Shown here: in pieces, positions 1 to 64,000 of the stretch
How the letters are laid out: every line of letters begins with the position of its first letter
How positions within the stretch are numbered: position 1 is the stretch's first letter
Assembly: GCA_040954595.2 (NCBI GenBank)
Contig: CM082578.2
Coordinates: forward strand, 835,740 to 899,739
DNA: 64,000 bases
Direction: 5' to 3'
Source: Balanoglossus misakiensis
Taxonomy: Eukaryota > Animalia > Hemichordata
The notes under the pieces: model-generated
The model's database searches: none
The model's input: the letters and a program-made list of their open reading frames with translations, nothing else
What the model was told of the DNA's origin: nothing
Program-made: the position numbers and the translations under genes

Positions 1-681
1 TGGATATCGTTTGGGAAATCATCCACTTGTTACACAGTTTATGAGGGGAGTTTATGTATCCAGACCACCCAGGTATGGGATGTTCAGCAAGTTTTGACTT
101 TTCTTCAGTCTTGGTCGCCATCCAAGGATTTGTCGCTGAAGTGTTTAACATTAAAAACTGTTATGTTAGTTGCGTTATGTACAGCAGGACGGTGTTCTGA
201 TTTGGCAAATCTCCAGTTGGAGTCTATTTCGTTATCCAAGGGATCAGCTGTTTTGCTTCCGGCTAGTTTGTCGAAGACAGACAGACAAGCCAAGAAAAGA
301 AGAATTGTTGTTTTACCAGCCTTCAAGAATGATCGAAGGTTATGTGTAGTCTATTATTTGGCTTCTTATTTGCGTCGGGTGCAGTCTTTACGCAAGCACA
401 AGAAGACCCTTTTCGTTAGTTTTGCGACAGGAAAACCTGTTTTGCCAAGTACCATAGCAAGATGGATTAAATTGGTGCTTCAGAAGAGTGGTATAGACAA
501 GGTCTTCTCAGCACATGAAACTAGAGCAGCAGTTACTTCAGCCCTTCATTTCAGAGGAGCCTCGTTACAGCAAATTATGGGTTTGGCGAATTGGTCCTCT
601 TCTAGAACCTTTGCTAAACATTACCAGTGTGAGGTATCATCATTGACTTCTCCAGTGTTGGACACCTTGGTAACCAAATAG
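1..681 (+). CDS. DIRS-type tyrosine recombinase, C-terminal part (5' partial)
   Basis: Catalytic motifs R (AGRCSDL), HxxR (AHETRAA), W (ANWSS), Y (FAKHY), plus LCVV and TIARWIK blocks typical of DIRS YR. Confidence 0.88.
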   Translation, partial: WISFGKSSTCYTVYEGSLCIQTTQVWDVQQVLTFLQSWSPSKDLSLKCLTLKTVMLVALCTAGRCSDLANLQLESISLSKGSAVLLPASLSKTDRQAKKRRIVVLPAFKNDRRLCVVYYLASYLRRVQSLRKHKKTLFVSFATGKPVLPSTIARWIKLVLQKSGIDKVFSAHETRAAVTSALHFRGASLQQIMGLANWSSSRTFAKHYQCEVSSLTSPVLDTLVTK

Positions 682-1114
682 GTGAGTTGACTACCTGTTG
701 TTCTCAGGTGCTTTGTCTTTAAAATCAGCTATGGAAATGAGGGAAGTGACTGAAGGATGTGAGAATAAATAAAAATTATACCACATCTTACTGTTACAGG
801 ATAATTGTGGTTATTCTCTCATCCTGGAGGAATGAACCGAATTGAAGTAGCTCCCACCTCCCACCCAAAAATTATGTTTTCTGTTTGTCTTTTCTTAGTT
901 TCAGGCTTTTAAAGATGGTTGCTCGTCCGTAAGGCAGGTGTATATGGGATATTATTTAAATATTCATGTCATAGGTCATAGGTTATTTCTTTGAAAGGGC
1001 TGTGTCTACGCCGAGGTCAAGGGAAGACAGCTACTTCAATTCGGTTCGTTCCTTCAGGATGAGAGAATAACCACAATTATCCTGTAACAGTAAGGTGTGG
1101 TATAATTTTTATTT
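1..1114 (+). mobile_element. DIRS1-like tyrosine-recombinase retrotransposon, right end (5' part outside window)
   Basis: YR ORF followed by an internal complementary region (767-852) that is the near-perfect reverse complement of the terminal 1029-1114; ends in TTT as DIRS1 elements do. Confidence 0.88.
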
Positions 1115-1640
1115 TCAATGTCTTTGGTTAATGTCAGAAGAAGCTTTCCTCCGACTGCTGTTGCCACTACTGTTCCCGGCGGTATGGTAACGTTGTCATC
1201 GGTCAGGTTTACTAAACAGATGATTGGGGGCTGCCCCTTTTTACAGAATGTCCGGGGCATAATGACGTCACCTAGTTTCACTGGTTCCACTATGTAGTCG
1301 GGCATGTCCATGTCGATTGTCCCTGTCACCCTGGTCACGGAGTTCGGAGACAGGATAGTGCATGGAGCGACTGATATGTAAGCCACGTGCCACAGTGGTC
1401 TGGTCCCCTTGCAGCAACGGGACATGCTGTTCTCCCACCTGGAGGAAGTTTTCTCGCTTGTGGAGGATGACCTGCTTGGATCGAAGTTGGTCTACTCCCA
1501 GCAGCATGGTGTCTCCTATTGGGCCAACATATATATTTTCTCGAAAGGCAGTGCTCTCTAACTTCAGGTTCACTGGTCCAATTTTGAATCCTCTCATGGA
1601 CGAGTCTCTTCTGGCTAGGTGTACTTTGACAACAAGCTTT
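1115..1640 (-). pseudogene. Gypsy-like LTR retrotransposon pol remnant (aspartyl protease C-terminus and linker), frameshifted
   Basis: Two overlapping ORFs: ...IYVGPIGDTMLLGVDQL (protease ILGxD motif) and ...CLVNLTDDNVTIPPGTVVA; truncated by the DIRS end. Confidence 0.65.
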
Positions 1641-3654
1641 TTCACTCCACAAGTGGCTGTGTGATGTTTTCCGGGGGTCTTCGTATTTTTTGCCCGTCAA
1701 AGGGGGGGGGGGTCATCATTTGTTGGTCCTGGGGGAAAGGGGGTTCTGCTTGATTTTGAAAACCGATGACACAAACTTGCCGACCCCCCCCCCCCCCCCC
1801 CACTTCCAACCGTAAAAACTGAACCGCCCCTAAAGAAATAAAAAATGCCATAACCAGTGAATGGTCACTCGCAATATTTGGTTTTTAATGTTTACTCGAC
1901 CCTTTAGTCGACAGCCCATGTGGATATACCAGTCCGGTAACCGTTGACATCAATCAGATTAAAATCAGATGTAGAATGTGGCGCCGTCTTTACCTTTGCT
2001 TATTCTTGGCTATTCCTGAAAAGGACGAGAGTGGCCCGTTGCCGTTTTATAAGAGGACACCCCTAGCGCAAAGACAAATCCTGAGGTATCGAGAATTAAA
2101 ATACAAACGTTTTCTTGTGACGTGGGTACCGCCATACAATGTAAGGACAACACTCTTGTTGCCCTTTCTTCTATAAAAGTGAGTTTTCATACATGTTGCT
2201 TGATAAGTCTCCCCAAGCGTCGAAAAATCAATGTACTGGACTTTGCAGTTTTGGGAGCCATATTGCCAAGTTCACAAAGTAGCCGGAAAGGTTATGACAA
2301 AGCCTGAGAATGACGCATGCGCACTTGGCAGCCTTGTCGCCTGTAGTGAGACAAACGCTAAACAGAACATGCAAGTCAAATTCATGATTCTATTAATTAA
2401 GATAAGCTGTCGCTTGAAATTCGGAAGAGCGATAAATGACGACTGGACTGGCTTTGAGGTACACGCCCACGCGGCAGTTTTGCTTGAAAATTATTAAAAC
2501 GTATTGGGCGATATGGGATTCTAGACGGCAACAGACGTCGACTTCACCATCGAAAGAGTGATTTTACGTGTTGTGGGTATGGGCATGGCGCTGGCCCTTT
2601 AAATACACACAATAAAGAGTAAGCAATTGGGTTGATCACAATACATCTCAACTAAGCAAACAGCGCAAAAGTATTAATTTGTATAACTACGGGCGGCCAT
2701 GCACATTTTAATGAACTCATTGTTGAATCATGAACAGTACTAGATCGAGAATGGATTTGTCTTTCTATTACATCATCACCGTCATGTCATTGCCTTGGTG
2801 CTGGCTATATCATGTTTACATTTATCCTCTGATTTGAAGACTTAAGCAGTACGTATCTGGAAAGACGAAAAATAAAAACAATATGGACTCAGTGAAAACT
2901 CAAAAATTAAAAATCATGCAAATTCCCCTTGTTATTATGTGGTCTCTAGTGTAAGCAAAATGTCGATCCGTTAGCCTCCATGTAACAATAAAATCACAAC
3001 ATGAGTTCCAACTTTGTGTATTTTTAAATTGATGACTATATTCACCGCGCACCTGGAATTCCACAGACGAAGCCCTTTGGTTTGACGTCGCAGTATTTGT
3101 CATCCCATAAACCCATGTGCCCATTTCGATACCTGTAAGATATCAACGGTTGCACTGCGATTGGTACCTGCGTGTTTGGAGACATCGGTTTTTATTAATA
3201 CTGTAAGCATGTGATCTTGATTTAGAAAACCGAAAAAGATACCGTATAACTGATGCATATAACAAAAATACATAACGTTACGGGTGGTAATGAACCTGTC
3301 ACGGCCCTGATTCACCATCTTCGCTTGAATCCACAAGTACTGTCTTTCCATTAACGACATATTTGCTATCATTGCTAATACTCGTACAAATAGTTCACAA
3401 ATCATGAAATTTATATTTTTAGACTACACGTACACAGGAAACCCCTTACAGCCCTGTACTATTATCATGTCTGTCACATGGATTTACACAGCCGTGTACC
3501 AGCTATGTTGGCACACAGACTCTGTACCAGCTATGTAAAAAGAAATGATGTTACATGTGTGCTTAAATCACTTCTGTCACATACCTTTATTTTACAGCTA
3601 TGTAGTTTGCATGTGTGAAGCTATGAATAAGATGTGTGAGAAAAAGTCCTGTGT

Positions 3655-3820
3655 CATACCCTTTTTCACACAGCCCTGTACCAGGGGTGTACGTACACAC
3701 GCTGGACCAGTCGTATTTCACACAGCCCTGTAACAGGTGTGCACGTACACACGGCTGGACCAGTCGTATTTCACACAGCCCTGTAAAAGGGGTGTACACA
3801 CGGCTGGACCAGTCATACAC
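3655..3820. repeat. Minisatellite, ~55-bp unit, ~3 copies
   Basis: Repeated tttcacacagccctgta...acacacggctggaccagtc. Confidence 0.8.
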
Positions 3821-4025
3821 ATGCTGTACTGGGGAGTCTCATGATATTTCGTTTCTTTTAGACAGTTAGTTGTACTTTTATTGGGCTCAAAGGTTACGCC
3901 TCAGCTCATACGAACTCAGAGTGCTTGATGTCAAAGGTCAAATCCCCTATTCAAATCCTCCATGTATTTTTCATTTGACGTATATATGCTTTAGCTGGAG
4001 CAGTCAAACCCGGGACTCAAACTCA

Positions 4026-5270
4026 TTACGGGCCCAAGCCAAGACAGGCTTGGGCCCGTATTGGTTTTGTTGGGGTTTTTCTTTCTTTCTTTCTTTAGGG
4101 CCCAAGCGCACACCAGCGCTTGGGCCCTATTGGTTTTGCTGGGTTTTTTTACGGGCCCAAGCCAAGCCAGGCTTGGGCCCGTATTGGTTTCGTTGGGGTT
4201 TTTAGGGCCCAAGCGCACGCAAGCGCTTGGGCCCTATTGGTTTCGTTGGGTTTTTTTACAGGCCCAAGCCAAGCCAGGCTTGGGCCCGTATTGGTTTCGT
4301 TGGGGTTTTTCAGTCTTTCTTTAATTTCTTTAGGGCCCAAGCCCATACCAGCGCTTGGGCCCTATTGGTTTCGTTGGGGTTTTTTAGGGCCCAAGCACAT
4401 ACCAGCGCTTGGGCCCTATTGGTTTCGTTGGGTTTTTTTAGGGCCCAAGTGCATACCAGCGCTTGGGCCCTAATGGTTTCGTTGGGGTTTTTCTGTCTTT
4501 CTTTAGGGCCCAAGCGCACACCAGCGCTTGGGCCCTATTGGTTTCGTTGGAATTTTTAGGGCCCAAGCGCACGCAAGCGCTTGGGCCCTATTGGTTTCGT
4601 TGGGGTTTTTAGGGCCCAAGCGCAAGCAAGCGCTTGGGCCCTATTGGTTTCGTTGGAATTTTTAGGGCCCAAGCGCAAGCCAGCGCTTGGGCCCTATTGG
4701 TTTCGTTTGGGTTTTTCAGTCTTTCTTTCTTTCTTTCCTTCTTTAGGGCCCAAGCGCACGCAAGCGCTTGGGCCCTATTGGTTTCGTTGGAATTTTTAGG
4801 GCCCAAGCGCGTGCAAGCGCTTGGGCCCTATTGGTTTCGTTGGGGTTTTTAGGGCCCAAGCGCAAGCAAGCGCTTGGGCCCTATTGGTTTCGTTGGAATT
4901 TTTACGGGCCCAAGCCAAGCCAGGCTTGGGCCCGTATTGGTTTCGTTGGAATTTTTAGGGCCCAAGCGCAAGCAAGCGCTTGGGCCCTATTGGTTTCGTT
5001 GGGGTTTTTTAGGGCCCAAGCGCACGCAAGCGCTTGGGCCCTATTGGTTTCGTTGGAATTTTTCTTTCTTGCTTGCTTTCTTTCTTTCTTTAGGGCCCAA
5101 GCGCTTGCTTGCGCTTGGGCCCTATTGGTTTCGTTGGGGTTTTTACGGGCCCAAGCCAAGCCAGGCTTGGGCCCGTATTGGTTTCGTTGGAATTTTACTT
5201 TCTTTAGGGCCCAAGCGCATACCAGCGCTTGGGCCCTATTGGTTTCGTTGGGGTTTTTCTGTCTTTCTTC
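4026..5270 (+). repeat. Array of 21 HINE-type 5' hairpin heads (~53-bp unit) with interspersed (TTTC)n
   Basis: Unit (a/ac)gggcccaagc-N-gcttgggccc(t/gt)attggtttcgttgg; 16 of the agggcccaagcgc type and 5 of the acgggcccaagcc type. Confidence 0.9.
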
Positions 5271-8200
5271 TTTCTTTATTCTTCTGTCATTTCTTTGTCG
5301 CTCTAGATCTCAGACACCGCTGCAGGTACACTTCTCAAACTTGCTACAGTGGTCAAGGGCAATGGGTAGTCGTGCATTGAACTCTTGAATTTTAAATTAG
5401 TCACGTGACATGGCGGCCATATTGGATTTTCTGAAAAAATGCAAATCTCAGATCTCAGAAACTACATGTCAGATTTACTTCAGATTTGGTGTGCGGGTAG
5501 TGTACCTTCTGCCCATCATTTTTGTAATTGGATATTTTGCTGTCAATGTTGCAGTTTTTTTGCTACAGTTGTTTTTCTGAAATCTGGTCAAAATTTCAAA
5601 AATCTTCTTCTCCAGAACCGACGATAACCGAGTCACGCGGTTTGGGATATGTGGTCACCAAACTGAGGTCTATCAAGTTTGCGAAGATCATTGTGATTGG
5701 TCGAAGATTATGGCGGCCATATTGGATCTTCGAAAAACCCTAGTAAAATTTCAAAAATCTTCTTCTCAAGAACCGGCGATAACTGAGTCACAAGATTTGG
5801 TGTGTGTGGTCAGTAAACAGATGTCTATCAAGTTTGCGAAGAGGAATGTGATTGGTCGAAGATTATGGCGGCCATATTGGATTTTGTGAAAAACGATTAA
5901 AAAGTAAAAATTCCCTTTCTTGCCTAAAAATTAATAGCACAGAAATTCTTTTTATGGATATGAATCATCATATGCCAAGAATAAGCTATAAATATTTTGG
6001 TAATTTTGGCAATGACCTTTGACCTACTTTTGACGCATCATTTTTCTGCATATCTAGTTCCAGGCTAACCAATGGGGCTATAAGTTTGGTTTTTGATGTA
6101 TGTGGATTTGTATGTGATCAAAAAATGTTGCTACTTTTCATGACCCCTTTGACCTCTGCTGACCTCATTAAATATGCACATACCTAATTAACGATGAACC
6201 AATAGACCTAGAGGTTTTGTTTTTGTTATACATGGACCAGTATGGGGTCAAAATATTTTGCCCAAATGTTGGGTGACCTCGGGTGACCTTTGACCTACTT
6301 TTGCATATCTCGACATCCATAGCAGATACAGCCTTGGCGTTTGGAGGTATGGGGCCATAATGAAAAGCCAAAGTTTTGGGTCACCTGTGACACCTGCTTA
6401 ACTCATTATTTATGTGCATACCTAATTCCGGGCTAACCAAAAGGGCTAGAGGTCTGGTTTTTGTTGGACATGGACCACTATGGGTCAAAATTTTCTGCCC
6501 AAATTGTGGGTGACCTCTGGGTGACCTTGACCTACTTAAAACTATATCAACACCAAATATAGATATAACCTTGATATTTCATGGGATAAAACACAGCATT
6601 ATGTTTCTACTCATTAATTATGTGCATATCTAATAATCAGATCAGATAATAGAGCTTGGGCCCGGACAATGCTGCTTGCAGCTTTAATTCTTTCTTTATT
6701 CTTGTGTCAATTCTTTGACCCACGAGATCTCAGACACCGCTGCAGGTACACTTCTGAAACTTGCTACAGTGGTCAAGGTCAATGAGTAGTCGTGCATTGA
6801 ACCCTTGAATTTTTAATTAGTCACATGACCTGGCGGCCATCTTGGATTTTCTGAAAAAATGCAAATCTCAGATCTCAGAAACTACAAGTCAGATCGACTT
6901 CAAATTTGGCATGCTGGTAGACTACCTTCTTGCAATCATTTTTGTAATTGGAAATTATACTGACAAAGTTGCAATTTTTTGCTACAATTTTTTTTCTGAA
7001 ATCTGGCTTAAATTTCAAAAATCTTCTTCTCCAGAACCAGTGATAACCGAGTCACGCGGTTTGGGGTATGTGGTCACCTAACTGATGTCTATCAAGTTTG
7101 CGAAGATCATTGTGATTGGTTGAAGATTATGGCAGCCATATTGGATTTTCGAAAAACCATAGTAAAATTTCAAAAATCTTCTTCTCAAGAACCGGCGATA
7201 ACTGAGTCACAAGATTTGGTGTGTGTGGTCATTAAACAGATGTCTATCAAGTTTGCGAAGAGGAATGTGATTGGTCGAAGATTATGGCGGCCATATTGGA
7301 TTTTGTGAAAAACGATTAAAAAGTAAAAATTCCCTTTCTAGCCTTAAAATTGATAGCACAGAAATTCTTTTTACGGATATGAATCATCATATGCCAAGAA
7401 TAAGCTATAAATATTTTGGTAATTTTGGCAATGACCTTTGACCTACTTTTGACGCATGATTTTTCTGCATATCTAATTCCAGGCTAACCAATAGGGCTAT
7501 AAGTTTGGTTTTTGATGTATGTGGATTTGTATGTGATCAAAAAATGTTGCTACTTTTCATGACCCCTTTGACCTCTGGTGACCTCATTAAATATGCACAT
7601 ACCTAATTACAGATGAACCAATAGACCTAGAAGTTTTGTTTTTGTTATACATGGACCAGTATGGGGTCAAAATATTTTGCCCAAATTTTGGGTGACCTCG
7701 GGTGACCTTTGACCTACTTTTGCATATCTTGACATCCACAGCAGATACAGCCTTGGCGTTTGGAGGTATGGGGCAATAATGAAAAGCCAAAGTTTTGGGT
7801 CACCTGTGATACCTGCTTAACTCATTAATTATGTGCATACCTAATTCTAGGCTAACCAAAAGGGCTAGAGGTCTGTTTTTTGATGGACATGGACCACTAT
7901 GGGTCAAAATTTTCTGCCCAAATTTTGGATGACCTCAGATGACCTTTGACGTACTTTTGCATATCTCGGCATCCAAAGCAGGTACAGCCTTGGCATTTGG
8001 AGGTATGGGGCCATAATGAAAAGCCAAAGTTTTGGGTCACCTGTGACACCTGCTTTACTCATTATTTATGTGCATACCTAATTCTAGGCTAACCAAAAGG
8101 GCTAGAGGTCTGTTTTTTGTTGGATATGGACCACTATGGGTCAAAATTTTCTGCCCAAATTTTGGATGACCTCGGGTGACCTTTGACCTACTTTTGCATA

Positions 8201-11200
8201 TCTTGACATCCACAGCAGATACAGCCTTGGCGTTTGGAGGTATGGGGCCATAATGTAAAGCCAAAGTTTTGGGTCACCTGTGACACCTGCTTAACTCATT
8301 AATTATGTGCATACCTAATTCTAGGCTAACCAAAAGGGCTAGAGGTCTGTTTTTTGATGGACATGGACAACTATGGGTCAAAATTTTCTGCCCAAATTTT
8401 GGATGACCTCAGATGACCTTTGACGTACTTTTGCATATCTCGGCATCCAAAGCAGGTACAGCCTTGTCATTTGGAGGTATGGGGCCATAATGAAAAGCCA
8501 AAGTTTTGGGTCACCTGTGACACCTGCTTTACGCATTATGTATGTGCATACCTAATTCCAGGCTAACCAAAAGGGCTAGAGGTCTGGTTTTTGTTGGACA
8601 TGGACCACTATGGGTCAAAATTTTCTGCCCAAATGTTGGGTGACCTCTGGGTGACCTTTGACCTACTTAACACTTTAACAGCACCAAACATACATATAAC
8701 CTTGATATTTCATGGGATAAAACAGCATTATGTTTCTACTCATTAATTATGTGCATATCTAATATCAGATCAGATAATAGAGCTTGGGCCCGGACAATGC
8801 TGCTTGCAGCTTTAATTCTTTCTTTCTTTCTTTCTTTCTTTTTTCTTGTGTCAATTCTTCGGCCAACTAAATCTCTGAAACTACTGCAGGTACACTGCTC
8901 AAACTTGCTACAGTGGTCAAGGTCTATGAGTAGATGTGCAGTGACTTGTGAATACTTAATTAGTCACGTGACCTGGCGGCCATATTGGATTTTCTGAAAA
9001 AAATCAAATCTCAGATCTCAGAAACTACAAGTCAGATCGACTTCAAATTTGGCATGCAGGTAGACTACCTTCTACCCATCATTTTTGTAATTGGAAATTT
9101 TGCTGTCAATGTTGCAGTTTTTTTGCTACAATTTTTTTTCTGAAATCTAGCTTAAATTTCAAAAATCTTCTTCTCCAGAACCGGTGATAAGCGAGACACA
9201 AGGTTTGGGGTATGTGGTCACCTAACTGATGTCTATCAAGTTTGCGAAGATCATTGTGATTGGTCGGAGATTATGGCGGCCATATTGGATTTTCGAAAAA
9301 CCATAGTTAAACTCCAAAAATCTTCTTCTCCAGAACGGGCGATGACTGAGTCGCAAGATTCGGGGAGTATGGTCACTACACTGATGTCTATCAAGTTTGC
9401 AAAGAGCATTGTGATTGGTCGAAGATTATGGCGGCCATATTGGATTTTGTAAAAAGCAGTGAAAAATTAAAATTCCTTTTTCTAGTATAAAAATTGATAG
9501 CATACAAATTCTTTTAATGGATATCATTCGTCATATGACTACAATATGTTACAAATTTTTGGCGATTTTTCACATGACCTTTGACCTACTTTTCACACAT
9601 TATTATTTCTGCATATCTAATTCCAGGCTAACCTATAGGGCTAGACGTTTGGTTTTTGATGCATGTGGATTAGTGTGTGATCAAAATATTTTGCTACTTT
9701 TCATGACCCCTTTGACCTCTGCCGACCTCATTAATTATGTGCATAGCTAATTACAGGCGAACCAATACAGCTAGAGGTTTGGTTTTTGTTGAACATGGAC
9801 CAGTATGGGGTCAAAATTTTTTGCCCAAATGTTGGGTGACCTCTGGTGACCTTTGACCTACTTTCGCATATCTCAACGTCCAGAGCAGATACAGCCTTGG
9901 CATTTGGCAGGATGGGACCTAAATGTAAAGCCAAATTTTTGGATCACCTGTGACACCTGCTGACCTCATTAAATATGCACATACCTAATTACACGCGAAC
10001 CAATAGAGCTAGAGTTTTGGCTTTTGTTGGACATGGCCCAGCATGGGTCAAAAATTTTTGCCCAAATGTTGGTGATCTCAGGTGACCTTTGACCTACTTT
10101 ACCCTATTTCAGCCGCAAAAATACACACGTCCTTGTTATGTCATGAGATAATACACCCGATAGAAAATTCTGTTTCTTCTCATTCATACTGCGCATATAT
10201 AATTCAAGATCAGCGCTTGGGCCCGACAATGCTGCTCGCAGCTTTAATTCTTTCTTTATTCTTGTGTCAATTCTTCGGCCAACTAAATCTCAGAAACTAC
10301 TGCAGGTACACTGCTCAAACTTGCTACAGTGGTCAAGGTCTATGAGTAGATGTGCAGTGACTTGTGAATACTTAATTAGTCACGTGACCTGGTGGCCATA
10401 TTGGATTTTCTGAAAAAATTCAAATCTCAGATCTCAGAAACTACAAGTCAGATCGACTTCAAATTTGGCATGCAGGTAGACTACCTTCTGCCCATCATTT
10501 TTGTAATTGGAAATTTTGCTGTCAATGTTGCAGTTTTTTTGCTACAATTTTTTTTCTGAAATCTGGCTTAAATTTCAAAAATCTTCTTCTCCAGAACCAG
10601 TGATAACCGAGACACGGGGTTTGGGGTATGTGGTCACCTAAGTGATGTTTATCAAGTTTGCGAAGATCATCGTGATTGGTCGAAGATTATGGCGGCCATA
10701 TTGGATTTTCGAAAAACCATAGTTAAACTCCAAAAATCTTCTTCTCCAGAACGGGCGATGACTGAGTCGCAAGATTCGGGGAGTATGGTCACTACACTGA
10801 TGTCTATCAAGTTTGCAAAGAGCATTGTGATTGGTTGAAGATTATGGCGGCCATATTGGATTTTGTAAAAAGCAGTGAAAAATTGAAATTCCGTTTTCTA
10901 GTCCAAAAATTGATAGCATACACATTCTTTTTATGGATATCAATCGTCATGTGACTAAAATATGTTACAATTTTTTGGCGATTTTTCACATGACCTTTGA
11001 CCTACTTATCACGCGTTATTATTTCTGCATATCTAATTCCAGGCTAACCTATAGGGCTACACGTTTGGTTTTTGATGCTTGTGGATTAGTGTGTGATCAA
11101 AATATTTTGCTACTTTTCATGACCCCTTTGACCTCTGCTGACCTCATTAATTATGTGCATAGCTAATTACAGGTGAACCAATAGAGCTAGAGGTTTGGTT

Positions 11201-14200
11201 TTTGTTGGACATGGACAAGTATGGGATCAAAATTTTTTGCCCAAATGTTGGGTGACCTCTGGTGACCTTTGACCTACTTTCGCATATCTCAGCATCCAGA
11301 GCAGATACAGCCATGGCATTTGATAGGATGGGACCAAAATGTAAAGCCACATTTTTGGGTCACCTGTGACACCTGCTGACCTCATTAAATATGCACATAC
11401 CTAATTACACGCGAACCAATAGAGCTAGAGTTTTGGTTTTTGTTGGACATAGACCAGTATGGGTTCAAAATTTTTTGCCCAAATGTTGGGTGACCTCAGG
11501 TGACCTTTGACCTACTTCACCCTATTTCAGCAGCAAAAATACACACATCCTTGTTATGTCATGAGATAATACATCTGATAGAAAATTCTGTTTCTTCTTA
11601 TTCATACTGTGCATATATAAATCAAGATCAGCGCTTGGGCCCGACAATGCTGCTCGCAGCTTTAATTCTTTCTTTCTTTATTCTTGTGTCAATTCTTTGA
11701 CCCACGAGATCTCAGACACCGCTGCAGGTACACTTCTGAAACTTGCTACAGTGGTCAAGGTCAATGAGTAGTCGTGCATTGAACCCTTGAATTTTTAATT
11801 AGTCACGTGACCTGGCGGCCATCTTGGATTTTCTGAAAAAATGCAAATCTCAGATCTCAGAAACTACAAGTCAGATCGACTTCAAATTTGGCATGTTGGT
11901 AGACTACCTACTGCCCATCATTTTTGTAATTGAAAATTATGCTGACTAAGTTGCAGTTTTTTGCTACAATTTTTTTTCTGAAATCTGGCTTAAATTTCAA
12001 AAATCTTCTTCTCCAGAACCGGTGATAACCGAGACACAGGGTTTGGTGTATGTGGTCACCTAACTGATGTCTATCAAGTTTGCGAAGATCATTGTGATTG
12101 GTCGAAGATTTTGGCGGCCATATTGGATTTTCGAAAAACCCTAGTAAAATTTCAAAAATCTTCTTCTCAAGAACCGGCGATAACCAAGTCACAAGATTTG
12201 GTGTGTGTGGTCATTAAACAGATGTCTATTAAGTTTGCTAAGAAGAATGTGATTGGTCGAAGATTATGGCGGCCATATTGGATTTTGTGAAAAACGATTA
12301 AAAAGTAAAAATTGCCTTTCTAGCCTAAAAATTGTTAGCACAGAAATTCTTTTTATGGATATGAATCATCATATGACAAGAATAAGCTATAAATATTTTT
12401 GTAATTTTGGCAATGACCTTTGACCTACCTTTGACGCATCATTTTTCTGCATATCTAATTCCACTCTAACCAATAGGGCTATAAGTTTGGTGTTTGATGT
12501 ATGTGGATTTGTATGTGATCAAAAAATGTTGCTACTTTTCATGACCTCTGCTGACCTCATTAAATATGCACATATCTAATTACAGATGAACCAATAGACC
12601 TAGAGGTTTTGTTTATGTTATACATGGACCAGTATGGGGTCAAAATATTTTGCCCAAATAATTGGTGACCTCGGGTGACCTTTGACCTACTTTTGCATAT
12701 CTCGACATCCACAGCAGATACAGCCTTGGCGTTTGGAGGTACATGTATGGGGCCATACGGAAAAGACAAAGTTTTGGGTGACCTGTGACACCTGCTTGAC
12801 TCATTATTTATGTGCATACCTAATTCTGGGCTAACCAAAAGGGCTAGAGGTTTTGTTTTTGTTATACATGGACCAGTATGGGGTCAAAATATTTTGCCCA
12901 AATGTTGGGTGACCTCGGGTGACCTTTGACAAACTTTTGCATAACTTGACATCCACCGCAGATACAGCCTTGGCGTTTGGAGGTATGGGGCCATAATGAA
13001 AAGCCAAAGTTTTGGCTCACCTGTGACACCTGCTTAACTCATTATTATGTGCATACCTAATTCTGGGCTAACCAAAAGGGCTAGAGGTCTGGTTTTTGTT
13101 GGACATGGACCACTATGGGTCAAAATTTTCTGCCCAAATTTTGGGTGACCTCAGATGACCTTTGACCTACTTTTGCATATCTCGACATCCACAGCAGATA
13201 CAGCCTTGGCGTTTGGAGGTATGGGGCCATAATGAAAAGCCAAAGTTTTGGGTCACCTATGACACCTGCTTAACTCATTATTTATGTGCATACCTAATTC
13301 CGGGCTAACCAAAAGGGCTAGAGGTCTGGTTTTTGTTGGACATGCACCACTATGGGTCAAAATTTTCTGCCCAAATTTTGGGTGACCTCAGATGACCTTT
13401 GACCTACTTAACACAATATCAGCACCAAACATAGATATAACCTTGATATGTCATGGGATAAAACACAGCATTATGTTTCTACTCATTAATTATGTGCAGA
13501 TCAGATAATAGAGCTTGGGCCCGGACAATGCTGCTTGCAGCTTTAATTCTTCTTCTTCTTCTTCTTCCGAGAAATTCGGCCAGGTAGATCTGGAAAACCG
13601 CTGCACCTAGGGGGCTAAACTTGGTAGGGTGATAGGGGCCAATGAGTAGACGTGCAGTGGCTCGTGAATATTTAATTAGTCACGTGACCTGGCGGCCATA
13701 TTAGATTTCCTGAAAATCGTTAAACGAGTCCTTCTCAAATTTGGTGTGCAGGTAGCCTACCTTCTGTCCATCATTTTACCCCCTTGAAATCATGACGTCA
13801 CACATAAAGTTTTTTTGCTACAATTGTTTTTCTGAAAAACTACTTAAAACTTTAAAAATCTTCTTCTCCAGAACCAGCGATTGCCGATTCACGGGATTCG
13901 GGGTATGTGGTCACCTAACCTATGTTTATCAAGTTTGCGAAGCGCACTGTGATTGGTCGATCATTATGGCGGCCATGTTAAATTTTCGGAAAACCATTGA
14001 AAAATGTTGACAGCACGTAAATTCTTGTTTTGGATATGAGTCATCATATGACCGGAAGTTGTTACAATTTTTCGGGGCAATTATGACATGACCTTTGACC
14101 CAGTTTTAAAACAACTAATTATATATGCATATTCCCCATACCTCCTATTGTAAAAGCACCACAGTCATGAATTTTGTGGACATGGGTACCAATGCTGCCA

Positions 14201-14707
14201 GGACATGACACAACTATTTTGGTAATTTTGGCAATGACCCTTGACCTATTTCTGAAACATCATTTTTCTGCATATCTAATTCCAGGCTAACCAATAGGGC
14301 TAGAGGTCTGGTTTTAGTTGGACATGGCCCACTCCGGGGTCAAAATTTTATGCCCAAATTTTGGGTGACCTTGGATGACCTTTGATCTAATTTCCCATAT
14401 CTCAGCATCCACAGCAGTTAGAGTCCTGGCTTTTGGAGGGCCGATGGAGCAGATATGGAGTCTTACACAAGACCTCATTAATTATGCGCATACCTAATTA
14501 TAGGCGAACCAATAGAGCTAGGTGTTTGGTTTTTGTTGGACCTAGACTAGTATGGGGTCCGATTTTTTTGCCCAAATTTGGGGTGACCTCAGGTGACCTT
14601 TGACCTACTTTCCAATATCTTGGTATCCACAGCAGATACAGCCTTGGCATTTGCTTGTTACCATGGGAACCGCTTGTGCCCCGCCAACGCTGCTTGCAGC
14701 TTTAATT
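4026..14707 (+). mobile_element. Stack of non-autonomous Helentron-associated (HINE/DINE-like) elements
   Basis: Six bodies ending at about 6689, 8817, 10249, 11667, 13548 and 14707, each with subTIR gcttgggccc plus stem-loop gctgct(t/c)gcagc-tttaatt, a pyrimidine microsatellite start, aaaatcttcttctccagaacc motifs and a variable number of ~237-bp internal repeats. Confidence 0.82.
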
Positions 14708-14944
14708 GTATTTTGCATTTTCTCACGGTGGCGACCATATTCCTTTGCGGCGAAGATTTATTATTTGTCTGGTTTAAACTTGCATATGCACTCATACTTA
14801 GGGTTCATAATACTTGTACATAGTTCAGTGCATACTTCTGTATGGGCTAAAGGTGGTGCAGTTTGAAAAAAGTGTGATAATTTCCCAAAAGTACCAGCTG
14901 ATGCACCGATTTATGTCTAATCTCTGTTTTGAATTTCTTGGCAG

Positions 14945-17900
14945 CTTAACCCAAGTTGATAGTACCCTTCTTGTCCTGGACAGAAGTCTATCTGTCAGTA
15001 CAAATGGTGTAACCGTATCAGTTGATGACAACTCGTGGCATAATGTTGTCATGGTAATTGAAGAAGGCATTGTGGCAGTTTACTTGAATGGTGTTGCAGT
15101 AACATCACCCCTTCCATCCTGGACAGGTATCGCTAACTCAGAAAAGTAAGTTGCTAGTAGAACTCCGAACATTTTTAACTCCTACAAAGCCATAGAAAAT
15201 TGTCATCATCACATGTTAATATTCTATATTTTTCTATACTGTCAAGTTTTCCCAAGCCTCAAGAGAAGTGAACCATTTATTTGTGAAGCAGTTATCTTGT
15301 TTATAACTTATCTGCTAGGTAGCTTGTCTTACTCCTACATGACGATACAATATCATCATAACATGTTGCGACTTACAACAAAACTGGCCAAAAAAATCAA
15401 GGGAGCTAACTATGGACATCAGCAAAGCTATCTTCGTGGCACTTTCAAATTCAAACTTATGCGGAACGATACTGATTTTCACAGTTTATTTTTGACAACT
15501 TCTTACCAGCACTTTTAATGAATTCATTATTCTCTTGTTTTTCAACAGCTGTATGGTAATTCTTGGTCAAAGCTATGACGAAAATGGACTCCTTGACAAC
15601 TATTTTAGCTTCCATGGTGATGTTACACAGATGAATGTATACGATTATGTATTGACTCCTGTTGAAATCCAGAGTCTGGCTTTGAACTGTTCACAAAGTC
15701 CACTTGGCAATCATGTCATGTGGGTTGAAATGGATCAAGAGTTATTGGGAAGTGTGGTCAAAATCCAGCCATCAGCTTGTGGAAGTACCAGGTGCCCAAT
15801 TGGTTACTCTGGTTCACCATGCACACCTGTTGGTAAATAGCCTTATTCATTACTATCAAACAATTTTATGCATAATCTGATGAGGAGAAATTGGGTCATA
15901 TTCACAGAGTTGATTAATCCTAAATCCTTACTTTAACACAGCTCTCCTTGTAATGTTGTGTCTGTCCAGGGAAAACTGTGTGAAATTTTGAGTAGTTTTT
16001 CCTGTGTACATTCACCAGCCCCTAGCTGTTGTGTGTTGTACTCCAATCACACAGCCTGCAATCTCCCTACTTTAGGAAGTATAGGGAATCATCATCTGCC
16101 CATGCCTGTATCGCTCACTCTTTTTGTTTCTACCGTACATGTATTTAACACTGAATGTAATGATACTATTCACAACCAACATCACCATCATCATCATCAT
16201 AATCATCATCACCACCACCACCACCACCATCATCATCATCATCGTCATCATCATCACCATCATCATCATCAGTTTCTGCTGTTCCAAGAACTAGGCTTAT
16301 CATGAGTGTAATTGATCATATCAGTTATTATGCCTATGGATACCATCTCATGACTCCTGTCCTATCTTGTAGTGTTTCTTGACAGTGATCTAGTCTATTC
16401 ACATGTATCAGAAAACAAGCACTTAACAATATCTGGATTTCTGAATATGTGACAGATATTAACATCTAGTAGTGCATTTACCTAAATGTACCAGTGTATG
16501 CATAGGGGGTGTGGACCAGTTGTTTAATTTACAAACATTTGTTATTCTTTCACTTTTTTTTCTTCAGATAAACACGCTCCTGAAGTCATTTACTGTCCCA
16601 ATACGACCCGTATAATTAGTCCTAATAGCTTGACAACAGGAGTATGGCAGGAGCCTATATTTACAGATGATGTCGCCATTGCCAATGTGACACAAACCTA
16701 CACAATGGGTAAGTTTCCTATAAAATATCATTTCTGATTATAGATAATATATAACATTCACACTAACTAAGTTTTTTTTATCGGGGTGGGGTGGGGAGTT
16801 GATCTAAACAGAAACCAACAAGCTGAGACAACTTTCCTAAGATTATGGTCAGTATGAAGCATACTGGTACAGTTTATACTTGTGGCCGTTACTCATATAT
16901 GGCTAGCACATCCTATGTGCGACAGATGATCTTGCTTCCAAGTATTAAAGCCTCAATTGCTGATACTATTACCATATGTTTATAGGCCCTTTCCTCGATC
17001 CCAGGGCAGTACAATGAAGTTAAAACTCGAAAGCATTTGTGTTTGCACGTAATTGTTTATTGGAAACAAAAGATTTGACCAACTGTTGAGCAAGGCCTTT
17101 AATCAGTAAAGTACTTAATATTCTCCACTACTACTGGGGATACCCATACCACAAATGTTGTGTTCTCTTACAATGGGCAGTTGAATAAACGTGTGCGGCA
17201 CCATATCTGTTTAGTATACATATCTTGTTCATGTTTATATGTACAGTCACAATCAGGAGTTGATAATATGCCTGTGTATACCCACCAGATAGCTCACTTA
17301 AATGGACCATTCTAAGTTTGAAAAGAAAATCATGAAAAACATTCAAGAAACGGAAGCTATTTTGGCTTTAGCACCCATGCCTGTAATGATGTGCATAATT
17401 TTGTTCTTACAGGTGACACCTTTTCCTGGGGAACCTACCAGATCAGCTATGTTGCTTCAGATACAGCTGGCAACAATGCACAGTGCAACTTTTTACTCTA
17501 TGTACTGCGTGAGTGAATTTTTTTATCATTCATACATAAACTTTACAAATTAATTAATATCTTGACAAATTGTTATCTCTACCCCTTGTTATGTCTTGTC
17601 ACATACTGTAAAACGGGACATTTTCGTGACAGAAAATATTTTGCAATATATCAAAAGAGGCAACTGTGACACGAGAATTAAATTTCCGCATTCTAGTATT
17701 TTACTAACTACTCTGTTATCTCTGAAAAACATTTTATGCGACTTTATTTTCTTCTTCTTTTTTGCCGAAGTTTGGGAAAATTTGCCGTTTTACAGTAATA
17801 TGATTGCATCATTATCACTTTTGTCCCTATGTAACTATCAAAAATTATAACAACATCATTCAGAACATACAAGGACACTCAAACCCGTCTAAAACAAACC

Positions 17901-20900
17901 CTGTCTAATCGGGAAACCTCTCTTCAACCAACAGTTTTTCCTAGTCCCTTTTACATAGAAACATGTTAATGTGTTGGTGTTCTGTTTAAAAGATTTGACT
18001 GTGTAATAAATATGGTTGTCACACATACACCATTAAGACAGTTCTGAAGCATCTCAGAATTGATACTGTCTTAAAAAACATGTGTGGACGGTGTAAGTGG
18101 TCCTGAAACGTCTCAGATTTGAGACGGCTCTGCCAGCCAGACCTGAGCCGGTGTAAGGATTAACACCTCTCCGCAACCCATTGTCTATGGGGCCGAGCCT
18201 CAGCGCCCATACATAAACTTTGTGTGTGTGGACACAACATGACTCAAAGGATTAATGCTCTGTGGTTAGCACTGGCAAATAGTGTCTCAAATTTTACCCT
18301 GTGTGAACCTGGTAAAAGAGGCATTGTGCCCTAGTGGCTAGGGTTGTGGGTTCGTTACCTAGACCTGGGCATTTGGGTAGTATTTGCCTGTTGGATGATA
18401 TATGAGACACAGACATTTGGGTAGTATTTGCCTGTTGGATGATAGATGAAATAAAATTAAAAATATATAGACAAATAAACTGTGTTCTCCTTTCTTTTAC
18501 AGCATTTGATTGTGAAAAGCCAGCACCACCAGTTAAAGGTATTTCCATCTGTAATGAGTTTGAGTCGGGTGTGTTCTGTCAGGTGGATTGTTTACCAGGA
18601 TACAAGTTTGCAAGCCTGCCAGCACCTTACTATCTCTGCCATAGTGAAGGATATTTTAATCCTGAGAATCCAGACGAGGAATTCACCTTCCCTGGATGTT
18701 CAGGTGAGAAAAAAATGATTTGGTATCAGTAAAGAAATATAATCAGGTTGCACATGCACATTCAGAAAATGCTCCAAAGAGAGAGAGTTGTGAGAGGGGG
18801 TATTCCAGCATTGAGACAATTTTCTTTTAGTTATAAATGAAAAGAGAAATATGAGTAATGCAAATTCTTGCTTTACAGTATGTCAAGGTTGTGATTACAG
18901 GTAGATAATTTGTTAACATCATATCTGCTTACCCCAATATAAAGCTCCAGTACATTTGAGCTATTTTCTTAATATTTTGTTCTGGGTAAGCAGCTGTAAC
19001 TTTCCTGATTGGCTAATCGGTTTCGCAGTCTAAGTCAATACATCGTTCGCTAGATTGAAAATTGCATCTTTAACAAAATTTGTTTGTTTGTATTGTTCTA
19101 CTGCAGCTCCTGGGAAGACTCAACGTGGAGTGAATTGTGGCGTGTCATACAATTCACAGGCTGGTACATGTAACAATGGTGTCATCCAGCAATTGAGGAT
19201 CAGTTTTATGAACACTATCAACTATCTGAATGATTTGTTTGGTATTTGTGGCGGTGAATGCAACTTTGATGACCTTGAAATAACCTGCAATGCCTCAAAC
19301 CGAAGAAAGAGACAGGCTGATACTCAGCTTGTGGTTCAGTTCAGTTTCACAACCAATGCGTGAGTAGTAATTGTAATTTTTCGAGTATTTTATTCCCCTT
19401 CTGTTCTATTGAAATGACTTTGGTGACATGTCTAGGGTACTGATCCCAGGCTGTGTGAGGACCAGCTCTGTATTCCCTATACAGCTGGTGTTTGCATTAT
19501 TGCAAAATATTCCATTCATGCAAGTGAAAACAAATTATTTTGTGTCTTAACACTCAAACATTTTCAGTTTTTGGCAACCCCATCATTTCTGCCCACCTTC
19601 CTTCATGTTGCGGCATCCTGTATTCTAAAGATTCGTGCATTCGAAATATACTGCAAAACGTGTTATTTTCGCGAGCAGTAAATTTCTGCAAAACATGCGC
19701 TGGTCAAAAAAACGTTAAAATAAAAAGTTGTGTAAAATGTTTTTGGAGATAATGATGCAGTTAGTGAAATACGAGAACTCGAAAATTCGTCCTCACGTAA
19801 CAGTCGCCTCTTTTAATATCGCGAAAATTTCCTGTCGTGAAAACAACCCAGTTTACAGTACACACTTCTGGTTGGTATTGTAATGTGGCATATGTAAGAA
19901 TTTTTTGCCTGTTGTTTTATCCATTAGCTCTGCTGATGCTGCAGCTGTAGTTATTGAAGATGCAGTCAAGAATGGTACTTTTGATACAGCTGAATATTCG
20001 GTCGACGCTGAGACATTACAAGTTGAAAGTACAATATTCTGTTCCAATGGTAGTGTTCTTGTTGGAGAAGAATGTGGTGAGTGCCTATACTCCTCAGTTG
20101 TTATGTACTTTAACCCTTTCACTCCCAGTTTCCTCTATAGAGGTCAAACCTTACCATAGAAAACAATTGGTTTGGACTGAACCATGGTGGTGAAAGGATT
20201 AAAACTGTGTCCAAAATTAATATTATAAAAAGGTGTAGATGTTAATATGTTTATATCGCCTGATATGACCTGTTAGGTGGGCCGTATTGCTGCAAGTGTG
20301 GTTGTGAGTCGCAGTGTACAAATCAAAGACAAGTGTGAGTGGTAAATAAAACCCAACCAAGAGGTGATATAAGGAAATAATTGATTTGATATGCTCATAC
20401 CAAGGAGGGACAAAGTCTCTTTCTCGCTGCCCTTTTTCCATTAATTATGTTTGATAGAAGACACAGTTAATGTTATTCTACATGTGGATATATAGTGAAT
20501 CAACATTCAACCACACACAACTGCCATCCCACTTGTAGACACAAGAGTGAAAAACTGGCCAAAATGAATGCTGTGTGTTACAATTGTAGTTGTGTTTTAA
20601 ACCATTAATGCATAATGATCAGTACATGAACAATGTATACATCTGCCTTCAACATTTTGTATTTCCACAGTATTGTGTCCTGAAGGGTCGTACCATGACA
20701 CTGAGCTGAGTCAGTGCCATCCTTGTGCAATTGGATATTATCAACCCCTTGAGGGACAAACAGCATGCAATGCCTGTCCAAATTAAAGCTGCAAGCAGCG
20801 TTGAAGGGGCCCAAGCATAGAGTTAATAACCATTAGACTCCATTCAGGGTTGTACCATTCAAATGCGTAGGCTGTATTTGCTCTGGATGTGGAGATATGG

Positions 20901-23900
20901 GGAAGTAGGCAACCACCCGAAATGGATGTCTTACAAGTACAAACACAACAACCAAAGGTGAACTTCTACGTTGTAAGTACTTCAGTTACTTCAAAGGTCA
21001 GCTGAGGGTATCCAAAAATTGGGCCAAAAATTAGGATTCTTATTTGGTTCATATTCAAGACAACGGAAAATCCTCGCTGTTTGGGTTTGTCAAATTAGAT
21101 ATGGCCATAATAATGAGTTACGCAAGTAAGTTACAGGTAGCCCCTAAAATTTAGCATTTCATGACGCAGAGGGTCCTACCCTACCCCTCCAAACACCTGG
21201 CTATACATGATGTGCATGCTAACATATGGAAAGCAGGTCAATGGACACCTGATGTCACCCAAAAATTTGACAAAAATGTTCATTCCTGTTTATGTCATGT
21301 GCAAGAAATCCTACATTTGCAGCCCTTTCACTTAGCCTACCATTAGGTATGCACGTAATACATGAATCAAGCAGGTGTCGCAGGTATCCGCCTGTATTTG
21401 GCATTTCATGATAGTTTCGCTCGGAATACCAAAGCTGCACTTGTACAACGGGCTGAGATATGGCACTGTACGACAGAGGTCATCCAAATCAACTTATACA
21501 TTTGGGCAAAAACAAACTGACACTTACATTCGTCCCTGTGGAACAAAAACCACACCTATTGCCCTGTTGGTTAGGCTGCATTCACAAACACCTCTGGAGG
21601 GGGGTGGGCAGGAGAATTGAGGGGGGGATTTGAAAAAATTTAGGGTATGTAAGGGGGGGATTTGAAATAATTTTGGGACTGTAAAGGGGGGGGGCTTGAA
21701 AACTTTGAGGACTAAATATTTATTTTGAGTCCACAAAAATGCAGTTTTGAACCCTTCATAATACAACATTTTCTAATGTGGGAGGGGAACACCCCCTCCC
21801 ACACCCACCCCCGTCATTCATCAGCACCTTTAAATCATTGACTGTTTTATCTAGTGTCCCAGGTCAGGGGACTTGCCCCCACCCCATGATAACTTTGAGC
21901 AGCGACGGTTAAATTTGTCCTCCCCAACATACCGGTAGTTGAGTTAATTTGCTTTTGCCGGGTTCATTAAAATGCAGTTGTGAACTCTGTATTTTATAAA
22001 ATTTTCGTACGTGGGAGGGGGACACCCCCTCCCAAACCCACCCCCTTCACTTCTCGATTTACAATGTCTCCCAACACAGAATACTAAGTTAAAAAAAATA
22101 GAAACAATTATGTTCAGTTTTAATACCCACTGATAAGGGGAAACATCAGTTTCAAATTCTTTTCATGAGAGCGCTGTTTTTCTTTTTTACAAGATAGATA
22201 GGTGATGTGTTTTGCTGTGTGAAAGAAAATTGGGGGGGGGGGGGGATTTGAAAATTTTAGCAGTTCGGAAGGGGGGGATTTGAAAATATTTCGGGTTGTT
22301 GAGGGGGGCATGTGAAAATTAACGGTAAAAAAAATTGAATTCTCCTGCCCCCCCCTCCAGAGGTGTTTGTGAATGCAGCCTTAGTGTCCAATTAAATGTA
22401 CAAAATCAATGACTTAGGCAGGTGCAACAGGTGACCCCGCCTTTGGTATATCTTTATGGTCCCATCCCTATATGCCCCCCCCCCCCACGCCAAAGCTGCA
22501 TGCATCTGCTGTGGATGCTCACTAAGCAAAAGTAGGTGAAATGTCACATAAGATCGCCCATAAGGCTGCATTCACAAACACCTCTTGAGGGGGGGGGGAG
22601 AATTCAATTTGTTTTACCGCTAATTTTCACATGCCCCCCGTACACAACCCGAAAAATTTCAAATCCCCCCCTTCCGAACTGCCAAAATTTTGAAATCCCC
22701 CCTCCCCATTTTCTTTCACAGAGCAAAACACATCACCTAGTATCTATCTTGTAAAAAAAGAAAAACAGCGCTCCCATTTTTTAAGTATTTGTATCCTGTG
22801 TTGGGAGACATTGTAAACCGAGAATTGAAGGGGGTGGGTTTGGGAGGGGGTGCACGTAAGAAAATTTTATAAAATACAGAGCTCAAAGCTGCATTTAATT
22901 AGAAAATTTTGTAAAATAAAGGGCGCGAAACTGCATTTTTGTGGACTCAAAATAAATATTTAGTCGTCAAAGTTTTCAAGTCCCCGCCCTTTCAGTCCCA
23001 AAATTATTTCAAATCCCCGCCTCAATTCTCCTGCCCCCCCCCCCCTCCTGAGGTGTTTGTGAATGCAGCCTAACTTGACAGGAAAATCGGACTTCATATT
23101 GATCCATTTGCAACAAATACCACACTAGCATCCCTTTCATTGACCCCACAATTACGCATGCACATAATTGAGTTACGCAGGTGTCACAGGTGACCCCCGA
23201 ATCGGGCGTATTATTTTGGTCCCATACAGCTGCATGAAGCTGCGTGCCATTACGGGCGATCTGATAACCCCCACGGCCACCTGCGGGCCAACCCCCATAC
23301 TGAACGTTCAGTTGCAACGTCACGACTGAAGTAGGAACTGTTGAACGGCAAAGAAGCCTGATCTCTGATTATTGCTGGTACCATACTCCCTTCGTGCAAG
23401 AAAATCATTGGTCTGCTGCCGCAATACATTGAATGTTAACCAGTGCAGGTATTTAAGGGTGTCGAAAAGACAAGAGTGAGGGGCCAAAGTGCGGGACACG
23501 CACAGTGCAATAAATGGCACTCTGCGGGAATTCACGCACAATGCAATATATTCGACTCTGCGGGAATACGCACACTGCACAAGATGTGGGAGGACCCTTG
23601 GCTTTGATTACATTTGAATTTCGAGGAGTTCGATCGTGTTTTTGACAACGTCCGACGACATTCGGGCGAATGATCGGGCGATCAACCACCCACGATCGAC
23701 ATTTTCTACTTTCATGTTGCATTTCGAGGAGGTCGATCGTGTTTTTGACGATGTCCGACGACATTCGGTCGTTGAAAATAATAAATGATCGGGCGATCAA
23801 CCACCCACAATCGACATTTTCTACTGTCCTGATGTTGCATTCGTAAGTGGTAAACCCAATGACCAACAGAGCAAGGTCCGTTCCCTGCGTGTCGGATCAC

Positions 23901-26900
23901 ATCCCATCGCGCAACAATTTCGCTGGAGACTGTCGCTGCACTCACGCCATATGCACATCTTTGCGTTCTAATTCGAGCGGGAAGTGAGTTATCCCGTCTA
24001 TGCTTGTTCCGGAAAACCCGTGTTATGACGTCAAGGTCATTCATTGATACAAGATCGCACTGTTGACGTGCGACGCGTTTGCAAATCAAAATCCACGCAA
24101 ACGATTTTCCGGGCAGGACTATGACATGTTCACAGGATGAATGCACTGCAAAAAACGTGATGTCTGCAGAGCATGTATGTGCCATCACCCATATGACAGG
24201 CTGCAGCTTCATGAACACGAGCTAGAAACAAAGGCCATGCGTATGTACGTGTGCACGTTCCGTGTCTTCTCCTTGCTATATGCATTCGCGTTCCGAAAAC
24301 ACACGGTAAAACTCATCAAAATGTGTTGTTATTTTATATGCGATGTCTGTACAGTGTGCACGCAATTTTCGCCTTTTATGTGCCAAATAAACTATTGAAA
24401 CTACTGTTGTCATGCTCTTGTCTTGGTATTTTTCTTCTTCTTGGCATCGCTATTAAACCTCTCTTGTACATATACGTTCAATTTTAGAGATAACGTGTAG
24501 GCCCCCTCAAAGAAAGCCGGTTGCCCCCTCAAAGAAAGCCGGTGTTGCTAGTTTGGCATTTGTTGCTAGTATTCTGAATATCTCCCCTGTGACAGCACAA
24601 GTCCACGAGCACCTGTGGTCCGAGGTCTGGGACCGTCGATTTTAAGTGTGTTAAAAGTAAAGCAAACTTAACCTCAAAACTGAATATTTTCCCTATACTT
24701 GAACATGCATAATTACAATAGAATAAATTAAAATAAAGGCTAAATGAAATCAGATCTTTAAACCAAATAGTGTTTTGAATAGAGCAATTACTACTCTATA
24801 TCATATATAAAAGACAAAACAAATACATTAAAAAAAATTTTCCAAGTGTCCAAAAAAATTATTCTTTTGTTTTTATACATGTTAAGTCTATGGGCATTAT
24901 TTCAGTCTATTTTGCAACAACATTTGGAATACTTAATGGCGTCCAATCTCAAAAGTGTAAACTTTTTTATATTCTAGAACATCTCATGATGGTTTCTGGA
25001 AAGTTTCATCTTTGAAATGCTTAAAATAAAAAAATAATCTTAAAAAAGCAAAGTGTATATTAAAAAAAGCTAATTTACAGCTAATTTACAGAAGTTTGCT
25101 TTTTGGTCAAAAAAGTGCTTTTATGTTAAAATATTTAAATGTAACTTTTGTCAAGAGTTTATAGATAGACACTCTACTTGTGTACCAAATTTCGAGGTCA
25201 AAGGTCAAAGGATAATGAAATCCGACATAGGTAAACCAACAACTATAAGCAATGGCGAAGTTGACCTTGACCTTCGAATTTCAAAATTTTTTCACCACAC
25301 CACATTAAAACAACTTATTATCAATCTATCCTGTAATTTTCAGTGGTTTCCAACTATATTAAGGGGGTGACACCGCGTACCCTAAAAAGTATGTTTTTTT
25401 CAATAGGTTTTTCCGCAATAACTTTTCAAGGTCAAGTTCAAAGTTGGTCAAATTTTAGTATGTTATAAAACTCGCCGAGACCTTTCTGAAAATATATAGT
25501 TTGTTATGGTTTATGTAAAATTTAAAAGTACCTACCAAGAAATCCGTCCATGCACAATTTGGACTTGCCGTCTGGAGCAACTTGCATATACCCACCAAGG
25601 CATTTTTTTGGCCTTTCTAAAAATGTTTTTTTTTAAAGGCTGGGGTTAGACAGGGGACCAAAATCAATAACAACAACCTAAAAGATAACAAAATAAATCC
25701 AAACAATTTTTTCTAACCCTCTTTTTTTGGCCAAACAAGACATAAGTTGGGCATTGGGGGACTCGACCTTAAAAAACATGGAAGGGTTGACTTGTTTTTG
25801 TTGATATTTTTTGTTGTTGTTGTTTACATGTTTACCTACATTGTATCAAAAGGAGGGGTAAAAAAAACATTGGCAAGGCAGTAGGGTTAGAGCCCGAAAT
25901 CTCAGGTCCCCTAATGCCCGTTGGACCCTAATTAGGGTTAGGGTTAGGGTTAGGGGGTTTAAGATCACATACTGGTACATGTGTATGTTTTGTGAGTTGT
26001 GTGATGTATTTTGTAGTACAAGGGATGTCAATACATCCATACAGGAGTGCCTATATGAGCGCAAGTCTCTTTTCAGGATTTCTCTGTAACACTTCAAATT
26101 TTTGACATTATCGGTGTCATCCTTGCACAAAAATTAATGACCCTCCCCTTGACAAGTGCCCAAAACGTAGCGGCCGTCCCCCAAACCGTTGCATGAGAAA
26201 TGGTGACCCTCCCCCCAATCGCACCGGCCCTCCCCCCTTGTTAATTCTGACCAGGCCCTTACCGCGCGGCCGATGCCTCCCCTAAGTTGGCAGTAGTTTC
26301 GACTAGAATTTCCACTGCAAACCAAAACATGGTTCATGCACGCAAACTTATGTAAGAGTAAAAGCTCGGGTCATCAGTAACATGTGTCTGAAATATTGCA
26401 TTTTCTTGTGTGAAAGTTTTGCCATCCAACGTGCATGTAAGGCTGTGCATGAATGTACATTGTACTGCACTGTAAACTTGGACATTGCATTACCGCAAGG
26501 ATTTAATTTCATTCCACCAACAAATCAGGGCCATGGGCAGATATTCACCCATTTAGGCCGAAACCATCACTTTTAGCTTTCAATAGTTAACATGACTTTA
26601 GTTGGGGTCTTAATCGGCAACGGGGCTGAAATCGGCAGCTTTACCTGCCGATCTTATCCCTTAGAAGCCATGGTTTGTTTGTCAAGGCATGCGCGGGGAC
26701 GTATTCGGCATGGTGCCGAATTCGGCACAACACCGGGACTAAAATAAAATGTTTGCTGATAAAAATGTTAATGGTGTTGCATCATTTTGTCGTTCATCCT
26801 GGAGTGACTGTGATCCTGTCAATCATATTGCGACAATTATTTTTTTCAAGGTTGTACCAATAAAAACCTAACATATCCAATAGTGTTTGTCGTTTATTTA

Positions 26901-29737
26901 TTATCTTATTTGGGGTGCCCCCGATGCCTGCACATGTACATACTTCGTACTGTATTACGTTCGCTTCTGCTTTTAATCTCGTTTGAAATGCCGTTTTCTT
27001 CGTGTATACGTTTGCATTTGTGCCTAATCTTGAAATGTTTTTGGGCTCACGTGATAAAACCGCGATTATTTGACCCTTTTTGTGAGATTTTTATTATGTG
27101 TTGTATTCTTTGGGTTCATTGTGTTTTACTGATAAGGGTTTTCCTTCATGTCTACGTGATGCTAAGATGCTCTATGTGAATCGGTCTGGGCGGGGTTCAT
27201 CGGTACGCTCATTTTGCGCAAGGCAATCTGCGCCACTCAACTAATATTTCTCTATGAACTGGTTGACATGTAGGATGAGTCGGTAGAAGGGAAAATAAAC
27301 TTATAAGACCGTTTCATTTTATAAGCAGTCTCATTTAGAATGATGTCCCATCGGATGCAATACTTATGCTAAAAGTATACCTACTGGCACAGAAATTTAA
27401 GTTCAACTAAGACTTCATCGTCACATTCGACCGAGTTAAAACATAAATAATCACTGTGGACAAATACTGTGGAAGTTATATCTCACGGTGGTATTTCCTC
27501 CCGAGTAGAATGGTTAAAAGCACTAATAGCTCGATAATCGGAGTGAGAAAAACGAACAACATTTACACCTGTTTTCAGTTATTGCCTTGTTCGTTTTATC
27601 ACAGACAATTTGACTACTAGTATTTTTCTGTGGTTTTATTCCATGAGAGTAGCGTGTTGACTGAAGAACTTGTGGAGATCATTATTGCCTACATTTGTGA
27701 ACTCTGTTATAGCGCTCAACAGAAACAAATTTTAAAACCTTGTTGACTGACATCTTAGTTGACAACCTTTTGCTTTCCCAAGTTGTAGGCCTACTCCATA
27801 TATGATATTCATTTTGCAGTTTTTTCTCGAACAACTTCCTACCGATAAGGTCGTCACCCGGTGACCAGCACACAGACTTGTACACCGTAACGCCATTCAA
27901 GGCCGTGATGTCGGGCGAGACTTAAAGTTATCAGAAATTGATTAAGTTCGTGGTTACAACAACTCACACATATTCATAATTATAGGCCAATGTACCGAAA
28001 TATCGTACGTTCGTTCAGTGCAGCACTCAAATGATATAGTTTTATAATAGGTCTGGTATGTTAGTCTTGCCAGTTCGCGTTCTTATTGCCGAAAGTTGGG
28101 TCATTTAGCTCGCTATCATCAACGGTGTAGTATGGTAATGTGGTGATAGGACGACGATGTAATAAGGGGTCAAAGGTGGAAGATCCTCGGAATCTGACGA
28201 AAGATGGGTGAGGGACGATCGTTTAGGGTAGCCTCGATTTCGTTGAGGACCGTCTGTAGCTCATCAACAGACACGAAGCGTCGACCTAGAACTTTTCTGT
28301 GAGATATTTTAGTGGGGAGCGCGTTTTGGTATAAAACACCATTCTACGCGGCAATTTGCATACAATTAGTGTTAAACACACCTGTTCTCGCACGTTTAGT
28401 ACAGGGTAAAGGTCACTTGCCCGTCGGACAAAAGACTTTTATTTTTCACTTGTCCGGGCTGTCCGATCTTCTCTATGTCATGATGCAGTTCCCAAAGAAG
28501 TACCAAAGGCAACAGTGGCAGTCACTGACTGCACACTTTGACAAATTTCACACGAAAACACAGATTAAAGCTGCAGTTGTTGCAACGTTTTTCGATCCCG
28601 TCACCAAGAAACGGATTTTTGTCATCCATGGCACCCAGCCACTTGCCAGAACCCTTGAAGCAAACGTTTCAACATTTCTGACTGTACCAGCGCATCCTAG
28701 TGATGATAATGATCAACAACCCCCAGAAAGCGTACTGCCAGATCTAAGAAACCACCATAAGAAGAAGCTCTCTTCGTTCACTTACTATGATGTAAGAGAA
28801 CTTTTACCAGCATTGGTAAAATGCACCACAAATCGTGCCCAACCTTTGTGGGACAGACCAGACATGAAGCCAGTATGGTGGCCAGCCGAAACACCGTACT
28901 GCAACCCCAGTCGGCCCGGTAAAGTGGTTGCTTCAACGTCTTCGTGGGTCACGCGCATGAAAGACGTTGCTAAGTCATGTTACCAGTATTATGGACAGGT
29001 CGAGTTGACAGGTACGTACCATTTAAACGGTTATTTAATTAGAATGGTGAAAGTTTGCTAGACATTACTCCTGAGAATGTATAGATTCAGCAATAAACAA
29101 AATCATCCGTTTTACACGAGCTATACATTCTTTTGAGATGAAGGCCTTGAAAACGAACATCGACTGACAAAGTTTAATTAACCACAGTACCGAAAATGAC
29201 GTTTTTTTTGTTAAAAGTGGTTTTTAATTTTGTTCAGCTGGTCTCTTGGTAAGTACTTCTCTGCAAAACAGTGAGAATATTTTGGCTTACTAAACTTGTT
29301 CTCACTTTTTCACAGGCGATGATGAAGACAGTAGGCCTACTGATTGTCCGACTGGTGAGGGTGCAGCGGTTACCCGAGACCCACAACTTGAAAGCGATAT
29401 TGCCCAATTTTTCTCAGGCAATAATGAAGTCAGTAGGCCAACTGATTGTCCGACTGGTGAGGGTGCAACCCAATATCCACAACCTGAAAACGATATTGCT
29501 GGGCATTCTATTATAGGTAAGCGTGTCTTTTATTGCAACTATAATGTAGATCGTGAAGAGTCATAGTCTACAAGGTAAATGTTTTTAGCCTTGACTGTAA
29601 AAAAGAAAATGTAAAAATCATACACCAGGGTCCAGTACATACATTTTTGTTCTATTCGCATCATACAGTAAAATTATTCGTGCAGATTCAAATTCGAAGT
29701 AAATTCCTCGATATCATCACTTGTTGCGCTTTTCTTG

Positions 29738-29768
<31 letters not shown>

Positions 29769-32700
29769 TGCGATGCATCGTACGTGTCATGTGAGACACT
29801 GTCGGGAGTTTGGACTTGGGTTTGTCGTGTCGAATTCACCTATGTCAAATTTATAAGCCACAGTCCCTCAAGAAAGACGGTCGGGAATCGCCCATTGTTC
29901 GGACGTGCGAATGAGGGGATTAGCTGTAGGATGCGCATTATGGTCACGTGACCACCTTAGAGTTGCGTTTTTTCCCCTTGGAAGCAAGCGGCAGTCGCCC
30001 TACTATCTATGATTTTCCCGATATGTTAGTTATGTTTGTGGAGGAACTGTGTATAAGCCAACTGACATCATTTTGTAGGTTTATATGATTCCGCTGGCAA
30101 TTTTCAGGATCTAATACATTTGAATGCACCATACGATACGTGGCAATTTTATATTGAGTGTGCTCCGAGAAAAGTAACAGCGCAAAAATAGAGGACAGCG
30201 CGACATTGCACATTTATACGATATCGGATATTTATCGTCTAGTATCGTCTAAAACATTAAACTAGACTGTACTTTAACAACAACTTTGCCTGCTTCCCGA
30301 CTATGTCGGACCTCAAAAATATCCGATAGTATCGATACTATCGATACTAGAGTCTAGTATCGTCTAAAACGTTAAAGTAGACTGCACTTTAACAACAACT
30401 TTGCCTGCTTCCCGACTATGTCGGACCTCAAAAATATCCGATAGTATCGATACTATCGATACTAGAGTCTAGTATCGTCTAAAACGTTAAAGTAGACTGC
30501 ACTTTAACAACAACTTTGCCTGCTTCCCGACTATGTCGGACCTCAAAAATATCCGATAGTATCGATACTATCGATACTAGAGTCTAGTATCGTCTAAAAC
30601 GTTAAAGTAGACTGTACTTAAACAACAACTTTCAATACTAGACGATACGTGGTGTACTGACCTCTTGAGCCGTCAGTGTGGATTTTGTGTTTTTAACGTT
30701 TGGCATTTTCAGTCATGTGTATGTGTACATTTACCCAATTTAGTTCTACAATATTTACAAAGGTCATTTTCATCTTTTCTCTATAAAGGCACAAACACAG
30801 AAGTTGGAGCAGTGCTATCATTCATACAGCATGAATCAGATCCTCACTACCTCACACAAGATCTGAGTACAATAAATTTTGAGGATCTTGGTAAGAAATA
30901 TCCCTATTACAATGTATTACTTTCTTTATCACAGTGAAACCTCTCCAAGTTCTATGTTTAACCTCGACCATGTGGTGGAGTGATCGTGATTTAATATGTC
31001 TTAGCAAACTTAAATATACTTAAATATACTTAAACAACAAGCCAACCAACAGGGGAAAACGGGTTGTAACTGGAGAGATACAGACTGAATTTCTTGCTTA
31101 CAATCCTTTAATCAAAACAATCACTCTTTATCTGTCCATTCAGTATTTATCTCTCCTGTTACAAGCAGTTTGTTCCACTCTGGTCAGTTTGATTGCTATC
31201 ATTGTCATTATGAATTTTGCAATTACTTAAGCAATAAAACACCCCCAGCCATGGTATACCACGAGATTTTTGACCAGTTCACGACATATACGCACGAGCG
31301 ATAGCGAGTGCGTATATGGAGTTGAACTGGTCAAAATCGAGTGGTATACCATGGCTGGGGTGTTTTATTGCTATTATATTATGCCAGTATATTGAAACTT
31401 TGCATATAACATTTTAAAAAGGCATTTTCTTTGACTATGATATATGACTGTGGTATATGGCTAATATATCACGGTCACGTGTCGTGTCTCGACCAATCAA
31501 ATAGCGTGATTTACACCATCAATATACGGTATAATATAATAATTATTTAATAATAATGGTGTTAATGATTTTGTATTTGAATACACATAGTCATTTAAAT
31601 GTGACTAGGACAATTATTATAGTTTAACCTTTGTTCAGTGGTTGTTTTATGTACTTCTTGTATGGAGAGAGGGATACCTCAGTGTTAAAAAATACCAAAT
31701 TTTGCTATGTGTCTGTAAAAAGGGGTAAAAGCCATTATGTAGTCAATAGGTTTTTAATTTTTATGTTTTACCTGTGTTCTGATGACTTAAGTAAAACTAT
31801 TGAATAATGTCAACCAATACACTTCTATATTTCATTTTCTTTTCAGGTTCACATCCCATTCACCCATCACCCCAGCCAGCAACTCCATCAGCCAACAGTT
31901 CCATCAACACAAGTGCAGAATTATCACCAGTGTCTTACACACTACCACAGCAACAGCCAGCAGCACAAATCCAACAGCCAGAATCACCACCAGCAGCACA
32001 AATCCAACAGCCAGAATCACCACCAGCAGCACAAATCCAACAGCCAGAATCACCACCAGCAGCACAAATCCAACAGCCAGAATCACCACCAGCAGCACAA
32101 ACCCAACAACCAGCATCACTACCGCCACGCCGCAGTCAACGGTCAGGAAGGAAGACCAGAAAAGTTCAAGATGATGAAGAACTGCAACAAGAGCTGGCAA
32201 CCCTGAAGAAACTCCACCAAATGAAGAAATCAGGGGACCTTCTTGACCTGGTGCTCAGTTGCCCAATTCCCAAAAAAAGCGTCGGACAAACCCATTCCAT
32301 CTAGTGGCCCTAAAAAGACAAAATCCCACTGAGTACAACAGATTATTAACTGCATTTGAAGCATCAGAAGTTAGTGTGAATGTGGTTCTCCAGTTCATGC
32401 ACCAGCACATAAAACAGTTCAAGAACCTGCAAATCGATCATGCAGAACAAGTTTTGGGCTTCATTTGTCAAAAACTCAACTTATGAGTTGATATTTTCAT
32501 TGTCTTTTAACTCTTTTTCCCATTCTTGTCTTTCTGTGTTAATTAATGTACATTTCAAAACGCAGTTATCAATCTGTTGTATTCTGCGGGATTTTGTCTT
32601 TTTAGCTGGGAAAATGGGAATTTGGTCAAAACTCGGTAACTTAATTATTGGTCAGATTGCTTTGCAAAGTGGTGTGTACTTTATTGAGACATCATATAGA

Positions 32701-35700
32701 TTTTTTTGTGGTGATATCATAAAATGACTAATTTTGGTGAATTTTTTATCTTTTTCCCAAAATCTTCTTTTACAAAAAAACTTTTCAAATTCACAACAAA
32801 AATCATTTGAGGGTGTGTAGAGGTTTTTCATTTTTTTTTTTTTTGAATCATGGTAAGAATTCAATAGTATATTTTGGGGTGATTTTTGCCATTTTTGGTC
32901 CAAACTCTCAGAACCCTCTACCCCCATTGCTTTTAAATTTGATTTGCAGGTTACCAGGTGTGTTCTCATAATGATTTACAAAATCTATGATGAAAGTGTC
33001 AATATTTTGTGGGGGCAATATCTTGTATTTATGGTGCATACTTTCCAATTTTGATTTGAAAAAACTATATTTCTCAAAGTGTTGGGCTGATTACAAATGT
33101 ACTTTAGAATTTAAGTTGTGAGTTAATGGGATGGGGTTCTTTAAAATTGTAATGGAATCAAATCGTAGGTATTTCGGAATTTGGCTGTTCTATTTGGTGT
33201 ATGTACAGTACACGTGCCATTAGCAGCTTATGGGTCAGTGTTTGCCCATTGATCTCTCTCTATGTGTGTGTGTGTCTGTCTGTCTATGTACTTCAGTGTA
33301 GACTTTTTCTTGATTAATCCCTAAATGGGACCAGTGTCCTTGACGCTGTTTTTGACAGTTATCTTTGAGTAGTGATTGTTTTTGACAAATATGAACGGTA
33401 TATTAAAATAACACTAAAGTCCACCTCGGGTGTGTGGTGTACTTCTTTATTCAATTTTATATACATGTGTGCCTGTGTAATGATTTGTGCATTTCTTCTT
33501 TATTAACAAGTTTATCGGTGTACGGTAGTTCTCTTTTTTAAGGATGTGGTGGCCCTGAGAAGGGCCGTTTGGTATGTGTATGCAGAGCATACGTCTCTGA
33601 GACGCTAAAAAACTTCCATGAAAACACCTCCGTAGTTGTCCTCTGATGACTGAATTTCTTCTTTAGTACCCTGCGAACACACCTCCTATACATTCCATCT
33701 CCCCATAGATGTATATGGCTGGTCTACATTCTCATTCTGATAACAAAATGGAAATTCGACACGTCAGTAACAAATACAATAAACTGTAAAACACCACTTT
33801 CTCTTATGCATCTTGTTTTGTTTTGTCAGCACAGCAGCAATGTAAAACCATGCAGCAAGAATTTTACTGATACAGATGATAAAGCATCATGTTAAAGTTA
33901 TCTTTTACCGTTTTCATCAGCACAGTTATAAAATCGCATGATTCCAAGCATCTCATGTCTTTGGGAATATGGGTCATCTTGTTACCTCGTGTAACACATC
34001 ATCCATGGATTTGCCCTCTTCATTATGGACAGTTTGTCAGTACTTCTCAAAAACTGAAACAAAATAACAGACAGACTTTATATGACGGCAGTCATGGGGA
34101 GTGACTGTGATGATGGTCTACCGTTCATAAATCTGGAAAAATATAGTTTTTGTTTTCTTGAAGTGTCTAATGCTGCAGTCACACAATCAACTGAAACAGT
34201 CAGAGAATTAATTAATAGTATTCTGTGTAATGTAAGTTGACCACAATGAAAGCAAGAATGGTCCTAAATCAATATAAATCCAGATGGTTTCAGCTATAAC
34301 TCATTTGAAAAAATGTCCGAGCTAGACAGTTAAAGTGCGGTTTTCAGAACAAACAAAAGACCTTATACTTTATATCAGTCATTGCTTTCTGTTCAATTAA
34401 ATAGAAAAATCGGAAAAACAAACTTATCTATTTTAAAACCTTGAACTACAAGTAGTTCAGGTGACTTTTCTTCTTTTGATTCCAGATTGCAAGGAACAGT
34501 CTGACATGGAAGATGAAATTATCTGGGGTCATATAAGATACTTGTGCCTTAATTTTCTGTAATGCTGCATTGCTCTGCTCACAGATCTGGGTATTTATGT
34601 TGGCCAAACTTCTGTTGTCCTTGTACTGTTGCAGGCTATAACCTGATGAACAACTGATCAGTAAAATATAAAAGAAGATTCTTCTGTGAAAATTTTAACA
34701 GTATAAAACATAAACAATTTTTTCAGACAAATTGATATCGTTCCTTAGAAAATTGACACACATGCCCTGAATACATTTCAGATACCTGATTAACAGAGCT
34801 TATGAGCCAGTCAGAAGTTGTAATTTGAGCAAACCTGTTTATGTCACCAGTCCGGGTTATGTCTCTGAGTGGAATAATAGAATTGACCAATCGGTGATTG
34901 CCATTGTGAAATTTGATTTTATCAGAGCAAAATCCTTTCCCTGTCTCCTACCTCCTAACTGACTCCAAATATGATGTGGTTAACTGGTCGTATACTTCTT
35001 AGCTGTTCCAGTCAACTAAGCTCTGCAATTGCCAAACATAGATGATTTGAAAAATATTCTTTTGAGCTTTTTAATCTGATACTCACCCAATGTGGTTTTT
35101 CCAATGGAGACGATCCACTAAGAAAACTGTCTTCATGAAATAGTTTGGTTCTCTGAAGAAAGACAAAAAATCACTTCATTAGTTCTAATCTTTATATTCT
35201 TGCTGAAAGGAGTAAGCAACGTCAATTCATCAAATTCTTGATTTTTTTTTTTGGGGGGGGGGGGGGGTAAAACACAAAATTAACCATATGACAAGCTGAC
35301 ATCTCAATATGAAAAAATTGTAACAAAGTGGCTGCCAGACCACCATCTTGGATCATATCGCAAAAAAAAATGAGTTAAAGGCAAGGGTGGGCAAGCATAA
35401 TTGAGCATAAAATAAAGCTTAGCCACCCTTCTCTTAAGTTTAACAGAAGTGTGGTAATCACATTAACATACAAAACAGTATATCAAGGTTGAAATAAGAC
35501 TTACCGATTTAAACAGTACTGATGCAGCCGACATGCATTGTCATATATGACAATGGCTGGAGGTTGTCTTAGTCTTGTTGTCATAATGTTGAATGGCACT
35601 TCGGGTGACTCCACTTGCCTCATAGCCTGGAAGCCATAGCAGAACCCATGTTGACAGAACACAGTGAAAATGCCAGGTGATAACGTAGGGTGTTTGTTGG

Positions 35701-38700
35701 AGATCTTTTGGCAAGTGTCATCACCATGTGCAAGTCTGTCTTTGTCTTGCCGGTACAGAGGTTTCCTATTAAATGAAAAGTGAAAGCATGATAACTAAGA
35801 GAATGGCAATGGCATGCATAGCACATGGGTACATAAACTTCCATTTTGAATACATATAAACATGTATACAGAAAGGTATGTCTAAGTGGGAAATGAAAAT
35901 TCACAAAAGTAATGAAAATAATGCAAAAAGTGGCAGCTCTAGAGGCTTAAGACAGACTTCAATTAACTTTCAAGTTACAGTGAGATATCCTTACCCATGA
36001 AGCTTTGGTAGGCAAGGGAAGCAAGCTACAGGGTCTTCTATTGGATCTGGATATTGCACAGTACTATCAGGTCCCTGGTTACATACTTTGTATGAGCTCC
36101 TCACTCGTAACAACACATCTCTAAGAAGGCGACGCACTTCTCTTGGGATACCATGAGGATTGTGCCCGAAATGTGACAGCAATTTGAAAATAAGAGGAGC
36201 ATCTTGCTGTACAATTTCAAGTTCCCCTTGATGTCTGCTGTCAAATATATCGAGTCCGTGTATTATTTTCTTGATGACATGTTTAGCCTGTGAATCTGGG
36301 GTCAATTGCAGAAGAGCACTTGCAGGCGAGTTTTTTGACAAATCTTGAAGAAATTGGCAGAACTCCTTTGGGGCTAGCAGATTTCTTCCGTGTCCACTGA
36401 CGAGTTGGAGAAATTCCATAAGCGAATGGAGGTGACTGTACTTTCTCATCAAATTAATCATCACTGTGTACTCAAGGGGTGTAAGTGGTTTCTCAGCTGG
36501 CTTGTTGGTACTACAAAACTGTAATAACAGTTTCCTGACCTTGGCATTTGGTATATACACTCGGTCACAGTGACGTGTACCAATATCCAAAGGCTGGCCT
36601 TGGTCACGTGATGCCCTCTCTGGGTCTGGAAGTTCTTGCAAGAGGCGTTTGTTCAGTCCTACACTCGTACCATCACATATCAGAACAGAAGGCTGCAGCT
36701 CACATATAGGGCATTGGTATACAGTGCCATAATTTATGTCCAATAGCCTTGCAAATGCATTCCAGGCATTCCTAAGTTTGTGGTATTTCAAAGAAACAGA
36801 CTCTGATAACATAGCATGTTTTTCAGAGTAGGCCCTATTTAAGAACAGAAAGAAAGATTAATGTCAGGTGATTGCCAGGAGTGAAAGAAAGTTTATAATG
36901 TTTATCTGTTGTAACATTTTTATACTGTACCTTCTCTGATAAGAGCCCCCAAATTAATGGGGGGTGGGGGTGAAAAGAATACAACCTGGTACATCAAGAA
37001 ATGTGTTTTTGGTGGGCTTCCTAATCACCCTGTAAATTATATCATGGGAAAAATGGCGCTCTTGAGCATGTGACAGGTCTAAACAATTATCGGACTGGTA
37101 AAAGCAACAATGAACTTTTGAAATTTGATGACTGACTATATGGGTAACAGCCTTCCCTAGAGAATATTTAGACAAAAATTTTGCTTACCACCCCTTCGTT
37201 CAAGTATTAATGGGTAATTTCAGTATTGATCTTTCCTTGCTGAGCTACCAAATACATAAGTTCCCTAGTCAATGATTATATTTTTAGAAATACAAAGTAT
37301 ATGTACTTACCTATGGAAAGATGCCAACGGATTTCTGGACTCTACCATCAAATGAAGGTAGGAGAGTAATAAACTGTAGTGAATAATGTCCTTGTTGTTC
37401 AGATTAAACATCAAATCTCCATGCCCATCATAATGCAACCTGCACATACATGGACCAACACTTGGACGATAGTACACTGCAAGGAAAATAATGACTATGT
37501 TAATATAATTACCAATACATGTAGGAGATCATTAGATAAGTGGGATGGAAGTTGCGTGTGGTCGAACGGTGATTCACTATATAGCCATATGTAGAATAAT
37601 ATTCACGGTGTCTTGTATCAATCAAACATTTTAATGGAAAAATGGCAGTGATCCAATGCAACCTTAAACCAATGGTACAGTAAATAAGGTTAACTTACCC
37701 TTGATAGTTTGTTCCTCTCCTTCTACATAAACATGCTGAAGTGAATGTGTCTCATAATACACAATGGCATCTCCAACAAGCCAATGTTGTTGTACAGGGT
37801 CATCAACATCCCATGCATGTCCATGTTGACAGGTAGAATGGGGGCCAGCACTTGGTATCTCGGGAATTAGATTATGCTGTACAGGCTGTTCTCCACTTTG
37901 TTGTTGTTGAAACTTTACCTTCAGAGAGTCATCAAGAGGGTATGAGATTGGCTTAAATGACACGCTTGGGAAAGTACTTTCTTTCAAAGTGCGTTCAGTT
38001 TCTTGAATCTCAACCTCATTTTGTCCATACCATATTCGGTATTCTTCAACATGGTCACATGTGGTTCTACCATATGCGCAGGTCTCACAGCTAAGTTTTT
38101 TACCAACATGTTTGTTCCTCAGAGATATTATATGTGTGTCTTCACCTATGGTAACACTAGTCAGGAACGGATTCAATGACAGGCAATCAACAATGACTGA
38201 TGTGTCTGCAGAGTTGGGGTCCACTTCAACAGGTACATCAGGAAAAAGTTCACTTGCTGCCCAGGCATGAAGACAGTATTTATTTTTTTCAGTTGTGATG
38301 AACTCATCAAAGTTTTCTGGTATCCCACGCTGAGATGAGGATAATCTGGCTGCTTGGATTAACCCATCCTGACATGAACATGTATACAGGAACTCCTGAG
38401 ACGTACTCTGCACACTGTAAAATCGCAGGTTACGTTTGACAATAACGTGCTGTGATATCAACTGCCCAGTCTCAATTTCACAATCTGACAATACATATGT
38501 ATTGCCAGATGATAGCTCCCACTTTCTGTTCTGGGCTTGTAACTGATGCAGGTATTCTTCCCTTGCGTTATTGCCAATTGTACCAACTACTGAAGATATT
38601 CTGAAGAGAAACAAACAAAACTTGGTCACATATAAACATTTATGTTCACTGATTCCTCTAAAAAAGTATCTATTGTTTTGAAAGAGCATATCAATAACTA

Positions 38701-41700
38701 AATAAATTTTCATTGTACTCAACACATATGATACTAATTAAAAAAGCAGATCTGACCTAACCATATTTAAACACAGAAATGTAAAAAGAAATTAACAATA
38801 GGCCAATAAAGTGTCATGTGTGATGGCAATTTTAGAGAGGCAGTGCTAGAGAAATTGATATTTGACTAAAATGATATACAAACCATTACATTACCAGCAG
38901 CTAACCTCCCCCCCCCCCCCATTTTTATCTCAAGTAATGTACACACAAGGCAGATAAGTCCCCCATAAACCTGGCTTCCTATCAGGTGTTTGCTGATAAC
39001 ATGCCAAATTTAAAGTAGGGATACATAACCAAAGTAAGCTGTTGTAAAAATCAGTGAAATTTCCATATTTGTGTTCTTGGGGCAATTTTGGCCGTTTTTG
39101 GTCTTAAATCATTTTTTTCTCTGATTGATTTGAAATTTGGGACTCAATTTTTATAACACATAAATGTTTGTGTACAACTTCTATTAAATCCTGATATCAC
39201 ATTTTTTTGTGCTTTTCTTTGTTAAAAATAAAACTAAAACCCTAGTTAGAAGGCCTAACTCCAGTCTATGGTCTCCAGTCTTGGTGATCGAGTGCCAGAG
39301 ATCAATTCCCCTGCTATGACTGATTACCCTTACAGAGTATTCATTGGCAGGATTTTTTTGGTTTGAAATAAAATAGTAGTTGCTGAAAACACAGGTCTTC
39401 AGGTACTTCCCCCCAGTCGTCCCACAATGCAATGCGGTTTTCAAGATGGCGGTTAATACAGTTTTGCCCTGAGAGAGAAGGGAGGACACGATCACCCCGC
39501 CGGGATAAATCAATCAAACTATTAAAAGAATTAAATTAATGACACCTATCAACGCCTGTTGTCAGACATTTAATGAGCGACTTTCGTACCTGAAAAGGGC
39601 AAATTAATACCGGCCTTTGTCTCCTTCACGATCACATGATACTGCACGCTATGTGTTACAAACAGTGCAACTCTAATATATACTTACTCAAAACGTTGGC
39701 GCTTTACGCTTTTAGCGATCTCCTGGTGTGGCCGCTTCTTTCTTCGCACATTCGATGGATGGGATTCAAAAAATCGACGACGTTGTTTGCGATCCATTCT
39801 CTATTGAAATGTAATCTATAATAACGAAGTACTGCCAAACTATATGCATGACGTAACGCTATTTAAACGTTTCATTTCATATCGTTGAGGGCGCCAAGAG
39901 TCCCGCAGAGTCGAATATATTGCATTGTGCGTGAATTCCCGCAGAGTGCCATTTATTGCACTGTGCGTGTCCCGCACTTTGGCCCCTCACTCTTGTCTTT
40001 TCGACACCCTTAAATACCTCACCAGTGTAGCCAGGTCTAGATAGAAACATTTGAACGGCAACAGCTAACAAACTCAGCGTAATTCAATAAAACGCCCTAA
40101 CACAGCCTGAACTCGGATAATGTGTTATCCCAAAATTCATTCCGTGGAAAATAATCACTGGTCTGTTTACGTATTTCACCCGATTTTCCAAGGACTACGG
40201 CAACCCGCCAGAAGTGAGTAGCCTGCTAATGAGATCTCCACAACATTACGTAATGACGGTCAAAGTCCGATGCCCCAGTGTCCGTCCTCAGCCCACCAAA
40301 AATGCGAAAAATATTACAAAAATCTTCTTCTCAAAATCGACGTAGCCTAGGACCTTGAAATTTGGCACAAAGGATTTTGGCCACATGGTCTACAAAAATC
40401 GCGAAAAGAATGTACATTCCCCCATTAACGTGCAAATTAGGTCAATTTGAAAATTTCGCTCGATTATAGCCACCAAGTCACGTGACTAATTACAAATTCA
40501 AAGGGCAGGTGCACTAGTACTCATGGGCCCCAATCATCGTGCCAAACTTCATAGGCGCAGGTGCCGGAATTTCAGAGAAAAACGGGAGCAAAAAAACGAC
40601 TCAAGAAGAAAGAAGAAAAACTCCAGCAATAACAGAAGGGGACCAAGCGCCTGAGGGCGCTTGGTCCCCTAATAATGGAGTCACCAGGGGAAAGAGATCA
40701 TTATCCATCTTGCAGTGTTTTGGTATGTATAACAGAAGGCAATATCTCCTCCTCGTCCACAGCCATAGCCTAGTATCTAGCCGTATTTTGTCCGCTTTGC
40801 TTCCAAAACTAGCATCTAGCCTCACTCATGCCACTGGCCCGATAAAACCCCATACCCCTTGCCGGGAATTGTGACGTATATATCAAATTATTGTGGTGTG
40901 ATCCAATATGGAAAGAATGACAATTGGAATGTTCATCTCTTTGGTTGAAAAAATAATTTTTCAACAATGATGTCTATTGCAGAGAGGTGCGATGTTGGTC
41001 ACTACTTTGACAACGGGACTTCTCAGTGCCAAAGCTGCCCCATTGGATTCTGGCAATCAGAAGAAGGAAAGTTTGTGTGTAATACTTGCCCAAAGGGAAT
41101 GCTTACATTAGTTGAAGGAGCTACTGATGAGTCACAATGTCAGGGTAGGTACTTGTGTTATTTGCTATTCTTGACTATCAATCACATGATCTGGCCATGT
41201 GACGTACCCATGGCGTTATCATTTGTTAGTGACAGGCAAGCAATATTTCGGCATCCAGTAAACTTTTTTCCGAGTAGGTTTTTACTTTAGAACCGCCAGA
41301 TATGTAACATATTCAACAGTTTAACAAACTCACGTGAGTGAAAAGCAGATAATCGTGAATATCAAAAAATTAATCTTCTCAATTCCAGAGGTATGTAAAT
41401 CAGTGGGAGTCCAACTTAGTGTCAATGGGTCTTGTGAGTCGTGTCCCATGGGAACCTATCGATCAAATGCTGAACTTCAGCCATCTTGTATGCCGTGCCC
41501 ATTTGGCTTCACCACAAGAACAGTCGGTTCAACCTTAAGTGAAGATTGTAATGTTCGTAAGTATTATGTATACAACTTTTCATGTTGTATCTCAACTGTA
41601 CTGAACTGAAGGTTGTATTATTGTGCCTCAGTTGTTCAGAATAATGATAGTCCTCCAATTTTATTCTATGCTCTTTTTCCATTCCATCAACAGCTTACTG

Positions 41701-43967
41701 CAATGTTGGTTGGTACTTGAATCAGGAGTCCTATAGATGTGAGAAATGCCCTGATGGAACATATAACTTTGAATTCAACCAGGATGCTTGTCAACCATGC
41801 CCAACTGGCTACACTACAGGCAGAGAGGGTGCCCTATATGAAACAGAATGTGATGGTAGGAATAATTTTTCATAATCATAGAACTGATAACATGCATTAA
41901 GTGCTTGTGGAGATCAACCTTAACTGTTCAATCTGACACAAACACTTCATTATAAGAACTTTTCTTCTTTATTTAGAGTATCATTTGATATGTTGTGTGA
42001 TCCAATATTTTTATATAATTTAATAATGCTCCTCTTTTAACACCTTTTCTGAAAATTTCACGGAAATAACAATATTGTAATACTGTTTTCTCAGAATTCT
42101 ACATGTTAGGCTATGGAATGTGATAACCATGCACTGCATCTGGGTAGTCATCTAACTTAAAGGTATACAGTCACCTCCAATTTACAAATGCCCATATATG
42201 GCTGAAATGGAGTATATGAGAGTTCTAAAGAACATATGGTGGCGCTCCTTTTTGCATGTGCCACCCACTGAAAATCTGTGATTGGCTAGATCTCCTTTTG
42301 CCATGGTAACTATAGCTAATTTTCCATAGGTGACCGTATACCTTTAACTGGTGATATGTATGAAGATCCCATAGTTTTATTTGGTGGTCAGTTAAAGACA
42401 TTGCAAGAATTTTTGTTTTCTAGATGCACATGAATGTCGTCTTGGTCTGGATGACTGTCACCCAAATGCCACTTGCAGGAATCTTGTACCAGGATATGAA
42501 TGCACTTGCAAAACTGGTTTCACTGGTGATGGAATAACTTGTACAGGTATGTAACTATCTACAACTGAAATGTCAACAGAAATATGCACAGCTAAAACGT
42601 AGACACTACTGTTGATTTTATGCTATTAAAGGGACAAAGTATCTCTCTTGCTGCCCTTTTTCCATTAATTATGTTTGATACAAGACACTGTTTTGTTATT
42701 CACCCGGTACATGTGGATATATAGTGAATCAACGTTCGACAGCACACAACTTCCATTCCGTTTGTAAGAAATCAATCTACAAGTGGGTTTAGTTCTTGTC
42801 TAATACAAATGGTTCGTCAGGTAGAATAATGTGATGTGATTTTATTCTTGTGTCTAGACAAATGTGAAGGGTTCTGCTCAAACAATGCTGTTTGCATCAA
42901 GGACAGTGATGGCAATCCTGTTTGTAAATGTACTGATGAATATCAAGGTGAAACTTGCCGCCAGAGAATACCAATGCAAGTTAAAGGTGTGTATACATTT
43001 CTTTGTCTTTAAATAACTCAAGAATAAAATACAATATTCACTAAAGTTTACACATTTGTTTGATCTACATGATTACAGTTTACGTTGTCTTGAAAATATT
43101 TGTGAAAATGGTGAAACTGCAACATCTGCAGTATAACTAGATTTTTGGTCTACTAACCATTTTACAATAGTTAAGCATCATAATGAATGGTTTTCTTGCT
43201 TTTATCATAGCATATCGCCCCCGTGACAAATAGAAATATTTAAACTCTTACAGATTCCTCCGTTGACACAGCTGTCATCATTGGTGGTGTTGCGGGAGGT
43301 TTAGCGGCTGTGTTAGTGCTTGGTGTAATAATGTTACTCATGTACCAACGGTAAGTTATTTAGTACTACCAGAGTAGAATATAGACAGCTGTAGAAATGT
43401 TGCCCATCAGAAAACTGGGAATTTACCTGTATCTTTCCATACATGCATGAGGCAACGTGAAAAATAATCACATCTGTATCGTGGAAGCAAATTTATTCAA
43501 AGAGTTCATGCATAGACCTATTCGCGTATAGGGTAACTGCAGTGCATCATGGTATAATTTGCGTTCAACATGCATGGCGGCTAACAAGGCAAAGTCACGC
43601 GACCAGACCGCAAAGTGTCCAACAACCACCTGCGTTATTCTACAGTAGTAACCACATCACAACAAATCCCACATTGATGATGTTCAACTATTTGACATTC
43701 AGGTGTGCTCTTGGAGGAAAGAAACATCCAGGCTGGGAAGAACAAGAGGCAACTATGGATATCCATTGGTTTGATGATACAGATGATGTTGATAGCAAGG
43801 CAGGGGAAAGTGTGGAAGATGAGGAAGCCTTCAGAGAAATCTATCACTACAATCCCATGTATAGTGGCGACAGTGGTAGTGCCAGTGGAAGTGAGGAATG
43901 GAGACCAAGGCCTCTTAAGAGTAGAAATGAACTATTTCATGAGAGTCACGGAGACAGATACTTCTAA
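14945..43967 (+). CDS. Uninflatable/SVEP1-like type I membrane protein, 3' part; one exon disrupted by insertion
   Basis: GT-AG exons in consistent phase: 14945-15145, 15549-15832 (LamG/pentraxin, EGF-like), 16568-16708, 17413-17508 (HYR), 18503-18703 (CCP), 19107-19359 (RRKR site), 19928-20076, 20671-20780 + 40671-40722, 40983-41144, 41389-41556, 41694-41855 (GCC2_GCC3 repeats), 42424-42546, 42858-42986 (EGF), 43254-43350 (TM), 43703-43967 (acidic tail, NPMY, stop). Confidence 0.88.
16178..16270. repeat. (CAT/CAC)n microsatellite, intronic
   Basis: Trinucleotide run between host exons. Confidence 0.95.
17604..17798. mobile_element. Small TA-flanked MITE
   Basis: tactgtaaaacgg...ccgttttacagta termini; related copy at about 19648-19860. 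Confidence 0.6.
20114..20198. mobile_element. piggyBac-like mini MITE
   Basis: TTAA-ccctttcac...gtgaaagga-TTAA. Confidence 0.55.
21574..22380. mobile_element. PIF/Harbinger-type MITE
   Basis: TIR ggctgcattcacaaacacctctggagggggg, TTA duplicated on both sides. Confidence 0.85.
22564..23070. mobile_element. PIF/Harbinger-type MITE, same family, opposite orientation, internally deleted
   Basis: Same TIR, TAA target duplication; interior is the reverse complement of the 21574-22380 copy. Confidence 0.85.
23447..23565 (+). repeat. Left TIR (119 bp)
   Basis: Reverse complement of 39901-40019 with no mismatch seen. Confidence 0.95.
23625..23845. repeat. Subterminal direct repeat, two ~110-120-bp copies
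   Basis: gatcgtgtttttgac...gatcgggcgatcaaccacccac..tcgacattttctact duplicated. Confidence 0.75.
25931..25955 (+). repeat. (TTAGGG)4 interstitial telomere-like tract
   Basis: ttagggttagggttagggttaggg. Confidence 0.8.
28090..28310 (-). pseudogene. BEL/Pao retrotransposon integrase C-terminal remnant
   Basis: Manual translation RKVLGRRFVSVDELQTVLNEIEATLNDRP / frameshift / LTHLSSDSEDLPPLTP matches the BEL/Pao EL..VL.E.EA.LN.RPL..PLTP motif. Confidence 0.75.
28480..32486 (+). CDS. Transposon-borne protein with NRF1/Ewg/P3A2-like DNA-binding domain; probable frameshift near 32272
   Basis: Exons 28480-29011, 29316-29516, 30789-30890, 31847-32304/32486, all phase-1 GT-AG. RELLPALVKCTTNRAQPLW..KPVWWPAETPY..SWVTRMKDVAKSCYQYYG parallels the NRF1 RAFIPEMLKYSTGRGKPGW..KPIWWPEDIPW..SWTQALRTIVKNCYKQHG as recalled. 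Start codon uncertain. Confidence 0.8.
30233..30647. repeat. 115-bp tandem repeat (~3.5 copies) with internal palindrome, bounded by 13-bp inverted repeats
   Basis: Units at 30241, 30356, 30471, 30586; palindrome gatagtatcgatactatc; ends tatcgtctagtat / atactagacgata. Confidence 0.85.
31227..31542 (-). mobile_element. Non-autonomous Crypton-like hairpin element
   Basis: ~140-bp hairpin (31230-31372) centred on cgagcgatagcgag, followed by ccaatca...ataat; mirrors the ends of the Crypton at 55699-58110. Confidence 0.6.
31956..32112 (+). repeat. 33-bp coding tandem repeat (PAAQIQQPESP), ~4.5 copies
   Basis: cagccagaatcaccaccagcagcacaaatccaa repeated in the last exon of the cargo gene. Confidence 0.92.
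34446..39797 (-). CDS. KDZ (Kyakuja-Dileera-Zisupton)/HMGXB3-like transposase, ~850 aa, 7 exons
   Basis: Exons 39797-39688, 38600-37699, 37476-37311, 36834-35995, 35765-35505, 35152-35087, 34653-34446 (2553 nt, no stop). Motifs: SWIM-like CSC..CLH, CxC..YDG, CPIC..LICDG, FCQHG, ESP, IYDNAC, VDRLHWKNH, NTQICEQ. Confidence 0.9.
39901..40019 (-). repeat. Right TIR (119 bp)
   Basis: Reverse complement of 23447-23565. Confidence 0.95.
42161..42343. mobile_element. Kolobok-like MITE
   Basis: TTAA-aggtatacagtcacct...aggtgaccgtatacct-TTAA. Confidence 0.7.
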
Positions 43968-45226
43968 TGTGCCATCTCTGTGTGTACATGTATGGTATAA
44001 TTCAAATGATAACTAGAATGGTTTTCATTTTGTGAGTTGACACAGTACTGTGATAAGCTTGGTATAATCCCATAAATGATAACAATAATAGTTATGCTTT
44101 GTCAGACGACAGTACTGTGATAAGCGCACATTAAATTGGTTGGAGTGAAACAGATCTTTATTATTACACTCTTAGCAACATCTGAATGAAATGATCATAA
44201 ATAATCATCTTTAAAGTATGTTGGTTATAAGGCTATATATTTTACATATTTTAAAGAATTTTCCTTAAAAATTTGTTATGACTTATTATAAGGTATTGTG
44301 TAATGAGAAAGATATGATAATACGTGAATTCCTAAACAACAACATATTTGTGTTGAATTTGGAGGACAAATTTAACAGTGTACCAATTCAGCTCTCCCTT
44401 TGCATGCTGACTTGCTTCTGTATTCATACAAGGCAGCATTTATCCTTAACTTGATCAGATAGAAGGTCTTTTCATCCAAATGCATAGATTATGAATTATT
44501 TCTCTCAATATATTCAGTGACTACCTCCCGATGATATATATCCTCCTGAATTAGTGCTTCAAATTTTGATATTTTTCTTGATATTTTTCTTTAATTTGAC
44601 TTCAACTGTCACCATTCTCCAAGACTGTAAAAGAAGGGAGATGATGATTAACTATTATCAATTTTTTTGCCCCTTGTACTGTCTTTACAACTGGCCGTAT
44701 AAATCTGATATTTGTTTGGCATGCGAATTTTGGAATATGGATGTGTATGATCACAATTATAAGATCCTCAAAATAAAAGATCCTATCATTTCATTTGGTT
44801 AATAACCAGTTCATAGGTGAATGAAAATATAGTTACTCACTTTGAGACCTGACATGTATATATAATAATTCAAAGTATTTATTCGCATATTTTTATATTA
44901 TTCATGGTGTTATAGATCAATGGAAATTTTTCAAATTAAATTCATGTATATAAAATGTAGCAATGTAATGTCATATGTGAAACCCTTAATCTTGATATTG
45001 TAATTCATTGTAGAATATGATTATATTGTGTTATTCACTCAACTTGTGCATGTATGTTTAAGATTCAAGCAAAATTACTTTTTTATACAAACTGTTCCTT
45101 TTTGTATTGTTCGGTGACAACTCATCAACAATGAAATAAGTTTGGGAAATTTTTGAACAAAGTCATGAAGTATAAGTACTATAAATAAGTTTAATATCTG
45201 TTTGAGTTGTCCTGCCAGAAGTCAAC

Positions 45227-46170
45227 ATTTTTAGCTTATACAAATACTGGTGCAACTACAGAACAGTTGAAGAATTTCATCATTATATTTATGTTTTAAT
45301 TACAAGTATATCAATTGTACCTTTTCCTTATATTAAAAGCATATTTTTATTATAATATTTAACTGAGTTCTTTGTCTACTTTTTTAAACTGACAATTTGT
45401 CAGTCATTACCATAACCCTGGTGTGTATTTCACTGTGTCCAGAGATTCTTCTGTAGTTGTTATAATAAGACATCAAACCAGGTCCAATAATCAATATTAC
45501 TCAAGCTAAGCTAATTACCAGGTCCAGGTTCAAAAAAGAAATTTTTAGCTTATACAAATACTGGTGCAACTACAGAACAGTTGAAGAATTTCATCATTAT
45601 ATTTATGTTTTAATTACAAGTATATCAATTGTACCTTTTCCTTATATTAAAAGCATATTTTTATTATAATATTTAACTGAGTTCTTTGTCTACTTTTTTA
45701 AACTGACAATTTGTCAGTCATTACCATAACCCTGGTGTGTATTTCACTGTGTCCAGAGATTCTTCTGTAGTTGTTATAATAAGACATCAAACCAGGTCCA
45801 ATAATCAATATTACTCAAGCTAAGCTAATTACCAGGTCCAGGTTCAAAAAAGAAATTTTTAGCTTATACAAATACTGGTGCAACTACAGAACAGTTGAAG
45901 AATTTCATCATTATATTTATGTTTTAATTACAAGTATATCAATTGTACCTTTTCCTTATATTAAAAGCATATTTTTATTATAATATTTAACTGAGTTCTT
46001 TGTCTACTTTTTTAAACTGACAATTTGTCAGTCATTACCATAACCCTGGTGTGTATTTCACTGTGTCCAGAGATTCTTCTGTAGTTGTTATAATAAGACA
46101 TCAAACCAGGTCCAATAATCAATATTACTCAAGCTAAGCTAATTACCAGGTCCAGGTTCAAAAAAGAAAT
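45227..46170. repeat. 314-bp unit triplicated
   Basis: Units at 45227, 45541, 45855; single copy in the second duplicon (about 55252-55566). Confidence 0.93.
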
Positions 46171-46231
46171 AAGAGAAAAACTTACAATTTCAACAGGATC
46201 ATCTTGAACCACTGCTAAGTGGTAGTACTCG

Positions 46232-46680
46232 CACAGGGGGCTGCAAACATGAAAGTTATAAATGGCGGAGTTCCTGCATTTTCCCCCAATAAACATTAAT
46301 TGATGAACAGTCTTTGTGCTTGTTTATTTTTCTGTGTTACCTCCACCTGTCTTAGCAGTTGCTAATCCAGAATACAAGCTATTGCATTTCCCATTAAGCA
46401 CCTGCTAACGACTTAATCTGTGTGCCCCATCCACGGATTTAGTGGATTAAGTAAACATCGGTCAGTTCTCACTTGGTAAGAGAATACCCAGTACTCGCTG
46501 ACCGATGTTTACTTTATTAACTTAATCCGTGGATGGGGCACACAGATTAAGTCGTTAGCAGGTGATTAATGGGAAATGGATAGCTTTTATTCTGGATTAG
46601 CAAATGATAAGACAGGTTGGGAAAACGCAGAATGGAACGTACTTCGCCATTTATAACTTTCATGTTTGCAGCCCCCTGTG
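46232..46680. mobile_element. Foldback MITE (~450 bp)
   Basis: TIR cacagggggctgcaaacatgaaagttataaatggcg and a largely palindromic interior; second copy at 55629-58489 is split by the Crypton. Confidence 0.8.
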
Positions 46681-49279
46681 GTACTAGGTGTCGGAAATGG
46701 GTAAGCACACCCTTCCAGCATGCTACACCCGTTAAGACTGACCCAAAGAGACAGATTTAAGTTGAATTTGACTTAACTAACAAATTACTGTTGCAAGTCA
46801 AATCCATATTTTGACTTTATCTCTGACTGAGCGCAGCGAGTCTGGGGACACTCCACGTCTTCCTCTTCACAAGCAGCCCACTTCAAGTTTCAGCAACATC
46901 CATAATAGTCCTAAAGTTGAGGTGCCAGTTAAAATTAGGTTTTTGGACCAAACTGGAATAGCTGCCGAAGTTTGGTATTTCAAATGATTGTCAGGTCACC
47001 TGTTTATTATATGACTGTCAGGTTTCTAACAAAAGGGAGATGACATACAATCACAAGTGTAAATCCAATGTTGAACATTACTTAAAGGGACAAATTGTTC
47101 AAATCCTCTTTTGAGCTTATTTGGTCAATTTTGTTTGATATGAAATGTGCCTATTATGCTGTTTGACTTCTTTAAACATGCTTAAATACTGGCCAATAAA
47201 TAACTCCACTATGTTTGAAATTAAACCAGATAGTACAATAATACATTCCAAATGTCATCTGTGATAACATCATGCTTTGGACGTTTTTACTTTATATATT
47301 ACATAACATGTTACGAAGGGGGGAGATAGGTGAGAAAAGGAATGTGAGAAAGGAGAAGAAAAGCAAGAGGGCGGAAATGAGAATGTCAGGATGGAAAGGG
47401 AATGAGGGGAGGACTTTGACAGAAGGGGAGGGAAGAGACCGAATAAGTGAAGGTGAGAGAGGAAGTGGTTAGACAGGAAGAAAGGAAAATTAAAGCTCAA
47501 TCACCACCACCACTACCACCACAATCATCATCATCACCATCATTGCCATCATCATTCTGGAGGCATCGTGGCCTGTATTGGCCCATGGGCATCATGGGCC
47601 AAAAAATGTGCATAAACCACACTTTTGTACGAACTCCTGTAACCGGTGACGCAAGTCGTGAGTGAATTTGTGGGCGTGTCGCGACCTTTTCTGTGAACGT
47701 GATGCAGAGTGATATATTGATGACCCCCAGCCACCCCACACCCTTTGGTAACACACTTCTTAAACTTTCTTTACATAGAATGGACTTCTCAAACCTTCCT
47801 TACCAAAGTTCTGATTAAAGACATCTATCTTCTAGGGTACTACCAACAGCGTTTCACGTGACTGTAGACAAGCATCAAGTACCTGTACACAGACAAGGGC
47901 GTGCGCGCGTCCACAATAATTTAAAACGAATGTTTCCACCGCCGTGTGTTTTATGCACATAAACACTGAATCAGCTTTAATATTGTCCCATGATGCCCCG
48001 TGAGTTGTCAGGGTACCAAACTGACAATGCTGGAGAAAAAATGAAGTGTTGACATGCATGTTGTTGAGGGGTTTCACAATGCATGTTACGGACGCTGGTT
48101 TCTCTTAGGAATAGAGTAGAGGCGTAAGGATGGGTTGATCTTGTGATTAAGAATTTTGGCAAAGAAACAGAAATTGTGTCATTTAGTTTTGTATTAAACC
48201 CTATTCGCGTATTTTGTGTTAAAGCACTAAATACTGCAATAATGAGATACGGTAGTATTTAACACATATCATATATGATATAATATAGCTTTATCAATAC
48301 CAGTGAATTTTGTGACGTCATTGCTGTACATTTTTTTATCTTTTATTTAAAACGCACAATGTTACATCAACAAATCAAAAGAAGAAACGAACTGAAAACT
48401 CACATCATAGCTTCAAAATTTATTACACTTTCTGGATGGTTGCATGATTCCTAAGGCTTGTATACCTTCAACCTCAATGTCACGCGGGAGGATTGGTGTT
48501 GGGAATGTAACGGGGAATTAAACTCTATCGATGGGGATAACTCGCTTGGCTAATACTGAGAGGTACCTATATGGAATCGTGCTGACGTCCAGATACATCG
48601 ACACGAACACTGGGTATTTATGGTAGCAACTGAGGATATAAGAATTTAATGAAATAAACCTACTCGACCACTTGCGTTCTGAGGACAAGAAGGACACAAA
48701 TAGTCCGCCATCCAAAAGACCGTTCCAGCATTTTATTTTTACCTGCCAAAAGACGCGGAGATATATTTTTAGATGAATGATCCATGCATACTCTGATTGC
48801 ATAGTACTTGTCTTCCTTGTGTTCCTTAAAACAATAAATGTATTGTATTTTCTTTTCTTTTCATCAGGAATGCGATAACTTTCTTAACACTTCAAAAGTT
48901 TCTTTACTCTTCAATCACTTCTGTCTCAACTTTTAAGTTTAACTTTTACTTCCAAATCTCAGGTCACAGACTCTATAGACTGCTAAACAATTTTCTTCCT
49001 AGTGTTGTATGCGCCACTTGTGAATTTTTGCGAGTGAGATTCACGGGCGTTTGAGCACAATTTATACAAAAGATGTTTATCGCCATTAGAAAAACGTTCG
49101 CGTAGAATCAATGGCGTCATGGTAAATTTTAGCTGCATGCTCCAATAGGGATGATAGGGAGACTACTTGTTGTAGAGCACCTGAAAATGTACGTATTTCG
49201 TCACTTCCTTTTCGCGAAATTTAATTCTTAACGGCATCTTAGTTTTAAGATTTGTGATTCCGTTTTTCTTCAGTTGTAC

Positions 49280-49590
49280 ATTTGCATCACGGGATACTTC
49301 TTTGTAGACTATCGAACCTTGGCATCTCAGACACAGTACTAACATGGTTTACATCTTACCTTCAATATAGATATCAAACTGTAATCATCGAAAACACTGC
49401 AAGTTCACAGTCACCTCTCGTATACGGGGTGCCACTGCCCCTCTGTTGTTCACCATTTATATAGCCCCACTTTATAGTAAACTGATTCGTCCCCACATCC
49501 TACAATTTCATCAGTACGCCGATGATAACCAGCGATACCTCGCCTTTTCCCATCAAGATTCAACCTCTGACGTTCCTGTCTTCTAAGAAT
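49280..49590 (+). pseudogene. Decayed L2/CR1-group LINE RT fragment (duplicate at about 61072-61380)
   Basis: H.ILL.RL..LGISDTVLTWFTSYL..R.Q.V...YGVP then QYADD. Confidence 0.75.
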
Positions 49591-51069
49591 TGTTGAACTT
49601 TAATTCATGCAGTTTGTTGTTACGGCCGGTCGTCCTCCGGACGTTTACCTCATCGGCTTCTGCGGGGAATCAGCCACGTCCGAAAGCTGACGGCGTACAT
49701 TCTCTCCATCTCCTTCTCCACCCAACATATTCATAAAGTCCGAGAGAGGTACCCGGCAGATCATAAACCTTTCGTAGACAGAGACTTGCAAGAAGTTTTC
49801 CGAGTAACACAACGTTCTGGTTTATTACTGGTCACACGTAAGAATTACACGACTCGATCCATGCTCGTTGACTCCCATCACGGATCTCCGGTGATAAACG
49901 TGTGATCTCAAATTTCACCACACGTTATTAATACGTTAGTCAAGTATTAAGTCATAAAAGGAACACGTCATCTTGATATTTCTTAAACATGAACTTAGCG
50001 CGTGATATCTCTATCTCGTTCTGACATGTATCAATTACACAATCTTGTTTACTCTGGGTCAAGTACCAATGTCAATACTGGACTAAAACCATATAAGTGA
50101 ATGACTTTTTACGTAATCATAAACAAGATCTATGATCGTTAAAACTCAATCGTGACACTTCCCACTTTTCCAATAATCGAACTTCCACGTTCGATCAAAG
50201 AAAGAATGAAAACGAAAACCAGGTCTGCGCTATCGGTTTTAAAAACACTACGTCAAAATCAAACTCAATAATCCCCTTTAAAATATCACAGCCTGTTCAA
50301 ACAAATTAAAGAAAATCGCATAAAACGTTTTCAATGTCAAAATTCAAAACGACTTCACTGTTCTGACTTCTCGTCAAAGAGTGTCTCTTTTCCAGTGCAA
50401 AATTCAACAGTCAATAACCGCGTAAAAAAATTAAGTCTATAGTTCTTTCGTACAAACATTCTCTTCACTGCTGTACTAACGGAGCAGGCACATTCCAAAG
50501 ATGCTCTCGAACACAATAACGGTTCCGGATAATACCGCCAAGTACGGAGCATTTCAGAGTGGATCATAATGCAATACAAGCTCGTAATAAACAGTAAAAA
50601 TGAATACACTTCATCATACTGTCACGTTCAAAAATAACCACGAAACGAATTCTTATGTGAAAGGATGCGTAAGACTACAATAAAATCAAGCTTAACTTCA
50701 ACTACACTCTGGGACTTCTCTCTTGTCCCTCGTTTGAACTCACATGTCAACTCAAAGGGCCATTTTCATACGCCAGACCGTCTCCCTTGCGGTCATTAAA
50801 ACATCACGACTTCATCACCAGACCGTCTCTCTTGCGGTCATCACAAAAACTTCAACAACTCCTCAAAAACCTATTAAACTTCACTACACTTCACGGCATC
50901 ACTTCAACAAAAGAATACACATTTACAATGTCGAAAACAATGCAAAAACTTGGTGGAAAACAATATCAAATCAAAAGCGGTTAATAACGGTCAGTCAACT
51001 CACGTCTACTAACTCTTCTTATGTGAAAGGATGCGTAAGACTACAATAAAACTCAAAGAACCACTCTTC

Positions 51070-54000
51070 AATGTAAGTCATCATACCCTTCCACCCTGTG
51101 ATTTTGATGAACACTTCCCCCCCCCAGCTTTATAATTCATTTTGTGTTTCCCATCTAAATGTCAGATCATTACACAGAAACGTTGATGCCTTAAAATTAC
51201 TATATGAAGATATTATAAAGTCCAAATTCGCTATCATTGGAATCTCTGAAGTATGGGACCCAAATAACTTAAGTATTTATAATATGCAAGATTACACATT
51301 GGAAGTGAAGTCTCGTGAAGTAGGAAGGGGCGGTGGGGTTGGGGCTTACATACATTCATCAGTAATCTACAAGCTGCTTCGAGCAAGTGTCAGTCACTCA
51401 GAATCACTCTGGATGGAGGTACAGGTTAAAAATACGAAGATAATTTATGGGAATAATCTACAGAAAACCTAATACTGATATAACAGAATTTCAAATTAGT
51501 CTCATGCAAGTTTTAAACGAGCTCAGATGTGACAAAAATAATTGTATTTTAATGGGCGATTTTAATATTGATACTAACATAAGACTGACCAACCCCAATA
51601 TAGATTCATATCTATCCTCCTTGGAATGTATAGGCTTAAGACAGCTGATATCTACCCCAACCAGAGTGACTAGTTCATCTGAAATTTAATTGACCACATC
51701 TACACAAATATTAATCAACGTCCTATTCATGCTGGCACTATAATCACTGATATCTCAGACCATTTCCCTGTGTATACTCTTTTAGAAAATATTCCTCTAA
51801 AATTGCCACAAAAAGAGAAAATTATTTTCAGAAATTTCAAAAACTATAGTCCCTCCCAATTTTACGAAGATCTTGAAAACACAACCTGGGATTCTGTGTA
51901 CCATTGCTCTGATGCTAATGAGGCTTACAACAATTTTTATTCAGTCTTTAATGAAATTTGTGATAAACATGCACCTATTTCTACCAAATCCTATAGTACC
52001 AAAAAAATAAAAAAACCTTGGATCACCAAATCACTTAGAAAATCTATTAACACCAAACATAGGCTATATAACAAATTATATAAATCAAAATTTAATAATG
52101 CTGTTGCTGTTGATAATTATAAAAAAAATATCGAAATATTTTATCGGCTTTACTCAGGAAAGCCAAACCGATGTACTATAGCAATATTTTTATACAAAAT
52201 GAAAATAACACTACTGCAATATGGAAAATAATTAGAGAGATACTTGGAAGCCAAGGTAATGCCAGTCAATCTCTGCCAGATAATCTGTGTGTTAAGTCTA
52301 ATGGTAAGGTACGAACCGTAAATAAGAAAACTGACATTGTCAATGAGCTAAATAACTACTTTGTTGGTATTGGTCCAGACCTTGCTAGTAAAATAAAGTC
52401 TAACAATTGCAACTTTAATAATTATCTCAAGGCACCCATCTCAAACTCAATCTTTCTTGCCCCAACAACTCAGTTTGAAAAATTATTTGTAGCCTAGATC
52501 CTTATAAAGCTTGTGGCCAAGATCAAATTCCTGCTAGACTTCTTATAGATGGAGCTGCTGTAATATCTAAACCATTAGAATACATATTCAACCTCTCCTT
52601 TCATTCAGGAATATTTCCGAAAGCCCTAAAATCAGCAAAAGTTATACCAAGTTTCAAGAAAGGAACCACTGATGATCCAGAAAATTACAGACCAATATCA
52701 ATTTTACCTCTTATAAGCAAAGTCTTAGAAAAAATAGTCAACTCCCGTCTTACCAACTTTGTAGAACAATTTGATATTCTATATGAACATCAGTATGCCT
52801 TTCGACAAAAATATAGTACCAAACTCTCTCTGATCAATCTTGTCAATTATCTCATTAAGCAACTTAATGCTGGCAGAATTACACTTGGCATTTTCCTTGA
52901 CTTTTCAAAAGCCTTTGATACCATTGATCATACAATATTACTATCTAAACTCTCTCACTATGGTATACGTGGACGTCCTCTACAATGGTTTACAGATTAT
53001 TTAAAAGATAGATGTCAACATGTTTGTGCTGATCAGATGGCCATATCTCATCTAGCCATAATATTACATGTGGAGTTCCACAGGGATCTGTCCTTGGACC
53101 TACTCTATTTTTATTATTTATTAATGATATAGCCCTTTCAACATCCTTCTTCAACTTTCGGCTGTTTGCTGATGATACAAATCTGTTCCATACCTTCCCT
53201 GCAAACAAAAGTGATATCAATCTGAACCATGTTGACAGCCAGTTACAGCTGGTGCTAGATTGGTGCAATGCCAACAAACTCACTATAAATCACCTAAAAA
53301 CAAATTACAGTATTTTCAGAAACCAAAGACGAAACTTTTCCCATGTTGGTTCTCTCCACATAAATAATATGGTCATAAATGAGGTAGAAGCTGCATCATT
53401 TGTTGGCATTCTCATTGACAGGCATCTTACCTGGTCAAAACATATCCAGATGCTAAACACAATCATCAGAAAGAAAGTTGGCATTCTCTTTAAACTCAGA
53501 CATTTTGTACCTACCCATAATACTTACCTTACTCTACAAATCACTTATCCAACCACATATAACATACGGCCTCGAAGTATGGGGGTCAACATATCCTTCA
53601 TATCTCAACCGTATTAAGTTATTACAAAAAATGGCAGTAAGAGCAATAACCTTCAGTGATTTCACAGCTCATTCAACTCCTTTATTCCATAAATTGAAAA
53701 TCCTTGATATTTTCAAATTACATAAGCTCCAGGTATGCTTCTTCAGGTATGATCTTGTAAACAATAATCTTCCACAAAGGCTGACAACCTACTGTCAATT
53801 ACCTCTCCATGATTACAGTACACGCCACAAAAACCAAGGTAATCTCCATATTCCAAGTGTAAATACAACAATGGGCAAATTTGCAATATCTTATAATGGC
53901 CCTCTCTTATGGAATTCATTACCAGAACAAATAAAAAACAAAAAATCCCAACAAACTTTCCGGTACTCGCTCAAACAGATGTATTTAGAAAATTAACTAT

Positions 54001-54325
54001 AAATATATATATATTTATATATAGTAGTTCAATTTATACATTCAATGTATTTATTTCATTCAAGTTTAGCTACTGTCTATGTACATAATTGCCTTTACAG
54101 TGTACATGCCTAATATTGCTTCTCTCTAAGAAATACACTGCCCTCAAAATGAAATGTAACTAATTTTTATACCGCAATGTACAGAGGAATGGGAACAGAC
54201 TTGACTAGCACCTGCTATTTTCTGTTCCCAATTACCCTTTCATTCAACCTGTCTCACTCGTGAGTTATGTAAATACTTTTAAACTTTTCAACAAGGGTAA
54301 TAAATTGAATTGAAATTGAATTGCA
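51070..54325 (+). mobile_element. L2/Crack-group LINE, ORF2 (AP endonuclease + RT) with several frameshifts
   Basis: HLNVRSL, ISEVW, GGGVG, MGDFN, SDH, KPWIT, NYRPIS, FLDFSKAFDTIDH, GVPQGSVLGP, FADDT; stop at 53996; aataaa plus (ttgaa)n tail. Confidence 0.93.
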
Positions 54326-55698
54326 TTGAACTCACGTCATCAGAGTAGACAAAGACAATACGATCACGCAATATTTCAATGATCAAATCTCCCAAACTAT
54401 AGATTAAAAAGGCTGATTATTCAGTTGAATGTCATTCTATCTCAGTTCTTTTGCGATAGCAGACGATTCAAGAGTCTTCCCTTCTTCATTCCACGAGACC
54501 TCTTTTCTTCGTCGCCAGAACTGCTTCAACTACATGCTTCTGGATACGACGCCCCTCTGATCAAACAACAGATCCATCCTGAAATAGTGCTTCAAATCTT
54601 GATATTTTTCTTTAATTTGACTTCAACCGTCACCATTCTCCAAGACTGTAAAAGAAGGGAGATGATGATGAACTACTATTATTTTTTTTTGCCCCTTGTA
54701 CTGTCTTTACAACTGGTCGTATAAATCTGATATTTGTTTGGCATGCGAATTTTGGAATATGGATGTGTATGATCACAATTATAAGATCCTCAAAATAAAA
54801 GATCCCATCATTTCATTTGGTTAATTACCAGTTCATAGGTGAATGAAAATATTGTTACTCACTTTGAGACCTGACATGTATATATAATAATTCAAAGTAT
54901 TTATTCGCATATTTTTATATTATTCATGGTGTTATAGATCAATGGAAATTTTTCAAATTAAATTCATGTATATAAAATGTAGCAATGTAATGTCATATGT
55001 GAAACCCTTAATCTTGATATTGTAATTCATTGTAGAATATGATTATATTGTGTTATTTACTCAACTTGTGCATGTATGTTTAAGATTCATGCAAAATTAC
55101 TTTTTTATACAAACTGTTCCTTTTTGTGTTGTTCGGAGGTGACAACTCATCAACAATGAAATAAGTTTGGGAAATTTTTGAACAAAGTCATGAAGTGGAA
55201 GTACTATAAATAAGTTTAATATCTGATTTTGTTGTCCTGCCAGAAGTCAACATTTTTAGCTTACACAAATACTGGTGCAACTACAGAACAGTTGAAGAAT
55301 TTCATCATTATATTTATGTTTTAATTACAAGTATATCAATTGTACCTTTTCCTTATATTAAAAGCATATTTTTATTATAATATTTAATTGAGTTCTTTGT
55401 CTACTTTTTTAAACTGACAATTTGTCAGTCATTACCATAACCCTGGAGTGTATTTCACTGTGTCCAGAGATTCTTCTGTAGTTGTTATAATAAGACATCA
55501 AACCAGGTCCAATAATCAATATTACTCAAGCTAAGCTAATTACCAGGTCCAGGGTCAGAAAAGAAATAAGTGAAAAACTTACAATTTCAACAGGATCTTC
55601 TTGAACCACTGCTAAGTGGTAGTACTCGCACAGGGGGCTGCAAACATGAAAGTTATAAATGGCGGAGTTCCTGCATTTTCCCCCAATAAACATTAATT

Positions 55699-58110
55699 AT
55701 AATATGCTTGGTGTTGGAGCCAGGGTTTATATTCTCAACAAGATGACCTGGCCCAACTTGGCCCTGAACGGAGAATAGCTAATAAACTTTGCATTTGATT
55801 GGCTGTGGGATGGTGGACTGCATTTGATTGGCTGTGGGATGGTGGAAATGTCGTCTGCTGCAATCAGCTCGTGCAAATTTTGGAAATATCAAGAAGAGCT
55901 CAAAATGCAGCCAGCCGCCATGTCTGAAAGGCTAGATTCTGACTTTGATTTGAATTTTAACCTCGAACAACTTGACGAAATATCTGACGAAGAACTCCTA
56001 CAAGCGGCGACGATACTCGAGAATCTACCGGGACCGTGCATTCCTCCAGCAGTAAATCATGCCTACCCGCAGACGCCGAGATTCCCCGAGTTGTCACACG
56101 AAAAGGTGGAACAGTCAGCGGCGAAAAAAAATGAGGCAAATACAAATGCATCGACCAAGTGGGGAGTTAAGTTACTGAAAAGTAAGTATTCAATAAAAAA
56201 AAATAGTAGTCGTATATTTTATCGTTCACGCCGAAATGGGCGCCGCCATTTTCATTGTTTGTAAACAATCGCGTTAGTCGTTTCACCTGTTGACCTTAAA
56301 ATCACGCAGTTGTTGTTGTATTTACCGTCTCTATTTTAACCGTTGCAGCCTGGTGTATGGAGCGATCGATTTCCCCAGATTTTGAAATGCTGCCAGTAGA
56401 AGACCTGGCAAACTTACTGAGGCAGTTTTATGCCGAGGTGAGAACAAGAGAAGGAAACGAGTATAGCATCCGGAGCTATTCTGGGATCAGAGCTGCGATA
56501 CACTGACATATCACCAACGTCCCATTCAACCGAGCTATCAATGTCTTGAGGGATCGGGAATTTCTGGTGGCCAACAATGTATTTGTCGGGAAAATAAAGA
56601 GCCTAAAGCGAGATGGAAAGGACACCATCAATCACAAAACACCAATAAGCGAGGGCGATATCCAGAAGATGTTTGCTAGCGGTACGCTATCCGACTCTGA
56701 TCCACTGTCATTATTACGTATGGTATGGTTTTATGTAGAATTTTTCTTTTGTCGAAGGGGGCGGGAGGGTCTGCGAGATTTACATAAGGGGAGTTTCATT
56801 CTTAAGGTTGACGACCAAAGGAGGGAATACATTACATTGGCCTACTTGGAAGCCACTAAAAACCACCCCGGGGATTTGAAAGATAATTTTGAAAGTGAGA
56901 AGCGGATGTATAAAACGGATTCTCCCCTCTGCCCAGTTACGGCCATTTTGAAATATATCGGTAAACTCCATCCCAACTGTAATGCGTTTTTCCAGCGTCC
57001 CATTCCCAATTTCTCCGGCAGTGAAAACACGTGGTATGTAAACAGCCCCCTTGGGCACAATTCACTAGGGGAAATGATGAAGAAAATATCAAAAGCGGCA
57101 GAGTTGAGTGTAATATACACAAACCACTGTGTGCGAGCAACAACCATTAAGTCGCTGAACGACGCTGGGGTCCCAACGAGAATAATCATGAATCTCAGCG
57201 GTCATCGCAACGAAGGAAGCATTCGTAGTTATTGTCGTGACAGTTCGAATGAACAGAAACGACAGTGTAGTGACATTTTAATGTCATCGATTCACGATAA
57301 ACATACCGGTAACATAACAGCTGATGGGACCCCAGCTCCGTCTGCTACGTCTTTGGCGGTTGCTTGCTCACCACAACGGTGTAAGAGAAATATACCCACA
57401 TGCCAAACTCTCCCCTCAAATTCCATAACACCATCCAATATGTTCAATAACTGCAACTTCCAGGGCAATGTATATGTTTATACAAGTACCTATAATTCCT
57501 CCAAGCATAATTAAAGATGTACATTTCTAATGTTGATTGATCGGAAACGTAATACTCCCGTGGTGTTTCTGCTGACTACTTCGCAGACATGATGTAAACA
57601 TATTCTTGCGCATTTTTTTAATAGTTCCACTTTATTAATGTATTTAAGACTAAGAGTAACATTATTTAGGTGTTTTTTAATTCCCATTGAGCGTTTTTAA
57701 AATAAATGTTTTCAAAGTTTATGAAATATAGAAATGGGTCAGTGTACTTCATTGTTTGAGACGAGTGCTAGTGTGCGCGAGATCGGAATGACATGCGTTG
57801 AAGGTGTGATGAGGCCCCTGAACCGGCATGACAATCCCCGTACATGATGGCTGTCCAACTTCGGAACCGGGCGAGATTTTCATTTTATCGACTTATATCA
57901 AACGAAATCATATTATAATGAGGTTATAAACGGTGCGCTCGGGTATTTGGTTGCGGATATAAGACCTCTCAGGTGAAAATTAGCATATTTGGGTGAAATA
58001 ATCACCTCGCTGCGCTCGGTGATTATTTCCCGCCAAATATGCTAATTTTCACCTGAGAGGTCTTATATCCGCAACCAAATACCCTCGCTAGCCGTTTATA
58101 ACCTCTAATT
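55699..58110 (+). mobile_element. Crypton (tyrosine-recombinase DNA transposon)
   Basis: Absent at the paralogous site (cattaattgatg, about 46294); taatt repeated at both ends; YR gene; ~185-bp terminal hairpin at 57920-58105. Confidence 0.9.
55905..57514 (+). pseudogene. Crypton DUF3504-type tyrosine recombinase with one premature stop
   Basis: Exons 55905-56181 and 56349-57514; in-frame TGA at 56504-56506 (likely CGA>TGA); motifs CRRGREG, CPV, PLGHN, TNHCVRAT, SGHRN, RSY. Confidence 0.85.
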
Positions 58111-61100
58111 GATGAACAGTCTTTGTGCTTGTTTATTTTTCTGTGTTACCTCCACCTGTCTTAGCAGTTGCTAATCCAGAATACAAGCTATTGCATTTCC
58201 CATTAAGCACCTGCTAACGACTTAATCTGTGTGCCCCATCCACGGATTTAGTGGATTAAGTAAACATCGGTCAGTTCTCACTTGGTAAGAGAATACCCAG
58301 TAGTCGCTGACCGATGTTTACTTTGTTAACTTAATCCGTGGATGGGGCACACAGATTAAGTCGTTAGCAGGTGATTAATGGGAAATGGATAGCTTTTATT
58401 CTGGATTAGCAAATGATAAGACAGGTTGGGAAAACGCAGAATGGAACGTACTTCGCCATTTATAACTTTCATGTTTGCAGCCCCCTGTGGTACTAGGTGT
58501 CGGAAATGGGTAAGCACACCCTTCCAGCATGCTGCACCCGTCAAGACTGACCCAAAGAGACAGATTTAAGTTGAATTTGACTTAACTAACAAATTACTGT
58601 TGCAAGTCAAATCCATATTTTGACTTTATCTCTGACTGAGCGCAGCGAGTCTGAGAGACACTCCACGTCTTCCTCTTCACAAGCAGCCCACTTTGTTTAC
58701 ATAAGTTTCAGTAGCATCTATAGTGGTTCTAAAGTTGGTTGCTCGAGACAATATTTCGGGCAAATTGGACAGCTGCCGAAGTTTGGTATTTGGAATGATT
58801 GTCAGGTCACCTGTTATTATATGAACGTGAGGTTCACAAGTGTAAATCCAATATTTAACATTACTTAAAGGGACAAATTACTCAAATTCTCCTTTGAGCT
58901 TATTTGATCAATTGTGTTTGATATGAAATGTGCCTATTATGCTGTTTGACTTCTTTAAACATGCTTAAATACTGGCCAATAAATAACTCCACTATGTTTG
59001 AAATTAAACCAGATAGTACAATAATACATTCCAAATGTCATATGTGATAACATCATGCTTTGGACTTTTTTACTTTATATATTACATAACATGTTACGGA
59101 GGGGGAGAGAGGTGAGAGAAGGAATGTGAGAAAGGAGAGAAGAAAAGCAAGAGGGCGGAAATGAGAATGTCAGGATGGAAAGGGAATGAGGGGAGGACTT
59201 TGACAGAAGGGGAGGGGAGAGACCGAATAAGTGAAGGTGAGAGAGGAAGTGGTTAGACAGGAAGAAAGGGAAATTAAAGCTCAACCACCACCACCACCAC
59301 CACAATCATCATCATCACCATCATTGCCATCATCATTCTGGAGGCATCGTGGCCTGTATTGGCCCATGGGCATCATGGGCCAAAAAAAACTGATTCAGTT
59401 AAATGTGCATAAACCACACTTTTGTACGAACTCCTGTAACCGGTGACGCAAGTCGTGAGTGAATTTGTGGGCGTGTCGCGACCTTTTCTGTGTACGTGAT
59501 GCAGAGTGATATATTGATGACCCCCAGCCACCCCAACACCCTTTGATAACACACTTCTTAAACTTTTTTTACATAGAATGGACTTCTCAAACCTTCCTTA
59601 CCAAAGTTCTGATTAAAGACATCTATCTTCTAGGGTACTACCAACAGCGTTTCACGTGACTGTAGACAAGCAGCAAGTACCTGTACACAGACAAGGGCGT
59701 GCGCGCGTCCACAATAATTAACGAATGTTTTTACCGCCGTGTGTTTTATGCACATAAACACTGAATCAGCTTTAATATTGGCCCATGATGCCCCGTGAGT
59801 TGTCAGGGTACCAAACTGACAATGCTCGAGAAAAAATGAAGTGTTGACATGCATGTTGTTAAGGGGTATCACAATGCATGTTACAGACGCTGGTTTCTCT
59901 TAGCAATAGAGTAGAGGCGTAAGGATGGGTTGATCTTGTGATTAAGAATTTTGGCAAAGAAACATAAATTGTGCCATTTAGTTTTGTATTAAACCCTATT
60001 CGCGTATTTTATGTTAAAGCACGAAATACTGCAATAATGAGATACGGTAGTATTTAACACATATCATATACGATATAATATAGCTTTATCAATACCAGTG
60101 AATTTTGTGACGTCATTTCTGTACATTTTTTTTTCTTTTATTTAAAACGCACAATGTTACATCAACAAATCAAAAGAAGAAACGAACTGAAAACTCACAT
60201 CATAGCTTCAAAATTTATTACACTTTCTGGATGGTTGCATGATTCCTAAGGCTTGTATACCTTGAACCTCAATGTCACGCGGGAGGATTGGTGTTAATGT
60301 AACGGGGAATTAAACTCTATCGATGGGGATAACTCGCTTGGCTAATACTGAGAGGTACCTATATGGAATCGTGCTGACGTCCAGATACATCGACACGAAC
60401 ACTGGGTATTTATGGTAGCAACTGAGAATATAAGAATTTAATGAAATAAACCTACTCGACCACTTGCGTTCTGAGGACAAGAAGGACACAAATAGTCCGC
60501 CATCCAAAAGACCGTTCCAGCATTTTATTTTTACCCGTCAAAAGACGCGGAGATATATTTTTAGATGAAAGATCCATGCATACTCAGATTGCATAGTACT
60601 TGTCTTCCTTGTGTTCCTTAAAATAATGAATGTATTGTATTTTCTTTTCTTTTCATCAGGAATGCGATAACTTTCTTAACACTACAAAAGTTTCTTTACT
60701 CTTCAATCACTTCTGTCTCAACTTTTAAGTTTAACTTTTACTTCCAAATCTCAGGTCACAAACTTTATAGACTGCTAAACAATTTTCTTCCTAGTGTTGT
60801 ATGCGCCACTTGTGAATTTTTGCGAGTGAGATTCACGGGCGTTTGAGCACAATTTATACAAAAGATGTTTGTCGCCTTTAGAAAAACGTTCGCGTAGAAT
60901 CAATGACGTCATGGTAAATTTTAGCTGCATGTTCCAATAGGGATGATGGGGAGACTACTTGTTGTAGAGCACCTGAAAATGTACGTATTTCGTCACTTCC
61001 TTTTCGCGAAATTTAATTCTTAACGGCATCTTAGTTTTAAGATTTGTGATTTCTTTTTTCTTCAGTTGTAAATTTGCATCACGGGATACTTCTTTGTAGA

Positions 61101-62400
61101 CTATCGAACCTTGGCATCTCAGACACAGTACTAACATGGTTTACATCTTACCTTCAATATAGATATCAAACTGTAATCATCGAAAACACTGCAAGTTCAC
61201 AGTCACCTCTCGTATACGGGGTGCCACTGGCCCTCTCTTGTTCACCATTTATATAGCCCCACTTTATAGTAAGCTGATTCGTCCCCACATCCTACAATTT
61301 CATCAGTACGCCGATGATAACCAGCGATACCTCGCCTTTTCCCATCAAGATTCAACCTCTGACGTTCCTGTCTTCTAAGGATTGTTGAACTTTAATTCAT
61401 GCAGTTTGTTGTTACGGCCGGTCGTCCTCCGGACGTTTACCTCATCGGCTTCTGTGGGGAATCAGCCACGTCCGAAGGCTGACGGCGTACATTCTCTCCA
61501 TCTCCTTCTCCACCCAACATATTCATAAAGTCCGAGAGAGGTACCCGGCAGATCGTAAACCTTTCGTAGACAGAGACTTGCAACAAGTTTTCCGAGTAAC
61601 ACAAAGTTCTGGTTTATTACTGGTCACACGTAAGAATTGCACGACTCGATCCATGCTCGTTGACTCCCATCACGGATCTCCGGTGATAAACGTGTGATCT
61701 CAAATTTCACCACACCTTATTAATACGTTAGTCAAGTATTAAGTCATAAAAGGAACACGTCATCTTAATATATCTTAAACATGAACTTAGCACGTGATAT
61801 CTCTATCTCGTTCTGACATGTATCAATTACACAATCTTGTTTACTCTGGGTCAAGTACCTATGTCAATACTGGACTAAAACCATACAAGTGAATGACTTC
61901 TTACGTAATCATAGAAAAGATCTATGAGCGTTAAAACTCAGTCGTGACACTTTCCCACTTTTCCAATAATCGAACTTCCACGTTCGATCAAAGAAAGAAT
62001 GAAAACGAAAACCAGGTCTGCGCTATCGGTTTTAAATACACTACGTCAAAATCAAACTCAATAATCACCTTTAAATAATATCACAGCCTGTTCAAACAAA
62101 TTAAAGAAAATCGCATAAAACGTTTTCAATGTCAAAATTCAAAACGACTTCACTGTTCTGACTTCTCGTCAAAGAGTGTCTCTTTTCCAGTGAAAAATTC
62201 AACAGTCAATAACCGCGTAAAAAAATCAAGTCTGATAGTTCTTTCGTACAAACAGTCTCTTCACTGCTGTACTAACGGAGCAGGCACATTCCAAAGATGC
62301 TCTCGAACACAATAACGGTTCCGGATAATACCGCCAAGTACGGAGCATTTCAGAGTGGATCATAATGCAATACAAGCTCGTAATAAACAGTAAAAATGAA

Positions 62401-62803
62401 TTTAATGAATGTTAAAAGATCTTAATTTAATACCACTATCTGATCGCAGGAGAGAACAGCGGCTTCATCTTATGTACAAAATCGTAAATAACCAAATCGC
62501 AACTCCAGCCGAAAGTCATATTAAATTCAACCCACGTACATCCAGGAATTCACACTCAAGACCCCTGTTCATACAAATGTGCAAAACAGATACTTACAAA
62601 CACTCCTTCATTCCGCGAACCATTATTGACTGGAACCACTTACCTGATAACATTGTAACTAGCACAAACCTAGAGCAATTTAAAGCTGGTCTTTCAGGAA
62701 TAACTAGTCATCACGACTAAATTCACCTTGCGCACCTGCAGGATTACTGCTCAATTTCTGAGTTACTCTGCAGTATTATACAGATACAGATACAGATACA
62801 GAT
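62401..62803 (+). mobile_element. 5'-truncated CR1-group LINE 3' end with (ACAGAT)n tail
   Basis: ORF end ..RRREQRL.LMYKIVN..SFIPRTIIDWNHLP; absent from copy 1 (aaatgaatacacttc, about 50600). Confidence 0.88.
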
Positions 62804-63264
62804 ACACTTCATCATACTGTCAGGTTCAAAAATAACCACGAAACGAATTCTTATGTGAAAGAATGCGTAAGACTACAATAAAATCACGCTCAACTTCAAC
62901 TACACTCTGGAACTTCTCTCTTGTCCCTCGTATGAACTCACATGCCAACTCAAAGGGCCATTTTCATACGCCAGACCGTCTCCCTAGCGGTCATTAAAAC
63001 ATCACGACTTCATCACCAGACCGTCTCTCTTGCGGTCATCACGAAAACTTCAACAACTCCTCAAAAACCTATTAAACGTCACTACACTTCACGGCATCAC
63101 TTCAACAAAAGAATACACATTTACAATGTCGAAAACAACGCAAAAACTTGGTGGAAAACAATATCAAATCAAAAGCGGTTAATAACGGTCAGTCAACTCA
63201 CGTCTACTAACTCTTCTTATGTGAAAGGATGCGTAAGACTACAATAAAACTCAAAGGGCCTCTC

Positions 63265-64000
63265 TTCAATGTTAGTCATCATACCCTTCCACCCTGTGAT
63301 TTTGATGAACACTTTTCCCCCCAGCTTTATAATTCATTTTGTGTTTCCCATCTAAATGTCAGATCATTAAACAGAAACGTTGATGCCTTAAAATTACTAT
63401 ATGAAGATATTATCAAGTCCAAATTCGCTATCATTGGAATTTCTGAAGTATGGGACCCAAATAACTTAAGTATTTGTAATATGCAAGATTACACATTAGA
63501 AGTGAAGTCTCGTGAAGTAGGAAGGGGTGGTGGGGTTGGGGCTTACATACATTCATCAGTAATCTACAAGCTGCTTCGAGCAAGTGTCAGTCACTCAGAA
63601 TCACTCTGGATGGAGGTACAGGTTAAAAATACGAAGATAATTATGGGAATAATCTACAGAAAACCTAATACTGATATAACAGAATTTCAAATTAGTCTCG
63701 TGCAAGTTTTAAATGAGTTCAGATGTGACAAAAATAATTGTATTTTAATGGGCGATTTTAATATTGATACTAACATAAGACTGACCAACCCCAATATAGA
63801 TTCATATCTATCCTCCTTGGAATGTATAGGCTTAAGACAGCTGATATCTATCCCAACCAGAGTGACTAGTTCATCTGAAACTTTAATTGACCACATCTAC
63901 ACAAAAAATAATCAACGTCCTATTCATGCTGGCACTATAATCACAGATATTTCAGACCATTTCCCTGTGTATACTCTTTTAGAAAATATTCCTCTAAAAT
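63265..64000 (+). mobile_element. Second copy of the L2/Crack LINE, AP endonuclease region (partial)
   Basis: Near-identical to 51070-51800. Confidence 0.9.

Follow-up and report, generated by a model that had tools for sequence, protein, structure and literature searches.

A TIR-bounded KDZ transposon of Balanoglossus misakiensis carries an NRF1-like gene that likely encodes its own DNA-binding helper

Why does a KDZ transposon carry a gene of the NRF1 family? We addressed this question in a 64,000-nucleotide stretch of the genome of the hemichordate Balanoglossus misakiensis (contig CM082578.2, positions 835,740 to 899,739; hereafter the window), where a 16.6-kb element has inserted in an intron of an invertebrate gene. 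The extra ORFs of KDZ elements are mostly described as being of unknown function in the parts of the literature available to us, and we found no published description of a KDZ transposase paired with an NRF1-like gene. We propose that the element is a TIR-bounded KDZ transposon of the CxC4/Zisupton type and that its NRF1-family gene likely encodes its own homodimeric DNA-binding helper acting at motifs in the element ends, a reading to which we assign a probability of about 0.6. Judged by its sequence, the element belongs to a superfamily that is already known, and the NRF1-like partner would be the new feature.

The element spans 23446..40020 (16,575 bp), with termini CAGGTAT...ATACCTC. These limits follow from the placement of the TIRs and the TSD. 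The left TIR (119 bp; 23447..23565, plus strand) and the right TIR (119 bp; 39901..40019, minus strand) are 100% complementary in an inverted-repeat comparison of the window, and the 7-bp sequence ACCAGTG stands at both 23439..23445 and 40021..40027. One terminal base outside the TIR pairing is non-complementary, the left end reading CAGG and the right end CCTC. ACCAGTG was the longest direct match among the boundary pairs tested, and an 8-bp TSD was rejected for this element. In run X2, five contigs pass from left-flank sequence straight to 40021 (19 of 20 letters identical to 23419-23438), and therefore an empty site with a single ACCAGTG exists. Since the flank is a high-copy repeat, these empty sites are probably paralogous to the insertion site in the window. 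The TIRs and flanking direct repeat reported in the earlier note are thus borne out. Its further claim of a recently mobile family rests on the identical TIRs, the open transposase frame, one additional right-end flank and one deletion derivative rather than on a copy count. Contig depth was discarded as a measure of copy number: X1 depth was 200-240 over the element versus 2,700-3,000 over the flanking host DNA, a gap that could arise if the flank is multicopy, if the sample was pooled or if amplification was biased.

Two convergent spliced genes had been proposed inside the TIRs, and both hold as predicted gene models with GT-AG introns. The transposase gene, on the minus strand, comprises seven predicted exons with six GT-AG introns out of six and encodes 850 aa with zero stops. 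Exon 1 (39688..39797, ATG at 39797) encodes a basic N-terminus and lies ~100 bp inward from the right TIR. Exon 2 (37699..38600), which has no Pfam match, carries CxC..C.H clusters that look SWIM-like by eye and the start of the CxC4 region, and exon 3 (37311..37476) continues that region. Exon 4 (35995..36834) holds ICDG with the predicted catalytic D447 and a helical insert, exon 5 (35505..35765) the KDZ core with the predicted catalytic D748, exon 6 (35087..35152) a VDRLHW motif, and exon 7 (34446..34653) the predicted catalytic E807 and the stop. Branchiostoma proteins of 879-881 aa align collinearly with the predicted protein, at 36-38% identity over ~830 aa. An AF2 model of a transposase relative was of low quality (pLDDT 41). 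The KDZ domain profile PF18758 scored 20.6 bits on exon 5 alone (E 4e-4), under its cut-off of 26.6, and matched all ten of the transposase relatives with which the window protein is collinear, three of them over the cut-off. CxC4 was matched in four of ten relatives (two at or over the cut-off), and the aligned cysteines are conserved in the window protein. The CxC4 region of the window transposase is interrupted by an intron, and the profile scores come from the relatives. The motifs ICDG, YDN and EQ are invariant in the window model and in 4/4 long relatives, and they appear to form an intact DDE triad at the three predicted residues. The intact transposase of ~850 aa first described is upheld by this stop-free model, which is of the CxC4/Zisupton type. 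KDZ transposases also gave rise to HMGXB3.

The NRF1-like gene lies on the plus strand and is modeled with four predicted exons, three GT-AG introns and 430 aa. Exon 1 (28480..29011) encodes the dimerisation and DNA-binding domains in 177 aa. The predicted exon 2 (29316..29516) is acidic and internally duplicated, and the predicted exon 3 (30789..30890) encodes a short STxN-DL-like motif common to hemichordate relatives. In this copy exon 4 reads as 31847..32304, with Pro/Gln repeats of 33 bp and, in common with relatives, a basic RRSxR motif. A 67-codon open frame without a Pfam match (32283..32486, plus strand) overlaps the stop and would be a possible true C-terminus if this copy were frameshifted near 32271. 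An X1 contig spanning 32100-32678 is longer by one base somewhere in that span, and the gene of this copy may be frameshifted or truncated at its 3' end. Elsewhere in the element, the stretches without genes contain six ORFs (85-169 aa), all lacking a Pfam match, and therefore we do not claim a third gene. About 4.9 kb upstream of the NRF1-like gene lacks a recognised gene, and several small high-copy repeats lie inside the element.

The profile match to NRF1 agrees with the DNA-binding domain that had been proposed: Pfam Nrf1_DNA-bind (PF10491) scores 54.2 bits (cut-off 23.5; E 2e-14), and the module matches PDB 8K4L at E 6e-14. An AF2 model of the domain (pLDDT 88.8) has 8K4L and 8K3D as its best fold matches. 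A homodimer was predicted with a score of 0.69 versus 0.12 for the best control, with contact agreement of at least 58% and pLDDT of at least 71; in a benchmark on eukaryotes, 17 of 29 solved dimers attained this mark, as did none of 30 single chains, and the pass may reflect the model's memory of 8K4L. The base-reading R206 and N242 of NRF1 are conserved as R106 and N142, and R244 is replaced by Ser. Outside the domain, long stretches of the protein are acidic or rich in Pro/Gln, as in transcription factors.

Is this simply the host's NRF1? A full HMMER scan recovered 149 matches, whereas the NRF1-like exon gave no positives in word-index searches of proteins (0/600 and 0/75 candidates). Among the 20 matches looked up, the closest relatives are dispersed multicopy genes, five in Ptychodera flava and two in Glandiceps talaboti, all on separate scaffolds. 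An orthologous host NRF1 is ruled out by the PF10491 score (54 bits, versus 262-376 for canonical NRF1 proteins and more than 260 expected of an orthologue), by the R244-to-Ser change and by the trees, which place the relatives in a clade of their own, separate from canonical NRF1 (SH-aLRT 95-96; quick, unrooted trees). By these sequence comparisons, the window gene is a member of a divergent, fast-evolving family, ~25% identical to NRF1, and not a captured host NRF1. The NRF1 trees, being unrooted, are compatible with host NRF1 descending from a transposon gene. No fusion of the two genes was found among 151 NRF1-like proteins searched with the transposase profile, nor KDZ/CxC Pfams in 31 long NRF1-like proteins. 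Against the proposed reading, scaffold lengths place none of the seven named hemichordate NRF1-like genes together with the one transposase that was retrieved for each species. Viral contigs gave 0/37 positive candidates and metagenomes 1/27, on a contig of 2.9 kb whose shortness precludes the test. Atlas matches scoring 0.86-0.90 serve as leads only.

The same pair of genes occurs in L002, a distant 5.4-kb TIR element from another eukaryote with TIR arms at 5992-6236 and 11187-11431 and an 8-bp TSD. Its transposase is 47% identical to that of the window over 244 aa, and its NRF1-like gene was matched by a profile built without L002 sequence (E 2e-10 for the ORF, E 1e-20 for the spliced model; hhalign probability 96%). 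The two elements have in common the asymmetric termini CAGGTAT...ATA(C/G)CTC, with 18 of 30 positions identical on the left and 17 of 30 on the right, the odd terminal asymmetry included. The genes are divergent in L002 versus convergent in the window element. In the 16-Mb L002 assembly, the only NRF1-like matches lie inside the element (2 among the 43 candidates scored; the profile included L002 sequence). PF10491 itself gave no match in this assembly, nor in its controls. Against the reading, all five further KDZ fragments of 30-60 aa in the assembly lack an NRF1-like ORF within ~10 kb. The family to which this assembly belongs gave one positive among 115 genomes, the L002 genome itself. The comparison rests on two independent elements, L002 and L003 being one segmental duplication (99% over 13.5 kb). 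The earlier note's pairing of the two genes between the same type of TIRs is thus found again in L002, with the refinements that the NRF1-like gene represents a divergent family and that TSDs of both 7 and 8 bp occur. As far as these data reach, none of the three lines of refutation named in that note told against its reading. Because a distant element with matching ends has the same pair, the protein from the NRF1-like gene probably serves the transposon itself as a DNA-binding helper. We consider it very probable that the gene is a regular component of this transposon lineage.

How might such a helper act? From what is known of the family, the transposase would excise and insert the element through a DDE reaction (predicted D447/D748/E807), which would leave the 7-8-bp TSDs behind. 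The NRF1-like dimer would bind the subterminal repeats, TGCG-n-CGCA in the window element and TTCCA-n4-TGGAA arrays in L002, and would help recruit the transposase, much as the Myb/SANT protein of Harbinger brings its transposase to the element ends. That the protein acts at the TIRs in transposition we regard as an even bet. The window repeats are 2.6 copies of a 36-bp unit (23490..23579, plus strand), each with TGCG-(5-8)-CGCA, and are candidate protein-binding sites. TGCG occurs five times in the TIR versus ~0.4 expected, a count reached in 26 of 5000 shuffles, and dyads in general are not significantly dense at the element's end (35 of 300 shuffles). Both the TGCGC half-site and the full NRF1 site are absent from the TIR. 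Subterminal repeats are also ordinary sites for transposases.

The motifs could instead serve expression. The NRF1-like gene would then be a regular part of the element but encode a transcriptional or anti-silencing regulator outside the transposition complex, which we consider unlikely. The right-TIR motifs do precede the transposase ATG by 100-190 bp, CpG is abundant at the element ends (observed/expected 1.2-1.3, compared with 0.3-0.4 for the transposase exons), and the acidic and Pro/Gln-rich regions would suit a regulator. However, the motifs are present symmetrically at both ends of the window element, and the L002 genes share an internal divergent region, with the TIR arrays at their 3' ends.

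The two NRF1-like genes may also have separate histories. The L002 gene is 22% identical to that of the window, its exon 1 scores 14.1 bits, under the Pfam cut-off, and in a quick tree it forms a long branch separate from the window gene; two separate captures are therefore possible. We consider it improbable that KDZ elements captured NRF1-derived genes independently as passive cargo with no function for the element. The failure of the two genes to group in the tree would fit such capture, as would the frequency of extra genes and nested inserts in KDZ elements described in the accessible text of two reports (PMC12730594, PMC12477816), but the same type of gene lies on the same side in two elements with homologous termini, and the folded domain and short motifs are conserved at 38-48% identity over many dispersed paralogs. 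A separate nested element around the NRF1-like gene, or two TIRs from separate adjacent insertions, is very improbable: the gene-free stretch and small repeats would leave room for one, but a single TSD encloses the whole element, X1 depth is about equal over both genes (233 vs 200-208), none of the 25 longest inverted repeats gives the gene termini of its own, and L002 holds both genes within ~4.1 kb between its TIR arrays.

The reading of the NRF1-like protein as a helper bears on how KDZ transposases recognise their ends and on what KDZ extra genes do. As candidate sites are at hand and the structure of a host relative of the partner is solved, the question is directly testable. The pairing links mobile DNA to an animal regulator that is conserved and single-copy, in either direction, and NRF1-like 'expansions' in invertebrate annotations may be transposon genes. 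A bolder proposal, which we hold to be doubtful, is that transposition in an old KDZ lineage of animals requires a protein of the NRF1 fold, with the NRF1/Ewg module being a transposon end-binding domain, divergent 'NRF1-like/Ewg-like' invertebrate genes being transposon genes, and host NRF1 perhaps a domesticated descendant.

How does the window element compare with known systems? As far as the available texts describe them, Zisupton elements have TIRs and 8-bp TSDs (PMC12730594), and this clade resembles the window element in its spliced KDZ transposase, CxC4 (scored on relatives) and TIRs, and possibly in the clusters that look SWIM-like by eye; its TSD length is that of L002, whereas the window element has 7 bp. 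Some KDZ transposases exceed 1300 aa, compared with 850 aa here (PMC12477816, in its accessible part). The Kyakuja TET+ elements, in the available text of Kojima 2025 (PMC12730594), are like the window element in their 7-bp TSD, 5' CA start and accessory gene; they have CA..TG termini, no TIRs and a TET/JBP gene, in contrast to a CTC end, perfect TIRs and an NRF1-like gene. Membership of the Kyakuja clade is ruled out by the CA..TC termini and 119-bp TIRs. Cryptococcus KDZx1 has the same two-ORF layout, but its second protein is unknown and it lacks TIRs in the accessible text of its description (bioRxiv 10.1101/2024.08.15.608186), unlike the window element with its TIRs and NRF1-like gene. 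PIF/Harbinger elements likewise combine a transposase with a separate small gene for a DNA-binding protein of transcription-factor type (PMC12730594, as available). This is a functional analogy only, as their transposase is unrelated, their TSDs are 3 bp and their partner is Myb/SANT rather than an NRF1 fold. With NRF1/Erect wing/P3A2 (PF10491; 8K4L, 8K3D; PMC10810270, in its available part), the window protein shares the dimerisation and DNA-binding domains, PxWWP, the equivalents of R206, W224 and N242, and a predicted homodimer. It differs from NRF1 in its low identity, the loss of R244, a domain that starts at residue 1 without an N-terminal extension and another C-terminus, and in being encoded by multicopy, fast-evolving genes inside transposons.

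The NRF1-like gene inside the KDZ element at 23446-40020 appears, judged from sequence, to recur as the second gene in a KDZ lineage. Independent support comes from L002, a second and distant TIR element in another assembly (G001), which holds both genes between related termini and so bears out the earlier note's claim of a dedicated NRF1-like gene within a KDZ element. The window element itself is real and was correctly read. The boundary-pair test returned 23446-40020 as its single best solution, with a 7-bp duplication, ACCAGTG. The left (23447-23565) and right (39901-40019) TIRs are each 119 nt and 100% complementary to one another, and the outermost base pair of the element is non-complementary (left CAGG, right CCTC). 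In five contigs of sequencing run X2, the left flank (19 of 20 letters matching window 23419-23438) is joined directly to 40021 with one copy of the 7-mer left. The perfect TIRs, the duplication and these empty-site contigs confirm the TIRs and flanking direct repeat described previously. Since the element's flank is a repeat of very high depth, the X2 joins probably come from sister copies of that repeat without the insertion.

The element likely sits in an intron, between exons of a gene that we take, from its domain mix, to be SVEP1-like: a pentraxin exon at 15.5 kb and ephrin-receptor-like cysteine repeats at 41 kb bracket it. The rest of the window holds palindromic units of 53 bp (4.0-5.3 kb), composite tandem units of 1.4 kb (5.3-14.4 kb), a frameshifted non-LTR retrotransposon with an RT domain (51077-53996), a presumably Crypton-like tyrosine-recombinase gene with DUF3504 and Phage_integrase domains (55779-57514), and duplicated segments at about 47.5-51 kb and 59.3-63.2 kb, spaced about 11.8 kb apart.

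The proposal that this family was recently mobile gains support from the identical TIRs, the open transposase frame, another right-end flank, seen in X2, with the terminal C intact, and a non-autonomous deletion derivative of about 540 bp that joins 23897 to 39934 in both runs. X2 also holds a further right-end variant with a break at 39790. Depth in run X1 is about even over the transposase and NRF1-like genes. In X1, contigs of the host flank (window 40783-44200) exceed the element interior about 12-fold in depth, and we therefore discarded contig depth as a measure of element copy number. This excess may reflect a multicopy SVEP1-like region, or a sample that was pooled or amplified. Runs X1-X3 derive from a single sample, from which the window itself may have come.

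The predicted transposase comprises seven minus-strand exons with GT-AG introns and 850 aa without a stop, and is collinear end to end with lancelet proteins of 879-881 aa. A search with exon 5 yielded 10 matches among 22 candidates, the best in Ptychodera (72%), Glandiceps and Branchiostoma, from which the host is likely a hemichordate or a deuterostome related to one. All 10 relatives match Pfam KDZ, three above the cut-off, and four match CxC4; exon 5 of the window taken alone scores below the KDZ cut-off. The open frame, these KDZ matches and the lancelet collinearity uphold the reading of an intact transposase. It retains D447, D748 and E807 as its predicted catalytic residues, and SWIM-like clusters were recognised by eye only. 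KDZ, CxC4 and SWIM make up the canonical Zisupton layout in the accessible part of a Cryptococcus study (bioRxiv 10.1101/2024.08.15.608186).

The predicted NRF1-like gene has four plus-strand exons encoding 430 aa. Exon 1 matches Pfam Nrf1_DNA-bind (E 2e-14), its residues 6-176 match human NRF1 in 8K4L (E 6e-14), and its AF2 model (pLDDT 88.8) has three fold matches at E < 0.001, all NRF1; the NRF1-type DNA-binding domain recognised in the earlier note thus stands. A two-copy prediction scored 0.69 against 0.12 for the best control, with its interface at residues 4-67, the dimerisation domain, although this score may be memory because a similar complex is already solved. NRF1 reads bases through R206, N242 and R244 (PMC10810270, accessible part); the NRF1-like protein retains equivalents of the first two and has Ser for R244, with Arg one position later. 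A 67-codon open frame overlaps the stop of the gene. An X1 contig across its 3' end is one base longer than the window sequence there, so the window copy may be frameshifted near 32271. A 48-bp inverted repeat (88%; 32310-32357 and 32558-32605) flanks this 3' end, and its right arm includes the TIR word TCTGCGGGA. Intron 2 contains a 115-bp unit repeated 3.4 times (30237-30632) and rich in short palindromes.

A HMMER scan found 149 NRF1-like matches, 16 of them closer by score to the window protein than to a canonical NRF1. Among 20 matches checked, five came from Ptychodera, two from Glandiceps and one from a lacewing. The seven hemichordate genes lie on seven different scaffolds, and none was shown to adjoin a transposase gene. 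Five share the basic RRSxR motif of exon 4, and four of these five also carry the short exon 3 motif; their retention in relatives supports the exon model. Quick trees used the core covered by 129 of the 149 matches, with 34 divergent and 16 of 95 canonical-like rows; the match P0021 was left out and three long rows were taken out of the second tree. The window protein groups in an 8-row clade separate from canonical NRF1, which rules out a fresh capture of host NRF1. Other small divergent clades are P0035/P0036/P0113 and P0044/P0077/P0137/P0143, and the long proteins P0123 and P0161 unite zf-CXXC with a divergent NRF1 domain.

L002 was one of two loci, among 15 candidates, in a scan of prokaryotic assemblies. 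Both loci lie on one 2.56-Mb contig of a bacterial MAG and are one duplicated segment. The L002 genes are interrupted by introns and the assembly measures 16 Mb against 2-3 Mb for listed relatives, so the contig is likely misbinned animal host DNA. Megabase-scale contigs of eukaryotic, intron-bearing DNA occur in this MAG, probably as contamination from a host. L002 spans 5,442 bp, with long TIRs of 60-bp units. Its termini are CAGGTAT...ATAGCTC, where the window element has CAGGTAT...ATACCTC; over the outermost 30 bases the two elements agree at 18 positions on the left and 17 on the right. Its transposase is decayed (47% identical over 244 aa, lacking the CxC4 region, 3' end broken). Its NRF1-like gene, head-to-head with the transposase, matches the profile at E 1e-20, is 22% identical to the window's gene and falls below the Pfam cut-off, and the tree does not place its protein with the window protein. 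The NRF1-like gene lies at the CAGG side in both elements, with both L002 genes oriented opposite to the window's. Five other short KDZ scraps in G001 have no NRF1-like neighbour; this result, the low identity, the sub-cut-off score and the tree position of the L002 gene, and the hemichordate scaffolds described above speak against the two genes travelling as a pair. The asymmetric termini (left CAG.., right ..CTC) are common to the window element (23446, 40020) and L002 (5991, 11432), and the TSD is 7 bp in the former and 8 bp in the latter; equal termini with unequal TSD lengths may offer a way to study how KDZ transposases cleave DNA.

From family knowledge, the DDE transposase would move the element by cut-and-paste. 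The NRF1-like protein may help in this movement. Inverted half-site motifs are repeated in the ends of both elements, an arrangement that suits a homodimer. Such end repeats are also bound by transposases themselves. The leading alternative is that the NRF1-like protein controls transcription instead of helping in transposition, because the right TIR sits upstream of the transposase ATG, about 100 bp away. Against the putative helper role, overall dyad density at the ends of the window element was not significant (35/300 shuffles); at the L002 ends it was reached in 5/300 and 0/300 shuffles, values inflated by tandem repeats. The window TIR also lacks a true NRF1 site. It contains five TGCG words, a number reached in 26 of 5000 shuffles; TGCG is the NRF1 half-site TGCGC minus its last base. 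NRF1 accepts spacers of 0-7 bp, with its affinity reduced 2-14-fold (PMC10810270, accessible part).

No report of a KDZ-NRF1 pairing was found in the literature accessible to us, and subscription papers, supplements and Repbase may bear on its novelty. "NRF1" occurs 0 times in the accessible text of PMC12730594 and PMC12062965, and our literature search found nothing linking HMGXB3 with Zisupton or Zisupton with NRF1. According to the accessible parts of the sources, KDZ elements with several genes are known from fungi and algae (PMC12730594, PMC12477816, bioRxiv 10.1101/2024.08.15.608186), and Zisupton-like elements with multiple exons are known in animals (PMC9297572).

Follow-up and report, generated by a model that had tools for sequence, protein, structure and literature searches.

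Transposons of the KDZ family that carry more than one gene are already known, and the available text of the relevant reports names KDZ1 and KDZx1 (PMC11588098) as well as families bearing TET (PMC12730594). KDZx1, a Zisupton-type element of Cryptococcus deneoformans, is described there as a large element with a KDZ domain, a CxC4 cluster, SWIM-like Cys/His motifs and a second, uncharacterized ORF, flanked by 8-bp target-site duplications (TSDs) and devoid of terminal inverted repeats (TIRs) (PMC11588098). The Kyakuja elements, a fungal KDZ clade, have a 7-bp TSD and a 5' end that begins with CA, and the families described in the text available carry TET/JBP genes and have no TIRs (PMC12730594). 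How the ends of KDZ elements are recognized is not established in these KDZ reports, as far as the text cited here goes. In Harbinger/PIF elements, which we propose as a working model, the transposase is accompanied by a separate gene of transcription-factor fold (PMC9179366, text available in part). The transcription factors of the NRF1/P3A2/EWG family (PF10491; structure 8K4L) consist of a dimerisation and a DNA-binding domain; according to the part of the structural report available to us, human NRF1 reads bases through R206, N242 and R244, its dimerisation domain is similar to SRF MADS, and it binds GCGCA-spacer-TGCGC with tolerance for changes of the spacer (PMC10810270). Among the titles and abstracts listed by literature searches, none concerned an NRF1-domain gene in a transposon, while Repbase and subscription journals, which lie outside this scope, may catalogue the element described below.

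Here we describe a KDZ-family transposon of 16.6 kb whose second gene is NRF1-like, in a window of 64,000 nucleotides from Balanoglossus misakiensis (GCA_040954595.2 CM082578.2:835740-899739), this window being the whole stretch of DNA analysed. A preliminary description of the same DNA had recognized a divergent NRF1-like feature, which homology and predicted fold bear out, but had not named its KDZ-transposon context. The element occupies 23446..40020 (16,575 bp), as delimited by TIRs, a flank duplication and an intact transposase. The left TIR (23447..23565, + strand) and the right TIR (39901..40019, - strand) are each 119 bp long and pair perfectly (119/119). If the element is taken as 23446-40020, its outermost base is unpaired and ACCAGTG stands at both flanks (23439..23445 and 40021..40027, + strand), a likely target-site duplication whose length, judged from a single junction, is 7 bp if the copies must be identical and 8 bp if one mismatch is allowed, the strict Zisupton criterion being an 8-bp TSD. 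The defined ends of a KDZ element are present as TIRs plus a 7-bp duplication at one junction. Between the TIRs, the NRF1-like gene (+ strand) and the KDZ transposase gene (- strand) lie tail to tail; no third gene was apparent by eye in 23560-28400 or 32500-34440, and no TIR copy occurs elsewhere within the window. The element resembles KDZx1 in its large size, its second gene, its SWIM-like Cys/His motifs and a KDZ transposase with CxC4-bearing homologs, but differs from it in the 119-bp TIRs, the 7-bp duplication and the NRF1 fold of that gene. With Kyakuja it shares the 7-bp duplication and the CA at the 5' end; assignment to the Kyakuja type (7-bp TSD, CA..TG, no TIR) was rejected because TIRs are present and the right end reads TC instead of TG, its last base being C.

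The transposase gene (34446..39797, - strand) encodes 850 aa in seven predicted exons (39797-39688, 38600-37699, 37476-37311, 36834-35995, 35765-35505, 35152-35087 and 34653-34446) with no internal stop. Sequence identity of its product is 64% with a Ptychodera protein (404 aa compared), 45% with a Glandiceps protein, and 36-39% with four amphioxus proteins, one of which shows 38% over 863 aa. The KDZ domain was recognized above the cut-off through the homolog P0155 (45% identity over 654 aa), exon 5 alone giving E 3.9e-4, below the cut-off. KDZ and CxC4 are both present in the three homologs scanned, and CxC4 scores at or above the cut-off in the collinear homologs P0159 and P0166; a Pfam scan of the single window exons gave no CxC4 match. 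An acidic triad was found in the motifs of D447, D748 and E807, which presumably have a catalytic role. Across the homologs, YDN is present in 12 of 12, EQxN in 11 of 12 and CDG in 8 of 12, the remainder being shorter records. Two further Cys/His motifs gave no Pfam match and may, in our reading, be SWIM-like.

For the NRF1-like gene, an exon model based on splice signals and homology predicts four exons with GT-AG, phase-1 introns and a product of about 491 aa. Exon 1 (28480..29011, + strand) encodes the NRF1-like dimerisation and DNA-binding domains, and homologs begin within a few residues of its ATG. The segment 28480-29010 matches PF10491 with an E-value of 1.2e-14 (55 bits against a cut-off of 23.5; residues 7-176) and human NRF1 (PDB 8K4L) with an E-value of 6e-14 over both subdomains, whose joint presence had been suspected at the outset. 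An AlphaFold2 model of the exon reached pLDDT 89 from an alignment (94 sequences) that contained many true NRF1 sequences. With this model, Foldseek returned NRF1 alone at E <0.001 (3 chains), and superposition on the NRF1 structures, which the preliminary description had suggested as a check, gave Z 14.9 for 8K4L and Z 14.0 for 8K3D (rmsd 2.1, 98 residues); the next fold match was SRF MADS, with Z 5.9. By the sequence cut-off and by both domain folds of the predicted model, the protein is a member of the NRF1/P3A2/EWG family.

Compared with the described members of that family, the protein is only about 25% identical, has no N-terminal extension, holds the domain in one exon, has a different C-terminal half, falls in a separate clade and is encoded inside a transposon. 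The equivalents of R206, W224, N242 and W258 of human NRF1 are kept, R206 and N242 aligning with R106 and N142, but R244 is replaced by S144; the nearest homologs have a basic residue one place after the R244 position. Because of this serine, the exon 1 product cannot be assumed to have the specificity of NRF1; we predict that it differs from NRF1 in its specificity around a TGC core. An orthologous host NRF1 would bind GCGCATGCGC as a dimer; such an identity was ruled out by the incomplete base-reading triad and the separate clade. In a first tree, computed from 133 of 151 domains after 18 incomplete ones had been dropped, the window protein was one of the 8 rows of a clade (SH-aLRT 98) that is separate from the 88-row canonical clade. 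A 44-row tree, from which most canonical rows and three long ones had been omitted, likewise gave a separate 10-row clade at 98/85, the bootstrap being not fully settled; forcing this clade together with three vertebrate-type rows was rejected (p-AU 0.016). All these trees are unrooted and have long branches. In a representative protein library, the exon 1 domain has 149 relatives at E <=0.001 and 13 at 1e-10, whereas a word-index protein search found no longer relatives, and only 5 with the family profile; none of 53 candidate stretches from viral contigs was confirmed.

Exon 2 (29316..29516, + strand), which is placed by splice signals and has no homolog support, encodes an acidic linker (14 D/E vs 3 K/R in 67 aa). 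Its 12-residue acidic motif occurs twice, as had been noticed earlier, and the doubling corresponds to a 63-nt duplication (57/63 identical) that includes the splice acceptor. A second in-frame acceptor for this exon is possible at 29418. Exon 3 (30789..30890, + strand) contains a short acidic amphipathic motif of the STINxxDL type that is common to the homologs, and exon 4 (31847..32486, + strand) comprises a P/Q-rich linker (21 P and 19 Q in 92 aa), an RRSxR basic motif (32128-32142), a helix, the frame break and the C-terminal domain. The 11-aa repeat mentioned in the preliminary description is a 33-bp tandem unit in 5.1 copies (31957..32123, + strand). Support for exons 3 and 4 comes from the finding that, among 175 proteins, the 7 with the motif of exon 3 (5 genes) are also those with RRSxR; the two patterns were defined after the sequences had been seen, P0001 and P0007 are without them, and phmmer searches with the motif pieces reached E 0.18 or worse.

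The last 68 aa (32280..32486, + strand) are predicted to be helical by a low-confidence single-sequence model (pLDDT 62), and the fold search with that model gave a best Z of 4.7, which is uninformative. No homolog was found for this region, and the named homologs end shortly after the RRSxR motif with no match to the C-terminal domain. Behind the stop codon lies an inverted copy of the C-terminal coding sequence (32310..32605, + strand; arms 32310-32357 and 32558-32605), which is predicted to form an RNA hairpin (z -6.1) and is also present in sequencing contigs.

The reading frame of the window copy is broken at 32269..32278 (+ strand). The frame obtained by splicing is open up to residue 430, and a second frame is open from the A7 run at 32272-32278 to the stop at 32486; it had been proposed that one extra A would yield a putatively NLS-like PKKKRR and extend the protein to 32486, the break being a homopolymer error or a recent lesion. 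Contigs came from three DNA runs (X1, X2 and X3), which share a single sample and study and may have been the source of the assembly. The region 32110-32556 was matched by 2 contigs of X1, 15 of X2 and none of X3. Among those listed, one contig per run crosses 32271, at depths of 217 (X1) and 1987 (X2), and in both the C at 32271 is replaced by A and a further A is present, a net gain of one base that restores the frame and encodes PKKKRR, in line with the proposed reading. The window's frameshift allele was not found among the X1 and X2 contigs listed, bearing in mind that contigs drop rare variants. The frameshift belongs to the window's copy or to its assembly. The window differs from eight X1 contigs by 12 letters and 2 gaps over 7,671 nt; as its copy has private changes, a real lesion and an assembly error are equally plausible. 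A programmed -1 frameshift was rejected, because there is no in-frame XXXYYYZ heptamer at the break and the contigs are in frame.

Given the perfect TIRs, the intact transposase and the in-frame partner in the majority contigs, the element is young. A divergent contig beside the main contig (depths 23.7 and 46.5) hints at several collapsed copies, a depth being no measure of copy number. Among the changes listed between the window and the divergent contig, 8 non-synonymous and 2 synonymous codons fall in exon 1, and 3 non-synonymous and 4 synonymous codons in exon 4; the listed exon 1 changes do not show constraint.

A metagenome scan with the transposase yielded 12 loci from 92 candidates, including two groups of four near-identical loci, and only two of the 12, L004 and L009, exceed 2 kb downstream. 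No TIR was found in any of them, L004 included. At the distant KDZ locus L004, the transposase is faced by a gene whose introns follow GT-AG and whose frame stays open after splicing. In a comparison of 3,321 segments with the NRF1 profile, one exon of this gene scored 18.5 bits, a value that 0 of 100 shuffles equalled, and the spliced gene scored 20.1 bits. The match, which spans about 48 residues at an E-value of about 1e-4, is weak, covers an Arg helix and a W..P.WWP loop, and was not seen when the facing exon was compared with PF10491 in Pfam. The more than 2 kb downstream of L009 gave no match to the NRF1 profile, so that one of the two testable elements has a facing gene with weak similarity.

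The left TIR is built of 36-bp units with TGCG and CGCA, the third unit extending to about 23580. The left 135 nt contain six of these words (0.44 expected; maximum of 4 in other sampled 135-nt windows) and three instances of CGCA-CAN-TGCA; of the 3554 tiles into which the window was divided, 13 have this pattern. Terminal repeats are expected anyway as transposase sites, and those of this element could be the transposase's own. The left-end CGCA-CAN-TGCA is close to the layout of NRF1 half-sites, a likeness that is suggestive only, since the motif was chosen post hoc, after the NRF1 paper, and the three units are copies of one.

We propose, with a rough probability of 0.45, that the NRF1-fold product is the end-binding helper of the element, by analogy with the Myb-like protein of Harbinger. 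The protein would dimerise, use its kept Arg and Asn to read TGC-centred half-sites within the 36-bp units of the ends, enter the nucleus by means of its basic motifs and bring the transposase to the element ends, a step in which its C-terminal helices may take part; if the break is genuine, the product of the window copy would be truncated at residue 430, but the copy might still be moved by intact ones. This reading is favoured by the anatomy of the element, the NRF1 fold, the retention of R106 and N142, the separate clade, the joint occurrence of the exon 3 and exon 4 motifs, the in-frame contigs, the end motifs, the L004 locus and the Harbinger precedent. It is weakened by the loss of R244, the post hoc choice of the end motif, the weakness of the L004 match and the missing gene at L009, as well as by a C-terminal domain with no homolog match, an activation-like linker and exon 1 changes that show no constraint. 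Harbinger/PIF, moreover, has a transposase of another family and a partner of Myb/SANT fold, and the binding shown there, in the text available, is what we infer here (PMC9179366).

Somewhat unlikely, in our judgement, is that the protein serves the element as a transcription or anti-silencing factor of its own, binding ends or promoters and switching on the transposase with no part in cutting. Its architecture would suit such a factor, as it joins a DNA-binding domain to the acidic exon 2, the conserved acidic amphipathic motif and a P/Q linker that looks, by its sequence, like an activation region. The sites in the TIR are also promoter-proximal, the likely transposase start at 39797 lying some 100 bp inward of the right TIR, and fungal KDZ elements carry TET/JBP genes that are thought, in the text available, to counter silencing (PMC12730594). 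However, the P/Q repeats vary among homologs, as would be expected of a mere spacer, and the motif repeats occur at both element ends.

It is improbable that the gene is a passenger, that is, an old NRF1-like paralog picked up by the element and without a role in transposition, even though L009 is without such a gene and the exon 1 changes listed against the divergent contig look neutral. The accession numbers of the NRF1-like homologs from Ptychodera and Glandiceps, also in keeping with a passenger, are not adjacent to those of the two acorn-worm transposases found, a comparison involving few records. Of the 10 close matches looked up, on the other hand, four are from Ptychodera flava and two from Glandiceps talaboti, and these paralogs are, to judge from the lengths of their contigs, dispersed over four different Ptychodera and two different Glandiceps chromosomes. 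The exon 1 domain is 39-48% identical in the four best matches despite diverging linkers, the majority contigs are in frame, and L004 has its facing gene. Very unlikely, finally, is that the protein selects the target, anchoring the transposition machinery on GC-rich sites of host DNA or on chromatin instead of at the element ends: NRF1 binds GC-rich promoters, according to the text available (PMC10810270), and the conserved RRSxR motif could, by analogy, contact chromatin, but the one insertion observed lies in an older repeat within a host exon with no evident promoter, although one site says little.

If the product is indeed an end-binding helper, a set of acorn-worm genes annotated as 'uncharacterized' or 'EWG-like' would be reassigned to transposons, and NRF1 would join the folds of transcription factors that are carried by DNA transposons. 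A young element with a partner of solved fold offers a named domain, named residues and end repeats for a direct test. A broader possibility, which we consider doubtful, is that the animal KDZ lineage is an old two-component system with an NRF1-fold end-binding subunit, extending from acorn worms to distant hosts such as that of L004. If this were true, a mobile pool of the NRF1 fold, like that of Myb in Harbinger, would explain the orphan NRF1-like paralogs of invertebrates, and it might predate, or be the source of, host NRF1/EWG.

Two minor observations may be added. In the ESM Atlas, the C-terminal piece of the NRF1-like protein fell with DUF3684/DUF8348 clusters at 0.97, with low recognition, which is a lead only. 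The element itself is nested in an older inserted repeat; this insertion interrupts, between 20783 and 40674, an exon of a host gene with pentraxin and ephrin-receptor-like exons.

Directly behind the stop codon of the NRF1-like gene lies an inverted copy of coding sequence, with its arms at window positions 32310-32357 and 32558-32605. An RNA hairpin is predicted from these arms (z -6.1), the same inverted copy is also carried by the majority contigs (the in-frame ones from two DNA sequencing runs, X1 and X2), and double-stranded RNA could be a product of this arrangement. Immediately upstream of the start of the gene, on the opposite strand (28170-28343, -), there is a short stretch whose motif appears to resemble the tail of a BEL/Pao retrotransposon integrase.

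At the two ends of the KDZ element (bins 23200-23770 and 39759-40300), contig depth reached about 15,000 in X1 and 145,000-156,000 in X2, far higher than in the interior of the element. This hints at the existence of many short elements sharing its TIR, and the flanking repeats may make an added contribution to the depth of these bins.

The KDZ element is the inner part of a 19.9-kb nested insertion, the outer part being an older repeat, which interrupts a host exon of the ephrin-receptor-like repeat type, split into 20673-20783 and 40674-40724. It is likely that the host gene allele with the split exon either is broken or skips this exon. Related to this outer repeat are the arrays at 4090-14700, which contain a hairpin motif and have unit lengths of 53, 155 and 237 bp. 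Elsewhere in the window, two tyrosine-recombinase ORFs, at 1-681 (PF00589) and 56507-57514 (PF00589 and DUF3504), are presumably DIRS-like and Crypton-like. A duplication (46289-51803 and 58098-64000; 96-97% identity, 11.8-kb spacing) contains the start of a LINE and shows frameshifts in its first copy.

In the metagenome locus L009, a repeat-rich ORF and a 381-aa ORF (6690-9568, -) lie downstream of a KDZ transposase; a Pfam scan of the 381-aa ORF gave no match, and it looks like an OTU-type protease. In the metagenome locus L004, a spliced, weakly NRF1-like gene (9700-11294, -) faces a distant KDZ transposase. An additional divergent NRF1-type domain was observed in the bivalve and annelid proteins P0108, P0087, P0141, P0104 and P0117, some of which are recorded under the name C2H2-type protein.
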